A stretch of 64,000 bases of DNA. Origin: Candidatus Omnitrophota bacterium (GTDB lineage: Bacteria; Omnitrophota; Gorgyraeia; Velamenicoccales; Velamenicoccaceae). This document shows, in pieces, positions 1 through 64,000 of the stretch. Made by a program: the position numbers and the translations under genes. The stretch is taken from the NCBI GenBank assembly GCA_003451585.1, contig DMEU01000011.1, positions 29,493-93,492 on the forward strand. Direction: 5' to 3'. Each line of letters starts with the position of its first letter. Positions within the stretch are counted from its first letter, which is position 1. The notes under the pieces are model-generated. The model worked only from the letters and a program-made list of their open reading frames with translations. It was not told the origin of the DNA and ran no database searches.

Positions 1-260
1 ATACCGATGTATGGGCCAGCATGGGACAGGAGCGGGAGGCTGCCAAACGCGCGAAGATATTTAAGAAGTACCAGATAAACAAGGAGCTGATGGGGCTTGC
101 TAAAAATAATGCGTTAGTCATGCATTGCCTCCCCGCGCATCGCGGCGCAGAGATCACTGATGATTGTTTGGACAGCCCTAATTCCGTAGTTTTTGACGAG
201 GCAGAAAATAGATTACACGTGCAGAAGGCGATAATGCTTAAATTAGCGGAAGGAAGATAG
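1..260 (+). CDS. argF: ornithine carbamoyltransferase, C-terminal fragment (5' end lies outside the window)
   Basis: The frame is open to the window edge. It carries the [10 protein letters not shown] carbamoyltransferase C-terminal motif and is followed by argG and argH. Confidence 0.85.
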
Positions 261-265
261 GAGAA

Positions 266-411
266 ATGAAGAATCCTAAACTCGAAACCCTAGATCCTAA
301 ACAAATCCAAATATCAAAATTCCAATGTTCTAAAACAGATAAGTTTAGAATTTTGTATTTCAGGAATTTCGAGTTTGTTTAGAGTTTAGGATCTCGAGTT
401 TAGAGTTTAAC
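266..411. repeat. ~145-bp imperfect-palindrome intergenic element, copy 1 of 3
   Basis: Near-identical to 8429-8573 and 57282-57426. The arms are built of 7-nt units (tcctaaa/ctcgaaa ... cgagttt/agagttt) and are mutually complementary. Confidence 0.9.
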
Positions 412-423
412 ATGGGAGACATA

Positions 424-1593
424 ATGAAAAAGGTGGTATTAGCATATTCCGGCGGTTTAGATACATCCTGCGCTATTAAATGGCTGGAAGGTAGAGGATG
501 GGAAGTTATCGCCTATATCGGAGATGTTGGCCAGGGCGAAGATTTTGCCGCAATAGAGAAACGGGCCCTGTCTACCGGCGCCAGTAAAGTTTATGTGGGA
601 GACCTCAAGAAAGAGTTTATCGATGATTTTATCCTCCCCACTCTGCACGCCAATGCTTCTTACGAAGGTAAATACCTGTTGGCAACTGCCTTGACGCGCC
701 CTTTGATATCTAAACACTTAGTTGAGGTGGCGCACCGTGAAAAGGCAGGCGCAATAGCCCATGGCTGTACCGGCAAGGGCAATGACCAGGTGCGGTTTGA
801 AGTGACGGCCCGCATACTTGACCCGAAACTCGAAATTGTTGCCCCTGTAAGGGAGTGGGAGTTTAAATCCAGGGAAGAAGAGATAGATTATGCTAAAAGG
901 CTCAACATCCCGTTGAATGTTACCAAGAAGAAGGTCTATAGTATCGATAAGAACCTTTGGGGCATAAGTATCGAATGTGGGGTATTGGAAGATCCGTATG
1001 CGGAGCCTCCAAAGGATGCTTATCAGATGACCGTTTCTCCTGAGGATGCCCCGAACAAGCCGGCATATATTGAGATCGATTTTGAGAGCGGGATCCCCGT
1101 CAAGATCGACGGAAAAAAATACGGGTTAGAAGATCTTATAGAAAGATTGAACAAGGTGGCAGGAAAAAACGCCGTCGGCCGGGTGGATATGGTCGAGAAC
1201 CGGCTTGTGGGAATAAAGTCCAGGGAGATATATGAATTCCCTGCCGCAACCTGCCTTTATGCCGCGCACAGAGACCTGGAGTCGCTCGTTTTAGACAGGG
1301 AGCTACTGCATTTTAAGCAGTCTTTGGAATATAAATATGCCGAGCTCGTCTATTACGGCCTCTGGTATTCACAGCTCAAGAGGTCTCTAGATGCTTTAAT
1401 CGCAGACACGCAGAAGAATGTAACAGGTTCGGTAAGGTTGAAGCTTTATAAGGGGAGTTGTGCGGTTGTCGGGAGAAGGTCCCCTAAATCCTTATATAAG
1501 GAAGAGCTGGCGACCTATACTGAAAAGGATAAATTCGACCAAAAACTTGCCGAAGGATTCATAAGGCTTTGGGGATTGCCATTTCAGAAGTAA
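424..1593 (+). CDS. argG: argininosuccinate synthase
   Basis: AYSGGLDTS N-terminal ATP-binding motif and full-length similarity to ArgG. I prefer the ATG at 424 (GGGAG 6 nt upstream) over 412, which lies in the repeat tail. Confidence 0.93.
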   Translation: MKKVVLAYSGGLDTSCAIKWLEGRGWEVIAYIGDVGQGEDFAAIEKRALSTGASKVYVGDLKKEFIDDFILPTLHANASYEGKYLLATALTRPLISKHLVEVAHREKAGAIAHGCTGKGNDQVRFEVTARILDPKLEIVAPVREWEFKSREEEIDYAKRLNIPLNVTKKKVYSIDKNLWGISIECGVLEDPYAEPPKDAYQMTVSPEDAPNKPAYIEIDFESGIPVKIDGKKYGLEDLIERLNKVAGKNAVGRVDMVENRLVGIKSREIYEFPAATCLYAAHRDLESLVLDRELLHFKQSLEYKYAELVYYGLWYSQLKRSLDALIADTQKNVTGSVRLKLYKGSCAVVGRRSPKSLYKEELATYTEKDKFDQKLAEGFIRLWGLPFQK

Positions 1594-1594
1594 T

Positions 1595-1623
1595 AAAAAA
1601 TTAAAAATGAAGAATTAAGAATT
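1595..1623. repeat. half-copy of the AATGAAGAAT 7-nt-unit element
   Basis: The 20-nt string aaaaattaaaaatgaagaat is identical to 7891-7910. No complementary arm is present here. Confidence 0.6.
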
Positions 1624-1632
1624 GGGGTCAAA

Positions 1633-2991
1633 ATGGCTAAGAAATTATGGGGTGGAAGGTTTACGGCAAAGATGAATCCGCTTTTTGAGAAGTTCAGTTC
1701 GTCTATCGAAACAGACTGGCGCTTGGCTGAGTGCGATCTGATAGGTTCATATCTGCATATCTATGTGCTTTATGGCGCAAAATTGATCTCAAAGGCAGAG
1801 TTTCTGGCGCTAAAAAAAGGTATAAAAAGCCTGCTTTCGGATGCTCAAAAAGGAGCGCTTAGGCCTGATCCTGCTTGTGAAGATGTGCATTCCTGTATCC
1901 AGAATATGCTCGAAAAGAAGGTTGGTAAGGCAGTCGAGAAATTACAGACCGCCCGTTCAAGGAACGACCAGGTGGCTTTTGATACGCGTTTTTATTGCCT
2001 TGAAGAATCCATGGGCTTGCACCACGCGATCTTCGAGCTCAACAAGAGCTTAAAGGCCTTGGCTGGCCGGTACGCTAGCCTTATAATTCCTGGCTATACA
2101 CATCTTCAGCATGCTCAGCCGGTTTATTTTAAGGATTATTTAGGTGCATATGAGGCGATGTTTGTCGAAGACGCAGCCCGCTTAGAGTGTTTTGCCGGCA
2201 GGCTTGAGATAACTTTAGGTTCCGGCGCTCTTGCAGGTACGCCTATACCGGCACTCGTCTATAAGACGCAGATCAAAAAGGCCTTAAAAGAATTAGGCTT
2301 AGTTGATCCGATCTATGAGGTGTTGCCACCGAAGAACAGCCTGGTCGTGGTCAGTGACCGGGATTTTGTGGTTGAGCTTTTATCGATCCTGGCTATTTTC
2401 GGCATGCACGTCTCAAGATTGTGTGAAGACCTTATCCTATGGTCTTCTAAGGAATTCGATTTCATCGAATTAGGCGATGAATTCTGCACCGGCAGTTCTT
2501 TGATGCCGCAGAAGAAGAACCCCGATGCCTTGGAACTTATGCGCGGCGCCTCCGGCATCCTCTACGGCGACCTTATGTCCGTTTTGACCACGATGAAGGG
2601 GCTTCCATTGTCCTATAATCGCGATATGCAGTGGGATAAACAGCCGCTCTTTGCGTCTTTGGATATCGTTCGGTTTGAAACATATATCCTGACGCAGTTG
2701 GTGCCGGCTATAAAAATGAAAAAGCTTAGTATTGACAGGCAATTAGAGGATGAATCGTTGTATGCCACGGATCTTGCGGATTACCTTGTTTCAAAGGGAG
2801 AGACGTTCAGGTCCGCCCATGAAAGCATCGGCAGGCTTGTGAGGTATTCGATATCATATAACAAGGCCATAAAAGATATGTCAGATGCCGAATTAAAACA
2901 GTTTTCAAGGCATTTCGGCAAAGAGGAAGTCCTGAAAAGACTGGATCCTAAATCGTCGGTTTATTTTAAAAAGTCGGTTGTTCGAAAATAA
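1633..2991 (+). CDS. argH: argininosuccinate lyase
   Basis: Fumarate-lyase family signature GSSLMPQKKNP. The size and the argG neighbour fit ArgH. Confidence 0.93.
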   Translation: MAKKLWGGRFTAKMNPLFEKFSSSIETDWRLAECDLIGSYLHIYVLYGAKLISKAEFLALKKGIKSLLSDAQKGALRPDPACEDVHSCIQNMLEKKVGKAVEKLQTARSRNDQVAFDTRFYCLEESMGLHHAIFELNKSLKALAGRYASLIIPGYTHLQHAQPVYFKDYLGAYEAMFVEDAARLECFAGRLEITLGSGALAGTPIPALVYKTQIKKALKELGLVDPIYEVLPPKNSLVVVSDRDFVVELLSILAIFGMHVSRLCEDLILWSSKEFDFIELGDEFCTGSSLMPQKKNPDALELMRGASGILYGDLMSVLTTMKGLPLSYNRDMQWDKQPLFASLDIVRFETYILTQLVPAIKMKKLSIDRQLEDESLYATDLADYLVSKGETFRSAHESIGRLVRYSISYNKAIKDMSDAELKQFSRHFGKEEVLKRLDPKSSVYFKKSVVRK

Positions 2992-2993
2992 TT

Positions 2994-4262
2994 ATGCACG
3001 ATTTTAATTATAACGGGAAAGAGCTTTACTGCGAGAAGGTCCCGGTCGGGAAGTTGGCCGCTAAATTCGGCACGCCGCTTTATGTATACAGCCATAAGAC
3101 ACTCGTAGGCCATTTTTTAAAACTCAAAAAAGCCTTCAGCGATATCCGTCCGTTAATCTGCTTCTCCGTTAAATCCAATTCTAACCTGTCTATTTTAAAG
3201 GCCCTGCTGGAGCGCGGCGCAGGGCTTGATATAGTTTCCGGAGGTGAATTGTATCGCGCCAAAAAGATTGGGGCGGACGCAGGAAAAATAGTATATGCCA
3301 GCGTAGGCAAGACAAAAGAAGAGATCAGGGATGCTATTAGAGCCGGCATCTTCTTGTTCAATGTGGAGTCTTTACAGGAGCTGGCGCTTATCAGCGAGGT
3401 AGCAACTGTTTTAAAAAAAGAAGCGCGCGTATGCATTCGTATTAATCCTAATATCGACCCACACACACACCGTTATATCACAACAGGCACGGTTGACAGT
3501 AAGTTCGGTGTTGATCTTGATACCGCGCGCATCATCTTTTTGAACAGGGAGAATTTTAAAAATATCAAATTTGCCGGTTTGCATGTCCACATAGGTTCTC
3601 AGATAACGCAGGTGGCCCCGTTTTTGGCAGCTTTAAAGAGGATATCTTTGTTTATCGATGGATTAAGGAAGATGGGCGTGCCTTTGGAATGGCTAAATAT
3701 CGGAGGCGGCCTGGGGATCATATATAATCAGGAGAGGCCCCAGACAGCGGAAGGATTTGCCGCAAAGGTAGTGCCTATTCTAAAGAAAATAGGCTTAAAG
3801 GTGATTTTGGAACCTGGCCGTTTTATCGTAGGGAATGCCGGTATCCTGGTCGCGAGCGTTATTTATGTTAAAGACACGTTGGCCAAGAGATTTGTTGTGG
3901 TGGACGCCGGCATGAATGACCTGATCCGGCCTGCACTTTATGACGCCTATCATGAGATATTGCCGTTGGTAAAGACAGAGGACAAAGGGCGGAAGTCAGA
4001 GGACAGAAAAAAAACAGATATCGTAGGGCCGATATGCGAGAGCGGTGATTTTCTGGCCAAGGGGAGGGACCTGCCGCTTTTTGGGCCCGGAGACTTATTG
4101 GCTGTCATGGGCGCAGGCGCTTATGGATTTTCCATGTCGTCTAATTATAACAGCCGAAGGCGTGCAGCCGAAGTATTGGTCAAAGGGGATAAATTTTATC
4201 TTATTCGAGGGCGCGAAAGTTTTGATGATCTGGTGCGCCTGGAGAAGGCCATAAGGTTATGA
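2994..4262 (+). CDS. lysA: diaminopimelate decarboxylase
   Basis: PLP-dependent Orn/DAP/Arg decarboxylase family with the VGPICESGD motif. It sits in a dap operon. Confidence 0.92.
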   Translation: MHDFNYNGKELYCEKVPVGKLAAKFGTPLYVYSHKTLVGHFLKLKKAFSDIRPLICFSVKSNSNLSILKALLERGAGLDIVSGGELYRAKKIGADAGKIVYASVGKTKEEIRDAIRAGIFLFNVESLQELALISEVATVLKKEARVCIRINPNIDPHTHRYITTGTVDSKFGVDLDTARIIFLNRENFKNIKFAGLHVHIGSQITQVAPFLAALKRISLFIDGLRKMGVPLEWLNIGGGLGIIYNQERPQTAEGFAAKVVPILKKIGLKVILEPGRFIVGNAGILVASVIYVKDTLAKRFVVVDAGMNDLIRPALYDAYHEILPLVKTEDKGRKSEDRKKTDIVGPICESGDFLAKGRDLPLFGPGDLLAVMGAGAYGFSMSSNYNSRRRAAEVLVKGDKFYLIRGRESFDDLVRLEKAIRL

Positions 4263-5095
4263 AGAGCATTAAATTTACCAAAATGCAGGGTTCCGGGAAT
4301 GACTTCGTAGTGATCGAGGGCCGCCAGCCACCAGGGTCCGCCAGCCACCGGTCACAAATAAGAAAGATTTGTGACCGTATTTACGGCATAGGCGCTGACG
4401 GCGTACTTTTGCTTGAGAGATCAAAAAAGGCTTATATAAAGATGAGGATCTTTAATGCCGACGGCTCAGAGGCAGAGATGTGCGGTAACGGCGCGCGGTG
4501 CGCTGCGCTTTATATAAGCCAAAAGGCAGGAGGTATGAGCCATAAGATAAGGCTTGAAACAAAAGCTGGGATGATCGAGGCGGAAGTAAAGGGCGACAAA
4601 GTAAAGATCAAACTCACTGATCCCATTGATCTAAAACTTGACCTGCACGTTAACGTTGGCGGGAAAGACTATGAGATAGATTATTTGAATACAGGCGTCC
4701 CTCATGCGGTCATCGAGGTCGATGATTTAGGTGATCTGCCTGTAGGGCGGCTGGGTCATGCCATCCGCCACCATGAGGTCTTTAGGCCCGCAGGGACAAA
4801 TGTTGATTTTATAAAGATAGTCGATAAGGGCCATATATCGGTCAGGACCTATGAGCGCGGGGTCGAAGATGAAACTTTGGCCTGCGGCACGGGTTCTGTT
4901 GCCTCGGCCATCATAGCTGTCTTAAATTCCTGCGGTGAATCTCCTGGGCATTTGGGCCGAACGCACAAGGTGTGCGTCAAGACCAGGAGCGCAGAGAAGC
5001 TTACGGTATATTTCAAGGCATTAAAAAAGAAGATAACGGATGTTTGGCTCGAGGGAAAGGCAAAGATCGTTTACAGGGGGGATTATTATGTTTAA
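4259..5095 (+). CDS. dapF: diaminopimelate epimerase
   Basis: KMQGSGNDFVV N-terminus plus the two catalytic Cys contexts (MCGNGARC, ACGTGS). It has a 4-nt overlap with lysA. Confidence 0.92.
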   Translation: MKSIKFTKMQGSGNDFVVIEGRQPPGSASHRSQIRKICDRIYGIGADGVLLLERSKKAYIKMRIFNADGSEAEMCGNGARCAALYISQKAGGMSHKIRLETKAGMIEAEVKGDKVKIKLTDPIDLKLDLHVNVGGKDYEIDYLNTGVPHAVIEVDDLGDLPVGRLGHAIRHHEVFRPAGTNVDFIKIVDKGHISVRTYERGVEDETLACGTGSVASAIIAVLNSCGESPGHLGRTHKVCVKTRSAEKLTVYFKALKKKITDVWLEGKAKIVYRGDYYV

Positions 5096-5966
5096 GGGGT
5101 CGATCGTTGCGCTTGTCACGCCGTTTTCCAGAAAAGGCGGAGTGGATGAGGCTGCGTTGAAGAGACTTGTAGAATTCCATGTAAAAAACGGGACAGACGG
5201 GATAGTCCCTTGCGGCACAACGGGCGAATCCGCCACGCTTAATTATGAGGAGCATGAGCGTGTGATCGAGATCTGCGTTAAGGTTTCAAAAAAGAGAATA
5301 CCTGTCATTGCAGGCACAGGTTCTAATTCTACGCAGGAAGCCATTGACATGAGCCTGTTTGCTAAAAGGGTGGGTGCAGACGGCCTGCTTTTGGTCTCTC
5401 CCTATTACAACAAACCCACGCAGAAAGGCCTATATCTGCATTTTAAGGCTGTAGCAGATAGCGTGGGGCTGCCGGTCGTACTCTACAATATAGCCTCACG
5501 CACAGGTGTTAATATCGAGCCTGAAACAGTGTGCAGGCTTTCGCAGGATTGTAATAATATCGTGGGTATCAAGGAAGCGAGCGGTTCGTTAGAGCAGATG
5601 TCGCGCATTATCGCTTTATGCGGTAAAAAGCTGACCATGCTTTCAGGTGATGATTCGTTGACGCTGCCTTTGATGGCCATAGGAGGCGAAGGTATAATCT
5701 CGGTTGTAGCTAACATCATACCGAAAGATGTAAAGGCGCTCGTTTCCGCTTTTAAACGCGGTGATATAGCGCAGGCGCGCCGGCTGCATTACAAAATGCT
5801 GCCGTTAATAAAAGCTATGTTTATTGAGACGAACCCGATACCTGTTAAGACGGCTATGGGGCAGATGAAGTTGTGCGAGCCCTCTTTGAGGCTCCCAATG
5901 TGCGAAATGATGCCGGAGAACCTTGCTAAATTAAAGAAGGCGTTGAAAGAATATGGGCTTATCTAA
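5088..5966 (+). CDS. dapA: 4-hydroxy-tetrahydrodipicolinate synthase
   Basis: MFKGSIVALVTPF start and GTTGES motif. The in-frame ATG at 5088 gives a canonical N-terminus; the tracked ORF start at 5040 would lie deep inside dapF. Confidence 0.92.
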   Translation: MFKGSIVALVTPFSRKGGVDEAALKRLVEFHVKNGTDGIVPCGTTGESATLNYEEHERVIEICVKVSKKRIPVIAGTGSNSTQEAIDMSLFAKRVGADGLLLVSPYYNKPTQKGLYLHFKAVADSVGLPVVLYNIASRTGVNIEPETVCRLSQDCNNIVGIKEASGSLEQMSRIIALCGKKLTMLSGDDSLTLPLMAIGGEGIISVVANIIPKDVKALVSAFKRGDIAQARRLHYKMLPLIKAMFIETNPIPVKTAMGQMKLCEPSLRLPMCEMMPENLAKLKKALKEYGLI

Positions 5967-6690
5967 AATTAAACTTGGCGTGAGCGGAGCGTTTGGAAAG
6001 ATGGGGGCTAGGATCCTTGCCTTGGCATCTTGCGATGCTGATTTTGCGATCGCGCTCGCTTTGGAACGGCTGGGACATCCGCAGTTGGGCGAAAAGGTAT
6101 TCGGTGTGGATGTGGCATCTGATCGGTCTATGATAAAGGATGCGGACTGCCTGGTCGATTTTTCTTCCCCGGAAGCGACGCTTGAGAATTTATCATTTGC
6201 CGCGCGTTTTAAAAAGGCCATGGTCATAGGGACCACCGGCTTTACAGACGGGCAGAAAAAAATGATCGGTGCTTTTGCTAAAAAAATACCGGTTGTGCTT
6301 TCTCCTAATATGTCTATAGGCGTAAACGTCCTTTTTGAATTAGTGCGCCAGGCTGCGCGTTCGCTCCCTGTGGAGTATAAGGCCTATATCGTCGAATCGC
6401 ACCACGTCCATAAAAAAGACGCGCCTTCGGGGACGGCCAAGTTCCTTGCTGGGATAGTCAAAGAAGAGCGCGGGGTCGAGTGTGCGGATGTAAAGTCCAT
6501 TCGAAAGGGAGAGATAATCGGCGACCATGATGTTATATTTGAGTGCCCTTCGGATACTATCGTCCTGCGGCATAATGCGAAGACGCGCGATATTTTCGCT
6601 CAAGGCGCATTGCAGGCTGCGAAGTTCGTCGTGAAAAAAAAGAGGGGCCTTTTTGGTATGGCCGATGTTTTAAAAGGGTTAAAAAAATAG
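5953..6690 (+). CDS. dapB: 4-hydroxy-tetrahydrodipicolinate reductase
   Basis: N-terminal GxxGxMG Rossmann motif and ESHHxHKKDAPSGTA catalytic motif. Confidence 0.9.
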   Translation: MGLSKIKLGVSGAFGKMGARILALASCDADFAIALALERLGHPQLGEKVFGVDVASDRSMIKDADCLVDFSSPEATLENLSFAARFKKAMVIGTTGFTDGQKKMIGAFAKKIPVVLSPNMSIGVNVLFELVRQAARSLPVEYKAYIVESHHVHKKDAPSGTAKFLAGIVKEERGVECADVKSIRKGEIIGDHDVIFECPSDTIVLRHNAKTRDIFAQGALQAAKFVVKKKRGLFGMADVLKGLKK

Positions 6691-6699
6691 GAAGGGACC

Positions 6700-7878
6700 A
6701 TGAACATAACAGTATCCAAAAAATTAGAGAGCCTGCCGCCTTACTTATTCGCCCAGATAGATGCGGCAAAGAGGAAGGCAAGGCTTGAAGGCAGGAATAT
6801 CATCGATCTCGGCGTAGGTGACCCGGATATACCGACGCCTGCCTTTATAATCGAAAAACTTTATGAGGCGGCGCGTGACCCTAAGAATCACCGTTATGCC
6901 TTGGATCAGGGCATGCCTGAATTAAGGGATGCGATAGCCGAATGGTATAAAAAAAGATTCAATGTGGATTTAAACCCGGATAGAGAAGTCCTTCCCTTAA
7001 TCGGGTCAAAAGAAGGCATAGCCCATATTCCGGTAGCCTTTCTTGACAGGGGAGATTCAGTGCTGGTCCCTGACCCGGGTTATCCCCCGTACAGGAATGC
7101 TACCATTTTGGCGGACGGTAAACCGCAGGCCATGCCACTGAAGAATTCCGGCGGGTTTTTGCCGGATATAGACGGCATATCTCCCAAGATAGCTGAAAAA
7201 ACAAAGCTTATGTTCTTGAATTACCCGAATAATCCAACCTCTGCTACGGCTGACAGGCCGTTTTACGAAAAAGTTGTTGGGTTTGCAAAACAATATAATA
7301 TTATTGTATGTCATGATGCGGCTTATTCCGAGGTTGCATTTGACGGCTATAGGCCTATGAGTTTTCTGGAAGTGTCCGGCGCAAAAGAGGTAGGGGTGGA
7401 GTTCCATTCTTTGTCTAAGACTTTTAATATGACAGGCTGGCGGATCGGTTGGGTGTGCGGTAATGAGCAGGCCGTGGCCGCGCTTGCAAAAGTGAAGTCA
7501 AATATCGACTCCGGGATCTTTCAGGCAATACAGGTGGCTGGGATCGCGGCTTTGAAAGACGGGGCCTCCGCGGTGGAAGACAATAATAAGGTTTATGCAG
7601 AGAGGATCCAGGTTTTTACAGACGGCCTTAAAAATTTAGGATGGAAGGTGGATAAGCCCAAGGCCACGTTCTATGTATGGGCCAAGATACCAAAGAAGGC
7701 GAAATCTTCGCTTGAATTCTCGCAGATCTTGTTGGAGCGCGCGAATATCGTAGCTACGCCAGGTATTGGATTTGGAAAATACGGCGAAGGTTACGTCCGC
7801 TTTGCCATGACCGTAAATAAAGAGATGTTGAAAGAAGCCGTCGATAGGATGAAAGTGTATCTGATAGATCAGTTTTAA
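6700..7878 (+). CDS. dapL: LL-diaminopimelate aminotransferase (class I/II aminotransferase)
   Basis: PLP aminotransferase with an SKTFNMTGWR lysine motif and the LPPYLFAQID N-terminus typical of DapL. Its position after dapA-dapB, with no dapD/C/E present, supports the call. Confidence 0.75.
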   Translation: MNITVSKKLESLPPYLFAQIDAAKRKARLEGRNIIDLGVGDPDIPTPAFIIEKLYEAARDPKNHRYALDQGMPELRDAIAEWYKKRFNVDLNPDREVLPLIGSKEGIAHIPVAFLDRGDSVLVPDPGYPPYRNATILADGKPQAMPLKNSGGFLPDIDGISPKIAEKTKLMFLNYPNNPTSATADRPFYEKVVGFAKQYNIIVCHDAAYSEVAFDGYRPMSFLEVSGAKEVGVEFHSLSKTFNMTGWRIGWVCGNEQAVAALAKVKSNIDSGIFQAIQVAGIAALKDGASAVEDNNKVYAERIQVFTDGLKNLGWKVDKPKATFYVWAKIPKKAKSSLEFSQILLERANIVATPGIGFGKYGEGYVRFAMTVNKEMLKEAVDRMKVYLIDQF

Positions 7879-7882
7879 CGGG

Positions 7883-7962
7883 CAAGAATTAAAAATTAAA
7901 AATGAAGAATGAACAAAAGTTTTTAAAAATTCTTAATTCTTAATTTTTCATTCTTAATTTAT
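7883..7962. repeat. AT-rich hairpin built of 7-nt units (aagaatt/aaaaatt/aaaaatg/aagaatg ... aaattct/taattct/taatttt/tcattct)
   Basis: Imperfect inverted repeat between dapL and folK. It shares a 20-nt string with 1596-1615. Confidence 0.7.
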
Positions 7963-7964
7963 TT

Positions 7965-8432
7965 ATGGTTTGTTATATCGGGATAGGTTCAAATATCGGA
8001 AATAGATTTGCCTATATCAGAGAGGCCCTGGGCCTGTTAGAGGGAAAAAGGGCGATCCTTATCAAAAAGATCTCTGATATCTATGAGACAAAGCCGGAAG
8101 GCGGGCCGGGCGGACAGAGGAATTATTTGAACTTGGCAGTAAAACTTGAAACCGGGTTGCGGCCGCTTGAGTTGCTAAGTGAATTAAGGGATATCGAGAG
8201 AAGATGCGGGCGTAAGGCGCGTGCGGCACGCTGGGCGGCAAGAGAAATAGACTTAGACGTACTTTTTTATGGTTCCAGGCTTATAGATGAAAAGATGCTG
8301 AAAGTGCCGCATCCGTTGATGCATAAACGATCTTTTGTGTTGAGGCCGTTATCTGATATCGCGCCAGGGTTTATGCATCCGGTCCTGAAAAAAAGCATAA
8401 AGGTTTTATTAGGGGCTTTAACAGTAAAATGA
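7965..8432 (+). CDS. folK: 2-amino-4-hydroxy-6-hydroxymethyldihydropteridine diphosphokinase (HPPK)
   Basis: IGIGSNIGNR N-terminus, IDLDVLFYG and PHP motifs, and ~155 aa length. Confidence 0.85.
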   Translation: MVCYIGIGSNIGNRFAYIREALGLLEGKRAILIKKISDIYETKPEGGPGGQRNYLNLAVKLETGLRPLELLSELRDIERRCGRKARAARWAAREIDLDVLFYGSRLIDEKMLKVPHPLMHKRSFVLRPLSDIAPGFMHPVLKKSIKVLLGALTVK

Positions 8433-8573
8433 AAAATCCTAAATCCGAAACCCTAAATCCTAAACAAATCCAAATATCAAAATTCCAATGTTCTAAAACA
8501 GATAAGTTTGGAATTTTGTATTTCAGGAATTTCGAGTTTGTTTAGAGTTTAGGATTTCGAGTTTAGAGTTTAA
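8429..8573. repeat. ~145-bp palindromic element, copy 2 of 3
   Basis: Aligns end to end with 266-411 and 57282-57426. Confidence 0.9.
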
Positions 8574-8590
8574 ATAAAGGACAGCTTTAA

Positions 8591-9460
8591 GTGAAGATCG
8601 TAAAAAAGATATCCCTGCTTCGGAAGGACCTGACTTTACTGCGGCGTAAAGGGGGCCGAATCGGTTTTGTCCCTACTATGGGTTATCTGCACGAAGGGCA
8701 CCTCTCTTTGGTGCGCCAGGCCAAAAAAGACAATGACATAGTTGTAGTGAGTATTTTTGTAAATCCTCTCCAATTCGCGCCGAACGAAGATTTCCGGCAC
8801 TACCCAAGGGACCTAAAGAGGGACGCAAAGTTGTTGAAGGGGTTTTGTGATATTCTTTTTGCGCCTTCTTCTGATGAATTATACCGTAAAGATTTCTGTT
8901 CATCGGTAGAGGTCAAGGGTACGGACGAGGCGCTCTGCGGCTTATCGCGCAAAGGGCATTTCACAGGCGTGTCGACGGTGGTGGCAAAACTTTTCAATAT
9001 TGTCTTAGCCGATAATGCCTATTTTGGGCGCAAGGACGCCCAGCAGGCTGCAGTCATTAAGAAGATGGTTTCTGATCTGGATTTCCCGGTCAAGGTACAT
9101 GTATTGCCTATTGTGCGAGAAAAAGACGGTTTGGCTATGAGCTCAAGGAATACATATTTGACTATAGAAGAGAGAAGACAGGCAGTGGTCTTGTTCCAGG
9201 CATTGAGATCCGCCGAAAGGATGGCGGCTGGCGGAATAAGGGATTCTGCTAAAATACGCCAGGCCTTGGAGGATTTTATAGGCCACACTCCTTCAGCGCG
9301 CATTGATTATATAGAGATAGCGGATGCCAGGACGCTCGCTCCGCTTGCCAGAATAGAAAAAGATGCCTTGTTGCTCTTGGCGGTTTATATTGGAAAGACC
9401 AGGCTTATAGATAATACGTTATTAAAAGTAAAGAAGCTGGCAGTTACCAGTGGTTACTAA
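8591..9460 (+). CDS. panC: pantoate--beta-alanine ligase
   Basis: GFVPTMGYLHEGHLSL HIGH-type motif. GTG start. Confidence 0.9.
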   Translation: MKIVKKISLLRKDLTLLRRKGGRIGFVPTMGYLHEGHLSLVRQAKKDNDIVVVSIFVNPLQFAPNEDFRHYPRDLKRDAKLLKGFCDILFAPSSDELYRKDFCSSVEVKGTDEALCGLSRKGHFTGVSTVVAKLFNIVLADNAYFGRKDAQQAAVIKKMVSDLDFPVKVHVLPIVREKDGLAMSSRNTYLTIEERRQAVVLFQALRSAERMAAGGIRDSAKIRQALEDFIGHTPSARIDYIEIADARTLAPLARIEKDALLLLAVYIGKTRLIDNTLLKVKKLAVTSGY

Positions 9461-9538
9461 CGGTTACTATCGGTTACCAAGAAGTTTTCGTAACTGTTCG
9501 TAATTATTATTAACCAATAGTAACTGTAAGTAACTATA
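9440..9538. repeat. hairpin element with a 10-nt period (ggttact... / ...agtaac)
   Basis: The left arm cagttaccagtggttactaacggttactatcggttacc overlaps the last codons and stop of panC. The right arm gtaactgttcgtaatt...agtaactgtaagtaac is imperfectly complementary. Confidence 0.65.
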
Positions 9539-9543
9539 AAATA

Positions 9544-10362
9544 ATGGCTACTAAAAAGCTGAAAATCGGGATCGTCGGATGCGGTGCCATTGGCTCTACC
9601 TTGGCTGTATTGCTTCAGAAGAAGTTCGCCAAGAATATAAAAATTGTTGCTTTATGTGATATCGATATGAAGCGCGCCCGGCTGCTCGCAGGAAAAGTTA
9701 AGGAGGCGGATGCAGTTTCTTTAGAAAAATTGATCAAGGCCAGTGATCTGGTGGTAGAGAGCGCTTCGGCGAAAGTTTCCTTTGAGATCGCTCAAAAGGC
9801 ATTGTATGCAGGAAAAGAGGTTCTGGTGATGAGCGTTGGAGGCATACTTGGCAAGGAGAAGAGGCTTTTTGATCTGGCTGAAAAGAAGAAGACGAAGATA
9901 TTTTTTCCTAGCGGAGCGGTATGCGGATTGGATGGGATACGTGCCTTATCTCTTTCAAAGATCAAAAAGATCACTTTAACTACGATGAAGCCGCCTCAAG
10001 GATTAAAAGGTGCCTCATATTTGTTAAAGCACAATATCAGCTTAGATGGCATAACCGGCGATAAGGTGGTTTTCCAGGGCAGCGCTATGGAAGCTGTACG
10101 AGCCTTTCCGCAGAATATCAATGTAGTCGCTGTGCTGAGCCTGGCGGCGAAAGGCCAGGTCATGCCAAGGGTTAAAATTGTAGCCTCTCGGTCTTTGAAG
10201 AGGAACGTGCATATTATCGAAGTAGATTCTGATGCCGCGCATCTAAAGATTAATTGCGAGAATGTACCCAGCCCGGATAATCCGAGGACGAGTTACCTGG
10301 CTATTCTGTCGGCATTGGCAGTGATCGCCGGCATCTTGGACCCTGTCAAGATAGGGGCATGA
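9544..10362 (+). CDS. nadX: L-aspartate dehydrogenase (NadX-like)
   Basis: N-terminal IGIVGCGAIG Rossmann motif, ~270 aa, and overall resemblance to the aspartate dehydrogenase family. Confidence 0.65.
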   Translation: MATKKLKIGIVGCGAIGSTLAVLLQKKFAKNIKIVALCDIDMKRARLLAGKVKEADAVSLEKLIKASDLVVESASAKVSFEIAQKALYAGKEVLVMSVGGILGKEKRLFDLAEKKKTKIFFPSGAVCGLDGIRALSLSKIKKITLTTMKPPQGLKGASYLLKHNISLDGITGDKVVFQGSAMEAVRAFPQNINVVAVLSLAAKGQVMPRVKIVASRSLKRNVHIIEVDSDAAHLKINCENVPSPDNPRTSYLAILSALAVIAGILDPVKIGA

Positions 10363-10364
10363 TT

Positions 10365-10448
10365 TTGAAAATAGAAAATGGAGCAAAAGGCCGCAATAGA
10401 AAATTTCTTCTCTTTTCTATTGTCTATTTTCCATTGCTCTATTTTTTT
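10365..10448 (+). terminator. 7-nt-unit hairpin followed by a T7 run; probable nadX terminator
   Basis: caatagaaaa (10394-10403) pairs perfectly with ttttctattg (10413-10422). The flanks are degenerate 7-mers (gaaaata/gaaaatg ... ttctatt/gtctatt/ttccatt), followed by ttttttt. Confidence 0.5.
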
Positions 10449-10485
10449 GTGAAACAAAAAAAATAAGGGAGGGGGGTGATTTTAG

Positions 10486-10734
10486 ATGGCACAGAAAGTT
10501 GCAAAGTTAGGCGTAAAGCGTGAGAAAGGGTATCTTTACTTCATCGATAAGGCTGGTGACGTTTCTTGCGCTCTGATGGCCAGAGGCAAAAAGAAGGGTG
10601 GTAAACCCAAGAAGGTTGCCAAGGCCGGTATTGAGAAAAAGAATGGTTTTCTTTATTTTCTCGATAAGCAGGGTGATATTGCCTGCGCGAAACTCGTCAG
10701 AGGCGGAAAGAAGAAAAAAGCAAAAAAGAAATAG
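10486..10734 (+). CDS. small lysine-rich protein with two tandem ~40-aa repeats
   Basis: Internal duplication: KVAKLGVKREKGYLYFIDKAGDVSCALMARGKKK versus KVAKAGIEKKNGFLYFLDKQGDIACAKLVRGGKKK. Strong GGGAGGGGGG Shine-Dalgarno sequence upstream. Confidence 0.7.
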   Translation: MAQKVAKLGVKREKGYLYFIDKAGDVSCALMARGKKKGGKPKKVAKAGIEKKNGFLYFLDKQGDIACAKLVRGGKKKKAKKK

Positions 10735-10748
10735 TTTTAAAAGAAATA

Positions 10749-10803
10749 CCCTCACCGTCTGCCAATGTATTTAAGGCTGGCGGTGAGGGGTCTGCTCCTT
10801 TTT
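10749..10803 (+). terminator. possible intrinsic terminator
   Basis: ccctcaccg (10749-10757) pairs with cggtgaggg (10781-10789). The T-run follows only after a short gap. Confidence 0.45.
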
Positions 10804-10830
10804 GGCCCCAGATCTCATATTTAATGCCTT

Positions 10831-12774
10831 GTGATGACAAACCTTAAAAATCGTTTTTATGTTTCCGGTGTTTTTCTGCGTAAGTTCTTATTCGGACGCG
10901 ATCCAAGTGAGCTTATTTTGTCCGTTCTAATTGGTTTATATGTTGTCTTTTTTTCTGTCATTTCATATTTAAAATTCGATTCGTTTTCCTATGGGGATTA
11001 TGACCTGGCTTATTTTGACCAGATCATATGGAATATACTCCATGGTTCAGTATTTAGTTCGATATTGGGCATTGTTTTTCTTGGTAACCATATGCAATTG
11101 ATATGGTTTATTTTGGCTCCTTTTTATTGGTTGTTCCCTCATCCGTTGACACTCTTGTTCCTCCAGAGTCTTTTTTTAGGTGTGGCCGCTTATCCTTTAT
11201 TCTTGCTAGCTAGGGGTTTTCTGGGATCAAGGTGGGGCACAGGGGTAGCACTTCTATACCTGTTATATCCGGCCGTAGCCTTTTTGAACCTGTTCGAGTT
11301 CCATCCAAGCGCATTCCTGCCTTTGTTTCTCTTTAGCGCTCTTTATTTTTTTCACGCTAATAGATTTACGTCTTTTTTGATATTTCTTTTTTTGGCCGTC
11401 TCGTGCCAGGAAAATATAGCGTTGGCCGCGCTAGGGATGGGTTTTTATGCGTTTTTTTCGCGACGCAGCTTGCGTTGGGTCATTGTGCCTGTGCTCTTCG
11501 GAGCCATATACCTCTTGGTTTCCATAAAGCTCATCATCCCCAGGTTAAACAATGATACCAGCCAATTTTTTTCTCTATATCACCATTTAGGCGGGTCTGT
11601 CGGTGAGATCTTCGTCAATTTACTTAAGCACCCTGTCGCTATGGCGCGTTTTGCTTTATCCGGGCCCAGGCTGAGTTTTTTGGCCGATCTCTTCGGCCCT
11701 CTTTCTTTTGTGCCCCTCCTGGGCCCTTTGCCGTTATTGTCGGCATTGCCGTTGTTCGCTCAGCATCTTTTATCGGCACGCATAACCCAGGTCATGATCC
11801 AATACCATTATACGGCTGAATTGATACCTTTTGTTTTTGCAGGCTTTATTTTCGGTATCAAAAATCTATTGAAGTTGGACTTGGTCAAAAAGAACCAGCC
11901 GGCACTTATTTTGGCCTTGTCCGTTTTCTTCCTTGCGTTCAGCTATTTTAGAGGGCCTTATTTTCATCTGCCGCGCATGGTTGGTACGGCCTTAAAGAAG
12001 GACATCTATGACCGTAATAAAGAGGATCTTTTGAAAAAGATCCCGCCTGACGCGCCTGTTATCGCTACTTTTGAGTTTTTGCCGCGCCTGACACATCGCA
12101 AAGAGCTGTATTCTTTTCACCACCAGTATACGGGGCGTTATACCTTATCTAATAATGCCTATCGCGTTCCCGATACCGTACGATACGCCCTTATTGATTT
12201 TAAAGACCCTTTGACATTCGGGAGTTTTTATCAGCCGGAAGGCTATAAGAATATTCAGGAATTGCTGGCTCGCGGGAAGTGGGGGGTGGTTGATGCCAGG
12301 GATTCGACTGTTTTATTCGTATTGGGTGTTTCCGATAAATACGGGTTATATCGCATACTGCAGGAAGAGCCTGAACCGCAGCATAAGATGAATGTGCCGG
12401 TCGATGATGACGTGGCGTTTTTAGGTTTCGATATCGAAGGCGCAAACAGGCATTTTTTTCATATTACTTTTTATTGGGAGTCTCTAAGGGCGACGCAGAA
12501 GGATATCCATATTTTTATACATTTCACCGATGAGAATGGCAAGATAAGGCATGAAGTTGTCCGCCCTGTTTGTTATGGTATCTATCCTACCAATGCCTGG
12601 GTACCAGGCGAACGGATAAGAGAAGATGCTTATTTGACGATACCCCCTGGATTGCCTCCTGGGCGGTACAATATCTCTATGGGATTTTATGACTACAGGA
12701 CGGGCACAGGTTTTTATGTTAATCCACGCGATGCCTTGGGAAGGGTCTTTTTGACACAGTCGGTTTTTGATTAG
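10831..12774 (+). CDS. DUF2079-family polytopic membrane protein (GT-C-like putative glycosyltransferase)
   Basis: More than 10 predicted TM segments and the YDLAYFDQIIWN motif characteristic of DUF2079, plus a soluble C-terminal domain. GTG at 10831 or ATG at 10834. Confidence 0.7.
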   Translation: MMTNLKNRFYVSGVFLRKFLFGRDPSELILSVLIGLYVVFFSVISYLKFDSFSYGDYDLAYFDQIIWNILHGSVFSSILGIVFLGNHMQLIWFILAPFYWLFPHPLTLLFLQSLFLGVAAYPLFLLARGFLGSRWGTGVALLYLLYPAVAFLNLFEFHPSAFLPLFLFSALYFFHANRFTSFLIFLFLAVSCQENIALAALGMGFYAFFSRRSLRWVIVPVLFGAIYLLVSIKLIIPRLNNDTSQFFSLYHHLGGSVGEIFVNLLKHPVAMARFALSGPRLSFLADLFGPLSFVPLLGPLPLLSALPLFAQHLLSARITQVMIQYHYTAELIPFVFAGFIFGIKNLLKLDLVKKNQPALILALSVFFLAFSYFRGPYFHLPRMVGTALKKDIYDRNKEDLLKKIPPDAPVIATFEFLPRLTHRKELYSFHHQYTGRYTLSNNAYRVPDTVRYALIDFKDPLTFGSFYQPEGYKNIQELLARGKWGVVDARDSTVLFVLGVSDKYGLYRILQEEPEPQHKMNVPVDDDVAFLGFDIEGANRHFFHITFYWESLRATQKDIHIFIHFTDENGKIRHEVVRPVCYGIYPTNAWVPGERIREDAYLTIPPGLPPGRYNISMGFYDYRTGTGFYVNPRDALGRVFLTQSVFD

Positions 12775-14488
12775 TTACTACCTAATGCGAGGGCAAATGC
12801 CAATTTTTTCAGAGGTAGGATGTAATCTTTGCGGAGCGGATAACTACGAAGTTCTCTTTAAGACTTATTCCGGGGATATGTCGGTAGGCGTTGATTCCCT
12901 GGAGATCACGGACCGTAATATCGATATCCATGCGCGCATTGTCCGCTGCCGTAAGTGCGGGCTGGTCTATGCCAATCCTCGGCCGCCGTTTGACCGTCTC
13001 TCATCCGATGATGTGACGCTGGCCCAGGGCAGCTATCCTGAAGAGGAGGCAGGCGCCCGTTTTGCAGCAAGGTCTGTCCTGAGAGCTTCGAAGAAATTCA
13101 AGAGGGCTGGAGGCGACTTGTTGGCGATAGGTTTCGGCGTAGGGTTTTTCTTGGATGAGGCCAAAAAGGACGGTTGGAACGCCTGCGGAGTGGAGTTTTC
13201 CAGGGCCTCTGCCGCATATGCGAAAGAAAAACTCCAGCTGGAAAATTTGATAGAAGGGCATTTCGATCCATGCATGTTCCCCGCAGGGCATTTTGACCTT
13301 GTGGTTCTGAAGGATTCATTGGACCACCTGGAAGACCCCAGGGGTATCTTAGAGGGGGTCAGGCGTATTTTAAAACCATCAGGCCTGTTCTATCTCAACG
13401 CGCCCAATATAAACGGCCCTGTGAGCAGGCTGCTAAGATCGAAGTGGTGGGGTATAAAACATGCGCATCTTTATTATTTTACACCGCGGACACTGACGAA
13501 GATGCTGGATGCGGCAGGTTTCGTCCCTATGGCTTTAAGGCCATATGTGCGTGCCTATACCATTAAGTACTGGCTGCTTAAGATCGCTTTTTATAATAAG
13601 GACCTTTATCGTTTTTTATCTTTTTTCGAAAAGACAAGATTTGCCGCTAAGGTGCTTAAGTTGAATCTCTGGGACAGGGTAGAGGTATTCTCTAGAAGGA
13701 GCCGGAGAATGGAATATTTGGATGAACTGGAATCTCCGGCAGCACCGGTTGAGAACAAGAGGATGAAAGTTATTGCGGTATTGCCGGCTTATAATGCCGC
13801 CAAGACCTTGAGCAGGACAGTAGCTGATATACCCAGGGAGTGTGTCGACGATATAATCCTGGTGGACGATAACAGTAAGGACAACACCGTAGAAGTTGCC
13901 AGGGGGCTTGGGCTTAAGGTCTATGTCCATCAGAAGAACAAAGGTTACGGAGGGAACCAAAAGACATGCTATATCAAGGCGCTTGAATCGGGCGCGGATA
14001 TAGCCGTCATGGTCCATCCTGATTATCAGTATGACCCCAAGGCGATCATCAGTCTGATCGAGCCTATTGAGAACGGCAGGGCAGATGCTGTTTTCGGGTC
14101 GCGCATGATGAAGCGCGGTGCATTGGAGGGCGGTATGCCTCTGTGGAAGCATAATGCCAATGTTCTTTTGACGGCTTTAGAAAATGTGGTACTGGGGACT
14201 TATCTGACAGAATACCACTCGGGTTTTCGCGCCTACAGCGCCCGTTACCTAAGAAGTGTTGCCTTTGAAAAGAATTCGGATGGTTTTATATTTGATACGG
14301 AGATAATCGTCCAGGGGTTGTTCAAGCATATGCGCATAGAAGAAGTGCCTATCCGTACCAGGTATTTTGATGAGGCGTCCACGATAAAATTGCTGCCGTC
14401 CGTCATATACGGCCTTGGGATAATCAAGACCATGGCAAAGGCCGTTCTTCATGAAAAAGGGCTTATTCGTTTTAAACAATTTTTGTAA
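12767..14488 (+). CDS. fusion protein: Zn-ribbon class I SAM methyltransferase + family 2 glycosyltransferase
   Basis: N-terminal half has CNLCG...CRKCG and LLAIGFGVGFF (SAM motif I). C-terminal half has VLPAYNAAKTL...VDDNSKDNT (GT2 DxD region). The start is uncertain (12767, 12785 or 12797). Confidence 0.75.
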   Translation: MISYYLMRGQMPIFSEVGCNLCGADNYEVLFKTYSGDMSVGVDSLEITDRNIDIHARIVRCRKCGLVYANPRPPFDRLSSDDVTLAQGSYPEEEAGARFAARSVLRASKKFKRAGGDLLAIGFGVGFFLDEAKKDGWNACGVEFSRASAAYAKEKLQLENLIEGHFDPCMFPAGHFDLVVLKDSLDHLEDPRGILEGVRRILKPSGLFYLNAPNINGPVSRLLRSKWWGIKHAHLYYFTPRTLTKMLDAAGFVPMALRPYVRAYTIKYWLLKIAFYNKDLYRFLSFFEKTRFAAKVLKLNLWDRVEVFSRRSRRMEYLDELESPAAPVENKRMKVIAVLPAYNAAKTLSRTVADIPRECVDDIILVDDNSKDNTVEVARGLGLKVYVHQKNKGYGGNQKTCYIKALESGADIAVMVHPDYQYDPKAIISLIEPIENGRADAVFGSRMMKRGALEGGMPLWKHNANVLLTALENVVLGTYLTEYHSGFRAYSARYLRSVAFEKNSDGFIFDTEIIVQGLFKHMRIEEVPIRTRYFDEASTIKLLPSVIYGLGIIKTMAKAVLHEKGLIRFKQFL

Positions 14489-14498
14489 AAAATACAGG

Positions 14499-15449
14499 AT
14501 GGCGGAAATGGCATGTGGGCACAAGGATAGAAAGGAGTGGCGGGTCTGTAAGCAGGATGTATTATATGAGTGCCGTTCCTGCGGACTGGTCTTTCTTCCG
14601 GCAGGCTGCCAGGAACACAGTGCCGAGGCATTGTATGAGGATTATTATAAGAACGAGACAGGGGGCCGTTTTAATTATGGCCTTGAATACATCATCCGTA
14701 TCTTTCGTTTTTTCAGGGCGCTAAAGATATTTTTATTGTGCCCAAAGGCAAAGAGCATTCTTGATATAGGCAGCGGCCGCGGCTTCATGCTTTATTACCT
14801 GAAAAAATTCTACGGTTATGAAACCGTAATAGGCACACAGATCTCTAAGAACGGGCTGGAGTTTTCAAGAAAACGCCTTGGGTTGGAGGTATACGGTAAG
14901 GACCTTCTGGATCTTGACCTGGGCGATTCCAGGTTTGACGTGATTTCGATGTGGCATGTCTTAGAGCATGTGCCTGCCCCGGAGCGCTATATTGAAAAGA
15001 TATACAGCTCTTTAAAGCCGGGAGGCAAGCTTGTAGTCGAGGTGCCGAACCTTCGTTCATGGACGGCCGCTTTCACCGGGCCGTACTGGCTGGGGCTGGA
15101 TTTGAAGTACCACCTGTATTTTTTTACCCCCCGCTCATTGGGCGGGCTATTGGAAAAATACGGCTTTCGGATAACGCTAACGCACACTTTTTCTTTGGAA
15201 TATTCGATATTCATATCGGTCCAGAGCATCGTCAGTTTTTTAACGCGTTCAGACCAGGTATTTTTTGAATGGCTGCAAACAGGCAGGATGCGCCCTGCGA
15301 TATTGTTACATATATTTTTGTTTCTTTTGCTGACACCGCTTTGTTTTTTAGCTAATATCCTTCTTTTCTTTTCAAAGAAGGGCGAGGTCTTGTTGATGGT
15401 CGCTGAGAAACCTGTTACTGGAGGCGCTGGCCTGGATCTACAGGCATAA
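14499..15449 (+). CDS. class I SAM-dependent methyltransferase with Zn-ribbon and C-terminal TM segments
   Basis: C..H...CRSCG ribbon, ILDIGSGRGF motif I and a hydrophobic C-terminus. The ATG at 14499 avoids overlap with the upstream gene. Confidence 0.75.
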   Translation: MAEMACGHKDRKEWRVCKQDVLYECRSCGLVFLPAGCQEHSAEALYEDYYKNETGGRFNYGLEYIIRIFRFFRALKIFLLCPKAKSILDIGSGRGFMLYYLKKFYGYETVIGTQISKNGLEFSRKRLGLEVYGKDLLDLDLGDSRFDVISMWHVLEHVPAPERYIEKIYSSLKPGGKLVVEVPNLRSWTAAFTGPYWLGLDLKYHLYFFTPRSLGGLLEKYGFRITLTHTFSLEYSIFISVQSIVSFLTRSDQVFFEWLQTGRMRPAILLHIFLFLLLTPLCFLANILLFFSKKGEVLLMVAEKPVTGGAGLDLQA

Positions 15450-15453
15450 CAAC

Positions 15454-16854
15454 ATGGCCAAGGTCCTTTTCTTTAATCCCCCATCAAGAGAGAACGTTTA
15501 CCTTAAGACAAACGTAAGTGTCGGGGCGCCGAGCTATCCTAATTTGACCCTGGCTACCCTGGCAGGCCATCTTGTTGCTAACCATAAGGTCAGGATCGTA
15601 GATCTTGATGTTGTGGGAGCCGTCCATGAGGACTTGTTCGATGCAATTGTTGATTTTTCGCCTGATATCATAGCATCTTCCGCGAAAACCCCGGATTATT
15701 TTGCGGTCCGCGGCCTGATGCGTGAGGTCAAGAGGCGTTATCCTGGAGTAAAGACTATAGTGGGTGGCGTCCATGTTACAGCCTGCCCTGAAGATGCGGC
15801 TGGTGAACTATCCTTCGATATTGTCGTCCTAGGGGAAGGCGATACGGCTATCCTTGAGATCTTATCCGTTGATGATCTTGGTAAGGTACCCGGGATAATC
15901 TACCGAAAGCCGGATTCCGGGGAGGTGGTTTTTACAGCGCCTCGCGGCCTTATTGAAGACCTCAACAAGCTGCCTTATCCTGCCTGGGACCTTTTTGATC
16001 TAAGCCTTTACGAGAATTCCAGGTTGTCTTGCCGGCGCAATCCTGTCGGCCATATCGAAACCAGCCGTGGGTGTGCAGCACAATGTAATTTCTGTAATAA
16101 GCTTATCTTTGGCAGCAGGCCGCGTTCAAAAATACCCCAGCGGGTCGTAGATGAGATGGAGTATATGCTGCGTTGCGGGTTTCGGGAGGTCCACGTTGCC
16201 GATGATAGTTTTACTCAGGATATCGGGCGCGCAAAGGAGGTCTGTAGGGAGATCTTAAGGCGCGGTTTAAAATTTCCATGGGCCCTTATCAATGGTATCC
16301 GCGTGAATATGGTTGATCTAGAATTCCTCTCCCTTGCTAAAAAGGCCGGCTGCTGGCAGGTCGGTTTCGGCATAGAAACAGGAGACCAGGAAGTCCTTAA
16401 TAAGATCAGTAAGAACATTACGATCGCGCAGACAGAGAATGCCGTTAAACTCGCAAAAAAAGCCGGTCTGGATACGTTCGGTTTTTTTATCTTCGCCCTG
16501 TCCGGCGAGACGGAAGCCTCGATGAGGCGGACGATCTCTCTGTCCAAGCGGCTGCCCCTTGATATGGCAAAATTCGATATATGTATCCCTTATCCGGGCA
16601 CCCGTTATTATAACGAGCTTAAGGCGGAAGGGCGCATCAAGAGTTATGATTGGTCTAAGTATATCTGCCATCAGACAGAGGAGCATTTATTCGATCACCC
16701 CAATCTCCCATGGGAGACCATCGAGTCCTACTATAAAAAGGCCTTCAGGGAATTTTATTTGAGGCCGGGTTTTTTCTTCAGGCGTTTTTTGAGAAGCCTG
16801 CGCATGAACGATCTTATAAATGACATCCGGTATTTTTTGAGGTCTAAGTGGTGA
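15454..16854 (+). CDS. B12-binding-domain radical SAM protein
   Basis: N-terminal cobalamin-binding-like domain followed by the CAAQCNFC (CxxxCxxC) radical SAM cluster motif. Confidence 0.8.
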
Positions 16855-16867
16855 GAGGCAAAAAAAT

Positions 16868-19732
16868 ATGAGCAGCACACATTTGATCATAAAGGGCGCC
16901 AGGGAGCATAATCTAAAAAATATATCGCTCGAGTTGCCGCGCAATAAATTGATCGTAGTAACCGGCCTTTCAGGCTCAGGAAAATCGTCCCTGGCTTTTG
17001 ATACTATTTATGCCGAAGGCCAGAGGCGCTATGTCGAGAGCCTTTCGAGTTATGCCCGCCAGTTCTTAGAGCAGCTCCAAAAACCCGATGTCGATATCAT
17101 AGAAGGCCTTTCGCCCACCATATCTATAGAGCAGAGGACAGCCGGAGGCAACCCTCGTTCGACAGTTGGGACCCAGACTGAGATATATGATTACTTGAGA
17201 TTGTTATTCGCGCGCATAGGTATTCCGCATTGCCCTAAATGTGGCCGGCGGGTCGAGCGGCAGAGCGCGCAGGAGATAGTCGGCCAAGTTATGCGGTTGA
17301 AGAATGGGACAAAGATAGAGGTCTTGTCTCCTCTAATACAAGGCCGCAAAGGCGAATATCGCAAGATACTTGGCCAGATCCAAAAAGACGGTTTTGTGAG
17401 GGCAAGGATCGACGGCAAGGTCTATGAGTTAGACGCGGAGATAAAACTGGATCGTTACAAGGTGCATCATATTGAAGCCGTTGTCGACAGGCTTGTTGTA
17501 GACGAGAGTATTAAAACACGGCTCACCGATTCCGTTGAAACAGCTTTAAAATTCGGCAAAGGCATCGTTATTATAAGTCATCAGGGTTCGCCAGTCACTA
17601 GTCGCCAGTCACTAGTCACTAGCCACCAGCCACTAGCCACCAGGGTTCATCAGTCAAAAGATATGGTTTTTAGTGAATTATATGCTTGTACAAGTTGTGG
17701 AGTAAATATTCCCGAGATAGAGCCGAGGATATTCTCGTTCAATTCCCCGTACGGCGCCTGTCATGCGTGTAACGGGCTGGGGTTTAAAATGGAATTTGAC
17801 TTAGACCTTATAATACGTGATAAGAGCAGGTCTATCCTTGGCGGTGCGCTTGAGCCCTGGAAGCGCGGAGGCAAAGGGTATCTGTTGTATTATCGCAGCC
17901 TGTTGCGTGAGCTTTCTGGCCGTCTCGGGTTTGATCTAGATACGCCGTTTAAAAAATTGAAGAAACAGGAGAGGGATGCTATCCTTTACGGTTGTGATGA
18001 GATGATATGGGGCAGGAGATTCGAGGGGCTGGTCCCTCACTTAGAGAGGCTTTTTAACCAGACGGACAGCTTGTACTTAAAAGAAGAGATCTCAAAATTC
18101 ATGTCGCAGCTGCCGTGTCCGGTCTGCGCCGGATCGAGGTTAAATAAAGAGAGCCTTGCCGTGACTATCAAGGATAGGTCCATTTGGGACGTGGTGCGTA
18201 TGACGATAACACAAGCGTACGAGTTTTTTTCCGGCCTGGAACTGACTTTAAAAGAAAAAGTTATCGCACAACAGGCTTTAAAGGATGTGCGGGAAAAACT
18301 TCATTTTTGTATAAACGTCGGCCTCGGGTATTTGACACTGGATAGGCGGTCTCAAACGCTTTCAGGCGGAGAATTCCAGCGCATACGCCTGGCAACGCAG
18401 GTGGGTTCCGGCCTTGTAGGCGTGCTTTACGTCTTAGACGAGCCAAGCATAGGGCTTCATTCGCGCGATAATGCGAAGTTGCTGCTTACTTTAGAGTCTT
18501 TGCGGGACCTTGGAAATACGCTTATAGTGGTAGAGCACGACGAAGCTACTATCCGCGCGGCTGACCACATCGTAGACCTCGGCCCGGGTGCTGGAAATTA
18601 TGGCGGAGAAGTGCTCTACAGCGGGACGCTTGAGGCGTTGTTGAAGAGCAAGGATTCTTTGACCGCCAAGTTCTTGACGGGCGAGCTGCAGATAAAGGTG
18701 CCAACCGGACGCCGCGATTACAGGAGTAGAAAATACATCGAGATACGCGGAGCCACTACGCATAACTTAAAAGGTATCGACGTCAAATTCCCGCTAGGCG
18801 TTTTTATTTGCGTAAGCGGGGTCTCAGGTTCCGGAAAATCGACCTTGATAGACGAGACCCTTTATAAGGCCTTGACTAAAGAGTTGTACCGTTCAAAAGT
18901 AAAACATGGATATTTTAAAGGTATAAGCGGAGTAGAGAATATCGATAAAGTGATAGTGGTAGATCAGAGTCCTATAGGCAGGACCCCCAGGTCAAACCCT
19001 GCCACATATACAGGGGTTTTTTCTTTTATACGGGATATCTTTGCGAGGTTGCCTGAGTCGCGCGCCCGGGGTTACAGGCCGGGGCGTTTCAGTTTTAATG
19101 TAAAAGGCGGCCGATGCGAGGCCTGCTCAGGGGATGGGATAAAAAAGATAGAAATGCACTTTTTGCCTGATGTCTACGTCAAATGCGAGGTCTGTCATGG
19201 CGAAAGGTTCAACGATGCCACTTTGGAAGTAAGGTATAAGGGTAAGTCTATCGCGGATGTCCTGGATATGTCTGTCCAAGAAGGGCTTGTCTTATTTGAA
19301 AATATACCTAAAATAAAGGATGTGCTGCAGACTCTTTTTGATGTCGGCCTTGGGTATGTGCAATTGGGCCAGTCTGCTACGACATTATCCGGAGGAGAGG
19401 CCCAGAGGGTAAAACTTGCATCAGAGCTGTGCAAGCGTTCGACTGGCAGGACTTTATACATACTCGATGAGCCGACTACGGGGTTGCACTTTGCGGACGT
19501 GGAAAAATTGTTGGCCGTCCTTCAAAGGCTGGTAGATCTGGGCAATACGGTCCTTGCGGTGGAACATAACATGGATGTTATAAAGAGCGCAGATTATTGT
19601 ATAGATCTTGGGCCTGAGGGCGGAGACCTCGGGGGAGAGGTGGTCGCCTCCGGCAGCCCGGAAGAGGTGGCAGGCGTCGAGAGGTCATATACAGGGCAGT
19701 ATTTAAGAAAAACCTTGGGAAAACAATTATGA
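16868..19732 (+). CDS. uvrA: excinuclease ABC subunit A
   Basis: Two ABC modules ([18 protein letters not shown]), Zn-finger Cys pairs, and full-length similarity to UvrA. Confidence 0.95.
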
Positions 19733-22212
19733 ATTATAAATTGAGCAGAAAGATCATCTTAATAATATTTGCAGCTTTTTTTTGCGCAGGCAATGTGTCC
19801 GCTGAGAGCTTCAACAAGAAAGAGGAGGATACTTTTTATGTGGCGGTAAAGGCCTACGAGGATGGTTTTTATGATGCGTCCTTGACGCTTTTTGACAGGT
19901 ATCTAAAAACATATATCGATACGAACAAAAAAATTGACGCACTTATTTATATCGGCCAATGTTATTTTTTTCAGGAAAAATATGTCAAGGCGCTTGACCA
20001 GTTCGAATCCCTTTTGAAGATGGAGGGTACGGACCGCCTGAAGGATAAGATACTTTTCTGGCTTGGGGAGGTTTATTTGAAAGGGCGGGATTACAGGCAG
20101 GCCGCGGAGTTCTACAATAAGTTGATAAAAGACCATAGTGATTCGTTTTATGTCTTGCCGGCCAAAAGGTCTTTGGCATCCGCTTTTTTTAATGAGTCCA
20201 AGTATGAACAGGCGCTTGAAATATATCGCAGCATTATCGCTGGCTTCGATGAGCCGTCTGCCGTAGAGGAAGCATATTCCGGCATTTGCGAGATATTGTA
20301 CAGGCTTAAAGATTACGCAAAACTCAGGACGGAACTGGCCGATCTTATCGTAAAATTTCCGCAATCGCGTATGATCAACCGCGCCTATTTTTATCTCGGC
20401 GAGGCTAATTTTTATCTAAACGATTTTCAGGAGGCCATAGACGCATATCAGAAGGCCGATGTTGTTGCCGAAAGCCAGCAGCAATCCGACCTGTCGAACA
20501 TCGGCTTGGGATGGACTTATCTGAAGTTAAAAAAATACGACGAGGCAAAAGAAGCCTTCTCGAAATTCGCTGAGCAGGGTGTGCCTGCAAGCGTTTTGTT
20601 GGGCAAGGCGGTTCTGGAATCAGCTTTATCATCTTATGATAAAGCGCTTGAGTTGTTCGACAAGGTTATCGCAGACGACAGGACCGGCGAGTATTCTACC
20701 TTCGCTCATTTCGGCCGCGCAGAAGTCCTTTATAACTTGTCGCACTTCAATGAAGCCATTATCGCCTACAGGGTATCTTTGGACAAACTCAAAATGGCCA
20801 CAGGCCTTTACGCGGATACCAAAGAGCTTAGGGACAAGATCTTTTACGGCCTGGCATGGGCTTATTTGAAAGTCGGTGATTTCACATCGGCCCAGGAAGT
20901 ATTTCAGAAAATAGCGTCTCTGTCAAACGACAAGATCGTCAAACTGAGCGCAATGGTCCAATCGGCGGATACTTACCAGGATGCGGGTGAGTATAAAAAG
21001 GCGATAGAGGCGTATCAGCATTTTCTTATAGAGTATCCGGATACTGTATATAACGATTATATACAGTATCAGCTGGGTATGACATGGCTGAAGATGGATA
21101 ATATGGAATCTGCTGTTTTGGCTTTTCGTAAGCTTCTAGAGAGTTATCCGTCTTCCCAGCTTATCGATGACTCGCATTACTTTTTAGGGATGGCTTATTT
21201 CCGCAGGGGTGATTTTTCCGCGAGCCGTAAACAGCTCTCAGAGTTCTTGACTTCGCTTAAAAGTTCTTCCTACCGCCTGCAGGCCCTGTTTTTTTTGGGG
21301 GAATCGCTTGTGAATCTTGCGGAATTTAAGCCAGCTATAGATATATTCAACATTGTCATAAAAGAAGGCCAAGGGCAGGAGTCATTGCGCCAAAAAGCTG
21401 AATATGAGATTGCGAATGCCTTCGCTTCCATGGGTAATGAAGCTGAGGCGCATAAACGGCTATCTGATTTTATCGCCCGCTACCCGGAGTCACAGTTATC
21501 GCCCGATATACTTTTTTGGTTGGGACAGTCTTATTCGGCGAAAAAGAATTTTGCCCTTAGCCGGAAATATTTTGAGCGGCTCGTGCGCAATTACCCGGAT
21601 CACGAATTGATAGGCGACTGCCTTTTAGAAATAGGGCTGACATATTTAGAGGATGGTGATGAAGGCGCCGCCTTAAGGATTTTCAGCCAGGCAAAAGAAG
21701 CGGGCCGCGGCTCTTCTTTGTCGCGTGCCTGGATCTTATCGGGTGATATCTATTCTTTACGGTCCGATCTGAAGAACGCATTGGAGAATTATAACGAAGC
21801 TTTGCGCCTGGGTTCCGGGCTTGCAAGGACAGCCGGCATAAAGATGGCCGCGCTCTATAAGAGACAGAGGATGTTTAAAGAAGCAATTGCTGCGCTGGAA
21901 CAGGCACAAGCTGTGGACGGGCCTGAATCCGGGGGCCAGATACAATTTAATATAGCCGAACTTTTTGATGAGATGGGCGCCGCTCAGGAGGCCATGGATG
22001 GATATTTAAAAGTTTCCTATCTTTATCCGCACGATGACCGCCTTGTGGTCAAGTCACTGCTCAGGTTGGCGCGTATTTATGAGAACAAGGAAAATCGGCC
22101 GGAGCTCATAGCTATACTGGAGAAGATCTTAAGGTACGATTGCCCTGAAGCAAAGTATGCCATGGAAAAATTGTCAGGTTTGAGGGAACCAGCTGATCCC
22201 GGAGGCAGATAA
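19729..22212 (+). CDS. secreted tetratricopeptide-repeat protein
   Basis: Signal peptide followed by many TPR-like 34-aa repeats. It has a 4-nt overlap with uvrA. Confidence 0.75.
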   Translation: MNYKLSRKIILIIFAAFFCAGNVSAESFNKKEEDTFYVAVKAYEDGFYDASLTLFDRYLKTYIDTNKKIDALIYIGQCYFFQEKYVKALDQFESLLKMEGTDRLKDKILFWLGEVYLKGRDYRQAAEFYNKLIKDHSDSFYVLPAKRSLASAFFNESKYEQALEIYRSIIAGFDEPSAVEEAYSGICEILYRLKDYAKLRTELADLIVKFPQSRMINRAYFYLGEANFYLNDFQEAIDAYQKADVVAESQQQSDLSNIGLGWTYLKLKKYDEAKEAFSKFAEQGVPASVLLGKAVLESALSSYDKALELFDKVIADDRTGEYSTFAHFGRAEVLYNLSHFNEAIIAYRVSLDKLKMATGLYADTKELRDKIFYGLAWAYLKVGDFTSAQEVFQKIASLSNDKIVKLSAMVQSADTYQDAGEYKKAIEAYQHFLIEYPDTVYNDYIQYQLGMTWLKMDNMESAVLAFRKLLESYPSSQLIDDSHYFLGMAYFRRGDFSASRKQLSEFLTSLKSSSYRLQALFFLGESLVNLAEFKPAIDIFNIVIKEGQGQESLRQKAEYEIANAFASMGNEAEAHKRLSDFIARYPESQLSPDILFWLGQSYSAKKNFALSRKYFERLVRNYPDHELIGDCLLEIGLTYLEDGDEGAALRIFSQAKEAGRGSSLSRAWILSGDIYSLRSDLKNALENYNEALRLGSGLARTAGIKMAALYKRQRMFKEAIAALEQAQAVDGPESGGQIQFNIAELFDEMGAAQEAMDGYLKVSYLYPHDDRLVVKSLLRLARIYENKENRPELIAILEKILRYDCPEAKYAMEKLSGLREPADPGGR

Positions 22213-22904
22213 TGATACAGAATTTTATTAAAGGGGCCATCGTCATATCAAGTGTTGCAGCTTCTGTTCTGATATATCTAAACGTTGAATTCGTGCGGAT
22301 GGGCGGGCCTGTGATCGTACCGCTTTTGTTATCATCTGTTTTCGCCTTCGCTATTGTCATCGATAAACTTGCCCAGTTCAACAGGGAGGGCGTGGATACC
22401 CAGGCCTTGCTTAAGAATATCTTTGAATCTATTGAACGTCAAAGGATAAAGGAGGGCATCGACCTCTGTGACCAGGCTAATGTGAGCGTAGCCCGTATTT
22501 TAAAAGAGGGTATCATGAAATATGACCGGCCTAAGGAGGAGATCAGGGATGCAATGCAGGATTCTTTTTTATACGAGATCCCGCTTTTGGAAGATAAGCT
22601 CCCCATACTCGCTACGCTCGTCCAGATAGCTCCGCTATTAGGTTTTTTGGGTACACTCGCCGGGCTGGCCAATATTTTTAGGGTGATACAGGCCAGGGGT
22701 ATATCAGCCATGCCGCCAATGGGCGTTGAATTCGCGCAAGGCATTTGGCAGGCCCTGATCTGTTCCATGGCCGGCTTTCTTGTGGCCATACCGTTGCTCG
22801 TGGCGCACAACTATCTTTCCAACAGGTCCAAACTCCTTGTGGAACAGATGGAGAGGGTCTCTACCGAGTTGATGAATTTTCTGGTAGAAAGGAGAATGCC
22901 TTGA
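22212..22904 (+). CDS. MotA/TolQ/ExbB proton-channel family protein
   Basis: Three TM segments and the conserved C-terminal half (APLLGFLGTLAGL...) typical of ExbB/TolQ. Confidence 0.8.
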   Translation: MIQNFIKGAIVISSVAASVLIYLNVEFVRMGGPVIVPLLLSSVFAFAIVIDKLAQFNREGVDTQALLKNIFESIERQRIKEGIDLCDQANVSVARILKEGIMKYDRPKEEIRDAMQDSFLYEIPLLEDKLPILATLVQIAPLLGFLGTLAGLANIFRVIQARGISAMPPMGVEFAQGIWQALICSMAGFLVAIPLLVAHNYLSNRSKLLVEQMERVSTELMNFLVERRMP

Positions 22905-23296
22905 AATTCGCACAATCCGGGCGCATGCAGCCGAAAGTCAAATACCTTTATTCTATAGCCTCCGCCAACATCATGCTTATCCTCATGGTATTTATTTATT
23001 TATTGCCTTCCGCATTGTCTTATTCAGGCGTATCGATCGAAATACCTCGCGTTATAACTTCAGAATCCGTCTCCGGGAAAGGTTATATCATCATTATCGC
23101 TGATGATAATAGTGTCTTTATCGGAGGAAGACGCATCCTTATACCTGAGCTTAAGAGTTTTCTATCTGCAAAAAATTACGGGGCTTCAGACGTGTTCATC
23201 AAGGCCGATCAAAAGTCCGACGTAGGCACCCTTGCAAAAGTGTGGGATATCTGCAGGGATTCCGGCGCGCGGAAAGTCAGTATAGCCACAAATTGA
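22901..23296 (+). CDS. ExbD/TolR biopolymer transport protein
   Basis: Single N-terminal TM segment plus a periplasmic domain (VFIKADQKSDVGTLAKVWD). I prefer the TTG at 22901 (AGGAG upstream, 4-nt overlap); the alternative is the ATG at 22925. Confidence 0.7.
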   Translation: MKFAQSGRMQPKVKYLYSIASANIMLILMVFIYLLPSALSYSGVSIEIPRVITSESVSGKGYIIIIADDNSVFIGGRRILIPELKSFLSAKNYGASDVFIKADQKSDVGTLAKVWDICRDSGARKVSIATN

Positions 23297-23297
23297 G

Positions 23298-23948
23298 GTG
23301 CGGAATATGGCAGGTAAATACGCCACAACAGGCCTTTCAGCTAAGGGCCTGGCGATCTCTTTATCGATGCATCTTTTTTGGTTCTTTTTATTTGTACCGG
23401 TCGTAAAAAGCCAGGCATCCGCATACCATGCGGGCAGCTCTTTTTTCCTAGGCTCAATTCTTCAAGGTGATGACCTGCGCTATTTTCCGGCAGGGCTTGC
23501 GCGGAATGATAAGAGGTTTTTTCTCACGCAAGACCTGGGCCGGGGTGATTATTTTAAGAAGGCAGATGGTGTTTTTTCAAAACCGAAGGTCTATGGCAGT
23601 GCGGCCATAAAATATGACAGGCAGGCACGGCCTCAAGCCAAATTGACATCGATATCCGGCGATGCCGGCCGTGACATAGTTTTCGGGATATCGGATTTTT
23701 CCGATCATCTTGACAACGTTGATTTTGCCGAGCTTAAGCGTATTTCGACGCGCGAAGATGTCTCCGGCTTTATCGAGGTCCAGGTATTATTGGGGGCAGG
23801 CGGAACTGTTAAAAACATAAAAAAGGTTACGGGGAGCGGTGACCCGATACTGGATCTTTATTGTATACGTAAATTTCGCACAGCCGTATTTAAAGATTTC
23901 CTGCATCAGGGTAAGCTGGTAAATGTAAGGTTTAAAATTAAAGATTAG
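23298..23948 (+). CDS. TonB/TolA-like energy-transducer candidate
   Basis: N-terminal TM anchor. The C-terminal GFIEVQVLLGAGGTVKNIKKVTGSGDPILD resembles a TonB C-terminal domain, and the gene sits after exbBD. Confidence 0.5.
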   Translation: MRNMAGKYATTGLSAKGLAISLSMHLFWFFLFVPVVKSQASAYHAGSSFFLGSILQGDDLRYFPAGLARNDKRFFLTQDLGRGDYFKKADGVFSKPKVYGSAAIKYDRQARPQAKLTSISGDAGRDIVFGISDFSDHLDNVDFAELKRISTREDVSGFIEVQVLLGAGGTVKNIKKVTGSGDPILDLYCIRKFRTAVFKDFLHQGKLVNVRFKIKD

Positions 23949-24197
23949 ATGATTAAAATTGATTTTTCTTATTACATCTGCTATTATCTATCCATTGCGT
24001 TATCGGGCCTGATGTTTTTTTGGTATTGCGGTAGAAAGAAGGTCAAAAGACAAGGGCTTGTTTCGCGTGACAGGGTGTTACAGTGCTCCACCTGTACGTA
24101 TGTTTATTTTGAATCCAAAGTTTCAAAAATAAGTACGTGTCCTTTGTGTGGTAGTTTTAATTCGAGGTCACAGAAAATAGACAATGTTACCTCCTAG
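23949..24197 (+). CDS. small membrane-anchored zinc-ribbon protein
   Basis: One TM helix plus a CSTC...CPLC motif. Confidence 0.5.
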   Translation: MIKIDFSYYICYYLSIALSGLMFFWYCGRKKVKRQGLVSRDRVLQCSTCTYVYFESKVSKISTCPLCGSFNSRSQKIDNVTS

Positions 24198-24205
24198 CCT
24201 AAACA

Positions 24206-24243
24206 CTTGCTAATTTTAAGCTAATCCGCTTAAAATTAGCAAG
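24206..24243. repeat. perfect 16-bp inverted repeat (stem-loop)
   Basis: cttgctaattttaagc / gcttaaaattagcaag with a 6-nt loop and no trailing T-run. A second 10-bp stem follows at 24256-24265 / 24288-24297. Confidence 0.8.
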
Positions 24244-24308
24244 TAGGCACGGAGGTTAACTTTGCAAGGTATAGCAACTTTAAATAGGCAAAGTTAAGGA
24301 GGCTGATA

Positions 24309-24509
24309 ATGATAACAGAGATTGGTATAGTTGCAGGAGAGATTTGGCATTATCTTGACGCGCACGGAGAAGCGCTTTTTTCCGATATGGCCCGGCATAT
24401 AGATAAATCCCGCGACCTGATACTTATGAGCCTTGGCTGGCTTGCAAGAGAGGGGCATGTGGTTTTGGTGAGTGTTGAAGGCAATTACAAGATCTCTTTG
24501 CGCAAATGA
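24309..24509 (+). CDS. small winged-helix (DUF2582-like) protein
   Basis: 66 aa with the pattern AGEIWHYL...LGWLAREG typical of small wHTH proteins. GGAGG Shine-Dalgarno sequence. Confidence 0.6.
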   Translation: MITEIGIVAGEIWHYLDAHGEALFSDMARHIDKSRDLILMSLGWLAREGHVVLVSVEGNYKISLRK

Positions 24510-24856
24510 AGTTATTCTCGGATAGAGCCCTGGCTATCCTGAACATGTTGATATTTTGCGTGATCTTCACTGTTCTGTCAGGGGTTATACTGGCCCTCGT
24601 AAGTTCCCACACCCGCCAAATGGAGACCAATATCCGCAGGACCAAGGCCTTTTATGTTTCCGAAGCCGGAAATGTAGCCTCATATGATTCTTTTAGAAGA
24701 AATGTCGCTTTCTCCAATCCTTCCGTAGAGTGGTCATTTAACGCAGCCGGTAATCCAACGGCTACAAAACCCGCGGCCGTAGTTTCTACTGCAGGGGCAG
24801 GGCCTGGGGGGACTACGCGGATTAATTCTACTACCAATTACGTTATGAATTGGTGA
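24506..24856 (+). CDS. PilX-N-like pseudopilin / minor pilin candidate
   Basis: N-terminal hydrophobic helix followed by a KAFYVSEAG motif (the A-F-Y-x-AEAG signature of PilX N-terminal domains). Confidence 0.5.
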   Translation: MKLFSDRALAILNMLIFCVIFTVLSGVILALVSSHTRQMETNIRRTKAFYVSEAGNVASYDSFRRNVAFSNPSVEWSFNAAGNPTATKPAAVVSTAGAGPGGTTRINSTTNYVMNW

Positions 24857-24919
24857 GCGTTCTTACAAAAAATTTTTTATAATATAAGTAAGTTTGAGTA
24901 ACCTTACATTATAATTTAA

Positions 24920-24948
24920 TTGACAAAGTAAAAATAATATGATTTAAT
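24920..24948 (+). promoter_or_regulatory. candidate sigma70 promoter in an AT-rich gap upstream of the pil operon
   Basis: TTGACA (24920-24925), 17-nt spacer, TTTAAT (24943-24948). Confidence 0.4.
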
Positions 24949-25003
24949 TAATACGAGTTAAGTTAAATTTTACATAATATTGAGACAGTAATGAGGATGA
25001 ATA

Positions 25004-25186
25004 ATGTATAGTTTGATGGATATCGAGGAGCTGGCGAGCTACCTGAGGCTCAAGAAACAGACCATTTATAATTGGCTGCATGAGAGTAAGATCTCGGGCA
25101 TCAAGGTGGGCGGCGTTTGGAGATTCGATAAGAAAGATATCGATAAGTGGCTTCGCTCCAACACAAGAAGCGCCAGGCTAAAATAG
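25004..25186 (+). CDS. excisionase-family helix-turn-helix DNA-binding protein
   Basis: LASYLRLKKQTIYNWLHESKISGIKVGGVWRF matches the HTH_17/MerR-superfamily excisionase fold pattern. Confidence 0.7.
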   Translation: MYSLMDIEELASYLRLKKQTIYNWLHESKISGIKVGGVWRFDKKDIDKWLRSNTRSARLK

Positions 25187-25220
25187 TAATGGCCTCGGAT
25201 AAACCAATAATGAGGGCGTA

Positions 25221-26837
25221 ATGTTGTCTAATCTTTTTAAAAAAGATCTTGCAGGCATATATTTCAGCTCTAAGGGCATAGTCCTGGTCCAGCAGTCTTC
25301 CGGGAAGATGAAAAATCATTTAAGCCTTCCTTATCCTGTCGCGGGAGAGGAGGCCGTAAATGTCATTTCCGACGATATTTTCGATGTCTTCAAGAACAGG
25401 GACATGGAGATGCTGGCTTTCCTGCAGAAGGCCATACGTGACAGCAGGATCGATACCTCAAATATAGTCGTGGCGCTGCCCCCGAAGGACCTTATCATAC
25501 GTTTTTTTGAAATGCCGAACATCCCGCGTTCTGAGGTATTGGCCGGTATAAATTTTGAGATGAAGAAATATATACCGTTCAAGCTCGAAGAGCTCGCCTA
25601 TGATTTTCAATACCGCATCAAACATAAGGCAAATATCATAGAAGTCGTACTTTGCGGGATAAAGCAAGACCCGTTGGACAGATACGTCAACCTTTTCAAA
25701 CAGTTGAATCTGGAACCTGTAGCCTTTGAGCCTGGCCTGTTCAGCCTTTTCAGGCTTTTATCTATAAAAAGCAAACTGGCAAGCCAGCAGTCTTATGTGA
25801 TCCTGGAGTTTGACCAGAAAGAGGCCAACATATTGATCGTAGAGAAAGGGTTCCCTTACTTTACCCGCGATATCAAGCTGTTGTCTTCGGCCGGTGCGAT
25901 CAAATCGCAGGATGAATTCGACGCTGTCCTGTTCAGGTTGATCAATGAAGTGCGAGTCTCTTTGGATTATTATAAGAGACAGTTCATGAAGAAGGATATT
26001 GACGAGATGCTGATCATCTCGAGCAAAAGCTTCAGCACCTGGGTCGATAATTTCAGCAAGGAATTAGGCCTGAAGGTCAATTTTATAGCTTTAGATGAAT
26101 TGTTGAAGATGAAGGATGTGCATGAGGACATGCTCTCCGATGCCGGCAAGGCTTTTGGTGCCGCTTTAAAGATCGAGCGGCCTTCTCTTGTAACTTTGAA
26201 TCTTTGGAAGGCTAAAGAGAAGGCAAAGGAAGCCGCTGCCCTGGGTGCGCCAGGCATGGCCGGCGTAAATATTCTGGATACAGTCGTCGCGTTTTTACAG
26301 GAATCCAGATCAGCCCTGATAAAGGGCTCTATTGTAGCCGCAGTCGTTCTTGCGGCGGCCTATGGCGCCGGATTTTCAAAAGTCTTTCCCCTTGAAAAGG
26401 AGCTCTCAGCGGCCTCTATAAAACAGCTCCCATTTTTACCCGGCGTTGACCTCTCCAGCCTCGAGAATGTGCAGGGAAGCGAACGGAATTTTATCGAGAA
26501 GGAAAGGGATTATAGGAGTTTCATACAAGATTACAGCCCCCTGTATAAGAAGTTAGAGCTTTTACCGCGCCTTCTGCCTAGAGGTGTGTGGATAGAGCGA
26601 TTGGCATTTACGGATAGGCCGCTTTCTCTGCGGCTTAGCTGTTATTCTTATTCTGCGGATGACCGAGAAATGTCCGAAAACATCAATAATTTTGTCGTGC
26701 AGTTGAAGCAAAATAAGGAATTATCGGATGCTTTTCCAATGATCGACCAGAAGTCGTATCGCGAGACGAGCAGGGACAATATCTATTATATACAATTTGA
26801 CGTTCAATTCGAAAAACCGCAAGCAGCTGGCAGGTAA
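25221..26837 (+). CDS. pilM: type IV pilus assembly PilM-PilN fusion protein
   Basis: N-terminal actin-like PilM region, a central TM helix (IVAAVVLAAAYGAGF), and a C-terminal PilN-like region (LPRGVWIERLAF...). Confidence 0.7.
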   Translation: MLSNLFKKDLAGIYFSSKGIVLVQQSSGKMKNHLSLPYPVAGEEAVNVISDDIFDVFKNRDMEMLAFLQKAIRDSRIDTSNIVVALPPKDLIIRFFEMPNIPRSEVLAGINFEMKKYIPFKLEELAYDFQYRIKHKANIIEVVLCGIKQDPLDRYVNLFKQLNLEPVAFEPGLFSLFRLLSIKSKLASQQSYVILEFDQKEANILIVEKGFPYFTRDIKLLSSAGAIKSQDEFDAVLFRLINEVRVSLDYYKRQFMKKDIDEMLIISSKSFSTWVDNFSKELGLKVNFIALDELLKMKDVHEDMLSDAGKAFGAALKIERPSLVTLNLWKAKEKAKEAAALGAPGMAGVNILDTVVAFLQESRSALIKGSIVAAVVLAAAYGAGFSKVFPLEKELSAASIKQLPFLPGVDLSSLENVQGSERNFIEKERDYRSFIQDYSPLYKKLELLPRLLPRGVWIERLAFTDRPLSLRLSCYSYSADDREMSENINNFVVQLKQNKELSDAFPMIDQKSYRETSRDNIYYIQFDVQFEKPQAAGR

Positions 26838-26851
26838 TCGGCGAAGGACAT

Positions 26852-27379
26852 ATGGGCAATAATAATCTCGATGTGATTTTGAAAAAGAAGGAGAATATCG
26901 TACTGGTGGTCATGGTCCTTATCTCACTGTGGTTTGCAAAGGGCATATACAGCGGGCAGTCCATGCGTTATGAAGAGATGCTCAGGCAGATCGAGACGGA
27001 GAAGGAGAAGGGCGTAACATTAGACCGCATCCTTGTTTTCAACGAAAAAATCAAGAAGGCAAAAGAAAAGAGCTGGGACACGTTGGATACCAATGCCATT
27101 ATCGATAAGATCTATAAAGAGGGTATCGAATCAGAGATCAAGATCAGGAATATCTCTCCCGGCGGCAGGGTTGAAGAGAAGAATTATGTCCTTATTTCGT
27201 TTGGCATCGAGTCGGAAGCGACGTATAAGCAGTTTATAAGGTTTATAAAGAGATTGGAGATTTATCCAATGCTGGTGAGGGTAAAGACATTCAATATTGA
27301 GCCCATGGATGAGACTGGTAGGAGTGTAGACCCCATATTGAGGGGAAGCATTGCGTTGGATGCCGTTTATTTAAAGTAG
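26852..27379 (+). CDS. PilO-like bitopic pilus assembly protein
   Basis: N-terminal TM segment, a coiled-coil segment and a small C-terminal domain. Called mainly from its position between pilMN and pilP/Q. Confidence 0.4.
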   Translation: MGNNNLDVILKKKENIVLVVMVLISLWFAKGIYSGQSMRYEEMLRQIETEKEKGVTLDRILVFNEKIKKAKEKSWDTLDTNAIIDKIYKEGIESEIKIRNISPGGRVEEKNYVLISFGIESEATYKQFIRFIKRLEIYPMLVRVKTFNIEPMDETGRSVDPILRGSIALDAVYLK

Positions 27380-27383
27380 GCGT

Positions 27384-27887
27384 ATGCTAAATTTCGCAAA
27401 TATTCTAAAAAAAATAATTTTTTTGTGTTTTCTTATTTTTATAACTAGCTTGGCTGTGGCTGAAGATGCCAGCGTAACGCTTCCAGGAGACGGTAAGGCC
27501 GTTGCAGAAGCACCTGTTACGGAGGCTCGGGAGGAGGCACAGGATGAAGACAGAATGGATTTCAGGGATCCTTTTAAGACTTGGCTGCCTTCAAAAAAAG
27601 ACAGGGATGTTGTTATTGACAGGTTTGAAGATGGATATGGCGAACCTGCCGGAGATCAAGGCGGAGAAGAATTTGATTATTCCGGCCTGGATGTTACCGG
27701 TATAGTTTGGGGGGAGGCAATGCCAAAAGCTATAATCAATGATGAGGTGTACGGCATAGGAGACCAGGTGAACGAGGCCACCATAATGAATATTAATAAA
27801 GACGGGATCCTGCTAAAATTCAAAGATAAGGAGTATCTGATGAAGAGAGGAAAAGAGAATATTTCAGAAAAAGGAGGGGGAATATGA
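27384..27887 (+). CDS. PilP/GspC-like periplasmic protein
   Basis: Signal peptide and an acidic linker. The C-terminal GIVWGEAMPKAIINDEVYGIGDQVNEATIMNINKDGILL resembles the PilP/GspC HR domain. Confidence 0.45.
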   Translation: MLNFANILKKIIFLCFLIFITSLAVAEDASVTLPGDGKAVAEAPVTEAREEAQDEDRMDFRDPFKTWLPSKKDRDVVIDRFEDGYGEPAGDQGGEEFDYSGLDVTGIVWGEAMPKAIINDEVYGIGDQVNEATIMNINKDGILLKFKDKEYLMKRGKENISEKGGGI

Positions 27888-29398
27888 AGCTTGTTCCTTT
27901 TCGTCTAAAAAGAGGTGTTTTTCCTGTTGCTGGTTTTTTAGCGGCCTATCTTCTTTTCATATCCGTGATATCGGCTTATGATTTTGGTATTAGCGCCGAT
28001 GACCTGATATCAAAAGAGGCATACAGGAAGATCTCCATGGATTTTAAGGATGCCAGCCTGAAAAATGTTCTAAAGATCTTCTCCGAACAGGCCGGATTGA
28101 ATTTTATCGCATCCCAGACTGTCCTGGACAGGACCCTGACATTGTATCTTGACGGCGTTCCTTTGCAGGAGGCCCTGAAAAAGATCATGTCGGCGAATAA
28201 CCTTAAATACGAATTGGAGGCGGGGGGCAGAGTTTTTATCGTTAAAGAATCCGGAAGGCCGGATGTCGACCTTGTTACTAAGATCTACCGCTTGAAATAT
28301 GCACGTTTAAAGTCATCCAGGCTGGAATCCGCCATCGCAAGCGGCGCAGGCGAGGGCGGGGCGGCAGGAGGTGGGGCCGACCAGTCGGGAGGGAATATCG
28401 AAGACGCCGTCAAGGGCGTTATGAGCAGCGCAAGCGGCGCAAATTTTGCCCAGGATGCCCGGACGAACAGCCTTATTATCACAGATGTACCGGAAAGTTT
28501 CGAGGTAATAGAAAAGGTTATCTCCCTGCTCGATCTTCCTGCTCCTCAAGTAATGATAGAGGTTGAAATACTGGATGTCTCAAAAAAGAGCATTGATGAT
28601 ATGGGCGTTACTTTTGCCAGCGATGGGTCTTTGATGTCTTTGGCCGGTTCTTCGGCTGATACCAGGTTCCCTAATTTTTTTGCCGATGGCAAGACCCTTG
28701 ATCCCCCGACTTTTACATACGGAACACTCAGTGCGGCTGTTTTTCAGGCTACACTGAATTTATTAAGGACTGACACAAAGACCAGGTTTTTGGCAAGGCC
28801 GAGGATCCTGACCATGAGCAATGAAACGGCTGATATTAAGATAGAGACAGACGAGGCCATAGGCAAAACAAAAGAGACAAGCGGAGAAGGCTCGGCCTCC
28901 AGCTCTACAGAGAAGGCGGAACGCGCCCCTACGGGGGTCAGCTTGAAGGTGACTCCCCAGGTAGATCTTTCTGGCGGGAACGTCACTATGTTCATTGTGC
29001 CATCTGTTTCTCAAGCCAAGTTTTCTACCATAACTGTTAACGGCGAGGCTGTGAAGGATGTTGAAAAACGCTCTTCCCAGACGACTTTGATGGTGAAAAA
29101 CGGCGAAACCATCGTGGTTGGCGGGCTTATAAGGACGAATGACGAAACTACGGTCAACAAGATACCTGTTCTTGGAGACATTCCGATAATCGGGGCCTTG
29201 TTTAGGCATAAAGATAAGACTGTAGAAGAGAGAGAATTGATAGTCTTTATAACCCCCCATATAATAGGGGGCAATGATGCCGTTGCCTTGGCAAGGGCTG
29301 ACATACCTTCAATGCCTCTGGCCCCTTTTCGCGAGCAGTCATCGCTTATCGCCAGGAAGGAACAGATTGACAATATGTTGGAACGATGGGAAAATTAA
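27884..29398 (+). CDS. pilQ: secretin (PilQ/GspD family)
   Basis: N0/N1-like domain (LKNVLKIFSEQAGLNFI) and a C-terminal secretin domain (KIPVLGDIPIIGALFR...ELIVFITPHI). Confidence 0.88.
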   Translation: MKLVPFRLKRGVFPVAGFLAAYLLFISVISAYDFGISADDLISKEAYRKISMDFKDASLKNVLKIFSEQAGLNFIASQTVLDRTLTLYLDGVPLQEALKKIMSANNLKYELEAGGRVFIVKESGRPDVDLVTKIYRLKYARLKSSRLESAIASGAGEGGAAGGGADQSGGNIEDAVKGVMSSASGANFAQDARTNSLIITDVPESFEVIEKVISLLDLPAPQVMIEVEILDVSKKSIDDMGVTFASDGSLMSLAGSSADTRFPNFFADGKTLDPPTFTYGTLSAAVFQATLNLLRTDTKTRFLARPRILTMSNETADIKIETDEAIGKTKETSGEGSASSSTEKAERAPTGVSLKVTPQVDLSGGNVTMFIVPSVSQAKFSTITVNGEAVKDVEKRSSQTTLMVKNGETIVVGGLIRTNDETTVNKIPVLGDIPIIGALFRHKDKTVEERELIVFITPHIIGGNDAVALARADIPSMPLAPFREQSSLIARKEQIDNMLERWEN

Positions 29399-29432
29399 CG
29401 GCAAACAAGAACTTTAATGTCTTGAGTATATT

Positions 29433-31145
29433 ATGGCGCGCCCATATTTAAAATTAGGCGAGATATTGATCAAAGAAGGCATCATCAGCCAGGCCCAGCT
29501 GGACGATGTAATAAAAGTCCAGGCTAAAGAGGGCGGCCGTCTTGGCGAGATACTTCTTAAAATGGGTGTTGCCACCGAAGAAGACCTTGTCGTAGCGCTT
29601 GGGAAACAGCTCAACCTGCCGTATGTATCGATGGGCGCCGGATTGATCAAGCCGGCCACCGACCAGAACTTAGACCACGTAGTCTCCAAAGAATTCGCCA
29701 TAAAAAATCTTGTCCTTCCTTTGTCAAAGACCATGAACTCTTTGACATGCGCGATTACTGACCCCCTCGATGTAATTCTTATCGATAACTTAAGGAAGAT
29801 GACCAATTGTGAGATAAATCCTGTAATTGCCACTAAGACCGAGATACTTAAGGCCATAGATGAGTTTTACGGAAAGAGGGATATTCTAAAAGCCGCGGTA
29901 AAAGAATCCTATCAAACCACGGATGAATTCGGTCCTGCACTGGAAATAGAGGCGGAAGAATTAAGTATCGACCGCTTGATCGCGCGCGCGGAAGAAGCAC
30001 CTGTAGTAAAGCTGGTAGATCTGGTAATAAAACAGGCCATAGACGAGAGGGCTTCAGATATTCATATTGAACCGTTTAAGGACAAGATCGGCCTTCGGTA
30101 TAGAATAGACGGCGCCCTCCATGAGATACCTCCTCCGGCAAAACACCTGCACCTGCCTATAATATCGAGAATAAAGATCCTATCCAAGATGGATATAGCC
30201 GAAAAGCGCCTGCCTCAAGACGGCGGTTTTACCGTGCGCATTGAAGGCCGGAATATAGATCTGCGTGTTTCAGTCATGCCTACGATCTACGGGGAAAAGA
30301 TCGTTATGAGGATCTTGGATAAAAGCGGCGTAGGCCTGGACCTGGCGCAAATGGGTTTCCTGCCGCAGCAATTGGAGTTGTTCCGCAAGGCCATCCGCAT
30401 GCCTTACGGCCTTATTTTTCTTACAGGGCCTACGGGAAGCGGTAAGTCCACGAGCCTTTACGCCGCTTTAGCCGAGATCAAGAGCCCGACAAAAAATATC
30501 GTTACCGTTGAAGATCCCGTGGAGTATCACATGGAAGGTATAAATCAGGTCCAGATAAAGCCGGAAATAGGCCTGACATTTGCTTCGGCCTTAAGGGCAT
30601 TCTTAAGACAGGACCCGGATATAATGATGGTCGGAGAGGTTAGAGATCTGGAAACTGCGCAGATCTGCGTGCGTTCGGCCTTGACCGGGCATTTGGTCTT
30701 AAGTACTTTGCATACGAATGACGCGTCGTCGGCTGTCACGCGTTTGATAGATATCGGGGTAGAGGCGTATCTCTTGATGCCGTCTTTAGTCTTGATAGTC
30801 GCGCAGCGCCTGGTGCGTAAGTTGTGCTCCGAATGCAAAGAGGCATACGAGCCTATGCAGGAAGAGAGGGACAGGTTTGACCTTGGACAGGATCTTATTT
30901 ACCGCGCCAAGGGATGCGACAAATGCAATCATATAGGTTATCGGGGAAGGGCCTGTATAGGCGAGGTCTTGTTTGTCGACGATGAAATAAGGCAGTATAT
31001 AGTCCCAGGCATAAACGCTCCGAAATTGAAGAAGGTCGCCGTTGAGCGTGGCATGATGACACTTTATGAAAGTGGATTGAAAAAGGTCAGGGATGGCACA
31101 ACATCTTTGGAAGAGGCATTGAGCGCGACCATCGGAGTTGAATAA
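29433..31145 (+). CDS. pilB: type IV pilus/T2SS assembly ATPase (GspE/PilB family) with N-terminal MshEN domain
   Basis: Walker A GPTGSGKST, Asp/His boxes and a tetracysteine motif (CSEC...CDKC). The N-terminus carries tandem RLGxxLL..G..Q motifs. Confidence 0.92.
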   Translation: MARPYLKLGEILIKEGIISQAQLDDVIKVQAKEGGRLGEILLKMGVATEEDLVVALGKQLNLPYVSMGAGLIKPATDQNLDHVVSKEFAIKNLVLPLSKTMNSLTCAITDPLDVILIDNLRKMTNCEINPVIATKTEILKAIDEFYGKRDILKAAVKESYQTTDEFGPALEIEAEELSIDRLIARAEEAPVVKLVDLVIKQAIDERASDIHIEPFKDKIGLRYRIDGALHEIPPPAKHLHLPIISRIKILSKMDIAEKRLPQDGGFTVRIEGRNIDLRVSVMPTIYGEKIVMRILDKSGVGLDLAQMGFLPQQLELFRKAIRMPYGLIFLTGPTGSGKSTSLYAALAEIKSPTKNIVTVEDPVEYHMEGINQVQIKPEIGLTFASALRAFLRQDPDIMMVGEVRDLETAQICVRSALTGHLVLSTLHTNDASSAVTRLIDIGVEAYLLMPSLVLIVAQRLVRKLCSECKEAYEPMQEERDRFDLGQDLIYRAKGCDKCNHIGYRGRACIGEVLFVDDEIRQYIVPGINAPKLKKVAVERGMMTLYESGLKKVRDGTTSLEEALSATIGVE

Positions 31146-32389
31146 TGCCGAAATATTCGTATATCGGACGTAAGTTGAGCGGTGAAAAGGAGACCGGTAT
31201 CATAGAAGGGCCCGGACAGGACGATGTCGTAGCCCAGCTTCAGAAGAAGGGGCTTATCGTTACATCGATCATCCCTTTCGATCTGGGCAAAAAAGAGATG
31301 ATGCCGGCAAAAGAAGGAAAGGCAGCAAAGAGCCAGTTCACCCACAATGGTATAAATGCAGGCGACCTGGTCCTTTTCGCGCGCCAGCTTTCGATGCTTT
31401 TGGGGTCAGGCATAAGCTTGTTGAGGTCTCTTGACGTCATATCAAAACAGGTTGATAGTAAAAAACTCTTCAATATTATCGCCCAGGTGCGGTTGGATAT
31501 GGAAGGCGGCAGGACGCTGCGTGATTCGATAGCAAAATTCCCGGAGGTCTTTTCGCCCTTATGGGTAAATCTCATAGAGACCGGTGAGGCGAGCGGTAAC
31601 CTCCCCATGGTCTTAGATAAGCTCGCGTATTATCTTGAAGAAGCGGAAAATTTCAAACGAAAGATCATCTCGGCGATGATGTATCCGGGTATATTGTGTT
31701 TTATCTCGGTATCGGCAGTCCTCTTTTTCATAATGAAGATCATCCCTACATTTTCGAAAATACTGGATTCTTTCGGCGTTGAATTACCGATGGCTACGAA
31801 GATATTGATAATGTTGAGCGAGGCGTTGACAAAAAGGTTCCTGTGGATCGTAGCAGGGGTTGCCGGCTTGGTCTTTGCGTACAAAAAAATGAGCAAGGTG
31901 TCGAAATTCAACAGGATCATCGAAGACGCGCGTTTTAAAATACCTATCGCCGGCGAATTTTTCAGGTATATGCTGATTGAACGTTTTGCCACCACGATGT
32001 CCATATTGATCGAAAGCGGCGTGCCTATCCTTTATGCGTTAGAGATCTCTGAGCGCAGCGCGGGCTCCATGAAGATGTCTGAGACCATACAGTTCATCAA
32101 AAGGAGCGTCAAGGAAGGGCGCAGTATGGCCGCGCCCATGGAAAAAAGCGATATATTCACCCCTATGGTGGTGCAGATGGTGGCAATAGGCGAAGAGATC
32201 GGTGAATTGTCTAATATGTTAAAAAGGATCGCGAAGTTCTATCAGGAGTATCTGGAGACCTTTGTATCGCGCCTTGCCTCTATTTTCGAACCTTTGATGA
32301 TAGTCTTTATGGGTATTATTATAGGAGGGATGGTCATAGCTATATTTTTGCCGATATTTAATATGGCGGCCATGAAGACATCCGGTTAG
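31145..32389 (+). CDS. pilC: type IV pilus/T2SS platform protein (PilC/GspF family)
   Basis: Two GspF repeats, three TM segments and ~410 aa. ATG overlaps the pilB stop. Confidence 0.9.
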   Translation: MPKYSYIGRKLSGEKETGIIEGPGQDDVVAQLQKKGLIVTSIIPFDLGKKEMMPAKEGKAAKSQFTHNGINAGDLVLFARQLSMLLGSGISLLRSLDVISKQVDSKKLFNIIAQVRLDMEGGRTLRDSIAKFPEVFSPLWVNLIETGEASGNLPMVLDKLAYYLEEAENFKRKIISAMMYPGILCFISVSAVLFFIMKIIPTFSKILDSFGVELPMATKILIMLSEALTKRFLWIVAGVAGLVFAYKKMSKVSKFNRIIEDARFKIPIAGEFFRYMLIERFATTMSILIESGVPILYALEISERSAGSMKMSETIQFIKRSVKEGRSMAAPMEKSDIFTPMVVQMVAIGEEIGELSNMLKRIAKFYQEYLETFVSRLASIFEPLMIVFMGIIIGGMVIAIFLPIFNMAAMKTSG

Positions 32390-32418
32390 TTGACTTAACT
32401 AATGTAATATGATATATT
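32390..32418 (+). promoter_or_regulatory. sigma70-type promoter for the major pilin gene
   Basis: TTGACT (32390-32395), 17-nt spacer, TATATT (32413-32418), then a ~95-nt leader ending in an AAGGAGGGGG Shine-Dalgarno sequence. Confidence 0.6.
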
Positions 32419-32517
32419 TATAATAAAGGAGGTGGTGTTTTAATTATTGAGGCATCATATTAAAATATATAAATAAGAGTAAGAAAAAATAAAACAACCA
32501 ATAATAAGGAGGGGGAA

Positions 32518-32922
32518 ATGAGAAATAAGAAAGGTTTCACGCTGCTTGAACTTATTATCGTGGTAATCGTAATAGGTATCTTAGCTTCCATCGCTCTGCC
32601 TAGGTATTTGAAGATCGCGGAAAAAGGCAGGGTCGCGGAAGGTAAGTCCCTTTTGGGCGCCATCAGGAGCGCGCAGATGAGGTATTCCGCAGAAAAAGGC
32701 GCGTTCGCAACTACTACAGGTGACTTGGATTTGAACATGCAGACGGCAAGGTATTTTACCATGTCAGTTCCTAGCTCTGGCGGTTCAGTATCTGTTGAGA
32801 CGACCGTTGTTGCAACAGCCACAAGAAACACCGTTGATAACCCTTCGCCGGGATGTATATATAATATCACCCAGGCAGGTGTTATGTCGAACAACACAGC
32901 CGCTTGCGGAGGCTTTTTATAA
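32518..32922 (+). CDS. type IV pilin (probable major pilin), prepilin-type N-terminal methylation domain
   Basis: MRNKKG|FTLLELIIVVIVIGILASIALPRY class III signal with Glu+5, two C-terminal Cys, and its own promoter and terminator. Confidence 0.88.
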   Translation: MRNKKGFTLLELIIVVIVIGILASIALPRYLKIAEKGRVAEGKSLLGAIRSAQMRYSAEKGAFATTTGDLDLNMQTARYFTMSVPSSGGSVSVETTVVATATRNTVDNPSPGCIYNITQAGVMSNNTAACGGFL

Positions 32923-32941
32923 TTTTTCGCAAGAATACTAT

Positions 32942-32997
32942 TGCCCTGGCAAGCGCCTTTTGAATACATTCAGGTTTTTGCCAGGGCATTTTGGTTT
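32942..32997 (+). terminator. intrinsic terminator after the major pilin gene
   Basis: tgccctggcaa (32942-32952) pairs with ttgccagggca (32978-32988), followed by ttttggttt. Confidence 0.65.
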
Positions 32998-33009
32998 GTG
33001 TAGAATCTT

Positions 33010-34005
33010 ATGATAAGGTTAGCATGCGTCTTGACGACTGAATGCAATTTGAGGTGCTTGCATTGTTTAAGGGACAATGCAGCAGCGAGTCATTTGCCGC
33101 TTGAGATCGTAAGCAAGGCTGTGGCAGGGGCAAAAAAATTTGATCTAGAGTATGTTCATTTGACCGGCGGAGAGCCTTTTCTGTATCATCATTTGCCGGA
33201 ACTTTTTGAATTACTCAAACAGAGTAATGTCCAGGCGACTTTTTCATCTAATGGCCTGCTCTTTGAAAAAAGATCCGAACTGATAACTAAATATAAAAAA
33301 GTCATCAGATTCATTAATATAAGCCTTGACGGTCCTTGTGCGGATATCCATGATGCCACCAGAGGAAAAGGGGCTTTTGGCGCGCTCATGGAGTCTTTTA
33401 AATTTTCAAGAGCGCATAAACTCCCTTTTGGCGTTACCTGTTGTTTAAACAGGTTCAATCTCAGCCACGCGCCGGACATCGTCAAATTCGCCAGGCGGCA
33501 AGGCGCTAAACACATTAATTTTTCTACCGTCCTGCCCTGCAGGAATGCCGAAGAGAACGGCCTTGTCTTAGATGAGGCCCAGAGGAAAAAGGCGTATGGT
33601 GAATTGCGACGTCTAGCCTATGTCTCTTCCATGGATTTTTTCAGGTTATTTTATGTGCCTGTCTTTATAAGCGAGCCCGTGTACGCTTCAAGCAATATAG
33701 TCATGTGCGCCAATCAGTCGTTGCGTACGGTGACTGTCGATGTGGATGGAAGCCTGCACTTTTGTTGTTTTCTTACTGTTTATGACGTGGACAAGGAAGT
33801 TGAAAAAGGGTTGAAGGTAGCAAATCTTTGCGATGTTGATTTTGAAGAAGGGCTTAAATGTTTCGCGGATATGATACATAGTTTTATCCGCGGGCGGATG
33901 GATGATTATCAAGGCGGTTCTTTTGATAAACAGGGTATGGATTTTAACAGCTGTTTTTATTGCAATAAAAAATTGGGCATAGCCTTAAAGGTAGGGCCGT
34001 TATGA
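33010..34005 (+). CDS. radical SAM enzyme with SPASM/twitch-like C-terminal Cys-rich domain
   Basis: C12-x3-C16-x2-C19 (CNLRCLHC), GGEP motif, C-terminal C-x13-G-x4-C (CANQ...DGSLHFC) and a CxxC (CFYC). The stop overlaps the start of the next pilin (ATGA). Confidence 0.85.
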   Translation: MIRLACVLTTECNLRCLHCLRDNAAASHLPLEIVSKAVAGAKKFDLEYVHLTGGEPFLYHHLPELFELLKQSNVQATFSSNGLLFEKRSELITKYKKVIRFINISLDGPCADIHDATRGKGAFGALMESFKFSRAHKLPFGVTCCLNRFNLSHAPDIVKFARRQGAKHINFSTVLPCRNAEENGLVLDEAQRKKAYGELRRLAYVSSMDFFRLFYVPVFISEPVYASSNIVMCANQSLRTVTVDVDGSLHFCCFLTVYDVDKEVEKGLKVANLCDVDFEEGLKCFADMIHSFIRGRMDDYQGGSFDKQGMDFNSCFYCNKKLGIALKVGPL

Positions 34006-34400
34006 ACAAAAAGGGTTTTTCTCTGATCGAGGTCATAGTGGTCGTGATCATCATTGGCATCCTGGCAAGGATAAGCATACCTCGTTATATCCGCCTGGTC
34101 GAGAAAGGCAGGTCAGCGGAGGCGCGTAATATTTTAGGGCATATACGTTCGGCACAAATGGCTTATCAGCTTGAGAATGGTTATTATACCAATACCCTTG
34201 GTAATTTACAGGTTGCGGCACCTACGGCTTGTAACGCGACTTTTTATTTTAGTTACGCGTTGGCGAACGGCAGCGGGACTTTTACGGCTACAGCAAACAG
34301 GTGTACTGGGGGTGCAGGGAAATCACCCACTGGTTCGGCAGCATTCAGCTTATCTATTAACCAGGGCGGGACGCTAAGCGGTACGGCCGGTTATCTGTGA
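34002..34400 (+). CDS. type IV pilin paralog
   Basis: MNKKG|FSLIEVIVVVIIIGILARISIPRY. It is a paralog of the pilin at 32518 through the alpha-1 helix and has two Cys (C-x23-C). Confidence 0.88.
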   Translation: MNKKGFSLIEVIVVVIIIGILARISIPRYIRLVEKGRSAEARNILGHIRSAQMAYQLENGYYTNTLGNLQVAAPTACNATFYFSYALANGSGTFTATANRCTGGAGKSPTGSAAFSLSINQGGTLSGTAGYL

Positions 34401-34406
34401 GGTTTC

Positions 34407-34817
34407 ATGAAGAAACTAATTCGCGCGATAGATGATCTTTCGGGTTTTACCCTGATCGAATTGGTTGTGGTGGTCATTATTATGAGCATCCTTGTCGCGT
34501 TAGCCGTACCGACTTATACCAATACCAAGGAGAAGGCGTTGGATAAAGAGGCTGTAATGGCGTTAAAGCTTATACGGTCTGCCAGTAAACAGTACTTTGC
34601 GAAATTTGAGCATTTTTATCCATATACCGGCTCAATCACTTCTTTGTCTAATATAAATAACAACCTTAGCCTGGATCTGAGCGGCTCGAATTGGGGGTTT
34701 GCTCTTAGCGGCACAGGAACGGCCTTTACGGCGAACGCAACCAGGACAGGCAGTACAAGAAGGTGGACAATAAATCAGGCCGCGTCGGAGCCGTCGTGTG
34801 TTACAGCCTGTCTGTGA
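34407..34817 (+). CDS. type IV pilin-like protein
   Basis: ...DDLSG|FTLIELVVVVIIMSILVALAVPTY, with a C-terminal CVTAC. Confidence 0.85.
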   Translation: MKKLIRAIDDLSGFTLIELVVVVIIMSILVALAVPTYTNTKEKALDKEAVMALKLIRSASKQYFAKFEHFYPYTGSITSLSNINNNLSLDLSGSNWGFALSGTGTAFTANATRTGSTRRWTINQAASEPSCVTACL

Positions 34818-34831
34818 TCTCTAAAGATGAT

Positions 34832-35206
34832 ATGAGAACCAGAGGTTTTACTTTGGTTGAGGTAATGGTGGCCGCGATCATCCTGGCCCTTTTGGCAGCC
34901 GGGCTCTTTAGTGTTTTCGCTTCTGCCAGGAACCTGGTTTCCCGTTCTAAAAGAAGGCTTGTGGCAACTGAGATAGCTAAAGCCGAGATCGAGAAAAACA
35001 AGCAGCATATCAGGGCGGACAGATGGGATAATGTTTCATATCCTGCTGTTTATCCGGCTAATGGAGTCTGGCGTTCCTGCGCCTCGGCCGCGTATACATA
35101 CCAGGGCATTACTTATAATGTTGATTGCCGCGTAGACCCCGGTCCGACAGCCGATTCTTACAGAAAAGTAACTGTTCGCGTGAGGTGGAATGAACCTACG
35201 ATCTAG
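34832..35206 (+). CDS. minor pilin/pseudopilin (PilV/GspI-like)
   Basis: MRTRG|FTLVEVMVAAIILALLAAG. The in-frame ATG at 34832 gives a canonical prepilin leader; the ORF start at 34763 overlaps the previous gene. Confidence 0.8.
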   Translation: MRTRGFTLVEVMVAAIILALLAAGLFSVFASARNLVSRSKRRLVATEIAKAEIEKNKQHIRADRWDNVSYPAVYPANGVWRSCASAAYTYQGITYNVDCRVDPGPTADSYRKVTVRVRWNEPTI

Positions 35207-35723
35207 CAATGATGGTGTTACTTTAATAGAACTTATCCTTGCGATGGTCTTAGTCGGTGCCATCATCATGACCGGCCTGTCTATGGAGCTTGGCCTCAGG
35301 CGTATTTATTCATCGACTGATTTTGAAGTGCATTTGTTGGATGAGGCAGCTCCGATAATGGCGATGGTGACCAAGGATATAAACAGGGGCGTCGGAGCGG
35401 TAGCAACGGCTCAATCCCCGTTTAGCGGGACTTATAGGATATATTATGATTCCAATTTTAACGGTATGCGGGATGCGGCAGATACTGCTGTTGAGTATCA
35501 GTATAATAGCGCCACATATAATCTTAATTACAGGCGCACTTTGAGCGGGCCGTGGCAGCTTTTATCGGATAAGGTCACCAGTTTTAGCATAGCTGCTCCG
35601 GTCAACGGCGTTTCCACATTTTCTATCAGCCTTAAAAGATCCCCGTCTTTAGGCACAGGTTATACTAATCCGCAGATAGCCGTAACTTCAAGCGCGCAGT
35701 ACAGGGGATATTCTATAAATTGA
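35190..35723 (+). CDS. minor pilin/pseudopilin (PilW/GspJ-like)
   Basis: ...SNDG|VTLIELILAMVLVGAIIMTG prepilin-type N-terminus. Confidence 0.75.
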   Translation: MNLRSSNDGVTLIELILAMVLVGAIIMTGLSMELGLRRIYSSTDFEVHLLDEAAPIMAMVTKDINRGVGAVATAQSPFSGTYRIYYDSNFNGMRDAADTAVEYQYNSATYNLNYRRTLSGPWQLLSDKVTSFSIAAPVNGVSTFSISLKRSPSLGTGYTNPQIAVTSSAQYRGYSIN

Positions 35724-35855
35724 TGGGGGATGATGCGCGAAGCGCAAAAATCATCCCCAAGGGGTGATAGCGAAGACTTTGCGACGAATAGGAGTAAAGT
35801 CGCAGCGCAAGAGGGGCGTAAGCCCCTATTGATCAGGGGTTTGGGGATGATTTTC

Positions 35856-35928
35856 GGGGCAGTAGCTCAGCTGGGAGAGCATCACGTTCGCAACGTGGGG
35901 GTCGTGGGTTCGAATCCCATCTGCTCCA
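35856..35928 (+). tRNA. tRNA-Ala (anticodon CGC)
   Basis: Hand-folded cloverleaf: acceptor GGGGCAG/CTGCTCC with a G3:U70 pair, D arm GCTC/GAGC, anticodon loop TTCGCAA, T arm GTGGG-TTCGAAT-CCCAT. No CCA is encoded. Confidence 0.9.
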
Positions 35929-36041
35929 CTGATTTTTTTAAGAAGACAAGCTGGGATTCGAAGCCGACCCGAGCGCCACTGGTTCAAGCGAGGGCGGCCG
36001 GCCACGAAGGAGCCCCGACGGATGTCGGGGCGGGTGAGTGG

Positions 36042-36059
36042 GAATCCCATCTGCTCCAC
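36042..36059 (+). repeat. 18-bp direct repeat of the tRNA-Ala 3' end (35912-35929)
   Basis: gaatcccatctgctccac is identical at both sites. Here it is followed by 'cacc', and the intervening 112 bp are visibly GC-rich. Confidence 0.85.
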
Positions 36060-36091
36060 CACCTTAATATAGTAGAATAGCGCAGCGGTAA

Positions 36092-37183
36092 ATGAAAAAA
36101 TACGGGTTGTTTTTTACTTTTATCTTTGCGGCCGCCTGTTTTATTTTCCTGCCTGTGGTCTTTTCCGGCGATGTGTTGCATGAAGCAAGTTTTTACTTCA
36201 AGCTCGATAATAAACAGGTAAATTGCGTGCTTTGTCCCCGCAGGTGTGTTATCCCTGACGGAAGGCGCGGTTTTTGCGGGGTCAGAGAGAATAGGGGAGG
36301 CACGCTCTATTCTCTGGTCTATTCCAAGCCATGCGCGGTCCACATCGACCCTATAGAGAAGAAACCTCTTTTTCATGTCTTGCCCGGTTCGACCGCTTTT
36401 TCTCTTGCGACAGTAGGTTGTAATCTAAGGTGCAAGTTCTGTCAGAATTGGCAGATCTCGCAGGCCTCTCCGGAAGATGTGGTACCTCTTGACCTTTCTC
36501 CGGAGGAGGTGATCAGACATATCAAGGAAAGCGGCTCGCCGGTGATAGCATATACATATACCGAACCTACCGTATATTACGAATACATGTTCGATATTGC
36601 AAGGCTTGCGCGCGCAGCCGGTATAAAGAATGTCATGCATTCAGCAGGTTTCATAAACGAGGAGCCTCTGCGTCGGCTTTGCCCTTACCTGGACGCGGCC
36701 AATATTGACTTAAAGGGTTTTAATAACAGGTTCTATTCTGAGATGACGCTTGGAAATGTCGACGATGTGCTGCGCACGCTTGTGGTCTTAAAAGATGAGG
36801 GTGTCTGGACCGAGATAACCAACCTTATCCTGCCCGGGCTAAACGATGACGCGCAGGAGATAAGGAGGATGTGTTTATGGATACGCGACAATCTCGGGCC
36901 GGATACGCCGGTCCATTTCACTCGCTTTACCCCGCACTATAAACTTATGAACCTTTCCCCCACTCCGGTCCAGACGCTTATTATGGCTAGAAGAATAGCG
37001 CGGGAGGCCGGCTTAAAATACGTGTATCTTGGCAATATTTCCCACACCGATGCCGAGGACACTTTTTGCCCGAAATGCGGAAAGCCGGTCATAGAGAGGG
37101 CAGGCTATGTCATAACGGCAAATAATGTCGTAGAAGGCAAGTGTAAGTTCTGCGGAGAGAAGATAAATGGCATCTGGAAATAA
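36092..37183 (+). CDS. AmmeMemoRadiSam system radical SAM enzyme
   Basis: CNLRCKFCQNWQISQ cluster motif of the PFL-activase-like AmmeMemoRadiSam subfamily. Adjacent to Memo/AMMECR1. Hydrophobic N-terminal segment. Confidence 0.85.
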   Translation: MKKYGLFFTFIFAAACFIFLPVVFSGDVLHEASFYFKLDNKQVNCVLCPRRCVIPDGRRGFCGVRENRGGTLYSLVYSKPCAVHIDPIEKKPLFHVLPGSTAFSLATVGCNLRCKFCQNWQISQASPEDVVPLDLSPEEVIRHIKESGSPVIAYTYTEPTVYYEYMFDIARLARAAGIKNVMHSAGFINEEPLRRLCPYLDAANIDLKGFNNRFYSEMTLGNVDDVLRTLVVLKDEGVWTEITNLILPGLNDDAQEIRRMCLWIRDNLGPDTPVHFTRFTPHYKLMNLSPTPVQTLIMARRIAREAGLKYVYLGNISHTDAEDTFCPKCGKPVIERAGYVITANNVVEGKCKFCGEKINGIWK

Positions 37184-38687
37184 GTGTAAAGTTAAAAGTG
37201 TAAAGTTTAAAGTAAATTTTAATATTATAAAGTACCTGATCTTATTATTTGTCTTTACACTTTACACTTTACACTTTACGCCATTTTGTGCTACTGAAAA
37301 TGTAAGAGTAAAGGAGCCTAATGTTGCCGGGACTTTTTACCCGGATGATAAGGCCGAGTTATCCGCATTGATCCGGAAATATGTCCGTCAGGCGAAAGGC
37401 GCGCCCGTTGGCGGCAAGCCGGTGGTCCTTATCGCACCTCATGCAGGATATATATATTCCGGCCCCGTTGCCGCTTATGGATACGCGACCATCGAAGGCA
37501 TGTCGTTTGATACGGTTATCATACTTGCTGCATCCCATTATTTTTCATTTAAAGGTGCCTCTGTCTATAAGGAAGGGTCTTTCCGCACTCCCTTAGGTGA
37601 TCTTGCGATCGATACTGCCCTTGCTTCTGAGCTGTTGTCCTTAGATTCTGAACTTTTAATTTTTAAACCAAACTATTTTGAACAGGAGCACTCCCTGGAA
37701 GTGGAGCTGCCTTTTTTGCAGGAGGTTTTAAAGCCCGGTTTTAAGATCCTGCCCGTATTGTTCGGCGATCTGTCGTATGAGGGTTGCCTTGCACTGGCGA
37801 AATATCTGGCCGGAGTAACCGAAGGAAGAGATGTCCTTGTTGTGGCCAGCACAGACCTGTCTCACTACAGGCCTTATGGAGAAGCGTTAGTCTACGATAA
37901 AAAAACCATCGATCATATCAAAAACTTCGACACAAGGGGATTGTGGGATGCCGTGGCAGGGACGGGATGGAATGTATGCGGCATAAAACCCGTTGTAACA
38001 GGCATTGAATTCGCAAAAATTAAAAACGCAAAAAGCCTTAATGTATTGAAATATGCCAATTCCGGAGATACAGCAGGAGGAAAAGACCGGGTCGTGGGTT
38101 ATACAAGTATCCTTATCAGTAAGGAGGAAGGAATGTTCAAAAGAGAAGAAAAAAGGCGCTTGCTTGAGATCGCAAGGCGCACGATAGAGACCCAAGTGAG
38201 AGAGGGTAAGGCCCCGGCCCTTGAGGGAGAGTGCCCTGCCTTGAGCGCGCGTTGCGGCAGTTTTGTAACCCTGCGCAAGAAGGGCGAACTCAGGGGCTGC
38301 ATCGGCAGATTCACCTCGGATGAGCCGTTATATAGTGTCGTTTCACAGATGAGCATAGAATCCTGCACCCATGATTACAGGTTTTCTCCTGTGACCGCCG
38401 ATGAGCTTGACGATATCACGATCGAGATCTCGGTCTTGACCGAGCCTGAGCTTATAGAGGATTGGCACAGGATCAGGTTGGGGGTTGACGGAGTGATCAT
38501 ACGAAAGGGCTATTCCAGCGGTGTTTTCCTACCGCAGGTAGCGGTTGAAACAGGGTGGGACCTGGAGATGTTCTTGGGCCAGTTATGCTTTCAGAAGGCA
38601 GGATTACCCAGTGATTGTTTTAAGGACCCTGAAACGAAAATCTACACCTTCCAGGCCGAAATTTTTTCAGAAGACGGCCTAAAATAA
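37167..38687 (+). CDS. fused AmmeMemoRadiSam protein B (Memo) + protein A (AMMECR1)
   Basis: Memo half: VAGTFYP, APHAGYIYSG, DLSH. AMMECR1 half: LRGCIGRF. The only in-frame start is the ATG at 37167, overlapping the radical SAM gene. Confidence 0.85.
   Translation: MASGNKCKVKSVKFKVNFNIIKYLILLFVFTLYTLHFTPFCATENVRVKEPNVAGTFYPDDKAELSALIRKYVRQAKGAPVGGKPVVLIAPHAGYIYSGPVAAYGYATIEGMSFDTVIILAASHYFSFKGASVYKEGSFRTPLGDLAIDTALASELLSLDSELLIFKPNYFEQEHSLEVELPFLQEVLKPGFKILPVLFGDLSYEGCLALAKYLAGVTEGRDVLVVASTDLSHYRPYGEALVYDKKTIDHIKNFDTRGLWDAVAGTGWNVCGIKPVVTGIEFAKIKNAKSLNVLKYANSGDTAGGKDRVVGYTSILISKEEGMFKREEKRRLLEIARRTIETQVREGKAPALEGECPALSARCGSFVTLRKKGELRGCIGRFTSDEPLYSVVSQMSIESCTHDYRFSPVTADELDDITIEISVLTEPELIEDWHRIRLGVDGVIIRKGYSSGVFLPQVAVETGWDLEMFLGQLCFQKAGLPSDCFKDPETKIYTFQAEIFSEDGLK
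37182..37279. repeat. 7-nt-unit hairpin (gtgtaaa/gttaaaa/gtgtaaa/gtttaaa ... ctttaca x4) inside the 5' end of the Memo-AMMECR1 ORF
   Basis: The right arm is a perfect (ctttaca)4 tandem array. The left arm is complementary in units of gtgtaaag. Confidence 0.8.
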
Positions 38688-38698
38688 AATTTGATATT

Positions 38699-39358
38699 AT
38701 GCTAAGAGTAACCGCCAGCCTGTTTTTTACCGGTTTAGTATTGGGGTACGGGCCTTGCCTTTTAAGCTGCGGCCCGCTTCTTGTCTCGTATATAACCGCT
38801 ACAAAAAAAAGCGGGATTTCCGGCCTTAAGGTATATCTTATTTTTTCAGCTACGCGCCTGTTCGTTTATCTTGTCTTCGGTATACTTGTAGGGCTATTCG
38901 GTGAGAGGCTGCTACATCGTCTTTTTGAAAGTTCCGCTCTTGCTCTTCTTTTTCTTCTTTTCGGCGGATTTCTAGCTGTACTTGGGGCGCTTATTATGAG
39001 CGGGAAAAGCGATATAGAGAACAAGTGCAGCAGTTTTATCCATCGATATGTTGAGCCGGAGGGCATAAAAAATGTTATAATTTTTGGGTTAGTGGTTTCT
39101 TTGTCACCTTGTCTGCCTCTTATGGGTGTATTGGGCTTTATTGCCTTGCTTTCAGATACATGGGCAAAGGGGGCAATGTATATGTCCGCATTCGCATTCG
39201 GCACTATTGTAAGCCCATTGATAATTTTATCCGTTACTGCCGGATGGGCTGCGCGACATTTGAGCAGGCACAGTAATATCATGCGGATAGTCAGGCTTAT
39301 TTGCGGCTTTATGATATGCCTTTTAGGTATTAACCTTATTTGGAGCGGCTTGAGATGA
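38699..39358 (+). CDS. DsbD_2/TauE-like polytopic membrane protein
   Basis: Six TM segments, with GPCLLSCGP and SPCLP Cys motifs in TM1 and TM4 as in CcdA/DsbD-type transporters. Confidence 0.5.
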   Translation: MLRVTASLFFTGLVLGYGPCLLSCGPLLVSYITATKKSGISGLKVYLIFSATRLFVYLVFGILVGLFGERLLHRLFESSALALLFLLFGGFLAVLGALIMSGKSDIENKCSSFIHRYVEPEGIKNVIIFGLVVSLSPCLPLMGVLGFIALLSDTWAKGAMYMSAFAFGTIVSPLIILSVTAGWAARHLSRHSNIMRIVRLICGFMICLLGINLIWSGLR

Positions 39359-40080
39359 ACAGGTTTTTTGTAGAAAAAAAATATATCGGGGACACGACAA
39401 TTGAAATATCGGATGCCGCCGATGTCCGTCATCTTGCGCGCGTCTTAAGGATCCCGCAGGGAGAGGCAGTCTTTATCAGCGATGGCCAGGGGACGGGTTA
39501 TGTCGCTCAAGTTTCGCGCATCTCAAAGAATAGCGTTGTCTTAAAAATAATAGAGAGACAGCTATCCGTGGAGCGCAAGGCTGTGATCTCTTTGGCCTGC
39601 GCCATACCTAAGAATGCGCGTTTTGAAGATATCGTTGATAAATGCACGCAGCTTGGGGTAGGCTCGATCGCACCTCTGGTAACGGAGCGCACCCTCGTCA
39701 GCAAGACGGTTTTCAATAAGAAACTGGACAGGCTGAACAGGGTGATGATAGCTGCGGCCAAACAGAGCGGTGTTTTGTTCCTTCCTGAGATAAAGGAGGC
39801 TGTCGGGTTTTTAGAATTCTTGCCGCAAGCCGCAGGTTTTGATCTGGCCCTTTTGCCTAATTTGTCCGAGAAGTCGATGACTATAAAAAAGTCCCTTGAG
39901 GGGTTTTCTGGCAAAAGGGTCCTTGTTATGATAGGGCCGGAAGGTGATTTTACGCCAGGCGAGATCTCGCTGGCTCTTGAGGCAGGGTGTCGTGGCATAA
40001 GCCTCGGTGAATCCGTCTTAAGGGTAGATACGGCCGCTATTTGTGCTGTGAGTTTTTTGAGGTTGTATCTGGGCCTATAA
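39355..40080 (+). CDS. rsmE: 16S rRNA (uracil1498-N3)-methyltransferase
   Basis: MNRFFV start, PUA-like N-terminus and a SPOUT C-terminus (IGPEGDFTPGE). ATGA overlap with the upstream gene. Confidence 0.85.
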   Translation: MNRFFVEKKYIGDTTIEISDAADVRHLARVLRIPQGEAVFISDGQGTGYVAQVSRISKNSVVLKIIERQLSVERKAVISLACAIPKNARFEDIVDKCTQLGVGSIAPLVTERTLVSKTVFNKKLDRLNRVMIAAAKQSGVLFLPEIKEAVGFLEFLPQAAGFDLALLPNLSEKSMTIKKSLEGFSGKRVLVMIGPEGDFTPGEISLALEAGCRGISLGESVLRVDTAAICAVSFLRLYLGL

Positions 40081-40166
40081 AGACATTTTGTGTAAAGACC
40101 TTACAAGCACAATAAAACTATGCCCGCACCTGCGGAAAGATATGCGCGAAATAATTAATAATCTTC

Positions 40167-40194
40167 TTGACAAAAATCACTTCTGAGGTAAACT
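40167..40194 (+). promoter_or_regulatory. candidate promoter of the fimbria-like cluster
   Basis: TTGACA (40167-40172), 16-nt spacer, TAAACT (40189-40194). Confidence 0.4.
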
Positions 40195-40249
40195 TAAACA
40201 TTATAAAAAGTTTTAAAAAGTATTTATGCCGCACCAGTAAATTGAGAAT

Positions 40250-41701
40250 ATGACCGTTTCCGCAAAAAAAGCCTTTTTCGCCTTTTTATTATTTGCGTCT
40301 CCTTTTTTCTTTTCCTTGTCTCTTCCTTTATCGGCTTTCGCAGTATTTAATTTGACAGCTGCCCCTGAAAGCGGCGGTTTTGACTTGCGTTTTACGCGCG
40401 TATCGCCAGGTGATTTTAAGCAGGCCAGGGAGGTAACTTTAAGGATCAACTCCGATATAGGTAAGCAATACCGCGTTGTACAGCAATTGATCAAGCCTCT
40501 ATCTATGATGGATGGTACACAAATACCGGATGGGCAGTTTAAGATGTATCCTTTGGTCAACTCCAATAGCCAGGGTACCTTGCTCTACCGCGAAGAAACA
40601 CCGGTGAGTTCTTATAACACCGTGCTTTATACCTCTAACCCTGCAGGAAGCAATGATTCGTTCAAACTGGTCTATACTATAATACCTTTTGAAACACAGA
40701 TCCCCGGCTCTTATCACGGCCGCATATCTTACATATTGCAGCCGATCGATTCAACCGAATCCCAGGTCGTCGTCACATTAAATATCTACGTCGATATGGC
40801 CGCAGGCACAACCCCCGTAATTGAGGTGACGGCCAGTTCTGTTTCAGGACGGATCAGCTTAACGTCGGAGGGGATGACCCCTAAGGATCCTTTTGGGCCC
40901 AAGGAGAATCCCAGGGTATCTATAAAAGTCCATTCTCCTATGGGTGCCACGTATCGTATATATCAGGGGTTGCAGAGTAATGCTGTTGTTTCCGGCAGCG
41001 GTGATGAGTTCGATCTCTCTAAGATATCGTTTACTGTTGACGGCGGCAATAACGGTGTCGCGGCCAGGCAGGGAGACCTGAAAGGGGCTCAAGTAAGGCA
41101 GCTTTTGTATACATCTGATGGATTTGGGGCGCCGGATGAATTTGTGGTCACATATAAGCCATCAAAGGATTTCCGTCTGCAAAAAGCGGATCTCTACAGG
41201 GGAAGGCTTGTTTTTACTGTGGAGAAGGCCACTGACGCGGCTCCGCTGTCTATTAAAACACTGGACATGGAAGTGGATATCGAGCCGGTCTTTGATATCC
41301 ACGTCTACTCAGGCGGGAAGGAAGGCGTCTTTCTAAGATTTGGAGAGATAAGCTATAAGACCGGCCCTAAGTCATCCGATGTTGAGGTCTTCGTAGAGTC
41401 GAACATGGGCAGGCCTTATCAGGTGGTCCAAAAGGTGTCAGGGCCTATGATGAACGAGGCCGCCGATAAGATACCGGAGGAGGATTTTGTTGTCAGGGTC
41501 AAGGACGTGGATCACCAGCAAGAGGCCGGTTTTAGTTTAAAAGATGAGGCGCGCGTAACTGAAGGCGATACTGTGATATTTGCCTCAGGGCCTAAAGGGC
41601 ATAGCGCCAGTTTTACCGCTGAATATAAGCTGACATTGCGGCCGGATTCAAAACCCGGGAATTATTCTACGCAGATAGGTTATTCCTTAGCTTTGAATTA
41701 A
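40250..41701 (+). CDS. secreted protein made of three tandem ~150-aa beta-rich domains (fimbrial-subunit-like)
   Basis: Signal peptide ...LSAFA. Each domain repeats the motifs G.xYR/QVVQ, LLYTS / VLYTS / VIFAS and a terminal G.Y.G.I.Y.L strand. Confidence 0.7.
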   Translation: MTVSAKKAFFAFLLFASPFFFSLSLPLSAFAVFNLTAAPESGGFDLRFTRVSPGDFKQAREVTLRINSDIGKQYRVVQQLIKPLSMMDGTQIPDGQFKMYPLVNSNSQGTLLYREETPVSSYNTVLYTSNPAGSNDSFKLVYTIIPFETQIPGSYHGRISYILQPIDSTESQVVVTLNIYVDMAAGTTPVIEVTASSVSGRISLTSEGMTPKDPFGPKENPRVSIKVHSPMGATYRIYQGLQSNAVVSGSGDEFDLSKISFTVDGGNNGVAARQGDLKGAQVRQLLYTSDGFGAPDEFVVTYKPSKDFRLQKADLYRGRLVFTVEKATDAAPLSIKTLDMEVDIEPVFDIHVYSGGKEGVFLRFGEISYKTGPKSSDVEVFVESNMGRPYQVVQKVSGPMMNEAADKIPEEDFVVRVKDVDHQQEAGFSLKDEARVTEGDTVIFASGPKGHSASFTAEYKLTLRPDSKPGNYSTQIGYSLALN

Positions 41702-41728
41702 AAATTAAAAAGAAGGGGGGTGAATATA

Positions 41729-42466
41729 ATGAGAAAAAGACTATTAGTGTGGGCAGTCGTGTGCGCGTTGGCTGGGCTTGATATGGCTCCGGTGTATGCG
41801 CAGACATCTGCTACTGGTCCAAGTGGTGCGGCATCGGCTACTGTGCCTCAGGTTTTAGAATTCACATTGAGCCGTGTCGTGAGAATGAATTCAGCGGCTG
41901 GAGATACCAATCCCTTTACTCAGGGTACGGTATTGACGTCGCCTTCATTTAATTTCGGCACTTTGGCTCGCGTGAATGATGCCGAGGGTAACTTCTTATA
42001 CATGCGCGGTGAATACTACTACTATATTCTAATGATCGCGGCTACATCAGGCCGTAGATATAAGATAACCGAAACCGGCACTCAGTTGACCGGACCAGGA
42101 GGCGTGTTATTGCCGAAGGAGTCTGTGTTATTGGTCCCTGATTATCAGTGGTTGGATACATTGGGTACTGTGGCGCAGGGAGCTCCTCCAGGGAACGCGT
42201 CGGTAGGCCCGGTTGCATCCGCTTCTAATACCGGATCACTCGTTTATCAGAGTGATACCGCTGGTTTAGGCAGGCTGGTGAGGTCAGTGATCGCGATCAG
42301 CGGTCCTGGCGCAGGTTCTGCTTATCCTTCTAACTACAGCCTTGGTTTTAACGGGGCTGTCGGGCAGGGGGCAAAGCAGGAATATACAGCTTGGAAGGCT
42401 ATAACTCCTGATCAACCGTCAGGCGCGTATAGCGGCACCATAACGTTTACTTTGGTATTGAATTAA
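41729..42466 (+). CDS. secreted single-domain paralog of the 40250 protein (fimbrial-subunit-like)
   Basis: Signal peptide ...APVYA. Motifs FNFGTL, RRYKITE and SLVYQSD, with C-terminal PSGAYSGTITFTLVLN matching PGNYSTQIGYSLALN. ATG at 41729 after AAGGGGGG. Confidence 0.7.
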   Translation: MRKRLLVWAVVCALAGLDMAPVYAQTSATGPSGAASATVPQVLEFTLSRVVRMNSAAGDTNPFTQGTVLTSPSFNFGTLARVNDAEGNFLYMRGEYYYYILMIAATSGRRYKITETGTQLTGPGGVLLPKESVLLVPDYQWLDTLGTVAQGAPPGNASVGPVASASNTGSLVYQSDTAGLGRLVRSVIAISGPGAGSAYPSNYSLGFNGAVGQGAKQEYTAWKAITPDQPSGAYSGTITFTLVLN

Positions 42467-42475
42467 TGTAGACGG

Positions 42476-42523
42476 TTTTTTTGGCAGCAGCTTCGTCTTT
42501 TGGCGAGGCTGCTGCCAAAAAAG
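42476..42523. other. strong stem-loop between the subunit and chaperone-like genes
   Basis: ggcagcagcttcg pairs with cgaggctgctgcc (13 bp, one G.U). A T7 run lies 5' and an A6 run 3' of the stem. Confidence 0.75.
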
Positions 42524-42531
42524 GAAAACAT

Positions 42532-43383
42532 ATGAATATTAAAAAAATCTATAGTTGTCTGGTACTATCCGTACTCATAAATATATTTTTTACTACATTT
42601 TCTTGGGCAGGGCTACGCATTGATAAGCCAAAGGTCCGGCTCAATATCGCACCTGCGAGCTATGACAGCGGAGAGGTAAAAGTCGAAAATACCGGCGGAG
42701 AGGTTTTAAGCGTTAAGGTGTATCTTGAAGATTGGGTATATGCACAGCAGGATGGCGGGAAGACCTTTGCCCCTAAGGGGACCAATGCTTTATCTTGTTC
42801 GGATTGGATAACCTTTTATCCGGCAGATTTTACTTTGGCGGCCAATGATTCGCGGATAGTGCGTTATACGGTAAAAGTCCCAAAGGATGCGCGGGGCGGG
42901 CATTATTCGGTAATGTTCTTTGAGACCGGTGGTGAGGATATCGAAACGCCGAATGAGGAAGGGACGACTGTGCGTATAAAGGTATTGAACCGGCTTGGAG
43001 CCCTCTTTTATATAGAGCCGGAAGGCACTATCAAGAAGGCCGCAGAATTGAAAAATCTTGGACTAATACATAAACTCAACGATCTGATTGTATCCGCCGA
43101 TCTTGTCAATTCGGGGAATACGGATATAACGGCCGGCGGAACGTTCAATATAATAGATAAGGAAGGTTTTGTATATGCGCGCGGCGCGTTCGACGAAGTA
43201 TATACTTTGCCCGGCGATAAAGCGGCGCTTCGTTCCGTGGCCGCATCTACGAGTTTAAAACCCGGCACTTATGATATCCTTATAACATTGGATTTTCAGA
43301 ATGGCGGTACGCTTGTGCATGAATCCCAGTTCGATATCTCCGCAGACGGCGCTATCTCCCTATCGGCAGTGCAAGCACAATAA
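42532..43383 (+). CDS. periplasmic two-domain Ig-like protein, PapD-like chaperone candidate
   Basis: Signal peptide. First domain pattern: VRLNI..ASYDSGEVKVENTGGEVLSVKVYLEDW ... FTLAANDSRIVRYTVKVPKDARGGHYSVMFFET. A second beta domain follows. ATG at 42532. Confidence 0.5.
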   Translation: MNIKKIYSCLVLSVLINIFFTTFSWAGLRIDKPKVRLNIAPASYDSGEVKVENTGGEVLSVKVYLEDWVYAQQDGGKTFAPKGTNALSCSDWITFYPADFTLAANDSRIVRYTVKVPKDARGGHYSVMFFETGGEDIETPNEEGTTVRIKVLNRLGALFYIEPEGTIKKAAELKNLGLIHKLNDLIVSADLVNSGNTDITAGGTFNIIDKEGFVYARGAFDEVYTLPGDKAALRSVAASTSLKPGTYDILITLDFQNGGTLVHESQFDISADGAISLSAVQAQ

Positions 43384-43418
43384 TAGCTTAATTGATGTAA
43401 GGAAAAAAATAGGAGCGT

Positions 43419-46301
43419 ATGTTGGGATTTTATAAAAAAATTTTAGTGACTTATTTAATCTTTTTAATAAGTTTCAATATTATTTTTCCGCCGGACGTAT
43501 GTTATGCATCGGTCTCTCCGCAGATAGGAGATTTTTTTTGCCAGAGGGGTATATCCTATTTTGATCAGGGCAAGTATCCTCAGGCAAGCGTAGAGTTTAA
43601 AAAGGCGCTTCTGGCCAATCCGGAATCCGCAATCGCAAAAAAATATATTTTGTTGATCGAAGGCGGGCCTGCGGCCGTACAAAATGATCAGATGTCCGTC
43701 CTGGGCAGGAAAATCTCCGAAGTAAATTCCGCCTTGAGCCAGCATGAATTCATCTCAGACCAGATATCCGTTTTCGCTATGCCGCAACAGGATGGAGATA
43801 GCACGTCTGTGTTTGAATTTCAGGAAGAGGTCGCGTTAAAAAGATCTCAAAGCAAAAAGAAACAAGCTTATAAAGAGATCATGCGCCAGCCTGCAGGAGA
43901 GGCCTTGCCGCAGGAAAAGGTAGTTGTCGATATAAATATTAAAGACGAAGGCAGGGATTTCCTGGAGGTAGGGACGAATGTGGGCGAACACCTTATTCTA
44001 AAAGGCAGGAATATCTCGAGGTTCCTTATTACCGATCCCGGTCTTATAAAAGTTTCTTTGGATGGTAATTCTGCTGTTTTGGCCCAGCTTTTGGAACCCG
44101 GCACCACCTATATCCATATTTGGGATGAAGGGCAGCGCAAGACCTTAAAATTCATGATAGGCCAGAGGAAGCTCGATCAACAGTATTTAGAGGCCCAAAA
44201 GGAGAAGGCGTTAAAGGCCAGCCTTCCTGAGCCATTTAAGGTCAGTTATTCGATAGAAGGGGATTCTTTTATGTCCGGCAGGGGGTTCGGCGACCTTGAG
44301 CGGAAAAATTATACCATCAACTATAGTTCATCAATTATCGGAGAGACGCCATACGGTAACTTCGATACATCTGTGCAGGCGGACCGCACTCAGTCAAAAA
44401 AATACCATGTCTCGAACCTGCGTATGGGCCTGACAGGCGCGCATTATGACGAGTTCAAGGATATCAATCTGCGGTTTTTTGATTTCACCCCGGCTATAAC
44501 TAATTTTGGTTTCCCTACATCTGATCTCCGCGGCGTGATGATGGATGCCCCGATGTTTGAAAAACGCGTTAATTACACGGCTTTTTGGGGCGCGATCCCG
44601 TTCGGTGATTTTACAAGGCTTTCTTCGACCTCCGGCCTTGACAGGACGAAGGAGGCGTGGCTCGAAGGTATATCCGTTAATTACAAGCCGTTGGATTTTG
44701 CCAATTTCAAGGCGTTCTACGCGCACTCGTATGGCCCGGAGAGGACACAGCCTGTTTTAACCGACGAGGTCAGGGGTTTTGGCATGGATTATAATCTTGG
44801 AAGGTTTAACATCAGTTCCGAGATGGTGCAGGATCCGGACAATATCTCATATACCGCCAATTCTAGCGTTACATTTTCAAAACTCCGCATTGGCCTGACC
44901 ATGACAGAGAATAATAAGGACTTCGCTTCCGTCTTGGGCGGCATACCTTCAAGCGGCTCGACGAGCGGTACGTTGACTACGACTTACAGGCCGGCACAGG
45001 ATGTCACCATATCGAATACTTTTTCCGGCACACGCGATAAGGTCTTTGGTAACCCGGATAGGCCGGCCAGGCCGAATTACAATTCGGATACACGCCTGAA
45101 TTGGGTGATCGACCCGCATACTGAATTTGAAATGTCCTATGGGCTGGATGATCAGATAGGCTCGAATTCTCCGGCGGTCACAGAGACCAAGGAAGTTACC
45201 CTGCGCAAGAAGCTGTTTTTCTTAAAAAAACTTAACACATTCGTGAGTTATCAGAACAGAAAGACAAAGAATTATACATCTCCTGCCCAGGATTTTAATA
45301 ATAATCGTATATTGGCCGGGCTTAGTTTCAGGGTGGTCAGCGAACTATACGCTTACTGGCGCAGGGAATTCAATATGCTGCATAATAAATTTTCAAATGA
45401 AGATGCCTTCCCTACGGCACAGGAAATAGGCCTCAATTTTTACAAGCAGATATTCGATACGCCTTTTTACCTGAATTCCAGGCTCTATTACCGCGACGAG
45501 GAAAATACGGAGTCTACTTTGAGTTTTTTGAGCGGCGAGGACCGCTTGGAGGGCGAGAGCGAGTTGACATTTAAGCCGAACCCGGATACCGAGACATTCC
45601 TTAAGGTCAGGCTGTCGAATATATGGGCTGAAAAAGCAGGTGTTGCCAAGCACCTGGATTTTGATTTTACTTTTGGCGTAAGGTTGGTTTGGGACACCGG
45701 CCTGCGCTGGCGATCCGTTGGAGGTTTTTACGGATATTGTTTCTATGATATTAACGCCGACGGTAAAAAGCAGCCGGATGAACACGGAGTAAAGGGGGTC
45801 GGGATCATCGGCCCTGCAGGCAAGCAGGTTGTTACGGATGAAAGGGGATATTACAAGATCCCTTCGGTTACAGGGAAGAAGGCCCTTTTAGAGATGAGTG
45901 TCAATACATTGCCTAAGGGGTATAATCCGACTACCTCAGTTTCACGTGAGGTGGATATAGTGCACGGGAAGGCCAAAAGAGTGGATTTCGGGATTGCCAC
46001 AAGGTCTGAGATCTCAGGGCTCATCTATTATGACAAAAACGCCAACGGACAGTATGATTCCGGGGATGAACCGGTCAAGGGTGTTGTGATCACACTTGAT
46101 GATAAGGAAAGAGCGGCGAGCAGCATAATGGGCGAATATATGTTTAGAAAGCTCTCGCCCGGTGAACATACCTTGAGGCTCGACCTAAAGTCCATCCCTG
46201 TAGAGTTTATCCCTAAGGTAGCGGTTGCGAAGTCATTGAAGGTCATCGAAGGCACGACCTTTGTTTATAATATACCGTTAGAAAAAGCGGCGGAAAAGTA
46301 A
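43419..46301 (+). CDS. 960-aa outer-membrane protein: TPR + CpaC-type pilus N-terminal domain + putative beta-barrel + two SdrD-B-like domains
   Basis: The signal/anchor is followed by a TPR segment, then LEVGTNVGEHLILKGRNISRFLITDPGLIKV...GTTYIHIWDEG (secretin-N 'pilus formation' pattern). A long alternating beta-strand region rich in Y/F-x-N/S/T comes next. The C-terminus has YYDxNxNGxxDxxExxxxGV repeats. Confidence 0.55.
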   Translation: MLGFYKKILVTYLIFLISFNIIFPPDVCYASVSPQIGDFFCQRGISYFDQGKYPQASVEFKKALLANPESAIAKKYILLIEGGPAAVQNDQMSVLGRKISEVNSALSQHEFISDQISVFAMPQQDGDSTSVFEFQEEVALKRSQSKKKQAYKEIMRQPAGEALPQEKVVVDINIKDEGRDFLEVGTNVGEHLILKGRNISRFLITDPGLIKVSLDGNSAVLAQLLEPGTTYIHIWDEGQRKTLKFMIGQRKLDQQYLEAQKEKALKASLPEPFKVSYSIEGDSFMSGRGFGDLERKNYTINYSSSIIGETPYGNFDTSVQADRTQSKKYHVSNLRMGLTGAHYDEFKDINLRFFDFTPAITNFGFPTSDLRGVMMDAPMFEKRVNYTAFWGAIPFGDFTRLSSTSGLDRTKEAWLEGISVNYKPLDFANFKAFYAHSYGPERTQPVLTDEVRGFGMDYNLGRFNISSEMVQDPDNISYTANSSVTFSKLRIGLTMTENNKDFASVLGGIPSSGSTSGTLTTTYRPAQDVTISNTFSGTRDKVFGNPDRPARPNYNSDTRLNWVIDPHTEFEMSYGLDDQIGSNSPAVTETKEVTLRKKLFFLKKLNTFVSYQNRKTKNYTSPAQDFNNNRILAGLSFRVVSELYAYWRREFNMLHNKFSNEDAFPTAQEIGLNFYKQIFDTPFYLNSRLYYRDEENTESTLSFLSGEDRLEGESELTFKPNPDTETFLKVRLSNIWAEKAGVAKHLDFDFTFGVRLVWDTGLRWRSVGGFYGYCFYDINADGKKQPDEHGVKGVGIIGPAGKQVVTDERGYYKIPSVTGKKALLEMSVNTLPKGYNPTTSVSREVDIVHGKAKRVDFGIATRSEISGLIYYDKNANGQYDSGDEPVKGVVITLDDKERAASSIMGEYMFRKLSPGEHTLRLDLKSIPVEFIPKVAVAKSLKVIEGTTFVYNIPLEKAAEK

Positions 46302-46308
46302 TGGCGGC

Positions 46309-46626
46309 CTATCTTGCGCAGACGGTGTAAATGGTAGTTTTTTGTTCGTCAGTCGTATTTTCTGCTAAGACCATATTCTCTTGGCTAGTGATGAGTTTTT
46401 GTTCTTCCTGGATGTCATAATCGCCGGATGCGCCCATGGCCACAGGGGCCTGTGGAGTTTGTGGCGTGTTTGTGGTAGCAGGCGCCTGAGCCCTGATTTC
46501 CAATAACTGCGGCATGATACAGCTGGCAGTCCCGCTGATAGTCGTCCCCCCAGCCAGACATACATTGACCGGAATAACACAGACCAGGGTCAACAGTGAT
46601 ATTAAGGTAGGTCTCTTTGCCTTCAT
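46309..46626 (-). CDS. small secreted protein under c-di-GMP riboswitch control
   Basis: The only convincing minus-strand ORF. Signal peptide MKAKRPTLISLLTLVCVIPVNVCLA, GAGGG Shine-Dalgarno sequence 5 nt upstream, and location directly downstream of the riboswitch/terminator. Confidence 0.7.
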   Translation of the reverse strand: MKAKRPTLISLLTLVCVIPVNVCLAGGTTISGTASCIMPQLLEIRAQAPATTNTPQTPQAPVAMGASGDYDIQEEQKLITSQENMVLAENTTDEQKTTIYTVCAR

Positions 46627-46650
46627 TTAGCCCTCGGTATTTACAGGGCA

Positions 46651-46681
46651 AATAAAAAACCCATTCAAAGAATGAATGGGT
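46651..46681 (-). terminator. intrinsic terminator forming the riboswitch expression platform
   Basis: On the minus strand: ACCCAUUCA-UUCUU-UGAAUGGGU followed by UUUUUUAUU. The upstream AUUCAAAG can alternatively pair with CUUUGAAU as an anti-terminator. Confidence 0.75.
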
Positions 46682-46714
46682 CCTTTGAATTGACGAGATC
46701 CGGCTTAAATAAGC

Positions 46715-46810
46715 GGATACGGCAGCCCGACCATCCGCCGCTAAAACTCTGGCGGATTCGAGGCTTTGCGTCCTACCCTTTCGGATAGTTTGCCCTTTTG
46801 TTCCTAAAGA
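46715..46810 (-). promoter_or_regulatory. c-di-GMP-I (GEMM-I) riboswitch aptamer
   Basis: The minus strand reads AAGGGCAAAC-UAUCC-GAAA-GGGUAG-GACGCAAAGCC-UCGAAUCCGCC...GGCGGAU-GGUCGGGCUGCC. This matches the conserved GGCAAAC / GNRA hairpin / GACGCAAAGCC core and the P2 helix of GEMM-I (compare V. cholerae Vc2). Confidence 0.85.
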
Positions 46811-46830
46811 ACGGCCTTGGTTACAGGTAA

Positions 46831-46859
46831 AATATATCATATGAAAATCATGTTTTCAA
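46831..46859 (-). promoter_or_regulatory. sigma70-type promoter for the riboswitch transcript
   Basis: Minus strand: TTGAAA, 17-nt spacer, TATATT, ending about 20 nt upstream of the aptamer. Confidence 0.6.
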
Positions 46860-46884
46860 GGGGAGGTGATAGAGGGTAAATGTG

Positions 46885-46913
46885 TTGACGAACAGTTCCC
46901 GAGGATGTATAAT
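46885..46913 (+). promoter_or_regulatory. recA promoter
   Basis: TTGACG (46885-46890), 17-nt spacer, TATAAT (46908-46913). It is divergent from the riboswitch promoter. Confidence 0.7.
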
Positions 46914-46947
46914 TTCTACCTTAACTAGACAATAAGGAGGAGTTTCT

Positions 46948-48015
46948 ATGGTCAATAAAGATAATAAAGAGAAGGACTTAAGTAAGAAAGAGGACGGAGC
47001 TAACAGGATGAAGGCTTTAGAGTTAGCCTTGGCCCAGATAGAAAAACAATTCGGAAAAGGCTCTATCATGAAGCTTGGCGAAGATGTTAAGCTCGATGTG
47101 CCTGTTATCCCTACAGGCTCGATCTCGCTTGATCTTGCTTTAGGCGTCGGTGGTATACCGCGCGGAAGGGTCATTGAGATATTCGGCCCTGAGGCCTCCG
47201 GCAAAACAACACTTACATTGAGCGTGATTGCTCAGGCGCAGAAACAAGGCGGTGTAGCGGCGTTTATCGATGCAGAGCATGCCTTTGATTCCACTTATGC
47301 CAAAAAGATCGGTGTGAATTTAGACGACCTTTTGATATCCCAGCCCGATACCGGAGAGCAGGCCTTAGAGATTGCAGAGACCCTGGTGCGTTCGAATGCT
47401 GTGGACCTCGTGGTCGTGGATTCGGTGGCAGCGCTTACTCCGCGCGCGGAGATAGAAGGCGATATGGGCGATTCCCACATGGGTTTGCAGGCCCGCCTGA
47501 TGTCGCAGGCCTTAAGAAAGCTTACCGGCACGATCTCCAAATCCAAGACGTGCGTTATTTTCATTAATCAGATCCGTGAGAAGATAGGGGTAATGTTCGG
47601 TAATCCTGAGACGACGACAGGCGGCCGCGCGCTTAAGTTCTACTCATCCTTAAGGCTGGATCTAAGAAGGATAGGATATATCAAGTCAGGCGATGAAGTT
47701 ACAGGAAGCCGCGTACGCGTCCGGGTAGTCAAGAACAAGGTCGCCCCTCCTTTTAAAGAGACAGAGGTCGATTTTCTCCATAGTGAAGGTATTTCCCTCG
47801 AAGCCGATCTGATAGATACAGGCGTTACTTTAGGTGTTTTGCAAAAGTCAGGCTCATGGGTCTTATATGGAGAGCAAAAATTAGGGCAGGGCAGAGATAC
47901 CGCCAGGATATTCTTAAAAGAAAACCCGAAGGTTGCCGCTGAGATCGACAAGAAGATACGGCAAGAGCACGCGAGGAAACTGGCTGAGGCGCACGCGCAA
48001 GGCCCTAAGAAGTAA
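46948..48015 (+). CDS. recA: recombinase RecA
   Basis: Walker [10 protein letters not shown] and full-length RecA similarity. AAGGAGGAG Shine-Dalgarno sequence. Confidence 0.97.
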
Positions 48016-48482
48016 TGCAGGACAGAGACGATCTTTCAAAAGCCAGGAATTGCGCCCTTCGGCTCATCAAATTCAGGCTGCGAAGCGAAAAAGAAGTCAG
48101 GGATAAATTAAAAGAGAAAGGCTTCGCTGCCGAGACTATCGATACAGCAGTTGATTTCTTGAAAAAAACAGGCCTTTTGGACGATACGCTTTTTGCCAGG
48201 TTGTGGGTTGAAAGCCGTATAAAGAGGCCTCTTGGCCTGGCGCGCCTGCGTCTTGAGTTAAAGAAAAAAGGTATAGATAAGGGCGTTATCGAGCCTGTCC
48301 TGGAAGCCGCGTCAGCCAATTACAGCGAGGAAGAGGCGGTAAAGAACATTATAGATATGAAGATAAAAAAGATGCGCGGCCTTGATCCGGTAAAGGCAAA
48401 GCGCAGGCTTTATGGTTTTTTGTTGCGTCGTGGATACCCTTACGGACTTGTGATGGACGCGTTAAAAGAGATCGAAGAATGA
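48015..48482 (+). CDS. recX: recombination regulator RecX
   Basis: ~155 aa helical-repeat protein with the RecX pattern (A..LL..R.RSE.E....L...G), immediately after recA. Confidence 0.85.
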   Translation: MQDRDDLSKARNCALRLIKFRLRSEKEVRDKLKEKGFAAETIDTAVDFLKKTGLLDDTLFARLWVESRIKRPLGLARLRLELKKKGIDKGVIEPVLEAASANYSEEEAVKNIIDMKIKKMRGLDPVKAKRRLYGFLLRRGYPYGLVMDALKEIEE

Positions 48483-51076
48483 AAAAACTGACCACCAGCC
48501 AATTAAGAAAACTATATCTGGATTATTTTGAGGCCCGTGGCCATCGTCTGGTTAAGAGCGATTCACTGGTGCCTGCTAATGATCCCTCGGTCCTTTTCAC
48601 TTCGGCCGGCATGAATCAGTTTAAGGACCATTTTTTAGGCAGGGTAAAGGATTTTAAGCGCGCCGCAAGCTGCCAGAAATGCCTGCGCACCGGAGACCTC
48701 GAGGAGGTCGGCCGTACGCCTTTCCACCATACCTTTTTTGAGATGCTCGGTAATTTTTCCTTCGGTGATTATTTTAAGAAAGAGGCCATAGAATGGGGCT
48801 GGGAATTCGTGACGAGTGTCTTAGAGATAGACCCGGCGAAGCTGTGGGTTTCGGTATACGAGGATGATGCCGAGGCGCTGGACTTATGGAATAAGCATAT
48901 GAAGCTGCCTTTAGAGAAGATCAAGAGATTCGGAGCCAAAGACAACTTCTGGCCTTCGGATGCCATAAAGGCCGGGCCGAACGGGCCTTGCGGGCCGTGC
49001 TCGGAGATATATTACCAAAAAGAGGACGGAGGATCGGTCGAGGTCTGGAATCTTGTCTTCACGCAGTTCAACCGCTGTGACGCAGGGGTCCTAGAACCAT
49101 TACCCAATAAGAACATCGATACAGGTATGGGCTTGGAAAGGATGGCCCAGGTCTTACAGGGTGTCGATTCCAATTTTAAGATAGATATCTTCGTGCCGAT
49201 ATTAGATAGCGTCAAGAAGTCTACCGAGGTGCGTGAAGAAAAGCTGTTGAACATGATAGCCGACCATGCCAGGGCCGTTACTTTCTGTATTTGTGACGGC
49301 GTCCTGCCTTCAAATGACGGACGCGGTTATGTTGTAAGAAAACTTATAAGGCGCTGTGCATATTACGCGCAAAGCAAGTCCCCGAAACCCTTCGTCTATA
49401 AAATAGTCTCGAGCATAGCCGAATCGATGGGTGACCAATATCCTGACCTTATCGGCCGCCGCGACAACATAGCGCAGATAATCAAGGCAGAGGAAGAAAA
49501 ATATATAAAGAACATCTTAGAAGGCGGAGCTGAAAAGCTATCGGCTGTCATAGAAAATTTGAAAAAGGCGGGCCGGGACAGCCTGCCTGCGGATGCAGGG
49601 CTTGATCTGTATGTAACATACGGCATACAGCCTGATTTCACAAAGGAGTTCTGTGAAAGAGAGGGCATATCCGTTGATCTGGCCCAGATAGATACTTTGA
49701 TAAAGAGCGAACAGGAAAAGTCCAGGGTGTCGAGCAAGATGTCGGCCTCGATCTTTTCTAAAGATGCCGTATCGCTTAAAAGGTCTAAATTCGTAGGCCA
49801 CGAACTGAATTTTTGCGAAAGTTCAGTCCTGCAGATAATAAAAGACGGCCGCGAGGTCCAGGAGTCTCCTGTCTCGGGTGAAATGGCTATTGTTTTGGAT
49901 GATACCCCTTTTTACGGTGAGTCCGGAGGGCAGATAGGGGATAGGGGGATCATAAGGCTTAAAAGTACCGGCGCCGAGTTGAAGGTCGTAGATGTTAAGA
50001 AAGAAGGGGATTCCATAATCCATAGCGTTGTGGGCCCTGATGGCGATGGAGTTATTAAGGCCGGAGATGAGGTCTTTGCAGATGTAGATAAGGGGTATCG
50101 TGAGGCTGTCAGGAGGGCCCATACAGCTACGCATATTTTACAGGCAGTCTTAAGGAAGGTCTTAGGTGAGCATGTGCACCAGGCCGGGTCATATGTCGAG
50201 CCGGACAGGTTCAGGTTCGATTTTACGCACTTCAAGGATATATCAGCCGAGGACATGGATCGCATACAGGAGTGTTTGAACGAGCTCGTCTTGAAGAATG
50301 ACAGGCTAAGCGCTAAGTTCATGGCCAAGAGTGAGGCCCAGAAGACAGGGGCCATGGCTTTATTCGGCGAAAAATATGAAGACACTGTGCGCGTCGTCTC
50401 TATCGGCGATTACAGCAAGGAGTTTTGCGGAGGGACTCACCTGGAGCATACAGGCCAGATCGGCCTTGTCGTCATAACCTCGGAGGCTTCTATCGGCAGC
50501 GGATTAAGGCGCATAGAGGCATTGACCGGGAAACTCGCGTACGAGAAGGCAAGAAACACATTCGATATATTGGAAGAAGCGGCTGGAATGCTTAAGACCA
50601 GGCCGGAGCAGTTTTTGGCAACGCTTGAGCAGTCATTGGCCAGATATAGATCGCTTGAGAAAGATATCCTTAAACTTAAGGAGGGCGAGCTAAGGTCAGA
50701 GATAGATGGTATCGCAGGAAAGGCGCGCCAGGTTAAGGACGTTTTTGTCGTAGTACATAGTTTCAGTAATATGGATGCCAATCTTTTAAGGGGGGCTGTT
50801 GACCTTTTGAAAGCGAAGATCCCGCAAAATGGGATATTTTTCCTGGGTTCTGTTTCTGGTGAAAACGCGTATTTTGTATGCGGCCTGACCAAGGACCTGG
50901 TTACAAAAGGTCTTTCCGCGGATGCGGTCATTAAAAAGATACTGGCAAAGGTTTCCGGGTCGGGCGGAGGCCGTAAAGATTTCGCGCAAGGCGGGACAAA
51001 AGAGGTAGCACTGGTTGACGCAGCTTATAAGGAATTTGAAGATATTTTAACGCAAGGATTAGGGGCAATAAAATGA
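48479..51076 (+). CDS. alaS: alanine--tRNA ligase
   Basis: Class II aaRS core (FFEMLGNFSFGDYFK), editing-domain HxxxH/CGGTH motifs and a C-terminal DHHA1-like region. Confidence 0.96.
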   Translation: MKKLTTSQLRKLYLDYFEARGHRLVKSDSLVPANDPSVLFTSAGMNQFKDHFLGRVKDFKRAASCQKCLRTGDLEEVGRTPFHHTFFEMLGNFSFGDYFKKEAIEWGWEFVTSVLEIDPAKLWVSVYEDDAEALDLWNKHMKLPLEKIKRFGAKDNFWPSDAIKAGPNGPCGPCSEIYYQKEDGGSVEVWNLVFTQFNRCDAGVLEPLPNKNIDTGMGLERMAQVLQGVDSNFKIDIFVPILDSVKKSTEVREEKLLNMIADHARAVTFCICDGVLPSNDGRGYVVRKLIRRCAYYAQSKSPKPFVYKIVSSIAESMGDQYPDLIGRRDNIAQIIKAEEEKYIKNILEGGAEKLSAVIENLKKAGRDSLPADAGLDLYVTYGIQPDFTKEFCEREGISVDLAQIDTLIKSEQEKSRVSSKMSASIFSKDAVSLKRSKFVGHELNFCESSVLQIIKDGREVQESPVSGEMAIVLDDTPFYGESGGQIGDRGIIRLKSTGAELKVVDVKKEGDSIIHSVVGPDGDGVIKAGDEVFADVDKGYREAVRRAHTATHILQAVLRKVLGEHVHQAGSYVEPDRFRFDFTHFKDISAEDMDRIQECLNELVLKNDRLSAKFMAKSEAQKTGAMALFGEKYEDTVRVVSIGDYSKEFCGGTHLEHTGQIGLVVITSEASIGSGLRRIEALTGKLAYEKARNTFDILEEAAGMLKTRPEQFLATLEQSLARYRSLEKDILKLKEGELRSEIDGIAGKARQVKDVFVVVHSFSNMDANLLRGAVDLLKAKIPQNGIFFLGSVSGENAYFVCGLTKDLVTKGLSADAVIKKILAKVSGSGGGRKDFAQGGTKEVALVDAAYKEFEDILTQGLGAIK

Positions 51077-52305
51077 AGATAATAAGGCCGAACTCAAAAG
51101 ATCTTGAAAGGCTGGAGACGAGGTTTAACTATTTGCAGAAACAGCGCGTCAAGGACAAGGTGGACAAGATCCTCCACGATGTGCGTTTAAGCGGCGATGA
51201 AGCCCTGCTGCGCTACACGCGTAAATTTGACGGCGTGAAGATGACATTAAAACAGATGCAGGTCACTGAGGCAGAAAAGAGCGGGGCGTATCAGGATATA
51301 AACCCGGAGTTCATATCGACGTTAAAAAAGATAATCGCGAATATCACGAAGTTCTATACGAAACAGCAAAAGCGTTCATGGAAGCAGTTCAATCAGGACG
51401 GGGTTTTCTTAGGGGAGAAGATCGACCCGTTGGGCCGCGTTGGTGTTTATGTGCCGGCTGGGACCGCACCTCTGGTCTCATGTGTTTATATGAGCGTCCT
51501 GCCTGCCCAGATAGCAGGGGTCAAAGATATCGTATTGGTGACGCCTCCGGATAAGAATGGGCATATTAATCCGCACATACTGGTCGTGGCCGATCTTTTG
51601 AAGGTCAACGAGATCTATAAGGTCGGAGGGGCGCAGGCTATCGCCGCGCTGGCCTTCGGCACAAAGACCATAAGAAAAGTAGACAAGATAGTAGGGCCCG
51701 GGAATAACTATGTTACGGAAGCCAAACGGCAGGTCTTCGGTTACTGCGATATCGATATGCTGGCTGGCCCGACTGAGCTGGTAGTCATCGCTAACCGTCA
51801 TTCTAATGTGGATTTTGTCTTAAGCGACTTGTCGGCCCAGGCTGAACACGCCGGCGGGTTGGCTGTTTTGATCACGCCCTCAAAGACACTTGCCAAACAG
51901 GTTAAGCAGGCCTTGCCGGGAAATGAGAACGGCTATATAGTGCTTGTCAAAAATCTGGATGAGGCCCTTGAGGTCAGTAATCGCATAGCGCCTGAGCACT
52001 TAGAGATCTTGACGAACGATCCGCGTAAGTTCGTAAAGAAGGTCAAGAACGCGGGTGCGCTTTTTCTCGGGCCGTACAGCCCGGTGGCTATCGGTGATTA
52101 TTTCGCCGGCCCAAGCCATGTATTGCCTACAGCCGGAAGCGCCCGGTTTTTCTCAGGATTGTCCTCGCATGATTTTTTAAGGAGCACCCACATTTTATCT
52201 TATTCAAAGAAGGCGCTTGAAGAATCAAGGCCGCATATAGAGAAACTTTGCTCCATCGAAGGGTTGAATAAACATTTTGAATCAGTGAAAAAGAGGTTTG
52301 AATAG
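51073..52305 (+). CDS. hisD: histidinol dehydrogenase
   Basis: VGPGNNYVTEAKR and AEH/GP motifs. Operon context supports the call. Confidence 0.9.
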   Translation: MKIIRPNSKDLERLETRFNYLQKQRVKDKVDKILHDVRLSGDEALLRYTRKFDGVKMTLKQMQVTEAEKSGAYQDINPEFISTLKKIIANITKFYTKQQKRSWKQFNQDGVFLGEKIDPLGRVGVYVPAGTAPLVSCVYMSVLPAQIAGVKDIVLVTPPDKNGHINPHILVVADLLKVNEIYKVGGAQAIAALAFGTKTIRKVDKIVGPGNNYVTEAKRQVFGYCDIDMLAGPTELVVIANRHSNVDFVLSDLSAQAEHAGGLAVLITPSKTLAKQVKQALPGNENGYIVLVKNLDEALEVSNRIAPEHLEILTNDPRKFVKKVKNAGALFLGPYSPVAIGDYFAGPSHVLPTAGSARFFSGLSSHDFLRSTHILSYSKKALEESRPHIEKLCSIEGLNKHFESVKKRFE

Positions 52306-52317
52306 AATAGCGAGGGG

Positions 52318-52920
52318 ATGATGCCAAAGACTGTGACGGTGAAGAGAAAGACCGGTGAGACGGATATCGAGATAACACTGGGCATTTATGGTAAGGGCAG
52401 GCATATGGTCAAGACAGGCATAGCTTTTCTTGACCATATGCTGTCTCTTTTTGCCAAACATGGATTATTCGATCTGGAAGTCAAGGCGAAGGGCGACCTC
52501 GATGTGGACATACACCATACCAATGAAGACGTGGCTATTACTTTGGGTGAGGCGTTTTCAAAGGCATTGGGAAAAAGGGCAGGAATCAAGAGGTTCGGCG
52601 AGGCCACAGTCCCTATGGATGAGTCGCTGGTAAGGACAGCGCTGGACATTTCAGGCAGGCCGTTCTTGAAATTCAGGGAAGCGAAAAAATTTAGCGTTGA
52701 TAAGACGGATGCCGAAGGTTACAGCCTGAATTATGCCGAGCAATTTTTAAAGGCATTCGCCGATAATGCCAGGATGACTTTGCATGTGGATATCCTGGAG
52801 GCAAAAGACCTGCACCATATTATAGAGGCTGTGTTCAAATCTATGGCAAAAGCCATGTTGAGGGCTGTTGAAAAAGAACCGCGTTCAGGGTCTGTTCCGT
52901 CTACGAAAGGCCGGATCTAA
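52318..52920 (+). CDS. hisB: imidazoleglycerol-phosphate dehydratase
   Basis: D.HHTNED and HHIIEA metal-binding motifs. Monofunctional size. Confidence 0.92.
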   Translation: MMPKTVTVKRKTGETDIEITLGIYGKGRHMVKTGIAFLDHMLSLFAKHGLFDLEVKAKGDLDVDIHHTNEDVAITLGEAFSKALGKRAGIKRFGEATVPMDESLVRTALDISGRPFLKFREAKKFSVDKTDAEGYSLNYAEQFLKAFADNARMTLHVDILEAKDLHHIIEAVFKSMAKAMLRAVEKEPRSGSVPSTKGRI

Positions 52921-52921
52921 A

Positions 52922-53536
52922 ATGAAGGCGAAAGTAGCCATTATTGATTACGGCATGGGGAATCTCTACAGCGTGCGCAATAGTTTTAAGTCGCTGGGGA
53001 TGATCGCCGACATAATAGAAGGGCCTGAAAAAATATTTTCTTACGATAAGCTGATCCTGCCCGGCGTAGGGGCTTTTGGGGACGCGATGGAGGAGCTAAC
53101 TGCGCGCGGATTCATCGAGCCCTTGCGTGATTTCATTTCCGCAGGCAGGCCTTTTTTGGGTATCTGCCTGGGCATGCAGCTTTTAATGGAGAAGAGTGAA
53201 GAGTCGCGCGGTATAAAAGGGCTGGCTGTTATCAAGGGGCAGGTGCGGAAGTTCTCTTCAAAGCTTAAGTGCCCGCATATGGGTTGGAACAAGATAGAGA
53301 AAGTAAAAAAAGGCCTAAAGATCTTTAAAGGCCTGGGCCAGGATGTATACGCGTATTTCTGCCACTCCTATTATGTGCTGCCGCGTTCACGGCAGGCCAT
53401 GGCAGGCCGGACGGATTACGGCATAAAGTTCGCCTCCGTCATAAAGGAAGGCAATGTTTATGGTATGCAGTTCCATCCAGAAAAAAGCCAGGAGGCCGGC
53501 CTGAAACTTTTGAGGAATTTTATAGAACTATGCTGA
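52922..53536 (+). CDS. hisH: imidazole glycerol phosphate synthase, glutamine amidotransferase subunit
   Basis: MKAKVAIIDYGMGN start, GICLGMQ nucleophile elbow and the HPE triad. ATG at 52922 rather than the ORF start at 52868. Confidence 0.92.
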   Translation: MKAKVAIIDYGMGNLYSVRNSFKSLGMIADIIEGPEKIFSYDKLILPGVGAFGDAMEELTARGFIEPLRDFISAGRPFLGICLGMQLLMEKSEESRGIKGLAVIKGQVRKFSSKLKCPHMGWNKIEKVKKGLKIFKGLGQDVYAYFCHSYYVLPRSRQAMAGRTDYGIKFASVIKEGNVYGMQFHPEKSQEAGLKLLRNFIELC

Positions 53537-54300
53537 TAGTGCCCGCAATAGACTTGATGGACGGGAAGGTCGTTCGCCTTCAGAGAGGTGATTTTAACCG
53601 TGTCATGGCATATGACCTGACGCCGTTGGAATATGCCAAAAAGTGGCAGGAGGAAGGCGCGTCCATCATACACGTCGTTGATCTAGACGGCGCAAAGTGC
53701 GGCGAACCGAAGAATTTTTCCGTAATAGTCGACATAATTAAAAGTGTTTCAGTAAAGGTAGAGGTGGGCGGCGGGATACGCACCGCAGAAACCATAAAGA
53801 AGTATGCTGGTGCCGGAGCCGCTCGTGTAGTATTGAGCACTAAGGTCTTAGAGGACCCGTCTTTTCTTTTATCTGAGCCTGTAAGAGGTTGCCTTGATAA
53901 AATAGTCGTCAGTATCGATATAAGGCATATGGAGAGTCCTGAGCTTGTAACAAGCGGCACAGGCGGTTGGTTGAAGGGCGCGGATGTGCTGGTCGATATA
54001 CCCTCTTTTATCCAGTCCGTTTCCTCAGCAGGGGTAAAATATGTAAATTTTTCGGATATAAGCAAAGACGGCATGATGGTGGGCCCTGATCCCGCGAAGA
54101 TCCTGCTTTTTTTGAAAAAGGCGCGCAAGGCGGTATCAATGAAGCTGTTTTTTACATATGCCGGCGGTATTTCTTCGCTAGACGACATAGACGTGCTCAA
54201 CAGGCTTGGTGAGGATGGTGTGGATGCCGTGATAGTAGGCCGGGCACTCTATGAAAATAAATTCAGTTTAAAAGAGGCGATAGCCCTTGCAAAACGCTAG
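53530..54300 (+). CDS. hisA: 1-(5-phosphoribosyl)-5-[(5-phosphoribosylamino)methylideneamino]imidazole-4-carboxamide isomerase
   Basis: [15 protein letters not shown]-terminus and (beta/alpha)8 HisA/F family features. Confidence 0.9.
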
Positions 54301-54308
54301 GTCTTGTT

Positions 54309-55100
54309 ATGTTGACTAAAAGGATCATTCCTTGCCTCGATGTTAAGGATGGGCGGGTCGTCAAAGGCGTGCGGTTCTTATCATTAAAAGATGCCGGAGA
54401 CCCTGTCGAGACAGCATGCGCCTATGAAAAACAGAAGGCGGATGAATTGGTATTTTTGGATATTACAGCCAGTTTTGAGGCGCGTAAGACCTTGATAGAT
54501 GTAGTGCGCCGCGTGGCAGCGAATTTATTCATGCCGTTTACCGTAGGCGGCGGCATACGGGGGATAGAGGATATCCGCGCACTCTTGAATGCCGGGGCGG
54601 ACAAAGTTTCCATAAACACGGCGGCGGTCGATAACCCAGGGCTTATCTCTGAGGCGGCCAAGCGTTTTGGCAGCCAGTGTATAGTTGTTGCGATAGACGC
54701 AAAAAAAATAGTCGATACTCGATCGGCTAAAAACCGAAGGCCATCGGCCGATAAATGGGAAGTATATACCCACGGAGGCAGGACCGCTACCGGCTTTGAT
54801 GCTGTTAGGTGGGCAAGGCGCGCGCAAGATCTGGGCGCAGGAGAGATCCTGTTGACGAGCATGGACTACGACGGCACAAAAGACGGCTATGATATCAGGC
54901 TTACGCGCGCTGTAAGCAGTTCGCTTAAGATACCGGTCATCGCCTCCGGAGGAGCCGGGGGAAAAGAGCATTTTTTAGAAGTGTTCAAGAAGGGCGGGGC
55001 GGATGCGGCGTTAGCCGCGTCTATATTCCATTACGGCGAATATACCGTAGGGGATGTTAAAAAATACCTGAGATCAAAAGGCGTAAACGTACGCATTTAA
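54309..55100 (+). CDS. hisF: imidazole glycerol phosphate synthase, cyclase subunit
   Basis: [17 protein letters not shown]-terminus and [15 protein letters not shown] motif. Confidence 0.93.
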
Positions 55101-55109
55101 GGGGAGGCC

Positions 55110-55469
55110 ATGACAGTATTGAAACCCGAGGAAAAAGCAGATATCAAGAGTTTGAAAGAATTGAAGTTCGACGACAAGGGATTGATCCCGGCCATTGTGC
55201 AGGACTATAAGTCCAAAGAGGTCTTAATGGTCGCCTACATGAACGAAGAGTCTTTAAAGAAGACCCTTGAGATAAAAAAGACCTGTTTTTGGTCACGTTC
55301 GCGCGGGCAATTCTGGGTGAAGGGTGAGACCTCAGGCCACCTGCAGTTCGTCAAGAGTATCGCATATGACTGTGATAAAGATGCTTTATTGATCAAGGTC
55401 CGCCAGGTGGGCGCCGCATGTCATACCGGCAAACGCAGCTGTTTTTATCGCAAACTAAAGATAAAATAA
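55110..55469 (+). CDS. hisI: phosphoribosyl-AMP cyclohydrolase (monofunctional)
   Basis: GLIPAIVQD and WSRSR...WVKGETSG...DCD...C motifs. No HisE domain is fused. Confidence 0.9.
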
Positions 55470-55497
55470 TTTTTTAAATAGAGTTTATTGACTAACA

Positions 55498-56982
55498 ATG
55501 ATCAAGCCTACATTCAAAGAATTCAAAAAACTGGCTAAAAAGGGCAACGTTATACCTGTATATAAGGATATCTTAGCCGACCTTGAGACCCCTGTCTCGG
55601 CATTCCTGAAAATAGACAGCGGGAGGTATTCATATCTGCTGGAATCTGTGGAGTCCCAGGAGAATGTGGGCCGGTATTCCTTTCTTGCGGCTGGGCCGTC
55701 ACTTGTTTTTTCGAGCAAGGGCAGGAAGGTCACTTTAGAGCGTTTTTCTTCAAAGGGCAGGACATCGCGGACATACCAGTGTGAAGGCTCTCCTTTGGAT
55801 GAGGTAAGGAAGATAACCGCAGATTTTAGATTTGTAGGCGCTAAAGGCTTGCCGCGATTTTGCGGAGGTTTAGTGGGTTACATGGGTTATGATACGGTAA
55901 GGTTCTTTGAAAAAATACCGGATAAGAATCCGGATGAGCTGGGTATACCGGATTGCGTCTTTATGCTTTCTCAGAACCTGGTGATCTTTGACCATGTCAA
56001 CCGCACGATCAAGGTCCTGGCCAATGCTATCCTGGAGTCTTCAGGTGAAAAAGAATTAAAGACGGCATACGATGCGGCTGTCGGCTCCATAGAGGCTATT
56101 CTTCGCAAGTTGAGAACGCCTTTAAAAAAAGAAAAACTCCTAGAAGAGAAGAGATCGAATGTTGCGGCAGTCTCTAATATGACAAAGAAGGATTTTATGA
56201 ACGCGGTCCTCCGCGCCAAGGAGTATATACGAAGAGGTGATATCATTCAGGTCGTGCCTTCGCAAAGGCTTAAGATGAGCTTAAAGAGCAAACCTATAGA
56301 CATTTACAGGTCTTTGAGGTCAGTTAACCCGTCGCCGTATATGTTCTATCTTAAGCTTTCCGGTTTTACCCTTGTAGGTTCGTCTCCGGAATTGCTGGTG
56401 CGCTGCCAGGACGGTATAGTTGAGACAAGGCCTATCGCAGGCACCAGGCCCAGAGGTGCCAACGATGCCGAGGATGAGGCCCTTGTGCGCGACCTGCTAT
56501 CCGATGCAAAGGAAAAGGCCGAGCACCTCATGTTGGTAGACCTGGGGCGAAACGACCTTGGCCGTGTCTGCCGATACGGCAGTGTGCGAGTCAGTGAATT
56601 CATGGGGATAGAAAAATATTCCCATGTAATGCATATCGTAAGTAATGTCATCGGGAGGCTAAAGCCGGGCAAGGACGCTTTTGATGCCTTGATCGCGTGT
56701 TTTCCTGCAGGCACTGTCAGCGGCGCGCCGAAGATACGTGCCATGGAGATAATCGATGAGCTGGAGAACACAAGGCGCGGCCCCTATGCCGGCGCGATAG
56801 GTTATTTTAGCTTTTCCGGGAACCTCGACTCGTGTATAATAATCAGGACTATTTTTATAAAAGGCGATACGCTCTACATTCAGGCCGGCGCGGGTATAGT
56901 CAATGATTCCGTGCCTGAGCGCGAATATTACGAGACTTTGAATAAGGCCAAGGCATTGCTTGAGGCCGTGAAATCCACATAA
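55498..56982 (+). CDS. trpE: anthranilate synthase component I (chorismate-binding enzyme)
   Basis: SYLLESVE...GRYSF N-terminal motif and GAPK/GPYAGAIGY C-terminal motifs. A PabB-type function cannot be excluded. Confidence 0.75.
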   Translation: MIKPTFKEFKKLAKKGNVIPVYKDILADLETPVSAFLKIDSGRYSYLLESVESQENVGRYSFLAAGPSLVFSSKGRKVTLERFSSKGRTSRTYQCEGSPLDEVRKITADFRFVGAKGLPRFCGGLVGYMGYDTVRFFEKIPDKNPDELGIPDCVFMLSQNLVIFDHVNRTIKVLANAILESSGEKELKTAYDAAVGSIEAILRKLRTPLKKEKLLEEKRSNVAAVSNMTKKDFMNAVLRAKEYIRRGDIIQVVPSQRLKMSLKSKPIDIYRSLRSVNPSPYMFYLKLSGFTLVGSSPELLVRCQDGIVETRPIAGTRPRGANDAEDEALVRDLLSDAKEKAEHLMLVDLGRNDLGRVCRYGSVRVSEFMGIEKYSHVMHIVSNVIGRLKPGKDAFDALIACFPAGTVSGAPKIRAMEIIDELENTRRGPYAGAIGYFSFSGNLDSCIIIRTIFIKGDTLYIQAGAGIVNDSVPEREYYETLNKAKALLEAVKST

Positions 56983-57030
56983 ACAGAACAAGCACATTAA
57001 GCCACGTGCTCATTTAAGGAGGCAGTAAAA

Positions 57031-57273
57031 ATGACGGTAGCGATTCGTTTGCGTAAGATCAATGACAAGTCCAAGAAGAGATACAACTTTCGTATCGCGG
57101 CGGTGGAGAAGACCAGGTCGCGCGACGACAGAGTGATCGAAGAGCTGGGATATTATGACCCTGCCAAAAATCCGGCCGCGTTAAAGGTCAATAAAGAGAG
57201 GATAGAGTTTTGGGTCAAATCAGGCGCCCAGCTTTCACCTACAGTGAAGAGCCTTGTAAAGAAAATAAAATAA
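57031..57273 (+). CDS. rpsP: 30S ribosomal protein S16
   Basis: MTVAIRLRK...YNFRIAA...GYYDP signature. Confidence 0.95.
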   Translation: MTVAIRLRKINDKSKKRYNFRIAAVEKTRSRDDRVIEELGYYDPAKNPAALKVNKERIEFWVKSGAQLSPTVKSLVKKIK

Positions 57274-57281
57274 CGAATATA

Positions 57282-57426
57282 ATGAAAAATCCTAAACCCG
57301 AAACACTAAATCCTAAGCAAAACCAAATGTCAAAATTCCAATGTTCTTAAACAGATAAGTTTAGAATTTTGTATTTTAGGATTTCGAGTTTGTTTAGAGT
57401 TTAGGATTTCGAGCTTAGAGTTTTAA
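57282..57426. repeat. ~145-bp palindromic element, copy 3 of 3
   Basis: Aligns with 266-411 and 8429-8573. Like copy 1, it ends in ...ttaacATGGGAG. Confidence 0.9.
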
Positions 57427-57442
57427 CATGGGAGGAGTTCAG

Positions 57443-57721
57443 GTGGCTAATCCGCAGATCGGTTTGTTGGGGAATCTATTTCCCTTAGCTCTAATATTTT
57501 TGATCTTTTACTTTGTACTTATCCGCCCGCAGCAGAAGCAGCAGAAAGATTTCAAGAAGCTGGTGGAGGGCCTGAAAAAAAACGACCAGATCGTGACCAT
57601 TGGCGGTGTCCACGGCACGGTAGTGAATGTCAAAGAAAAAACTTTGATCGTGCGAATAGACGAAAATACAAGGGTTGAGATCGATAAAACAGCCGTAGCC
57701 CGCGTGGAAAAACAGGGATAG
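57443..57721 (+). CDS. yajC: preprotein translocase subunit YajC
   Basis: Single TM segment plus the IRPQQKQQK...G..GTV motif. I favour the GTG at 57443 (GGGAGGAG 5 nt upstream); the ATG at 57428 lies in the repeat tail. Confidence 0.85.
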   Translation: MANPQIGLLGNLFPLALIFLIFYFVLIRPQQKQQKDFKKLVEGLKKNDQIVTIGGVHGTVVNVKEKTLIVRIDENTRVEIDKTAVARVEKQG

Positions 57722-57733
57722 GAGCCGTAGAGC

Positions 57734-59917
57734 ATGCATAAGAATTTACTTTATCGTATATTGTTGATCGCAGGTGTCGTGCTTGTATCGGTCTTTTTGG
57801 CATTCCCCCTGCAGAAGCGCATCAATCTTGGCCTTGACCTGCAGGGCGGGATGTATCTTATCCTGCGCGTCGATACTTCCAAGTTGGCTGAAAAGGCAAA
57901 GATCGATGCGGTTGAGCGTGCTTTAGAGATCATCCGTAACAGGATAGACCAGTTTGGCGTAAAGGAGCCGCTCGTCCAGATACAGGGTGAAGACCAGATA
58001 GTCGTGCAATTACCCGGCTTGACTGACAGGACAAGGGCCTTGGACCTGATAGGCCGCACCGCGCTTTTGGAATTCAAGCTGGTTTCAGGCGATACCAAGC
58101 TTATCGCCGATGCTTTGGCGGGTAATGTGCCGGAAGGCTATGAATTAAAGGAAGTGGAAAAAGAGAAGGTCCTTTTGTTCCAGGCAGCTGAATTGACAGG
58201 GGATTACCTGGAGACGGCGGATGTGCAGTTTGACCAGAGCTCTTTCGGGCAGCCTGTCGTATCCATGAAGTTGAAAGGCGAAGGCATAAAAAAGTTCTCT
58301 GAATTGACGAAAAATAACGTAGGGAACCGCCTTGCGATAGTATTAGACGGACGCGTATATTCTGCTCCCAGGATAAATGAGCCGATACCAAGCGGTGAGG
58401 CGGTCATAACCGGCAGGTTTACGCCTGATGAGGCCAAAGACCTGGCTATTGTGTTACGCTCCGGCGCGCTTCCGGCCCCGTTGGTCGTGGAAGAAGAAAG
58501 GACCGTAGGCCCTTTACTTGGGCAGGATTCTATACGTAAGGGGGTCGCAGCCTGTGTCGTAGGCTTGTCCCTGGTCTTTCTCTTTATGGTCTACTATTAT
58601 GGCGCGGTCGGCTTCGTAGCAAATATCGCTCTTATCTTTAACATATTGCTGATCTTGGCTGGCATGGGGTTATTCCATGGTACCCTGACCCTTCCCGGTA
58701 TTGCGGGTATCATTTTGACGATAGGCATGGCGGTAGATGCCAATGTGCTTATCAATGAGAGGATGAGGGACGAGTTAAAAACAGGTAAGACTATAAGGGC
58801 GGCAGTTGCCAACGGTTATGATAAGGCCTTTAGCGCCATTTTCGATTCTAATGTAACTACCCTTATCGCGGCGTTCTTTCTATTTCAGTTCGGAACAGGC
58901 CCTATAAGGGGTTTTGCCGTTACGCTGACCATCGGCCTTCTCGCCAGCATGTTTACTTCTATAGTCGTTACGCGTGTGATCTTTGATTTTTTGCTCTCTA
59001 AAAATAAATTAAAGAGTTTTAAATTCAAGGCCTTTATTAAAAAAGAGACCACTTTTGATTTTATAGGCAAGAGGCGAATTTTTTATGTTCTTTCAGGGAT
59101 CATCTTTATCATCGGTATGGTTGCAGTTGCCACCCGCGGCAGCCAGGCTTACGGCGTCGAGTTTTCCGGCGGCCAGCTGCAGGAGTATATTTTTGAAAAG
59201 AGCGTGCCGATAGAGTCTTTCAGGTCTTCTTTGAAAAATATAGGATTAGGGGAGACGATGGTCCAGCAGGTGCGTGAAAATCCACGCCAGGTGATAATCA
59301 GGGGAAGCCAGGATTCGGCCGATGCCATACAGGCCGAGTTCAAGAAGAGTTTTCCGGGTAATAAATTCGAGGTCCTTCGCATCGAAAAGATAGGGCCGAC
59401 GATAGGCAGGGAGTTGAAGAAAAAAGCCGTTTTCGCCATGGTCTTCTCGTTATTGGGCATACTCGTGTATGTCGCGATACGCTTTAAGCACATGGATTTT
59501 TCTATCGGAGGCGTATTCGCGTTGTTGCATGACGTTATCCTGACAGGCGGGTTCCTAGTCCTTATGAACCGCCAGATAGACCTTCTTACCGTTACTGCCT
59601 TGCTGACCATAGCCGGTTATTCTATTAACGATACGATAGTTATCTACGACAGGGTCAGGGAGTTGATGAGAACGAAGTATAAAATGACCTTGAAGGATAT
59701 AATCAATTTGTCCTTAAACCAGACTTTATCGCGTACGATCCTGACCTCTTTTTCGACGCTTCTGGTCGTGGTCTCTATGTATGTATTGGGCGGAGAGATA
59801 TTGAATTCATTCGCCCTGGCCTTGCTTTTTGGTTTTATCATAGGGTGTTATTCCACGATATTCATAGCAAGCCCTATAGTTCTTGCCTGTCGGTCGTTAT
59901 TGAAGCAAGCCCGATAA
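57734..59917 (+). CDS. secDF: fused protein-export membrane protein SecD-SecF
   Basis: SecD periplasmic P1 domain plus 6 TM segments, then SecF-type 6 TM segments, in one 727-aa ORF. Confidence 0.92.
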   Translation: MHKNLLYRILLIAGVVLVSVFLAFPLQKRINLGLDLQGGMYLILRVDTSKLAEKAKIDAVERALEIIRNRIDQFGVKEPLVQIQGEDQIVVQLPGLTDRTRALDLIGRTALLEFKLVSGDTKLIADALAGNVPEGYELKEVEKEKVLLFQAAELTGDYLETADVQFDQSSFGQPVVSMKLKGEGIKKFSELTKNNVGNRLAIVLDGRVYSAPRINEPIPSGEAVITGRFTPDEAKDLAIVLRSGALPAPLVVEEERTVGPLLGQDSIRKGVAACVVGLSLVFLFMVYYYGAVGFVANIALIFNILLILAGMGLFHGTLTLPGIAGIILTIGMAVDANVLINERMRDELKTGKTIRAAVANGYDKAFSAIFDSNVTTLIAAFFLFQFGTGPIRGFAVTLTIGLLASMFTSIVVTRVIFDFLLSKNKLKSFKFKAFIKKETTFDFIGKRRIFYVLSGIIFIIGMVAVATRGSQAYGVEFSGGQLQEYIFEKSVPIESFRSSLKNIGLGETMVQQVRENPRQVIIRGSQDSADAIQAEFKKSFPGNKFEVLRIEKIGPTIGRELKKKAVFAMVFSLLGILVYVAIRFKHMDFSIGGVFALLHDVILTGGFLVLMNRQIDLLTVTALLTIAGYSINDTIVIYDRVRELMRTKYKMTLKDIINLSLNQTLSRTILTSFSTLLVVVSMYVLGGEILNSFALALLFGFIIGCYSTIFIASPIVLACRSLLKQAR

Positions 59918-59925
59918 AGTGATGC

Positions 59926-61818
59926 ATGTTTAAAAGCTTCAAGTTTTTTGAAGGACAGAGCCTCGATATAGAAAGTTTTCTTCGTGCCCTGGTCTCATTA
60001 GGCTATAGGCGCCAGGACAAGGTGCAGGAAGAAGGGGATTTTTCAAGGCTGGGCGGCGTTGTATCTGTGTTTGCCGTTACCTTTGAATATCCCGTACGCA
60101 TCGAATGGGATAACGATTCGATCTGTTCCATAGAAAGCTTTAGCACGGCAACAGGGAAGTCTTTCTGGAAACACAAGATAGTTATCCTCCTGCCCAAGAG
60201 GGCCAGGTCCCGTCCCCTTTTAGCGAAGTTCGCAAGCGAGTTGCCGTTAGCCAACTTTGTCGATATAAAAAAGGGTGATCTTGTAGTGCATCAGCAACAC
60301 GGCGTTGGGATCTATCTTGGCATTGAGAAGGTCAGGGTCGCAGATACCGAACGTCAACATCTGGTCATTAAGTATGCCGGCGAGGACAAGCTTTTTGTGC
60401 CTGTAGACCAGATGCACCTTGTGCAGAAGTATATCAGCTTCGGCGGCAGGCCGCCCAAGGTCAACAGGCTTGGGTCCGGGCACTGGAAGCGTTCAAAATT
60501 ACGGGCACAGAAGGCCACCATGAGGGTGGCGCTCGATCTTTTAAAATTACAGGCTTTGCGTAAGACCGTAGGCGGTTTTGCCTTTTCAAAAGACGCAGAG
60601 TGGCAGAGGGAGTTCGAGGAGACCTTCCCGTACGATGAGACAGTCGACCAGATAAAGGCGGTTGAAGATACAAAGAAGGATATGGAATCGCCTTACGCTA
60701 TGGACAGGCTTTTATGCGGGGATGTCGGTTACGGCAAGACAGAGATCGCGATGCGTGCGGCTTTTAAGGCTGTCATGGACAATAAGCAGGTCGCGATACT
60801 CGTGCCTACGACCATATTGGCTGAACAGCACTACCAGAATTTCATTAAAAGGATAGGGTCATTTCCTATCAGAGTGGATATGCTCAGCCGTTTTAAGACG
60901 CCGGCACAACAGAAGGCGATATTAGGCGCAGTAGCCGCAGGCGGCGTGGATATCATAATCGGCACGCATCGCCTGCTTTCCTGCGATATAGTTTTTAAGG
61001 ACCTGGGCCTCGTGGTCGTAGACGAGGAGCAGCGTTTCGGTGTAAAGCATAAGGAAAAGTTAAAGGAGATGCGGGCGTTGGTAGATGTCCTGACGCTTAC
61101 GGCGACACCTATCCCAAGGACGCTTTATATGGCCTTGATGGGCGCAAAGGATATTTCTGTAGTCAATACGCCTCCCGAGAACAGGCAGCCGATAGAGACA
61201 CACATTGTGGCATTTGATAAGGCGTTGTTCGCTCAGGCTATAGAACGTGAATTGAAAAGGTCCGGCCAGGTCTATTTTGTCCATAACAGGGTCGAGGATA
61301 TCGAAGAGCTCGCAAGGGAGGTACGCAAGTTCTCTCCTGCCGGCGCACGGGTGGAATTCGCGCATGGTCAGATGCCGGCAAAGCTTTTGGAAAAGATAAT
61401 GCTGGATTTTTTAAATAATCGTATAGATGTGCTGGTTTCTACGACAATTATCGAATCCGGCATAGATGTACCTAATGCCAATACGATGATCGTTAATAAC
61501 GCGGATTGTTTTGGTTTGGCTGACCTGCATCAATTACGCGGCCGTGTCGGCAGGTTTGCGCGTAGGGCATACGCTTATCTTGCAGTTAAAGCCGGTAAGC
61601 CTTTGTCAACCGAGGCAAGAAAACGCCTGGATGCTATAGCCGAATATAGCGAGCTTGGGTCCGGTTTTAAGATCGCAATGGAGGATCTTGAGATAAGGGG
61701 CGCTGGAAATTTGCTTGGTTTGGAACAGCATGGCCATATCGCGGCAGTAGGCTTTGACTTATATTGCCGGCTTTTAAGGGAGTCAGTCTCTTCGTTAAGC
61801 CAACACAGCATGAATTAG
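59926..61818 (+). CDS. mfd: transcription-repair coupling factor, short form
   Basis: CarD/RID motif (GDLVVHQQHGVGIYLG...DKLFVPV), SF2 helicase motifs (GDVGYGKTE, DEEQRFG, QLRGRVGR) and a TRG-like end. Only 630 aa. Confidence 0.85.
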   Translation: MFKSFKFFEGQSLDIESFLRALVSLGYRRQDKVQEEGDFSRLGGVVSVFAVTFEYPVRIEWDNDSICSIESFSTATGKSFWKHKIVILLPKRARSRPLLAKFASELPLANFVDIKKGDLVVHQQHGVGIYLGIEKVRVADTERQHLVIKYAGEDKLFVPVDQMHLVQKYISFGGRPPKVNRLGSGHWKRSKLRAQKATMRVALDLLKLQALRKTVGGFAFSKDAEWQREFEETFPYDETVDQIKAVEDTKKDMESPYAMDRLLCGDVGYGKTEIAMRAAFKAVMDNKQVAILVPTTILAEQHYQNFIKRIGSFPIRVDMLSRFKTPAQQKAILGAVAAGGVDIIIGTHRLLSCDIVFKDLGLVVVDEEQRFGVKHKEKLKEMRALVDVLTLTATPIPRTLYMALMGAKDISVVNTPPENRQPIETHIVAFDKALFAQAIERELKRSGQVYFVHNRVEDIEELAREVRKFSPAGARVEFAHGQMPAKLLEKIMLDFLNNRIDVLVSTTIIESGIDVPNANTMIVNNADCFGLADLHQLRGRVGRFARRAYAYLAVKAGKPLSTEARKRLDAIAEYSELGSGFKIAMEDLEIRGAGNLLGLEQHGHIAAVGFDLYCRLLRESVSSLSQHSMN

Positions 61819-61831
61819 AGGAGAATAGTGC

Positions 61832-62740
61832 ATGGGAAAAATGATCTGTTCAGTATTTTTGTGCGCTTTTTTGGCTTTATCGGCTTCGGCCGGATCGATC
61901 TATGCCGAGAAGCTGGATAAGATAGCCGCGATCGTGAATGGCGACGTGATCACCGAGGACGAGGTCTCTACATTCATGAAGATGACGGACATGGCCGAGG
62001 AGTCGGGCTTACCTACCTCAGACCCAAAACTATTGAGGCTGGAGCTTTTAAACCGCATGATCGAAGACAGATTGATATTGCAGGAGGCCAAGGCCATAGG
62101 CCTGAAGGCAGATGAGAAGGCACTTGAAGGCCGCATAAAAGATATAAAGATGCGCGCCGGCAGTGAATTGGCGTTCGATATGGCTTTAAAACAGCAGGGA
62201 TTCAGCCTGTCTGAGCTTAAGAATAAATTACGTAATCAGCTCTTGATATATATGGCTATACAGAGACAGGTAAAGAGCAGGGTGTTGGTCAGCCCAAAAG
62301 AAGTCACGGATTATTACGAAGCTAACCCCGGCCTGTTCGTTGCGCCGGAAAGCGCGTTAGTGGATTCTATTTTCGTTAAAGATAAAGATACGTTGGCCAG
62401 TGTTGAAGCGCTTTTAGCTAAAGGGACAGATTTTAAAGACGTGGCAAAAGAACTATCGCAGAGGTCGGATCTTGGTATTGTCGCCAGGGGGCAGTTTAAG
62501 AAGGAGCTTGAAGATGTGATATTCAGCTTAGAGCCGGGCAAGCGTTCAAAGCCAGTAGAGGTAGAAGGCGGTTTTTATATATTCTTATTGAATGAGTTGA
62601 AGGCTGCTTCGAAGAGGCCGTTAAACGATGTTAAGGACGAGGTCACCTTAATGCTTGAAAACCAGAAGACGGAGAAGAAGTTGAAGGAGTGGCTGGAGGC
62701 CTTGAAACATAAGGCGTATATATCTATAAGGGAAGAATGA
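61832..62740 (+). CDS. periplasmic peptidyl-prolyl isomerase (SurA-like)
   Basis: Signal peptide, a SurA N-terminal-type helical domain and one parvulin (PPIC) domain. Confidence 0.75.
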   Translation: MGKMICSVFLCAFLALSASAGSIYAEKLDKIAAIVNGDVITEDEVSTFMKMTDMAEESGLPTSDPKLLRLELLNRMIEDRLILQEAKAIGLKADEKALEGRIKDIKMRAGSELAFDMALKQQGFSLSELKNKLRNQLLIYMAIQRQVKSRVLVSPKEVTDYYEANPGLFVAPESALVDSIFVKDKDTLASVEALLAKGTDFKDVAKELSQRSDLGIVARGQFKKELEDVIFSLEPGKRSKPVEVEGGFYIFLLNELKAASKRPLNDVKDEVTLMLENQKTEKKLKEWLEALKHKAYISIREE

Positions 62741-63687
62741 AGACCGTAAATATAGCCGTAAGCATGGGGGATCCTTGCGGGATAGGGCCTGAGGTCATAG
62801 CTAAGGCAGCATCGCAGATGAGCCGCATTCGTCACGCGGCTTTTTTTATTTTTGGGGATAAGGGGCTTTTGTCTGGTTGCGGTTTAAAGGGGGCACGGAA
62901 TATTTTTTTGGCGGACATAAAAAATGGTTCGGGAGAGGTTTTTGAGCCCGGGGTGCCGTCTCTTGCCGGTGCGCGTGCAAGCCTGAGATACCTTGATGCT
63001 GCTGTCGCTTTTATCAAACGTAAATGTGCCGGGGCGCTGGTTACCGGGCCTATTTCAAAAGAGGGCGTCAGAAAGTGCGGGTTCCGATGGCAGGGGCATA
63101 CGGAGTTTTTAGCTGATGCCTTCGGCGTGAAGCGCGTTGAGATGGTCTTTGTTTCAGAGCGGATGAAAGTAGTCCTGTTGACCAGGCATCTTTCTTTAAA
63201 GAAGGCGATAAAGGCCTTGAGCAGGGAACATATTTATGATTGCGGCCGCCTGATGTTCGATCTCCTGAAAAATAATTTCAAGATACCCGGGCCCAGGATA
63301 GCTGTCTGCGGATTGAATCCGCATGCAGGGGAATCGGGCCTTTTCGGTGATGAGGAGGATCTCATTATCCGCCCTGCAATAAAGAAACTCGGTCGAAAAT
63401 ATAGAGGTTGTTTTTTTGGGCCGTATCCGGCTGATACTGTTTTTTACAATGTATCAAAAGGTGGTTTTGATCTGGTCATGGCGATGTATCACGACCAGGG
63501 CCTCATACCTTTTAAGCTTTTAAGTTTTGATTCAGGTGTTAACCTGACCGCCGGCCTTCCAATTATCCGCACTTCGCCTGTCCACGGCACCGCCTTTGAT
63601 ATCGCCGGCAAACACAAGGCCTGTCCAGGTTCTATGATCGCCGCACTTCGCCTGGCAGCAGGGTTGGCGGCCAATGGGCGCCGATGA
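62737..63687 (+). CDS. pdxA: 4-hydroxythreonine-4-phosphate dehydrogenase
   Basis: GDPCGIGPE N-terminus, GHTEF and NPHAGE / MYHDQGL / TSPVHGTAFD motifs. Confidence 0.9.
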   Translation: MKTVNIAVSMGDPCGIGPEVIAKAASQMSRIRHAAFFIFGDKGLLSGCGLKGARNIFLADIKNGSGEVFEPGVPSLAGARASLRYLDAAVAFIKRKCAGALVTGPISKEGVRKCGFRWQGHTEFLADAFGVKRVEMVFVSERMKVVLLTRHLSLKKAIKALSREHIYDCGRLMFDLLKNNFKIPGPRIAVCGLNPHAGESGLFGDEEDLIIRPAIKKLGRKYRGCFFGPYPADTVFYNVSKGGFDLVMAMYHDQGLIPFKLLSFDSGVNLTAGLPIIRTSPVHGTAFDIAGKHKACPGSMIAALRLAAGLAANGRR

Positions 63688-64000
63688 AGAGCGCGCTGCC
63701 GCCTTTAAAGCGTTTCGGCCAGAATTTCCTTATCGATAAAAATATTATAGCTAAGATCATCAAGGCTGCGGCTGTTTCGGACAAGGACAACGTCCTTGAG
63801 GTCGGTCCAGGGCATGGCGCATTGACTTTTGAAGTGGCCAAGAAGGCACGAAGGGTGTTGGCCGTTGAAATAGACAGAGGCCTGTGCGCTGATCTTGGTG
63901 CAGCAGCAGCGGGCTATGAAAATATAAGTATTTTCTGCTGTGATATCCTAAAATTTGACCTCAAGGCTGTGCTTAGAAAAAATAGGATCAGATCCGTAAA
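63684..64000 (+). CDS. rsmA: 16S rRNA (adenine1518/1519-N6)-dimethyltransferase, N-terminal fragment (3' end lies outside the window)
   Basis: KRFGQNFLIDKNI and LEVGPGHGALT motifs. ATGA overlap with pdxA. The frame is open to the window end. Confidence 0.88.
   Translation, partial: MKSALPPLKRFGQNFLIDKNIIAKIIKAAAVSDKDNVLEVGPGHGALTFEVAKKARRVLAVEIDRGLCADLGAAAAGYENISIFCCDILKFDLKAVLRKNRIRSV

Follow-up and report, generated by a model that had tools for sequence, protein, structure and literature searches.

The window (the whole 64,000-nt stretch of Omnitrophota DNA that was analyzed) encodes a 331-aa radical SAM protein (rSAM; 33010..34005, + strand) inside a type IVa pilin gene array, and a probability of about 0.4 is assigned to the reading that it is an accessory pilin-modifying enzyme that acts before export. 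In Velamenicoccus-like loci, rSAM, where present, always lies between the major and minor pilin genes. We infer that a pilin is the substrate, and the chemistry and site of modification are proposed below in the same sense. A literature search turned up no paper that connects radical SAM chemistry with pilins, in agreement with the first-pass annotation, which was aware of no such modification; the pilin modifications known to us (N-methylation, glycosylation, phospho-forms, and disulfides) all take place either at the membrane or in the periplasm. Ca. Velamenicoccus archaeovorus expresses type IVa pili, which almost all Velamenicoccia encode and which are thought to attach these ultra-small predators to their prey (PMC10066038).

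Pilus Gene Locus

All features described here are on the + strand. The pilus assembly block (25221..32389) comprises a PilM/N fusion (25221-26837; Pfam PilM_2), PilO (26852-27379; Pfam PilO), a gene without assigned function (27384-27887), the secretin PilQ (27884-29398; Pfam Secretin), the ATPase PilB (29433-31145; Pfam T2SSE+MshEN), and the platform protein PilC (31145-32389; Pfam T2SSF), in an order that is repeated in orthologous loci. It is followed by pil1 (32518..32922), which encodes the major type IVa pilin (134 aa; N_methyl, 6e-9; Pilin_GH); the AF2 model of this protein (pLDDT 86) has a pilin fold, in which a helix (residues 9-60) is joined to a sheet of four strands, and is matched best by PilE, PAK, and FimA in Foldseek. 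Downstream of rSAM lie pil2 (34002..34400), a pil1 paralog of 132 aa with N_methyl, Pilin_GH, and ComP_DUS matches and a conserved Cys pair (C-x23-C); pil3 (34407..34817), a minor pilin of 136 aa with an N_methyl match and a C-terminal CxxxC, which is kept in the orthologous loci; pil4 (34832..35206), a minor pilin with an ATG start and an alternative upstream GTG at 34763; and pil5 (35190..35723), a pilin-like protein of 177 aa with a weak N_methyl match (8e-4), which is present in all loci and is the last of the array. By the marks of a type IV pilin, namely a prepilin leader with the G-F-T-L-x-E N-methylation motif (N_methyl scores above cutoff) and a pilin fold (modeled for pil1), pil1 to pil4 are type IV pilins. 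The ORFs flanking rSAM are prepilins (N_methyl E-values 6e-9 to 5e-5), which bears out the placement of rSAM between the major pilin gene and its paralog in the first-pass annotation. A DsbD/CcdA-like membrane protein is also encoded near the rSAM locus.

A strong hairpin followed by a U-run, read as a terminator or attenuator, lies 3' of pil1 (32942..32999; MFE -35.2 kcal/mol, z = -5.75); none of 200 shuffled sequences matches its folding energy. It was missed by a simple terminator scan because its loop is longer than 8 nt. GC-rich hairpins with a U-run occur 3' of pil1 in the 11 loci that have an intergenic spacer there, including L011, which lacks rSAM; in L013, a second pil1 copy directly follows pil1 in place of the hairpin spacer. 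In its clade, the rSAM gene is the first after the pil1 terminator and would head the transcription unit of the minor pilins. At the rSAM-pil2 junction of this window, no terminator-like site was found, and we infer that rSAM is cotranscribed with the minor pilins. A promoter-like site at 32978-33006 was rejected as the rSAM promoter, as the ATG follows the end of its -10 box by 4 nt. The TGA of rSAM overlaps the ATG of pil2 (ATGA, 34002..34005), as had been reported; the translational coupling proposed from it has the overlap in the window in its favor, but the overlap is not conserved: in orthologous loci, ~1-90 nt separate the two genes when pil2 starts are taken as called or from motifs.

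Radical SAM Core

The core of rSAM (residues 8-161) carries a CxxxCxxC motif (C12, C16, and C19; 33043..33066), which provides the ligands of the SAM-binding [4Fe-4S] cluster, and a GGEP SAM-binding motif (G53-P56; 33166..33177); the cysteine motif and T52-G53-G54-E55-P56 are invariant in 31 homologs. Pfam Radical_SAM (PF04055) scores 64.6 bits against a gathering threshold of 29.5. In the AF2 model (pLDDT 91.5), beta and alpha elements alternate across residues 2-173, and Foldseek matches the model to radical SAM structures with a probability of 1.0. On the basis of CxxxCxxC, profile score, GGE-type motif, and partial TIM-barrel core, rSAM belongs to the radical SAM superfamily, as had been recognized from the motifs alone. 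The first beta-strand of the model begins at residue 2, with no N-terminal extension, and the absence of an RRE-like extension noted previously is thereby upheld. Neither an RRE fused at the N-terminus nor an adjacent PqqD-like protein was found, the neighbors being pilins. The Pfam score, the ~32 orthologous 90% clusters, a dN/dS of 0.11 between two close orthologs (indicative of selection), and detection of the protein (see below) identify rSAM as a real gene rather than a chance ORF.

No curated family claims rSAM, whose top-scoring NCBIfam models reach ~60-68 bits, with cutoffs of 265-650. This applies also to the anaerobic sulfatase maturase (TIGR03942; 45.6 bits against a cutoff of 349.45), which had been named as an example of a family with an unrelated substrate to which rSAM might be assigned; no sulfatase was seen in the rSAM neighborhood. 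The wider family, counted at E <= 1e-30 in clusters of 50% identity, has at least 352 representatives, with varied contexts where these are known. None of 102 family representatives is near the score cutoff of a curated family (best E-values ~1e-30). One distant member (P0036) adjoins a PqqD-like protein (21.2 bits against a cutoff of 23.4), which fits a peptide-modifying ancestry. The gene of another distant relative (P0041) is at a contig end, where its context is uninformative. Chemistry based on Foldseek was rejected: the matches of the rSAM model (viperin, anSME, DesII, SkfB, SuiB, BlsE, and MoaA) are generic for radical SAM proteins and therefore cannot assign it.

C-Terminal Domain

The C-terminal domain (residues ~226-322) is twitch-like. 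C233-x13-G247-x4-C252-C253 (33706..33768) represents the first half of the SPASM/twitch motif around a beta-hairpin, and C315-x2-C318 (33952..33963) would provide the remaining two auxiliary-cluster ligands. Among the 102 representatives, C252, C315, and C318 never vary and C233 is kept in at least 90%, giving four conserved C-terminal cysteines. In the AF2 model, hairpin strands (240-243 and 248-250) and a long helix (278-302) precede C315 and C318. A full SPASM domain has a 7-Cys motif (CX9-15GX4C-gap-CX2CX5CX3C-gap-C) and two auxiliary clusters. The CX2CX5CX3C half is absent from the rSAM sequence; Pfam SPASM (PF13186) remains sub-threshold (16.1 against 21.5 bits, over profile positions 1-41 of 67 only), and a whole-protein Pfam scan gave no SPASM match. 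By definition, a twitch domain has CX9-15GX4C on either side of a beta-hairpin, after which come helix alpha2' and additional Cys ligands (PMC6231123), and rSAM agrees with this in its sequence motif, predicted hairpin and helix, and four cysteines (102 representatives). Four conserved C-terminal cysteines suffice for one auxiliary cluster, and rSAM is thus predicted, from model and conservation, to be of twitch type rather than full 7-Cys SPASM, with a single, fully Cys-ligated auxiliary cluster. The C-x13-G-x4-C signature and the CxxC are present as noted earlier, but the label "SPASM-type" is accurate only for the former, the first half of the motif; the other half is missing, and one auxiliary cluster, not two, is expected; placement in the SPASM/twitch subgroup without an RRE is supported. 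The C-terminal domain alone gave no meaningful match to PDB sequences.

Conserved Position and Phylogeny

The order PilC, pil1, rSAM, and pil2 to pil5 is present in 11 of 11 loci (10 read from DNA and one from a gene table only), across which rSAM identity falls to 45%. In five more assemblies, including the complete genome of Ca. Velamenicoccus archaeovorus (QAT17165/QAT17166), the rSAM and pilin accessions are adjacent, and 16 more rSAM/pil1 pairs are consistent with linkage, with contigs of equal size as the proxy. The rSAM clade ("clade 1") is made up of ~32 clusters, all from Velamenicoccus-like Omnitrophota, and is monophyletic in a neighbor-joining tree (not bootstrapped). Among ~30 contexts, no clade-1 rSAM was found outside a pilin array, and ~75 unrelated type IV pilus loci contain no rSAM homolog. 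Linkage to pilins, the lack of which the first-pass annotation would have taken as one refutation of its proposal, is conserved in every related genome examined. A metagenome scan with the PilC protein (overly specific back-translated patterns) yielded matches of at most 41% identity and no added clade members.

An outgroup Omnitrophota locus (L015; PilC 49% identical) has PilC followed by a pil2-like pilin. Because pil1 and rSAM are both absent from L015, the sole outgroup locus read, they look like one derived module, and pil1 is the best substrate candidate. L011, which is nested in the clade (bootstrap 93), has no rSAM and keeps pil1 to pil5 as well as the assembly genes; rSAM is therefore dispensable for keeping the operon. 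Approximately 20 kb around rSAM is collinear in these genomes, including unrelated genes (AmmeMemoRadiSam, RsmE, and MiaB), and conserved order is consequently weak evidence when taken alone, since it may have been inherited rather than selected.

These observations also frame the best-surviving alternative, which we regard as possible but on the unlikely side: that rSAM is a passenger, with a protein or metabolite substrate unrelated to the pilus, and owes its array position to inherited synteny in one narrow lineage. Collinearity of the whole region makes the linkage non-discriminating, and the clean loss of rSAM in L011 with retention of the pilus genes fits this explanation, as does the breadth of the family and its varied contexts. 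So does a sister clade in Omnitrophota (P0033-P0035 and P0393-P0440; ~55 clusters; 30-39% identity over the full length), which keeps C177, C233, C252, C253, C315, C318, and R296; unlike rSAM, its members have an N-terminal extension of ~30 aa and, in 2/2 loci, are flanked by the genes of a peptidoglycan-binding lipoprotein on one side and of a membrane protein of 164-171 aa on the other, away from pilins. Against a passenger, the ~30 clade-1 contexts are all alike, rSAM has its place within the array, past the pil1 terminator and closely abutting pil2, pil1 and rSAM are jointly missing from L015, and a loop of pil1 is altered in the lineage that lost rSAM: every rSAM-linked pil1 has [DE]-x-P there (D107-N108-P109 in the window), whereas ERS or EKS takes its place in the sister lineage without rSAM. 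Even if the link to pilins fails, rSAM marks out a twitch-type family that has neither a name nor a curated model and comprises at least 352 clusters.

Proposed Role in Pilin Modification

As a pilin-modifying enzyme, rSAM would be cytoplasmic, with the SAM-cleaving [4Fe-4S] cluster held by C12/C16/C19 and one auxiliary cluster held by C233, C252, C315, and C318, and would act on a pilin prior to export, as anSME does on sulfatases. The 5'-deoxyadenosyl radical would abstract a hydrogen atom from a pilin residue, and the auxiliary cluster could then accept an electron, resulting in net oxidation or an intramolecular non-Cys crosslink; epimerization of the pilin would be an alternative outcome. 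Oxidation of the radical intermediate is the role thought to be played by the fully ligated auxiliary clusters of BtrN and anSME (PMC6231123). It counts against the pilin role that no substrate-binding domain is recognizable in rSAM. So does the co-translational insertion that type IV prepilins generally undergo by way of SRP/Sec, since an enzyme in the cytoplasm would then have little chance to reach the globular domain.

The beta-hairpin loop of pil1 (R-x3-[DE]-x-P-x3-4-Y) is a weak lead, drawn from sequence comparison, to a candidate modification site. The loop motif was associated with rSAM presence (14/27 vs. 0/9; Fisher p = 0.005, not phylogeny-corrected and based on proxy pairing of cluster representatives), and several pil1 homologs with the [DE]NP loop are on long contigs without a matching rSAM. 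It is a more doubtful proposition that clade 1 represents the first known post-translational radical SAM modification of a type IV pilin, which would be anaerobe-specific, cytoplasmic, and pre-export, and would affect the abundant major pilin of predatory Velamenicoccus-like Omnitrophota, for example by a non-Cys crosslink, dehydrogenation, or epimerization in the [DE]-x-P...Y beta-hairpin loop. If true, radical SAM modification would be a new chemical class of pilin maturation, radical SAM protein maturases would extend past RiPPs and sulfatases, and filament stability or prey adhesion could be altered.

There is a genomic parallel in Pseudomonas aeruginosa, in which accessory genes such as tfpO/pilO and tfpW come right after the major pilin gene and modify or assist the pilin while being dispensable for assembly. 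Their products are membrane glycosyltransferases or small accessory proteins that function on the periplasmic side; rSAM follows the same genomic logic, with a cytoplasmic radical SAM enzyme instead.

Comparison with Characterized Radical SAM Enzymes

BtrN, the butirosin 2-deoxy-scyllo-inosamine dehydrogenase and archetypal twitch enzyme, likewise consists of a core and a short C-terminal domain without an RRE, and both BtrN and rSAM (the latter according to model and conservation) have four cysteines arranged with one before the hairpin, one after it, and two past helix alpha2' (PMC6231123). Unlike rSAM, which is in a pilin operon, BtrN acts on an aminocyclitol and belongs to an antibiotic gene cluster, and no specific sequence relationship between the two was detected. 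This four-ligand topology (PMC6231123), together with Foldseek matches to the sugar-modifying DesII and BlsE and a conserved N-[IML]-[TS] sequon-like motif in pil1 and pil2, would suit an enzyme for small molecules with BtrN-, DesII-, or BlsE-like sugar chemistry, the moiety being joined to the pilin later. We consider this improbable, as the Foldseek matches reflect the radical SAM core in general, and neither the operon nor the orthologous contexts contain glycosyltransferase, oligosaccharyltransferase, or sugar-nucleotide genes.

anSME/AtsB also lack an RRE, and anSME acts in the cytoplasm on a secreted protein, ahead of its export, as proposed here for rSAM; it has the highest query-normalized TM-score against the rSAM model among solved structures (0.69-0.71), but differs in having the full 7-Cys SPASM domain, in which there are two auxiliary clusters. 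The sporulation killing factor sactisynthase SkfB resembles rSAM as a twitch enzyme with one auxiliary cluster, and modifies a peptide; it differs in its N-terminal RRE and CxC ligand pair, and the match covers only the rSAM core (3-189). Chemistry at substrate cysteines, as in SkfB, is unsupported for rSAM.

Pilin Cysteines

The first-pass annotation had envisaged an oxygen-independent thioether or similar crosslink through paired cysteines in the pilin D-region, a reading now highly improbable. It could draw on SkfB, a twitch-type thioether synthase to which rSAM is closest in sequence among solved structures (6e-22, core only), on the presence of two cysteines each in pil1, pil2, and pil3 of the window, and on the description of the host organisms as anaerobes. 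The C-x23-C and C-x3-C pairs are present in pil2 and pil3 as described; that of pil1 is C-x16-C (C113 and C130) rather than C-x17-C, and is not conserved in orthologs. Among rSAM-linked pil1 orthologs read from DNA, those of L003, L008, and L014 have no cysteine and that of L001 has one, and more pil1 homologs that are paired with an rSAM contig are also Cys-free. The pairs of pil2 and pil3 are equally conserved in L011 and L015, where there is no rSAM. The nearby DsbD/CcdA-like protein additionally implies that periplasmic thiol-redox components exist. The pilin maturase as first conceived thus retains its radical SAM type and conserved pilin linkage, and loses the paired-Cys target, the second auxiliary cluster, and coupling by a conserved overlap.

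Cofactor Families and Expression in Ca. Velamenicoccus archaeovorus

The ortholog QAT17165.1 is annotated as "radical SAM domain heme biosynthesis protein," and rSAM has NCBIfam matches to AhbD, NirJ, and MoaA (E ~1e-15 to 1e-17), yet a cofactor biosynthesis enzyme of heme or molybdopterin type is scarcely credible, because these matches are confined to the shared core, their scores of 56-63 bits are far under the family cutoffs of 231-650 (AhbD, 63.2 vs. 500; NirJ, 58.1 vs. 515; NirJ1, 61.7 vs. 650; MoaA (GTP 3',8-cyclase), 63.5 vs. 325 for the archaeal model and 54.9 vs. 284), the 102 family representatives likewise stay far from every curated cutoff, and there are no heme or molybdopterin genes near rSAM. 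These sub-cutoff scores effectively refute assignment to the heme or MoaA families.

Both genes are expressed in Ca. V. archaeovorus, with transcripts at 434 TPM for pil1 and 19 TPM for rSAM (PMC12583861 Table S1). The rSAM protein is present in three of three metaproteomes at 18-55 ppm, and pil1 has riBAQ values of 1875-7393 ppm, ~100-fold above rSAM (PMC12583861 Table S1). The rSAM ortholog and its pilin are detected in the deposited LiM metaproteomes of this organism (PRIDE PXD025008), whose minor pilins have the accessions QAT17161-17164. The C-terminal tryptic peptide of the pil1 ortholog (QAT17166.1) is LTTPVAENPNMGAYTLNISMGGLLSGSTTGLTVL.

The radical SAM gene and its annotation

The radical SAM gene set among the pilin genes (rSAM; 33010-34005, + strand, 331 aa) encodes a genuine radical SAM enzyme of the twitch type that is expressed and whose most likely role, held tentatively at a probability of about 0.4, is that of an accessory enzyme modifying pilins before export. 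A literature search found no paper tying radical SAM enzymes to pilins. The flanking prepilin ORFs, all with N_methyl matches, are the major type IVa pilin gene pil1 (32518-32922) and the minor or pilin-like genes pil2 (a pil1 paralog; 34002-34400), pil3 (34407-34817), pil4 (34832-35206), and pil5 (35190-35723); PilM/N, PilO, PilQ, PilB, and the platform protein PilC are encoded upstream of the array. The rSAM stop and pil2 start overlap (ATGA at 34002-34005). The first-pass annotation described the ORF, its motifs, this overlap, and the pilin neighbors accurately save for two details; the Cys spacing in pil1 is x16, not x17.

Pfam Radical_SAM matches the protein at 64.6 bits (cutoff 29.5), in keeping with the enzyme class first assigned. 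Approximately 32 orthologous 90% clusters (41-77% identity) were found, the cofactor residues are invariant in the alignment of homologs, and two close orthologs give a dN/dS of 0.11. Judged from sequence, the gene is real and evidently functional. The JGI call (P0001, 315 aa) uses an internal TTG start that truncates the Cys motif; alignment favors the ATG at 33010, and the NCBI call (HAJ56868.1, 331 aa) is named "hypothetical protein." The ortholog in Ca. Velamenicoccus archaeovorus (QAT17165.1) bears the name "radical SAM domain heme biosynthesis protein," a heme assignment without support from HMM scores. Locus tags in the window include DCL35_03745 and DCL35_03750.

A twitch-type enzyme of an unnamed family

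The protein carries CxxxCxxC (Cys 12, 16, and 19) and the SAM-binding motif T52-G-G-E-P56, with C233-x13-G247-x4-C252 and C315-x2-C318 in its C-terminal third. An exhaustive profile search gave a family of 352 representative clusters (E <= 1e-30); C12, C16, C19, C233, C252, C315, and C318 are invariant or near-invariant in 102 full-length representatives, so that the last four would be auxiliary ligands. In the AF2 model (pLDDT 91.5), C233 precedes a beta-hairpin (strands 240-243 and 248-250), C252 follows it, and C315/C318 follow a long helix (278-302). Conserved Cys and model together match the twitch layout reported for BtrN and SkfB (PMC6231123). Of the "SPASM-type" signature originally proposed, the first half is present and the remainder absent: Pfam SPASM was not found in a whole-protein scan, and the C-terminal domain alone reaches 16.1 bits (cutoff 21.5), covering only profile positions 1-41 of 67. 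As predicted from motifs and model, rSAM is twitch-type and lacks a 7-Cys SPASM domain; the absence of an RRE, noted earlier, was borne out.

No NCBIfam model came near its cutoff for rSAM (best 58-68 bits vs. cutoffs of 265-650; W_rSAM_matur, ScmF, MftC, archaeal MoaA, AhbD, and NirJ). Because none of the 102 representatives approaches the cutoff of any curated family, the wider family is unnamed. Structure searches with the model returned generic core matches only; the best query-normalised TM-score (0.71) was to anSME, and SkfB, the nearest solved structure by sequence, matches in the core only.

Some family proteins (P0078, P0081, P0090, P0115, P0140, P0192, P0205, and others) are 600-1900 aa long, with 2-4 tandem copies or fragments of the family, recalling a report of giant Omnitrophota proteins that contain radical SAM domains (bioRxiv 10.64898/2026.06.07.730766). 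A distant member (P0036, 27% identity; locus L009, 7032-9014) is preceded by a 41-aa ORF and a 155-aa PqqD-like protein (full-length profile match, 21.2 bits, E 4e-4); this locus may be a RiPP cluster.

Conservation and loss of the pilin linkage

Eleven loci were read, 10 from DNA (the window, L001/2, L003, L007/12, L008, L010, L014, L016, L109, and L110) and one (ERZ1426844) from its gene table only. Where the contig reaches, all 11 have the order PilM, PilO, an unknown gene, PilQ, PilB, PilC, pil1, rSAM, pil2 to pil5, with rSAM identity down to 45% and PilC at 69-77%; the synteny with pilins expected in other genomes is thus kept. Consecutive rSAM and pilin accessions occur in five further assemblies by cluster membership, one of them the complete V. 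archaeovorus genome (QAT17165.1 and QAT17166.1); 16 further rSAM/pil1 pairs are linked only by the proxy of equally long source contigs. No member of this ortholog clade was seen in any other setting, and none of approximately 75 unrelated pilus loci of type IV retrieved via PilC contained an rSAM homolog. The clade is confined to Velamenicoccus-like Omnitrophota and inseparable from their pilin array. The whole block of ~20 kb, including AmmeMemoRadiSam, a DsbD-like protein, RsmE, and MiaB, is collinear, so gene order alone is no proof of a functional link; the main rival, that rSAM is a passenger unrelated to the pilus, is only a little less likely than the pilin-modifying role.

Two related pilus loci without rSAM serve as natural controls. 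L015 (PilC 49% identical) has PilC, a pil2-like gene, pil3, pil4, and pil5; since both pil1 and rSAM are absent, this suggests that the two form one derived module. In L011 (PilC 77% identical; sister to the window and L109, bootstrap 93), pil2 directly follows pil1. This absence is, by its phylogenetic placement, a secondary loss, and rSAM is therefore dispensable for keeping the pilus operon.

A sister clade of ~55 clusters (30-39% identity to rSAM) has an N-terminal extension and keeps the same Cys. In both loci read (L004, 3675-9564; L006, 159-9525), the sister-clade gene has a conserved neighborhood: it lies between the genes for a peptidoglycan-binding lipoprotein and a small membrane protein (164-171 aa) that has the motif Y-x-I-V-x-G-x-Y-K-x-R-x-V-V-C-R-I-N, and before the lipoprotein come, in order, a coiled-coil membrane protein, a 212-227-aa secreted protein, a response regulator, and a STAS-PilZ protein.

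Transcription and expression

A terminator-like hairpin and U-run follow pil1 (32942-32999; -35 kcal/mol, z = -5.75), missed by a simple terminator scan because the loop is long. All ten other loci with an intergenic spacer there, L011 included, have an equivalent hairpin, kept in structure and not in sequence. The hairpin marks pil1 as a separately terminated major-pilin gene; rSAM would be the first gene of the minor-pilin unit; it overlaps pil2 in the window, and in orthologous loci some 1-90 nt separate the two. Expression in V. archaeovorus agrees with this division (PMC12583861 Table S1): pil1 reaches 434 TPM in RNA and riBAQ 1875-7393 ppm in three metaproteomes, and rSAM 19 TPM and 18-55 ppm, its protein being present in each of the three. 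Seymour et al. report that V. archaeovorus expresses type IVa pili and make no mention of rSAM (PMC10066038).

In L013 (5695-6377; MAG CG1_02_44_16), pil1 is tandemly duplicated; the nearly identical second copy begins ~85 nt after the first, in place of the hairpin, and runs off the contig.

Candidate target sites

The paired Cys of the pilin C-terminal regions, earlier proposed as the crosslinked target, are a most improbable site: among the rSAM-linked loci read from DNA, pil1 has no Cys in L003, L008, and L014 and one in L001, and pil2 and pil3 keep their Cys pairs also in L011 and L015, where rSAM is missing. Cys are likewise absent from pil1 of L013, where the downstream context is cut, and from other pil1 homologs that were matched to an rSAM contig.

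Few positions are conserved in the globular part of pil1: R103, P109, G121, an acidic residue at position 107, and a Tyr shortly after P109. The [DE]-x-P would lie in a loop flanked by predicted strands 97-103 and 114-118. Every rSAM-linked pil1 has [DE]-[NGM]-P, and the L011 lineage ERS or EKS. A proxy test that pairs genes by equally long contigs and ignores phylogeny associates the loop motif with rSAM presence (14/27 vs. 0/9, p = 0.005); several [DE]NP pilins are on long contigs without a matched rSAM. The loop may be an alternative candidate site, a weak lead. Separately, pil1, pil2, and their orthologs share a C-terminal strand motif, I/L-N-[IML]-[TS]-x-x-G, with an N-x-S/T sequon in most orthologs, absent from window pil2.

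Neighboring features downstream

An AmmeMemoRadiSam system (36092-38687) lies just downstream of the pilin array and also follows the array in every related locus, even those without rSAM. Its radical SAM gene, the second in this region, matches TIGR04337 (E 2e-113, 378.8 bits vs. a cutoff of 220) and is followed by a 506-aa protein fusing Memo and AMMECR1 domains. Next, a DsbD/CcdA-like transmembrane thiol-disulfide transporter (38699-39358; DsbD_2, E 2e-19), downstream in all loci, is relevant to possible handling of pilin disulfides in these anaerobes. Between array and AmmeMemoRadiSam is tRNA-Ala(CGC) (35856-35929); two ORFs that span it, 35730-36080 (+) and 35826-36062 (-), are spurious. 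In ERZ1426844 the equivalent position, from pil5 to the AmmeMemoRadiSam gene, is occupied by inserted genes for a methyltransferase and a phage-type integrase, which suggests an integration hotspot at the tRNA site.

Follow-up and report, generated by a model that had tools for sequence, protein, structure and literature searches.

A conserved five-gene cluster in Omnitrophota appears to encode a very divergent machine of the chaperone-usher kind

A gene cluster in the window, a stretch of 64,000 nucleotides from an Omnitrophota contig, appeared to encode a very divergent machine of the chaperone-usher kind, which builds adhesive surface fibres. We give a probability of roughly 0.6 that it is a highly divergent chaperone-usher-type pathway, one that moves beta-sandwich subunits through the outer membrane with no need of an ATPase and probably polymerises them. 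Standard annotation does not recognise the cluster as chaperone-usher-like. The first-pass annotation had described four genes (g1 to g4) and suggested this reading. Its observation as a whole was confirmed, and the reading was supported. Both diagnostic parts of the machine, g3 and g4, had the predicted folds. However, the set is five genes, not four, and the conserved fifth gene, g5, had been missed.

The ORFs of g1 to g4 were all located on the + strand and separated by gaps of 18-65 nt, which suggests a single operon. A sigma-70-type site (TTGACA-16-TAAACT, 40167..40194, + strand, 10/12 matches) was present in the 170-nt gap after an rsmE-like gene, where the cluster had been said to have its own candidate promoter. 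Such sites were not enriched over shuffles (16 vs 10.2 ± 3.0), and it is therefore a candidate promoter only, on weak evidence. The order g1-g2-g3-g4 or a close variant was kept in 79 species-level loci of related genomes, and the synteny held across differing genomic neighbourhoods. This meant that the grouping was not due to chance. Extra g2-g3 pairs were found in 9 of the 79 loci. The GC content of the cluster matched that of the flanking DNA. The cluster was conserved in the class Velamenicoccia, whose members are ultra-small, probably predatory bacteria. Signal peptides were found as described: in all four proteins a hydrophobic segment at the N-terminus precedes an A-x-A-like site. In the models these segments were helices (3-23 in g3, 2-22 in g4). 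By HMM threshold none of the four could be placed in a characterised family, in agreement with the first-pass annotation, which had recognised none of them as members of one. No chaperone, usher or pilin model of Pfam or NCBIfam reached threshold. The PapD_N, PapD_C, Usher, fimbrial-subunit, SCPU and WxL models had no match at E ≤ 1 among the orthologs (0 of 49 for g3, 0 of 36 for g4).

The secreted 483-aa protein g1 (40250..41701, + strand) had three beta domains (aa about 31-166, 186-326 and 346-483), and self-comparison using hhalign showed that these were tandem homologous domains, with E-values of 1e-25 to 1e-33. Its family comprised about 500 representatives. In the mature protein the first domain strand began directly, without an N-terminal extension, and an alternating-hydrophobic extra strand came after each of domains 1 and 2. 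g1 weakly matched a CfaE-CfaB fusion (E 3.4e-4). The linker strand between domains 1 and 2 (SQVVVTLNIYVDMA..., 40748..40801, + strand) was aligned by HMMER to the CfaB donor strand VEKNITVTASVDP in 3f83, an engineered in-cis complemented CfaE-CfaB fusion. We propose that this linker and the one between domains 2 and 3 (LSIKTLDMEVDIEP, 41237..41284, + strand) are in-cis donor strands for domains 1 and 2, respectively. We also propose g1 as the tip subunit, because it has no N-terminal extension and its first two domains would be completed in cis.

g2 (41720..42466, + strand) encoded a secreted protein of 248 aa with a single domain, which was a paralog of the g1 domains (probability 97%, E 8e-11). 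It had an extra N-terminal strand, the mature segment TGPSGAASATVPQVLEFT (41813-41866, + strand), and is proposed to be the polymerising major subunit. The motifs reported for the subunits were also seen in the families. The terminal G-x-Y-x-G strand was nearly invariant (G235, Y237 and G239 in g2; G470 and Y472 in g1), and the F-G-x-L motif was conserved in g2, with F79 invariant and L82 nearly invariant. In the case of g1 domain 3 and g2, the chain ended directly behind the G-x-Y strand, which reads G-x-Y-x-G in g2. After the Tyr, 231 of 234 g1 orthologs had exactly 11 residues; in g2 the number was 9-13. Such an ending would be expected of subunits whose C-terminal carboxylate is bound in the cleft of a chaperone. 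The sequence logic of g1 and g2 thus fits donor-strand complementation. The proposed likeness to SCPU/DUF4402 subunits held at the motif level only. DUF4402 was matched by 5 of 39 g2 members, all below threshold, and in the one member inspected the match was confined to the last 20 or so residues; SCPU gave no match. When single g1 domains and g2 were compared with CfaB, only the last two strands were aligned (E > 20), and the g2 profile found no pilin among the sequences of solved structures.

The fifth gene, g5 (46309..46626, - strand), was located just outside the region described at first. It was convergent and encoded a 105-aa secreted protein whose middle is rich in E/Q/A/T and whose C-terminal ..Y-x-R/K is conserved. 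It was found in at least 52 of 69 loci with a complete g4. Its mature N-terminus (TTISGTASCIMPQLLEIR, 46492-46545, - strand) mimicked that of g2. Within a locus, the two N-termini reached an anchored 18-mer score of 13.8, compared with 5.6 across loci and -10 for shuffled sequences. Their similarity was clade-specific, indicating co-variation. We propose that g5 is a terminator or anchor consisting of a donor strand only.

The chaperone-like protein g3 (42532..43383, + strand) likely starts at ATG 42532, while the ORF listing began from TTG 42481. The AlphaFold2 model (pLDDT 93.7) consisted of two Ig/beta-sandwich domains with a long F1-G1 hairpin at aa 124-163, and g3 had no C-terminal membrane anchor. 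The PapD-type likeness suggested earlier was borne out, in second place. The top structural match was WxLIP of Enterococcus (E 4e-12), followed by the PapD-type chaperones YadV, CupB2, Caf1M, FimC, CfaA, CsuC and EcpB (E 1e-9 to 1e-7). About 40 chains of chaperone-usher chaperones were matched. The highest TM-scores were to CfaA (0.48/0.62), then CsuC, FimC and Caf1M, and the family profile matched the EcpB chaperone with an alignment across the F1-G1 region (E 1.3e-3). At E ≤ 1 none of the 49 g3 orthologs matched any of the Pfam/NCBIfam models named above, PapD_N and PapD_C included. WxLIP_PGBD was weakly matched by 21 of the 49 and PapD_N by none. In both sequence and fold, g3 stands no further from the Gram-positive WxLIP family than from PapD.

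The cluster might build a static surface complex and no fibre, as the equivalent, in a diderm, of the WxL/WxLIP clusters found in Firmicutes. In that case g3 would stay bound as a stoichiometric partner with its hairpin in the subunit, g4 would be only an export or anchoring pore, and g1 and g2 would form an adhesin platform on the cell surface. The WxLIP matches are consistent with this, and WxLIP was the top fold match both free and bound to long WxL. The layout is also the same: a WxL cluster encodes one WxLIP together with a small protein and a large multi-domain one, and the domain common to these two is C-terminal in the large protein (PMC10599100). In addition, g2 and g3 were duplicated as pairs. 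This might point to a partner that forms stable 1:1 complexes and is not a promiscuous chaperone, and it counts against the chaperone-usher reading. However, g3 had no C-terminal membrane helix, the defining feature of WxLIP, and a WxL domain was detected in neither g1 nor g2. The organism is a diderm, and its operon includes an usher-like pore. Strand exchange between subunits would more easily explain the N-terminal extension of g2 and its mimic in g5. We consider the static complex unlikely.

A second explanation draws on the only recurrent NCBIfam match of g1. CPR_Pam_pilin_C, the donor-strand-accepting domain of Pam pilins, was weakly matched by 31 of 49 g1 orthologs (best E 1e-4). The cluster would then be a distant diderm relative of the CPR Pam pilus, with g1 as the major pilin, whose linker strands between domains would complement, in trans, the C-terminal domain of a neighbouring subunit. 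In the Pam system, the pilins are built of several domains and donate a linker strand, and the chaperones are PapD-like (bioRxiv 10.64898/2026.03.03.709456). However, the matches were far under the 55-bit cut-off, with about 20 bits for the best-scoring members, and the match in the g1 of the window spanned only about the last 55 residues. Moreover, Pam chaperones are membrane-anchored, the Pam system has no outer-membrane pore, and Pam pilins were found only in CPR (bioRxiv 10.64898/2026.03.03.709456). This relationship is improbable.

g4 (43419..46301, + strand) encoded a 960-aa predicted outer-membrane, usher-like protein. It consisted of a signal peptide, a TPR (aa 34-81), a disordered linker, a secretin-N-like beta domain, PF13629 (aa 167-248), a barrel (aa 274-759) and two SdrD_B-like beta-sandwiches (aa 767-956). 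The cluster had been said to have no ATPase, sortase or secretin core, and none was found within it. Yet PF13629, otherwise known from Cpa/Rcp secretins, was present in 34 of 36 g4 orthologs (best E 3e-11), and g4 has accessory domains foreign to ushers. The model (pLDDT 81.6) was a large beta-barrel. Its top matches were to ushers, namely FimD and PapC, with E-values of 3e-20 to 1e-15 and an alignment of about 780 columns at 3e-20. These matches spanned the N- and C-terminal domains, and the next barrel classes followed at about 1e-9. The TM-scores to ushers were low (0.26-0.46), DSSP gave about 26 barrel strands rather than 24, and no obvious inserted plug domain (about 80 aa) was seen in the model. 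At E ≤ 1 none of the 36 g4 orthologs matched the Pfam/NCBIfam chaperone, usher or pilin models, Usher included. It is very improbable that g4 is a generic outer-membrane channel, for instance one for uptake or a polysaccharide exporter of the TPR-porin type, beside unrelated beta-sandwich proteins of the periplasm or surface (g1 to g3), with a convergent likeness to a chaperone-usher system: an N-terminal TPR as in PgaA, BcsC and PelB, AlgE and TonB-dependent barrels among the fold matches and the unmatched usher HMM are in its favour, but ushers were ahead of those barrels by about ten orders of magnitude with N- and C-terminal domains included, no polysaccharide synthase or TonB-related gene occurred in any locus inspected, and the strict co-conservation of g1-g4 speaks against unrelated functions.

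Under the chaperone-usher reading, Sec would carry all products over the inner membrane. The putative open groove of g2 and of the last g1 domain would be capped in the periplasm by the long F1-G1 hairpin of g3. g4, with its periplasmic N- and C-terminal domains, would take the complexes and thread the subunits outwards. The first two g1 domains would be completed by the linker strands behind them, and g2, with an N-terminal extension and its putative open groove, would polymerise by donor-strand exchange. The putative fibre may be ended or anchored by g5, which has a g2-like N-terminal strand and no acceptor domain.

Chaperone-usher pili, above all those of the alternate (class 5, CFA/I) and archaic (Csu) types, are among the closest known systems and share with the cluster ATPase-free assembly, a two-Ig-domain periplasmic chaperone and the C-terminal G-x-Y-x-G-x-hydrophobic strand of the subunits. 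g4 resembles FimD/PapC in fold, with a periplasmic N-terminal domain and two C-terminal beta-sandwich domains. The multi-domain g1 has no N-terminal extension, as in the tip adhesins CfaE, FimH and PapG, whereas the single-domain g2 has one. In contrast to these pili, the cluster resembled neither PapD_N/C nor Usher nor any family of fimbrial subunits at the HMM level, and the g4 barrel had about 26 strands and no obvious inserted plug. The g4 N-terminus was a TPR with the secretin-type PF13629, and its C-terminal domains were SdrD_B/CarboxypepD_reg-like. The putative tip had three homologous domains, apparently self-complemented in cis, the separate g5 is little more than a donor strand, and the host belongs to Omnitrophota, not Proteobacteria. 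The DUF4402 (PF14352)/spore coat protein U-type subunits shared the strand motif a-G-x-Y-x-G-x-v-T-v-T-l, but not matches above threshold. In the case of the WxL/WxLIP (DUF916-DUF3324) clusters of Lactobacillales and Bacillales, the likeness lay in the g3 fold (9i25_C and 9i1y), the recurrent WxLIP_PGBD match and the same cluster logic, in which the hairpin of a two-Ig-domain partner inserts into the shared domain. Unlike in these clusters, g3 had no transmembrane anchor, the host is a diderm and the operon holds an outer-membrane pore. Nor does the cluster imply attachment to peptidoglycan. Pam pili of CPR (PamA/B pilins, PamC/D chaperones, PamT, PamE and PamR) differ in having chaperones and PamR anchored in the inner membrane, no outer-membrane usher and a reported restriction to CPR. 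Besides the weak g1 match to the pilin C-terminal domain model, they share a further feature with the cluster: PamR gives only an N-terminal strand and is proposed as terminator and anchor, analogous to g5.

The gene cluster at 40250-46301 was best explained as a divergent chaperone-usher-type pathway. We gave this reading an overall probability of about 0.6, and the roles of g1, g2, and g5 were rated lower. The first-pass annotation had proposed the same reading, and it was upheld by Foldseek searches, which led from g3 to PapD-type chaperones and from g4 to FimD/PapC ushers, and by the co-conservation of the genes. The four reported open reading frames (ORFs) were real and co-directional on the plus strand, with intergenic gaps of 18-65 nt. 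Each had a signal-peptide-like N-terminus, in which positive charge was followed by a hydrophobic stretch and an A-x-A-like site. The proposed secreted subunits are encoded by g1 (40250-41701, 483 aa) and g2 (41720-42466, 248 aa). The chaperone-like protein is encoded by g3, whose listed 5' end is a TTG at 42481; an ATG at 42532 is the likelier start and gives 283 aa. The usher-like outer-membrane protein is encoded by g4 (43419-46301, 960 aa). The public JGI gene call for g1 is 398 aa and begins at an internal Met, and the form kept in orthologs was the 483-aa ORF with the signal peptide. The set of four was correct as far as it went, but a conserved fifth gene had been missed. This gene, g5 (46309-46626, minus strand, 105 aa), is convergent to g4, and the two stop codons are 7 nt apart. 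The cluster had also been credited with its own candidate promoter. A TTGACA-16-TAAACT site was present at 40167-40194, in the 170-nt gap downstream of an rsmE-like gene. It was kept as a candidate promoter only, because such sites were not enriched over shuffled sequence.

The five-gene set was conserved, and its secretion signals were present. When 79 species-level loci were fetched and their ORFs were assigned with HMMs, the order g1-g2-g3-g4 was nearly universal. The variants were the order g2-g1-g3-g4 in 5 loci, extra g2 copies, and extra g2-g3 pairs in 9 loci. These pairs were adjacent (L033, L034, L037, L038, L046, L050, L052, L057, and L069) and numbered at most three per locus, which suggests that they are cognate subunit-chaperone pairs. 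In Ca. Velamenicoccus archaeovorus, the four genes and their housekeeping neighbourhood were syntenic with the window in the order AmmeMemoRadiSam, DsbD_2, rsmE, cluster, recA, recX, alaS. The g3 ortholog of that species is BU251_05120. A distant relative carried the same genes set in a different genomic neighbourhood. The cluster is a conserved functional module and not a chance arrangement. A mobile island was rejected, since the GC content of the cluster matched that of the surrounding DNA and synteny with V. archaeovorus was kept. The homologs formed 180 clusters for g3, 98 for g1, and 58 for g4 (one weak partial match excluded). An exact g4 copy was on record under the label Candidatus Omnitrophica, and nearly all g3 homologs carried the Omnitrophota label. 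A few related loci bear record labels, taken here as given, of Elusimicrobia, Margulisiibacteriota, or Planctomycetia. All seven related genomes traceable in the table of Seymour et al. belonged to class Velamenicoccia (GTDB Koll11), in four orders. When the g1 profile was run with HMMER in full against 1.84 billion representatives, 498 proteins scored at E <= 0.001. Among the 150 matches listed, no bridge to another family was visible because all were orthologs, mostly full-length.

Several neighbouring genes were recorded. Immediately upstream, 36092-39358 (plus strand) carries the AmmeMemoRadiSam genes (a radical SAM gene, then a Memo-AMMECR1 fusion) and a DsbD_2-like membrane protein, an arrangement syntenic with V. 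archaeovorus. About 4.5 kb upstream of the operon is a complete type IV pilus/type II secretion-like cluster (25221-35723, plus strand). It includes PilM_2, a secretin (27884-29398), a T2SSE ATPase (29433-31145), a T2SSF platform protein (31145-32389), and several N-methyl pilins (34002-35723), all on the plus strand. A link to the fibre cluster was rejected because a tRNA gene and housekeeping genes lie between them and more distant relatives carry the fibre cluster in other neighbourhoods; the pilus cluster was treated as a separate system. The tRNA gene, tRNA-Ala (anticodon cgc; 35856-35929, plus strand), separates the pilus cluster from the AmmeMemoRadiSam genes, and the ORFs at 35730-36080 and 35984-36376, which overlap it or its flank, are probably spurious. 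In one relative (L002:8828-12124, plus strand, on the same contig as L039), g3 and g4 were separated by an additional gene, whose 1098-aa product has ILEI, GH2_C-like, and TSP3 repeats and is perhaps a cargo protein or accessory adhesin.

The AlphaFold2 model of g3 (pLDDT 93.7) showed two tandem beta-sandwiches, with two very long strands (aa 124-140 and 146-163) at the end of domain 1. Because it had a signal peptide and no C-terminal membrane or hydrophobic helix, g3 was taken as a soluble periplasmic protein. The model combined two Ig-like domains, this location, and a putative donor F1-G1 hairpin, as in PapD-like proteins. The top Foldseek rank was WxLIP of Enterococcus faecium (E 4e-12), the two-Ig-domain partner in Gram-positive WxL clusters, and the top WxLIP matches included a chain in complex with a long WxL protein. 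They were followed by dozens of chaperone chains of chaperone-usher systems (E 1e-9 to 1e-7), including DraB and, with probability 1.00, YadV, CupB2, Caf1M, FimC, CfaA, CsuC, and EcpB. TM-scores were highest against CfaA. The PapD-type pattern claimed for g3 was thus recovered at the level of the predicted fold, and the corresponding HMM check was negative: PapD_N (PF00345) and PapD_C (PF02753) matched 0/49 g3 orthologs at E <= 1. No Pfam or NCBIfam model was above threshold on g3. Marginal matches were obtained between the g3 family profile and EcpB over the F1-G1 region (E 1.3e-3) and to StbB in 3/49 members, and WxLIP_PGBD was matched below threshold by 21/49 orthologs. The basic residues of the PapD cleft, Arg8 and Lys112, anchor the subunit carboxylate. 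In g3, K34 in the first strand was nearly invariant and R154 in the last strand of domain 1 was invariant, as positions in the sequence, and R154 was aligned to an Arg of EcpB. Automated annotation has glimpsed this one part of the system, because some JGI records name g3 orthologs PapD chaperone. The model is that of a PapD/WxLIP-like soluble protein with two Ig-like domains. The same fold match would also fit a static WxL-like surface complex with g3 as a permanent partner, as would the similar layout of WxL clusters (PMC10599100) and the duplication of g2-g3 as pairs. This explanation was weakened, however, since g3 has no membrane anchor, the cluster contains an usher-like pore, and the subunits have no WxL domains: PF13731 was found in neither g1, g2, nor their families, and, in searches of solved-structure sequences, their profiles did not retrieve the 9i25 WxL chain.

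The subunits were compared by sequence. Three homologous domains were identified in g1 (hhalign self-matches, E 1e-25 to 1e-33), and g2 was homologous to them with a probability of 97%. The motifs noted in the first-pass annotation were real and conserved in orthologs, with F-G-x-L near the domain starts and G-x-Y-x-G followed by alternating hydrophobic residues at the domain ends. An extra alternating-hydrophobic strand followed domain 1 (SQVVVTLNIYVDMA, linker aa 167-184) and domain 2 (LSIKTLDMEVDIEP, linker aa 330-345) of g1, and domain 3 and g2 terminated directly past the G-x-Y strand. The distance from its Tyr to the C-terminus was exactly 11 residues in 231/234 distinct g1 orthologs and 9-13 residues in g2. 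In mature g1 the first domain strand is at the very N-terminus; in mature g2 the equivalent strand is preceded by an additional one (consensus t-I-n-V-t-A-t-V-P). Judged from these sequences, g1 and g2 are paralogous subunits, and their last domain stops at a constant distance past the terminal strand. The linker strands, this constant C-terminus, and the g2 extension are indirect sequence evidence for a pilin-type Ig fold that may lack its last strand and be completed by a donor strand, supplied by the chaperone or by the following subunit. Solved-structure sequences were searched with g1 and g2, both as single sequences and as profiles, and one marginal match resulted, that of the g1 profile to 3f83 (E 3.4e-4), an engineered CfaE-CfaB fusion with the donor strand complemented in cis. 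In this alignment, the g1 linker strands paired with the CfaB donor strand VEKNITVTASVDP, and the G-x-Y strands paired with AGQYMGNI and AGNYSGVV. The match was regarded as a lead on architecture and not as proof of homology to CFA/I pilins, because single g1 domains and g2 matched only the last two strands of CfaB (E > 20). The proposed resemblance of the subunit domains to SCPU/DUF4402 subunits was not borne out by any domain-length match. SCPU (PF05229) matched no g2 member, and DUF4402 (PF14352) matched 5/39 (best E 0.0023); one match that was inspected covered profile positions 108-127 of 129, the last strand only. DUF4402 identity was rejected as a motif match of the C-terminal strand. 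Matches to ExtJ were weak and uninformative. CPR_Pam_pilin_C (NF058581) was matched by 31/49 g1 orthologs at E <= 1, the best reaching about 20 bits, and none of the 49 attained the curated cut-off of 55 bits. Together with the DUF4402 matches, these are weak leads in the same direction as the linker strands and termini of the subunits. A system like Pam, the pili of CPR bacteria, would make g1 the major pilin, with linkers donated in trans. It is a weak alternative, since these matches are weak and Pam has no outer-membrane component.

In the AlphaFold2 model of g4 (pLDDT 81.6), a disordered stretch connected a TPR (aa 34-81) to a small beta domain (aa 167-248). A helix (aa 251-268) followed, then 26 DSSP strands (aa 274-759) and, towards the C-terminus, two beta-sandwiches (aa 767-956). 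Usher (PF00577), PapC_N (PF13954), and PapC_C (PF13953) matched 0/36 g4 orthologs, and the g4 profile found no usher among solved-structure sequences. Family models found accessory domains only: the TPR, two SdrD_B/CarboxypepD_reg-like C-terminal domains, and PF13629, the N-terminal domain of Cpa/Rcp-type secretins (34/36 orthologs, best E 3e-11). The usher assignment was divided, with a positive Foldseek result and a negative HMM result. Foldseek ranks 1-17 were all FimD/PapC ushers (E 3e-20 to 5e-10), with alignments of 540-780 columns and low TM-scores of 0.26-0.46; AlgE and TonB-dependent barrels ranked after them at about 1e-9. An unrelated outer-membrane channel was argued against by this ten-order Foldseek gap in favour of ushers and by the strict co-conservation of the genes. 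The model showed the large barrel, periplasmic N-terminal domain, and two C-terminal beta-sandwiches of an usher. Classical ushers have 24 barrel strands, and their plug domain is inserted between strands 6 and 7. The modelled g4 barrel had no insertion of about 80 aa, and the plug-equivalent place was taken by a short hairpin and loop (aa 357-413) of very high conservation. Because TM-scores were low and the model showed no inserted plug domain, g4 is predicted to be usher-like and is not named a member of the usher family.

The fifth gene recurred in at least 52 of the 69 loci having a complete g4, with a median of 21 nt between the g4 and g5 stops. After the signal peptide, the g5 consensus was G-d-s-x-s-x-x-v-S-C-t-I-P-a-i-P-G-v-N-a-P, followed by an E/Q/A/T-rich middle and a C-terminal y-T-x-Y-s-R. 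A profile built from g2 proteins alone retrieved g5-type small proteins via their N-termini. For anchored 18-residue g5/g2 segments, the score was 13.8 for pairs from one locus, 5.6 for pairs from different loci, and -10 after shuffling; the anchoring imposes part of the general similarity and not the co-variation. The similarity was clade-specific: g5 of the window clade scored 11.3 against g2 of that clade and -1.2 against g2 from the other loci. The window segments were TTISGTASCIMPQLLEIR in g5 and TGPSGAASATVPQVLEFT in g2, with the g5 N-terminus at aa 28-45 and the g2 N-terminus at aa 32-49. Because the N-termini co-vary beyond the similarity imposed by anchoring, g5 bears an N-terminal strand of the g2 type but no domain of that type. 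A mechanism involving lipoproteins or a type V pilus was rejected, since no lipobox precedes the conserved g5 Cys or occurs in g1 or g2. At the usual g5 position, L064:11687-12241 (minus strand) encodes a 184-aa single-domain g1/g2-like protein with the C-terminal end GDYSALLTYTVSVL. Upstream of g5 on the same strand, 24 loci (including L025:4152-4391, minus strand) carry a conserved gene of about 80 aa (QRVVTFLNRxEVDFLDKLGKDALFS...) with no Pfam match. The window and its clade lack this gene, which may encode a small regulator of the system.

In the chaperone-usher-type pathway that we propose, g3 would cap g1 domain 3 and g2 at their presumed open grooves, and g4 would export both subunits. 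The tip would be g1, which has no N-terminal extension and whose linkers may complete domains 1 and 2 in cis. Donor-strand exchange would polymerise g2, and g5 might end or anchor the fibre by analogy with PapH and FimI of classical systems and with PamR of Pam pili.

The Omnitrophota are uncultured, ultra-small bacteria for which a predatory or parasitic lifestyle is suspected. An ATPase-free fibre system that is conserved and inherited vertically would add a new candidate for contact with hosts or prey. Attachment in this phylum has so far been discussed as Tad pili, type IVa pili, and giant proteins (PMC10066038), and the Omnitrophota literature searched did not mention this system. Its interest lies in its conservation throughout a class of putative nano-predators and in a possible connection between chaperone-usher, WxL/WxLIP, and Pam assemblies. 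A tentative and rather unlikely extension is that it is a deep-branching link between monoderm WxL/WxLIP complexes, CPR Pam pili, and proteobacterial chaperone-usher pili. This idea draws on the combination of a WxLIP-like chaperone with an usher-like pore, and on a putative natural three-domain tip, self-complemented in cis, with g5 as the putative donor-strand-only terminator. If it were true, donor-strand assembly of surface fibres would be an ancient trait across many phyla, and the fibre would be a core host- or prey-attachment organelle of class Velamenicoccia.

The chaperone-usher principle would extend to a phylum where HMM-based annotation misses it, and the candidate mechanistic variants are multi-domain tips complemented in cis, a strand-only terminator, and an usher with secretin-type and SdrD-type domains. 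The system would work like chaperone-usher, yet without HMM membership in any chaperone, usher, or subunit family. Compared with WxLIP (DUF916 and DUF3324, PF06030/PF11797, and a C-terminal transmembrane helix), g3 shares the fold but has no such helix. Compared with known chaperone-usher systems, the cluster differs in the TPR and secretin-type domain at the g4 N-terminus, the SdrD_B-type C-terminal domains, the modelled barrel without a plug insertion, the proposed three-domain tip g1, and the small protein g5, which would contribute a strand only.

What the first reader, a model, noticed from the sequence alone, without database searches (positions are those of the whole stretch)
46302..46859. 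A c-di-GMP-I riboswitch drives a small secreted protein that shares an N-terminal motif with the fimbrial-like subunit and converges on that cluster
This is the only minus-strand unit in 64 kb. It runs TTGAAA-17-TATATT promoter, GEMM-I aptamer (GGGCAAAC / GAAA hairpin / GACGCAAAGCC / 7-bp AUCCGCC:GGCGGAU helix), terminator with a competing anti-terminator (AUUCAAAG vs CUUUGAAU), Shine-Dalgarno sequence, then a 105-aa signal-peptide protein.

Right after its signal peptide, the protein reads SGTASCIMPQLLEI. The 245-aa subunit reads SGAASATVPQVLEF at the equivalent position. The shared SG-x-AS-x-x-x-PQ-x-LE motif could be an N-terminal donor or docking strand.

The ORF stops 7 nt from the stop of the 960-aa gene with no terminator in between. 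Riboswitch-controlled transcription should therefore run antisense into the 3' end of the fibre cluster.

This links c-di-GMP to the cluster either through an extra subunit, cap or inhibitor, or through antisense interference.
Basis: partly seen in the sequence, partly recalled or inferred. Interest (0 to 1): 0.7.

Follow-up and report, generated by a model that had tools for sequence, protein, structure and literature searches.

The report
c-di-GMP riboswitch controlling pilus-accessory peptide
A genuine c-di-GMP-sensing RNA switch sits in front of a small secreted protein that is always found tail-to-tail with an uncharacterised pilus-like gene cluster in Omnitrophota bacteria. The protein copies the first ~20 residues of the cluster's fibre subunit, so the second messenger probably tunes fibre assembly through this mini-protein.

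Summary
Rfam places a c-di-GMP-I-clan aptamer at 46803..46717 (minus strand) at 64.9 bits, above threshold. It has the canonical ligand-contact bases. The best-scoring model is the '-GGC' variant, but the base that defines that variant is absent. A promoter, an intrinsic terminator, a Shine-Dalgarno site and a 105-aa signal-peptide ORF follow.

The ORF is not an orphan. An exhaustive search found 34 homologues of about 100 aa. In all 13 other Omnitrophota loci I recovered, the gene lies between the 960-aa gene (convergent) and recA. Where the leader is held, 12 of 13 carry a riboswitch hit.

The shared N-terminal motif holds at the level of family profiles (hhalign E 2.8e-6, or 4e-4 without signal peptides).

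The cluster's 300-aa protein folds like a PapD/EcpB pilus chaperone, so the 'fibre cluster' reading is supported.

- The 7-nt convergent junction is not conserved. Most relatives have 51-370 nt with hairpins there, so antisense run-in is not the general mechanism.
- The leader holds an unreported element (46652..46645) that pairs, with covariation, to the aptamer's 5' strand and also matches the Shine-Dalgarno site. This predicts translational repression by c-di-GMP.

What the protein does remains inferred.

The parts
46831..46859 (-). Sigma-70-type promoter: TTGAAA, 17-nt spacer, TATATT, with an extended -10 TG at 46839-46838
   Evidence: Consensus scan. CCCCTTGAAAA-N17-TATGnTATATT was found by pattern search in 13 of 14 orthologous leaders.
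46806..46812 (-). 5' leader box GUUCUUU. It is complementary both to the aptamer's AAAGGGC and to AAAGGAC at the foot of the terminator.
   Evidence: G[U/A]UCUUU is present in all 14 leaders. RNAfold pairs it with the aptamer's 5' strand in 8 of 14 ligand-free folds.
46717..46803 (-). c-di-GMP-I-clan aptamer. G46794 corresponds to Vc2 G20, A46767 to A47, and GCC 46723-46721 holds the C92 equivalent.
   Evidence: RF03167 at 64.9 bits against a gathering score of 59, with a second clan member also above threshold. Orthologues reach RF01051 scores of 38-83 bits. The G-to-A spacing of 27 nt matches Vc2, Vc1 and Bc1.
46698..46718 (-). Hairpin H3 directly after the aptamer. Its sequence varies between loci but its structure is kept.
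   Evidence: RNAalifold columns 170-175 pair with 216-221, with changes on both sides in 5 of 6 pairs.
46683..46690 (-). AUUCAAAG, the candidate anti-terminator strand. It pairs with CUUUGAAU at 46670-46663.
   Evidence: 87.9% of cells are pairable across 14 leaders, but covariation does not exceed the shuffles. The terminator loop bases CUUU are unusually conserved.
46650..46681 (-). Intrinsic terminator: 9-bp stem ACCCAUUCA/UGAAUGGGU, 5-nt loop, then U6AUUU
   Evidence: Read from the sequence and present in the minimum-free-energy fold. It is invariant in 14 leaders. The scan listed only the plus-strand reading of this palindromic hairpin.
46645..46652 (-). Distal box UUUGCCCU (UUGCCCUUU in relatives). 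It is complementary to the aptamer's 5' strand AGGGCAAA and to the Shine-Dalgarno region, so it is a candidate anti-Shine-Dalgarno element.
   Evidence: RNAalifold pairs it with the aptamer strand. Flank covariation: 19 cells changed on both sides against 7.1 +/- 2.2 in shuffles, with 0 of 500 shuffles reaching the observed value. Cognate versus non-cognate permutation: 0 of 20000. Predicted duplex with the Shine-Dalgarno region is -10.6 to -20.7 kcal/mol in the 7 leaders scored.
46631..46635 (-). Shine-Dalgarno sequence GAGGG, 4 nt before the ATG
   Evidence: Read from the sequence. A purine-rich GGG box lies at the same position in all leaders.
46309..46626 (-). Gene for the 105-aa secreted protein. 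Residues 1-26 form the signal peptide, residues 28-43 hold the conserved TTISGTASC-MP---E motif, then come a Pro/Thr/Ala linker, GASG-Y[ED]VQ, and VYTVCA[KR] at the C-terminus.
   Evidence: ORF list. 34 homologues at E <= 1e-3, nearly all of about 90-120 aa. Alignment A2. C36 is present in 31 of 34 and C103 in 26 of 34.
46495..46536 (-). Codons for SGTASCIMPQLLEI (residues 31-44), the motif shared with the 248-aa subunit
   Evidence: hhalign of the two families: E 2.8e-6 with signal peptides and E 4.1e-4 for mature parts only, aligning residues 1-25 of both mature proteins.
46302..46308 (.). 7-nt junction between the convergent stop codons of the small gene and the 960-aa gene
   Evidence: The tight junction is not conserved: it is 1 nt in L004 and L018, and 42-370 nt in the others.
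40250..41701 (+). 483-aa secreted protein, a candidate multi-domain subunit or tip protein
   Evidence: It shares the extreme C-terminal motif with the 248-aa subunit. It has a sub-threshold hit to the NCBIfam Pam-pilin C-terminal domain, 20.1 bits against a cut-off of 55.
41720..42466 (+). 248-aa subunit (245 aa from the ATG). Its N-terminal motif GPSG-A-A-VP--LEF is encoded at 41822-41863.
   Evidence: 63 homologues; every one that carries an organism name is Omnitrophota/Omnitrophica, except two records labelled Deltaproteobacteria. The motif is conserved in alignment A1. The AlphaFold2 model is a beta-sandwich with pLDDT 86.6 and no significant PDB match.
42481..43383 (+). 300-aa periplasmic chaperone-like protein
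   Evidence: Profile hit to EcpB at E 0.0026. JGI names several homologues 'P pilus assembly chaperone PapD'. AlphaFold2 pLDDT is 89.6. Foldseek matches WxLIP at 2.6e-12, then YadV, CupB2, CfaA, Caf1M, EcpB, FimC and CsuC at about 1e-9 to 1e-8.
43419..46301 (+). 960-aa protein: N-terminal TPR, a weak T2SS-T3SS_pil_N match, a long central region without a family match, and C-terminal SdrD_B domains. It is a candidate outer-membrane assembly component.
   Evidence: Pfam. There is no Usher family hit. Its position is conserved in all loci.

Best explanation
This is a canonical c-di-GMP-I riboswitch in the 5' leader of a monocistronic gene. The gene encodes a secreted mini-protein of about 80 residues once mature. 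That protein is a dedicated, conserved accessory of a chaperone-assisted, pilus-like fibre system in Omnitrophota.

**RNA.** The leader carries three related purine boxes: AAAGGGCAA in the aptamer (it includes the ligand-contacting G), AAAGGAC at the foot of the terminator, and AGAGGGCAA at the Shine-Dalgarno site. It also carries complementary pyrimidine boxes: GUUCUUU in the 5' leader and UUGCCCUUU just upstream of the Shine-Dalgarno site.
- Without ligand, the distal UUGCCCUUU box pairs with the aptamer's 5' strand, and the ribosome-binding site stays accessible.
- With c-di-GMP bound, the aptamer strand is locked. The distal box is then free to pair with the Shine-Dalgarno site, so translation falls.
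- An intrinsic terminator between the aptamer and this box adds a transcriptional checkpoint, probably acting in the same direction.

My committed reading is that c-di-GMP turns the gene OFF.

**Protein.** After signal-peptide removal, the first ~20 residues (TTISGTASC-MP-LLE) mimic the mature N-terminus of the 248-aa fibre subunit (TS--GPSG-A-A-VP--LEF). I infer that the mini-protein occupies the site that normally receives the subunit's N-terminal strand. That site could be the acceptor groove of the last subunit, the chaperone, or the outer-membrane component. Because the mini-protein has no subunit body of its own, it would cap or block fibre growth when c-di-GMP is low. High c-di-GMP would remove it and permit fibre assembly.

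**What is shown and what is inferred.**
- Shown computationally: aptamer identity and binding-site bases; the conserved leader anatomy; the covarying long-range helix; the conserved gene family and synteny; profile-level motif similarity; the chaperone fold of the 300-aa protein.
- Inferred: ligand binding, the direction of regulation, and the cap/decoy role.
For: **Aptamer**
- Rfam hit above the gathering score in the window and in 12 of 13 relatives whose leader is held. The thirteenth, L009, shows the same aptamer interrupted by an insertion of about 70 nt.
- G46794, A46767 and the GCC at 46723-46721 correspond to Vc2 G20, A47 and C92. The G-to-A spacing of 27 nt is the same as in Vc2, Vc1 and Bc1. 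All 14 aptamers keep GCAAA.

**Leader**
- Promoter, GWUCUUU box, aptamer, covarying hairpin H3, CUCGUCAAUUCAAAG, terminator, distal box and Shine-Dalgarno site are conserved.
- The long-range helix between the aptamer's 5' strand and the distal box is 78% paired against 71.1 +/- 1.5% in shuffles. It has 19 doubly changed cells against 7.1, and 0 of 500 shuffles reach the observed covariation score. Sliding the partner by one column drops pairing to 49-57%.
- Cognate flanks pair better than any of 20000 permutations.
- The distal box is also complementary to the Shine-Dalgarno region, at -10.6 to -20.7 kcal/mol in the 7 leaders scored.
- Blocking the aptamer strand lowers the predicted Shine-Dalgarno accessibility in 10 of 14 leaders.

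**Gene**
- 34 homologues, nearly all of about 90-120 aa, with conserved motifs.
- The position between the 960-aa gene and recA is the same in all 14 loci.

**Motif**
- hhalign E 2.8e-6 with signal peptides and 4.1e-4 for mature parts only. The match sits at the extreme mature N-terminus of both families.
- G36, L46, E47 and F48 are invariant or nearly invariant in the subunit family. G32, C36 and P39 are so in the small family.

**Cluster type**
- PapD/EcpB-like chaperone by profile and by fold.

**Precedent**
- In the Pam pili of CPR bacteria, a non-pilin protein (PamR) with an extra N-terminal strand is predicted to end donor-strand-exchange fibres.
Against: - No ligand-binding or expression data exist.
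- Thermodynamic folding does not show a clear ligand-dependent change at the terminator. The Shine-Dalgarno site is predicted to be largely paired in both states in several leaders. The OFF direction therefore rests mainly on the logic of which strands are complementary.
- In the window itself the distal box is short, giving an 8-bp helix, and it lacks the GCGUCC extension seen in relatives.
- The subunit model has no significant structural relative (best Foldseek E 0.16). Whether it has an incomplete fold that accepts a donor strand is unknown.
- The 960-aa protein has no Usher family hit.
- The motif is short. C36 of the small protein replaces an Ala of the subunit motif and may be disulfide-bonded to C103 (26 of 34 sequences). 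That could prevent simple strand donation.
- The pairwise motif similarity alone is weak (E 0.046).
Confidence: 0.55

Rival explanations
1. The riboswitch and gene are the same, but the polarity and role are reversed. c-di-GMP turns the gene ON, by ligand-stabilised closure of the aptamer competing with the foot of the terminator. The mini-protein is then a positive factor: a nucleator, adaptor or cell-surface anchor that starts or tethers the fibre, as TapA does for TasA, CsgB for curli, or PapH/PamR as anchors.
For: - c-di-GMP usually promotes adhesins and pili; this rests on established knowledge. Vc1-gbpA is an ON example.
- The 5' box GUUCUUU can pair with AAAGGAC, which overlaps the lowest base pairs of the terminator stem. 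A ligand-stabilised P1-like helix could therefore weaken termination.
- PamR is predicted to anchor fibres through an N-terminal strand.
Against: - The only helix with covariation support, aptamer 5' strand with the distal box, excludes ligand binding. It releases an element complementary to the Shine-Dalgarno site, which predicts OFF.
- The GUUCUUU:AAAGGAC pairing shows no compensatory change: the pair is U.G in some leaders and A.A in others.
- In constrained folds it forms in only 2 of 14 leaders.
Confidence: 0.25
2. The shared N-terminal motif is not a donor strand. It is a common export or targeting tag read by the cluster's chaperone or outer-membrane component, as the N-terminal 22 residues of CsgA are read by the curli channel. 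On this view the mini-protein is simply another secreted substrate, such as a matrix, signalling or surface-coating peptide, whose supply is set by c-di-GMP.
For: - The motif lies at the very start of both mature proteins.
- The 483-aa protein of the same cluster lacks the motif.
- The rest of the mini-protein is a low-complexity, acidic linker with its own conserved motifs (GASG-YEVQKEEK, VYTVCAK) that are unrelated to the subunit.
Against: - No evidence identifies the 960-aa protein as a secretion channel for such a tag.
- A PapD-like chaperone argues for strand-complementation chemistry.
- The motif runs into the first predicted beta-strand of the subunit, which starts at E47.
Confidence: 0.2
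3. The main output is RNA. Riboswitch-gated transcription runs across the 7-nt junction into the 3' end of the 960-aa gene and represses the fibre operon by antisense pairing or transcriptional collision. The ORF is secondary.
For: - No minus-strand terminator lies beyond the ORF in the window.
- Junctions are only 1 nt in L004 and L018, and 42 nt without a stable hairpin in L012.
- c-di-GMP riboswitches are the class most enriched in antisense arrangements (PMC9943018).
Against: - Ten of 14 loci have 51-370 nt between the genes. All fold into stable hairpins, and several are followed by T runs, for example L009, L013, L014 and L016.
- The ORF is conserved as a protein, with signal peptide, motifs and a Shine-Dalgarno site.
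- The leader holds an element complementary to the Shine-Dalgarno site, which has a role only if translation matters.
Confidence: 0.08
4. The aptamer is a specificity variant (Rfam c-di-GMP-I-GGC) or a degenerate relic. It would then sense something other than c-di-GMP, or nothing.
For: - The best-scoring Rfam model in the window and in L002, L006, L007 and L012 is RF03167.
- The window's P3 lacks the tetraloop-receptor motif present in L004 and L018.
- Some validated-looking c-di-GMP-I elements respond poorly in vivo (Bc1).
Against: - The defining G of the -GGC variant (GCGAAG) is A in the window and in all 14 orthologues (GCAAAG). G20 and the C92 equivalents are canonical.
- Orthologous aptamers score up to 83 bits on RF01051.
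- Strong purifying selection on the aptamer core across relatives whose small proteins are only 35-50% identical argues for function.
Confidence: 0.07

Closest known systems
c-di-GMP-I (GEMM-I) riboswitches upstream of adhesin and pilus genes. Examples: Vibrio cholerae Vc1-gbpA (PMC4744006); Bacillus thuringiensis Bc2-collagen adhesin and Clostridioides difficile pilA1 (both from my own knowledge).
   Same: Same aptamer class and the same ligand-contact bases. It sits in a 5' UTR and is tied to a cell-surface fibre or adhesion function.
   Different: Here the regulated gene is not the adhesin or pilin itself. It is a ~100-aa accessory protein transcribed towards the fibre operon. The host phylum is Omnitrophota. 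The predicted polarity is OFF.
Bc1, a c-di-GMP-I riboswitch with a long expression platform and dual transcription-translation control (PMC11218506)
   Same: A long platform (about 90 nt here, up to about 240 nt in relatives) holds both an intrinsic terminator and structures that involve the ribosome-binding site.
   Different: Bc1 has two terminators, and its dual effects oppose each other. Here there is one terminator plus a distal box shared between the aptamer strand and the Shine-Dalgarno site. The predicted effects are coherent but untested.
Rfam RF03167, the c-di-GMP-I-GGC variant
   Same: It is the highest-scoring covariance model for the window, and the overall architecture is the same.
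   Different: The base that gives the variant its name (G in GCGAAG, at the Vc2 A47 position) is A here. The window is therefore not a member of the variant by its defining feature.
Chaperone-usher pili, especially the alternate ECP system (EcpA/EcpB), and their chain terminators PapH and FimI
   Same: The cluster has a two-Ig-domain PapD-like chaperone by fold and a weak EcpB profile match. It has secreted beta-sandwich subunits sharing terminal motifs, and a large envelope protein encoded after the chaperone. The idea of a dedicated protein that ends fibre growth is shared.
   Different: There is no recognisable Usher domain. The subunit has no PDB relative. PapH and FimI are full pilin domains delivered by the chaperone, whereas the mini-protein carries only the N-terminal motif.
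Pam pili of CPR bacteria (bioRxiv 10.64898/2026.03.03.709456)
   Same: Donor-strand-exchange fibres in an uncultured, host-associated lineage with PapD/FimC-like chaperones. PamR, a non-pilin protein, is predicted to insert an N-terminal strand into the last pilin and so terminate and anchor the fibre. The 483-aa protein has a weak hit to the Pam pilin C-terminal domain.
   Different: The hit is below threshold (20.1 bits against 55). Pam chaperones are membrane-anchored, and Pam systems have no outer-membrane partner. No riboswitch is reported for them.
Antisense-acting riboswitches (PMC9943018)
   Same: A c-di-GMP riboswitch oriented towards the 3' end of a convergent gene, within 500 nt of it.
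   Different: A conserved protein-coding gene lies between the riboswitch and the convergent gene. Most relatives place hairpin-forming spacers between the two genes.

Membership tests
c-di-GMP-I riboswitch (GEMM-I; Rfam clan CL00126, RF01051) | Covariance-model score at or above the curated gathering score | tested here: met
   In the window, RF03167 scores 64.9 against 59, and one further clan member also passes its own threshold but is hidden. The RF01051 score for the window itself is not shown by the tool. Orthologues score 83.1, 80.9, 66.6, 61.1, 50.8, 42.2, 42.0 and 38.3 bits on RF01051 against a gathering score of 35.
c-di-GMP-I riboswitch (GEMM-I; Rfam clan CL00126, RF01051) | Two hairpins flanking the conserved junction GGGCAAAC...GACGCAAAGC...GCUGCC, with the first hairpin capped by GNRA | tested here: met
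   Read from the sequence and folded. In the first hairpin, one base pair switches A-U to G-C in 3 of 7 leaders. The tetraloop receptor in the second hairpin is absent in the window but present in L004 and L018. It is not required for class membership.
c-di-GMP-I riboswitch (GEMM-I; Rfam clan CL00126, RF01051) | Ligand-contact bases equivalent to Vc2 G20, A47 and C92 | tested here: met
   G46794, A46767 (27 nt apart, as in Vc2, Vc1 and Bc1) and GCC at 46723-46721. The same bases occur in all 14 orthologues.
c-di-GMP-I riboswitch (GEMM-I; Rfam clan CL00126, RF01051) | Selective binding of c-di-GMP and a ligand-dependent change in expression | not testable with these tools
   This needs in-line probing or ITC, plus termination and translation assays.
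c-di-GMP-I-GGC variant (RF03167) | G instead of A at the intercalating position (GACGCGAAGCC in the model consensus) | tested here: not met
   The window has GACGCAAAGCC, and the cmscan alignment shows a mismatch at that column. All orthologues have A. I therefore do not file it under this variant despite the top score.
Chaperone-usher pilus systems | Periplasmic two-domain PapD-like chaperone | tested here: met
   The 300-aa protein has an AlphaFold2 pLDDT of 89.6. Foldseek gives probability 1.00 to YadV, CupB2, CfaA, Caf1M, EcpB, FimC and CsuC, at E about 1e-9 to 1e-8. Its family profile hits EcpB at E 0.0026.
Chaperone-usher pilus systems | Outer-membrane usher (Pfam Usher family, with plug and N/C domains) | tested here: not met
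   The 960-aa protein has no Usher hit. Only TPR, a weak T2SS-T3SS_pil_N match and SdrD_B were found.
Chaperone-usher pilus systems | Subunits with an incomplete Ig-like fold completed by a donated N-terminal strand | tested here: inconclusive
   The 248-aa subunit model is a confident beta-sandwich (pLDDT 86.6). It has no significant PDB match: EcpA and TasA appear only at E > 0.2. No multimer modelling was available.
Pam pilus system (NCBIfam NF058581, CPR_Pam_pilin_C) | Score at or above the curated cut-off for the Pam pilin C-terminal domain | tested here: not met
   The 483-aa protein scores 20.1 bits against a cut-off of 55 (E 5.4e-4), and the 248-aa subunit has no hit. This is a lead only.
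Pilus chain terminators and anchors (PapH, FimI) | A complete pilin domain that binds the chaperone, plus an N-terminal extension | tested here: not met
   The mature mini-protein has about 80 residues, mostly low-complexity linker. It has no Pfam or NCBIfam hit and aligns with the subunit only over the first ~22 mature residues. It may work like these proteins but is not a member.

The most novel reading that the evidence does not exclude
The mini-protein is a natural 'donor-strand decoy'. It would be a secreted peptide-like protein made of little more than the fibre subunit's N-terminal strand, often stapled by a disulfide to its own C-terminal strand. It would cap growing fibres or saturate the chaperone-subunit complex of a previously undescribed chaperone-dependent, usher-less pilus system of Omnitrophota. 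A dual-acting c-di-GMP OFF riboswitch would remove it when the cell commits to attachment. That would be a new way of coupling a second messenger to pilus polymerisation, by controlling a chain terminator rather than the pilin, the motor or transcription of the operon.
Probability: 0.25. Interest if true: 0.75.

Novelty: new member of a known kind. Interest (0 to 1): 0.5.

Why it matters
Omnitrophota are uncultured, often host-attached nanobacteria whose surface structures are essentially unknown. This locus gives three things:

- **A handle on c-di-GMP signalling in the phylum.** The riboswitch is conserved and easy to test in vitro.
- **A pilus-like system to characterise.** The cluster has four conserved genes, including a PapD-like chaperone. 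It lacks a recognisable usher, and its subunits have no structural relatives.
- **A concrete mechanistic hypothesis.** Fibre growth may be set by a riboswitch-controlled mini-protein that mimics the subunit's N-terminal strand.

If the decoy or terminator idea holds, it would be a new regulatory principle for donor-strand-exchange fibres and a natural template for peptide inhibitors of pilus assembly. If it does not hold, the finding is still a clean, well-conserved new regulon member for a known riboswitch class.

Tried and rejected
- **Word-index protein search with the 105-aa protein.** It found only itself, as a 68-aa gene call. 'Orphan ORF' was rejected after the exhaustive search found 34 homologues.
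- **The search for related loci with the full family alignment.** It failed for lack of a conserved stretch. A 10-sequence sub-alignment worked but gave only 3 + 4 loci. Further loci came from subunit homologues. L010 and L015 were truncated, and L011 was a solitary paralogue.
- **Filing under the -GGC variant.** Rejected on the defining base.
- **Reading the original variant-riboswitch paper.** It is not held. The mapping of G20, A47 and C92 was taken from PMC4744006 and PMC11218506 instead.
- **Structural identification of the 248-aa subunit.** No significant PDB match.
- **Anti-terminator covariation.** None beyond shuffles.
- **A local P1 helix from the aptamer's immediate flanks.** Not conserved.
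- **Thermodynamic prediction of ON or OFF at the terminator.** Constrained folds were not decisive.
- **The minus-strand ORF at 32460-32969 as a second minus-strand gene.** Rejected; it is the shadow of a plus-strand prepilin gene.
- **Lipoprotein reading of the signal peptide.** Rejected; the Cys in VCLAG is not conserved (14 of 34) and there is no lipobox.
- **Not obtained.** The explicit RF01051 score for the window (clan competition hides it), any model of the mini-protein or the 960-aa protein, and any complex model (prediction cap reached).


Full report
**Origin of the window**

The 248-aa subunit is identical to a protein of a 'Candidatus Omnitrophica bacterium' MAG (locus tag DCL35_03810). 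A JGI metagenome contig is base-for-base identical to the window over 20.2 kb. All related sequences that carry an organism name come from Omnitrophota, including Ca. Velamenicoccus archaeovorus; two records are labelled Deltaproteobacteria.

**Checking the observation**

On the minus strand I read, in order:
- TTGAAA (46859-46854), a 17-nt spacer and TATATT (46836-46831) with an extended -10 TG
- a conserved GUUCUUU box (46812-46806)
- the aptamer (46803-46717)
- a hairpin (46718-46698)
- AUUCAAAG (46690-46683)
- a 9-bp terminator stem with U6AUUU (46681-46650)
- UUUGCCCU (46652-46645)
- GAGGG (46635-46631)
- ATG at 46626, opening a 105-aa ORF that ends at 46309, 7 nt from the stop of the 960-aa gene

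Rfam at gathering thresholds gives RF03167 (c-di-GMP-I-GGC) at 64.9 bits against a threshold of 59, E 4.6e-13. A second member of the same clan also passes its own threshold but is hidden by the tool. The terminator scan listed this palindromic hairpin only for the plus strand. On the minus strand its stem can probably be extended through the A/U tracts, which would use up the T run. The hairpin followed by the U tract is plain in the sequence and in every fold.

Every other minus-strand ORF of 150 aa or more overlaps a longer plus-strand ORF. The apparent exception at 32460-32969 shadows a prepilin gene.

**Which riboswitch is it?**

The -GGC model consensus reads GACGCGAAGCC. The window reads GACGCAAAGCC, and cmscan marks that column as a mismatch.

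In Vc2 the ligand is contacted by G20, A47 and C92. The equivalents in Vc1 (G12, A39) and Bc1 (G11, A38) keep a 27-nt spacing between the G and the A (PMC4744006 and PMC11218506). In the window, the unpaired G before the GC pair is G46794, and 27 nt downstream lies A46767, the first A after GACGC. The 3' GCC is at 46723-46721. The binding site is therefore the canonical G-A-C, not the A-to-G variant and not the G20A cGAMP type.

Orthologous aptamers are called RF01051 in 8 loci (38-83 bits) and RF03167 in 4 loci. The higher RF01051 scores go with a tetraloop receptor in the second hairpin (L004, L018). The window lacks that receptor, and this, together with the -GGC model's outer helix, probably explains the model competition. 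I file the element as c-di-GMP-I, not as the variant.

**The gene is real and conserved**

The indexed protein search found only a 68-aa gene call of the same sequence, which starts at Met38 and so cuts the motif in half. The exhaustive search of 1.84 billion cluster representatives found 34 homologues at E <= 1e-3, nearly all of about 90-120 aa and most matching the query almost end to end.

The alignment shows:
- a signal peptide: a basic n-region, a hydrophobic core, and an A/G cleavage region
- AG-TTISGTASC-MP---E
- a Pro/Thr/Ala-rich linker
- AP---GASG-YEVQ-EE
- an acidic stretch, then VTVYTVCAK at the C-terminus

C36 is present in 31 of 34 sequences and C103 in 26 of 34. Several database gene calls extend upstream and translate the terminator hairpin (FEWVF). 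That was the first sign that the leader is conserved.

**Synteny**

I recovered 13 further loci:
- three species-representative MAGs
- four metagenome contigs
- seven loci reached through subunit homologues

In every one the order is Memo/AMMECR1, DsbD-like, RsmE, sometimes a radical-SAM gene, the 483-aa gene, the subunit, the chaperone-like gene and the 960-aa gene on one strand. The small gene then follows on the other strand, and recA-recX-alaS follow on the first strand (and the gene tables). This holds down to 53% subunit identity.

A riboswitch hit lies upstream of the small gene in 12 of the 13 loci whose leader is held. L008 is cut inside the small gene. In L009 the aptamer is visible but split by an insertion of about 70 nt after GGACG.

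**The junction**

The gap between the two convergent stop codons is 7 nt here, 1 nt in L004 and L018, and 42 nt without a stable hairpin in L012. In the other ten loci it is 51-370 nt. All of these fold into stable hairpins, and several are followed by T runs. Convergent overlap may matter in this genome, but it is not the conserved feature. The conserved features are the protein and its leader.

**Expression platform**

An alignment of 7 and then 14 leaders shows near-invariant blocks separated by variable hairpins. RNAalifold pairs the aptamer's 5' strand AAAGGGCAA with a distal UUGCCCUUU box lying 22-33 nt before the ATG in 12 of 14 leaders (48 and 84 nt in the other two).

The core of this helix is invariant, but the flanks differ between lineages and change together:
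- GAGAAGGGCAA with UUGCCCUUUUC (L004, L018)
- CUUAAAGGGCAA with UUGCCCUUUAAG (L009, L013, L014)
- AUUCAAAAGGGCAA with UUGCCCUUUUGAAU (L005)
- AAUUUCAAAGGGCAA with UUGCCCUUUGGAAUU (L003)

Counted on an anchored alignment:
- 78.1% of cells pair, against 71.1 +/- 1.5% in shuffles (0 of 500 reach the observed value).
- 19 cells carry changes on both sides, against 7.1 +/- 2.2 (0 of 500).
- Sliding the partner by one column drops pairing to 49-57%.

Cognate flanks pair over more contiguous bases than non-cognate ones in all 20000 permutations. After removing close relatives, 7 of 20000 permutations reach the observed value.

Two caveats apply. The sequences are related, and where several GCCC sites existed I chose the most complementary one.

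Most relatives also carry GCGUCC just upstream of the box, complementary to the aptamer's GGACGC. The same distal box is complementary to the Shine-Dalgarno region (AGAGGGCAA-like), with predicted duplexes of -10.6 to -20.7 kcal/mol in the 7 leaders scored.

This is a Shine-Dalgarno / anti-Shine-Dalgarno / anti-anti-Shine-Dalgarno arrangement in which the last element is the ligand-binding strand of the aptamer. Its logic gives translation ON without ligand and OFF with ligand. Partition-function folds agree only moderately. Blocking the aptamer strand lowers Shine-Dalgarno accessibility in 10 of 14 leaders, but the site is often predicted to be largely paired in both states.

**Terminator control**

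Covariation, however, does not exceed the shuffles (206 of 500). The full terminator is about 7 kcal/mol more stable. The anti-terminator could act only kinetically, because it can form before the last four bases of the terminator emerge.

The 5' GUUCUUU box can pair either with the aptamer's AAAGGGC or with AAAGGAC, which contains half of the anti-terminator strand. RNAfold makes the first pairing in 8 of 14 ligand-free folds. This allows a coherent OFF circuit:
1. Ligand binding frees GUUCUUU.
2. GUUCUUU captures the anti-terminator strand.
3. The terminator then forms.

The constrained folds reproduce this circuit in only 2 of 14 leaders. I regard the transcriptional direction as unresolved and the translational OFF logic as the better-supported part.

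**The motif**

Pairwise BLASTP gives only E 0.046. In the subunit family (32 aligned homologues), the mature N-terminus AQTS--GPSG-A-A-VP--LEFSL is among the most conserved segments. G36 and L46 are invariant, and V42, E47 and F48 are at least 90% conserved.

Profile-profile comparison of the two families gives probability 88%, E 2.8e-6 over 30 columns. With signal peptides removed it still gives E 4.1e-4 over 22 columns, aligning residues 1-25 of both mature proteins.

In the AlphaFold2 model of the subunit (pLDDT 86.6), the motif is an extended segment of pLDDT 85-89 that leads into the first strand, which begins at E47.

**What the cluster is**

None of the four cluster proteins has a Pfam match that identifies the system. 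The 960-aa protein hits only SdrD_B and TPR, and the 300-aa protein has one weak sub-threshold hit.

The 300-aa protein's family profile hits a single PDB sequence, the E. coli common-pilus chaperone EcpB, at E 0.0026. JGI labels several homologues 'P pilus assembly chaperone PapD'. Its AlphaFold2 model (pLDDT 89.6) matches WxLIP at E 2.6e-12. It then matches dozens of chaperone-usher chaperones at probability 1.00: YadV, CupB2, CfaA, Caf1M, EcpB, FimC, SafB, CsuC, DraB and FaeE.

The subunit has no significant structural relative. TasA and EcpA appear only among insignificant hits.

The 483-aa protein shares the subunit's extreme C-terminal motif. It also has a sub-threshold hit to the C-terminal domain of Pam pilins. 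Pam pili are donor-strand-exchange pili of CPR bacteria, for which a non-pilin protein with an extra N-terminal strand (PamR) is predicted to terminate and anchor the fibre.

The 960-aa protein has no Usher domain.

The system is thus chaperone-dependent and pilus-like, but it is not a demonstrable member of the classical chaperone-usher family.

**Proposed mechanism**

With a PapD-like chaperone in the cluster, strand complementation is the expected assembly chemistry. A secreted protein that carries the subunit's N-terminal segment but no subunit body could fill the site meant for the next subunit's strand and stop growth. Combined with the OFF logic of the leader, low c-di-GMP would give mini-protein and capped or blocked fibres, and high c-di-GMP would remove the mini-protein and allow fibres to grow.

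I put about 0.95 on a genuine c-di-GMP-I riboswitch and about 0.9 on it controlling this gene. I put about 0.55-0.6 on OFF rather than ON, and about 0.35 on the cap/decoy role specifically.

The rivals are:
- an ON switch driving a nucleator or anchor
- the motif acting as a shared export or targeting tag
- antisense RNA as the main output
- a variant or inactive aptamer

**Novelty and verdict**

The riboswitch class is known and is detected by Rfam. Regulation of surface-adhesion genes by this class is also known. New here are the phylum-wide association with an uncharacterised pilus-like cluster, the regulated mini-protein family with a subunit-mimicking N-terminus, and the covarying distal box.

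I found no paper in the library that links Omnitrophota with chaperone-usher systems. The few papers that mention both Omnitrophota and c-di-GMP appear to concern other topics.

I rate it as a new member of a known kind, of moderate interest. The untested cap/decoy reading would be clearly more interesting if it holds.

Noticed in passing
window 25221-35723 (+): A type IV pilus / T2SS-like gene set lies upstream: PilM, secretin, a T2SSE ATPase, T2SSF and several prepilin-like genes. The ATPase (29433-31145) carries an MshEN domain (E 1e-15). From my own knowledge, that domain binds c-di-GMP in other bacteria. The window may therefore hold a second, protein-based c-di-GMP input to surface fibres.
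   Followed up: partly
window 40250-46301 (+), and L002, L004, L008, L009, L012-L018: The four-gene cluster is conserved across Omnitrophota in a fixed core-genome neighbourhood (Memo-DsbD-RsmE upstream, recA-recX-alaS downstream). It comprises the 483-aa protein, the 248-aa subunit, the 300-aa PapD-like chaperone and the 960-aa TPR/SdrD_B protein. It looks like an undescribed chaperone-dependent fibre system without a recognisable usher.
   Followed up: partly
window 41513-41683 (residues 422-478 of the 483-aa protein): A weak, sub-threshold NCBIfam hit to CPR_Pam_pilin_C (20.1 bits against a cut-off of 55). The 483-aa and 248-aa proteins also end in the same motif, PD..G.YS..I.[FY][ST]L.LN.
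   Followed up: partly
L005:4283-4423, L009:15557-15380 (-), L013, L014, L016 leaders: Several orthologous aptamers carry extra hairpins of about 65-110 nt inserted between GGACG and CAAAGC, at the junction that holds the intercalating A. In L009 the insertion pushes the aptamer below every Rfam gathering score. Insertions at this position are unusual for GEMM-I.
   Followed up: partly
L002:10319-10588 and the L013 gap between the small gene and the 960-aa gene: The convergent intergenic gap of L002 holds five tandem copies of a 30-nt hairpin-forming repeat (ACAAAATCCGCCAAAGCATTAGTGGCGGAT). The L013 gap holds a duplicated element of about 115 nt. These may be REP-like or miniature mobile repeats.
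   Followed up: no
L005:3443-4162; L011:10001-10741: L005 has an extra paralogue of the 248-aa subunit (43% identity) between recA and the riboswitch promoter. Another genome has a solitary subunit paralogue far from any cluster, next to trehalose-synthesis genes.
   Followed up: no
window 46309-46626 (-) and homologues P0069, P0079, P0090, P0097: Automatic gene callers mis-start this gene. JGI aa from the internal Met38, which cuts the motif. Other records-191 aa by reading through the terminator, producing an artefactual FEWVF peptide.
   Followed up: yes
window 46885-46913 (+): The recA promoter-like site (TTGACG, 17-nt spacer, TATAAT; 11 of 12 positions) lies back to back with the riboswitch promoter, with the two -35 boxes 26 nt apart. 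The GGATGTATAAT segment is conserved in relatives. The two promoters might interfere with each other.
   Followed up: no
window 46247-46263 (+): A terminator-like hairpin followed by a T-rich tail lies inside the last ~50 nt of the 960-aa coding sequence, on the plus strand. Its significance is unknown and it may be a chance match.
   Followed up: no
window 42796-42798 (Cys106 of the 300-aa chaperone-like protein): The chaperone-like family has one largely conserved cysteine (23 of 32 sequences), and the mini-protein has a nearly invariant Cys36 inside the shared motif. An intermolecular disulfide between them is conceivable but untested.
   Followed up: no
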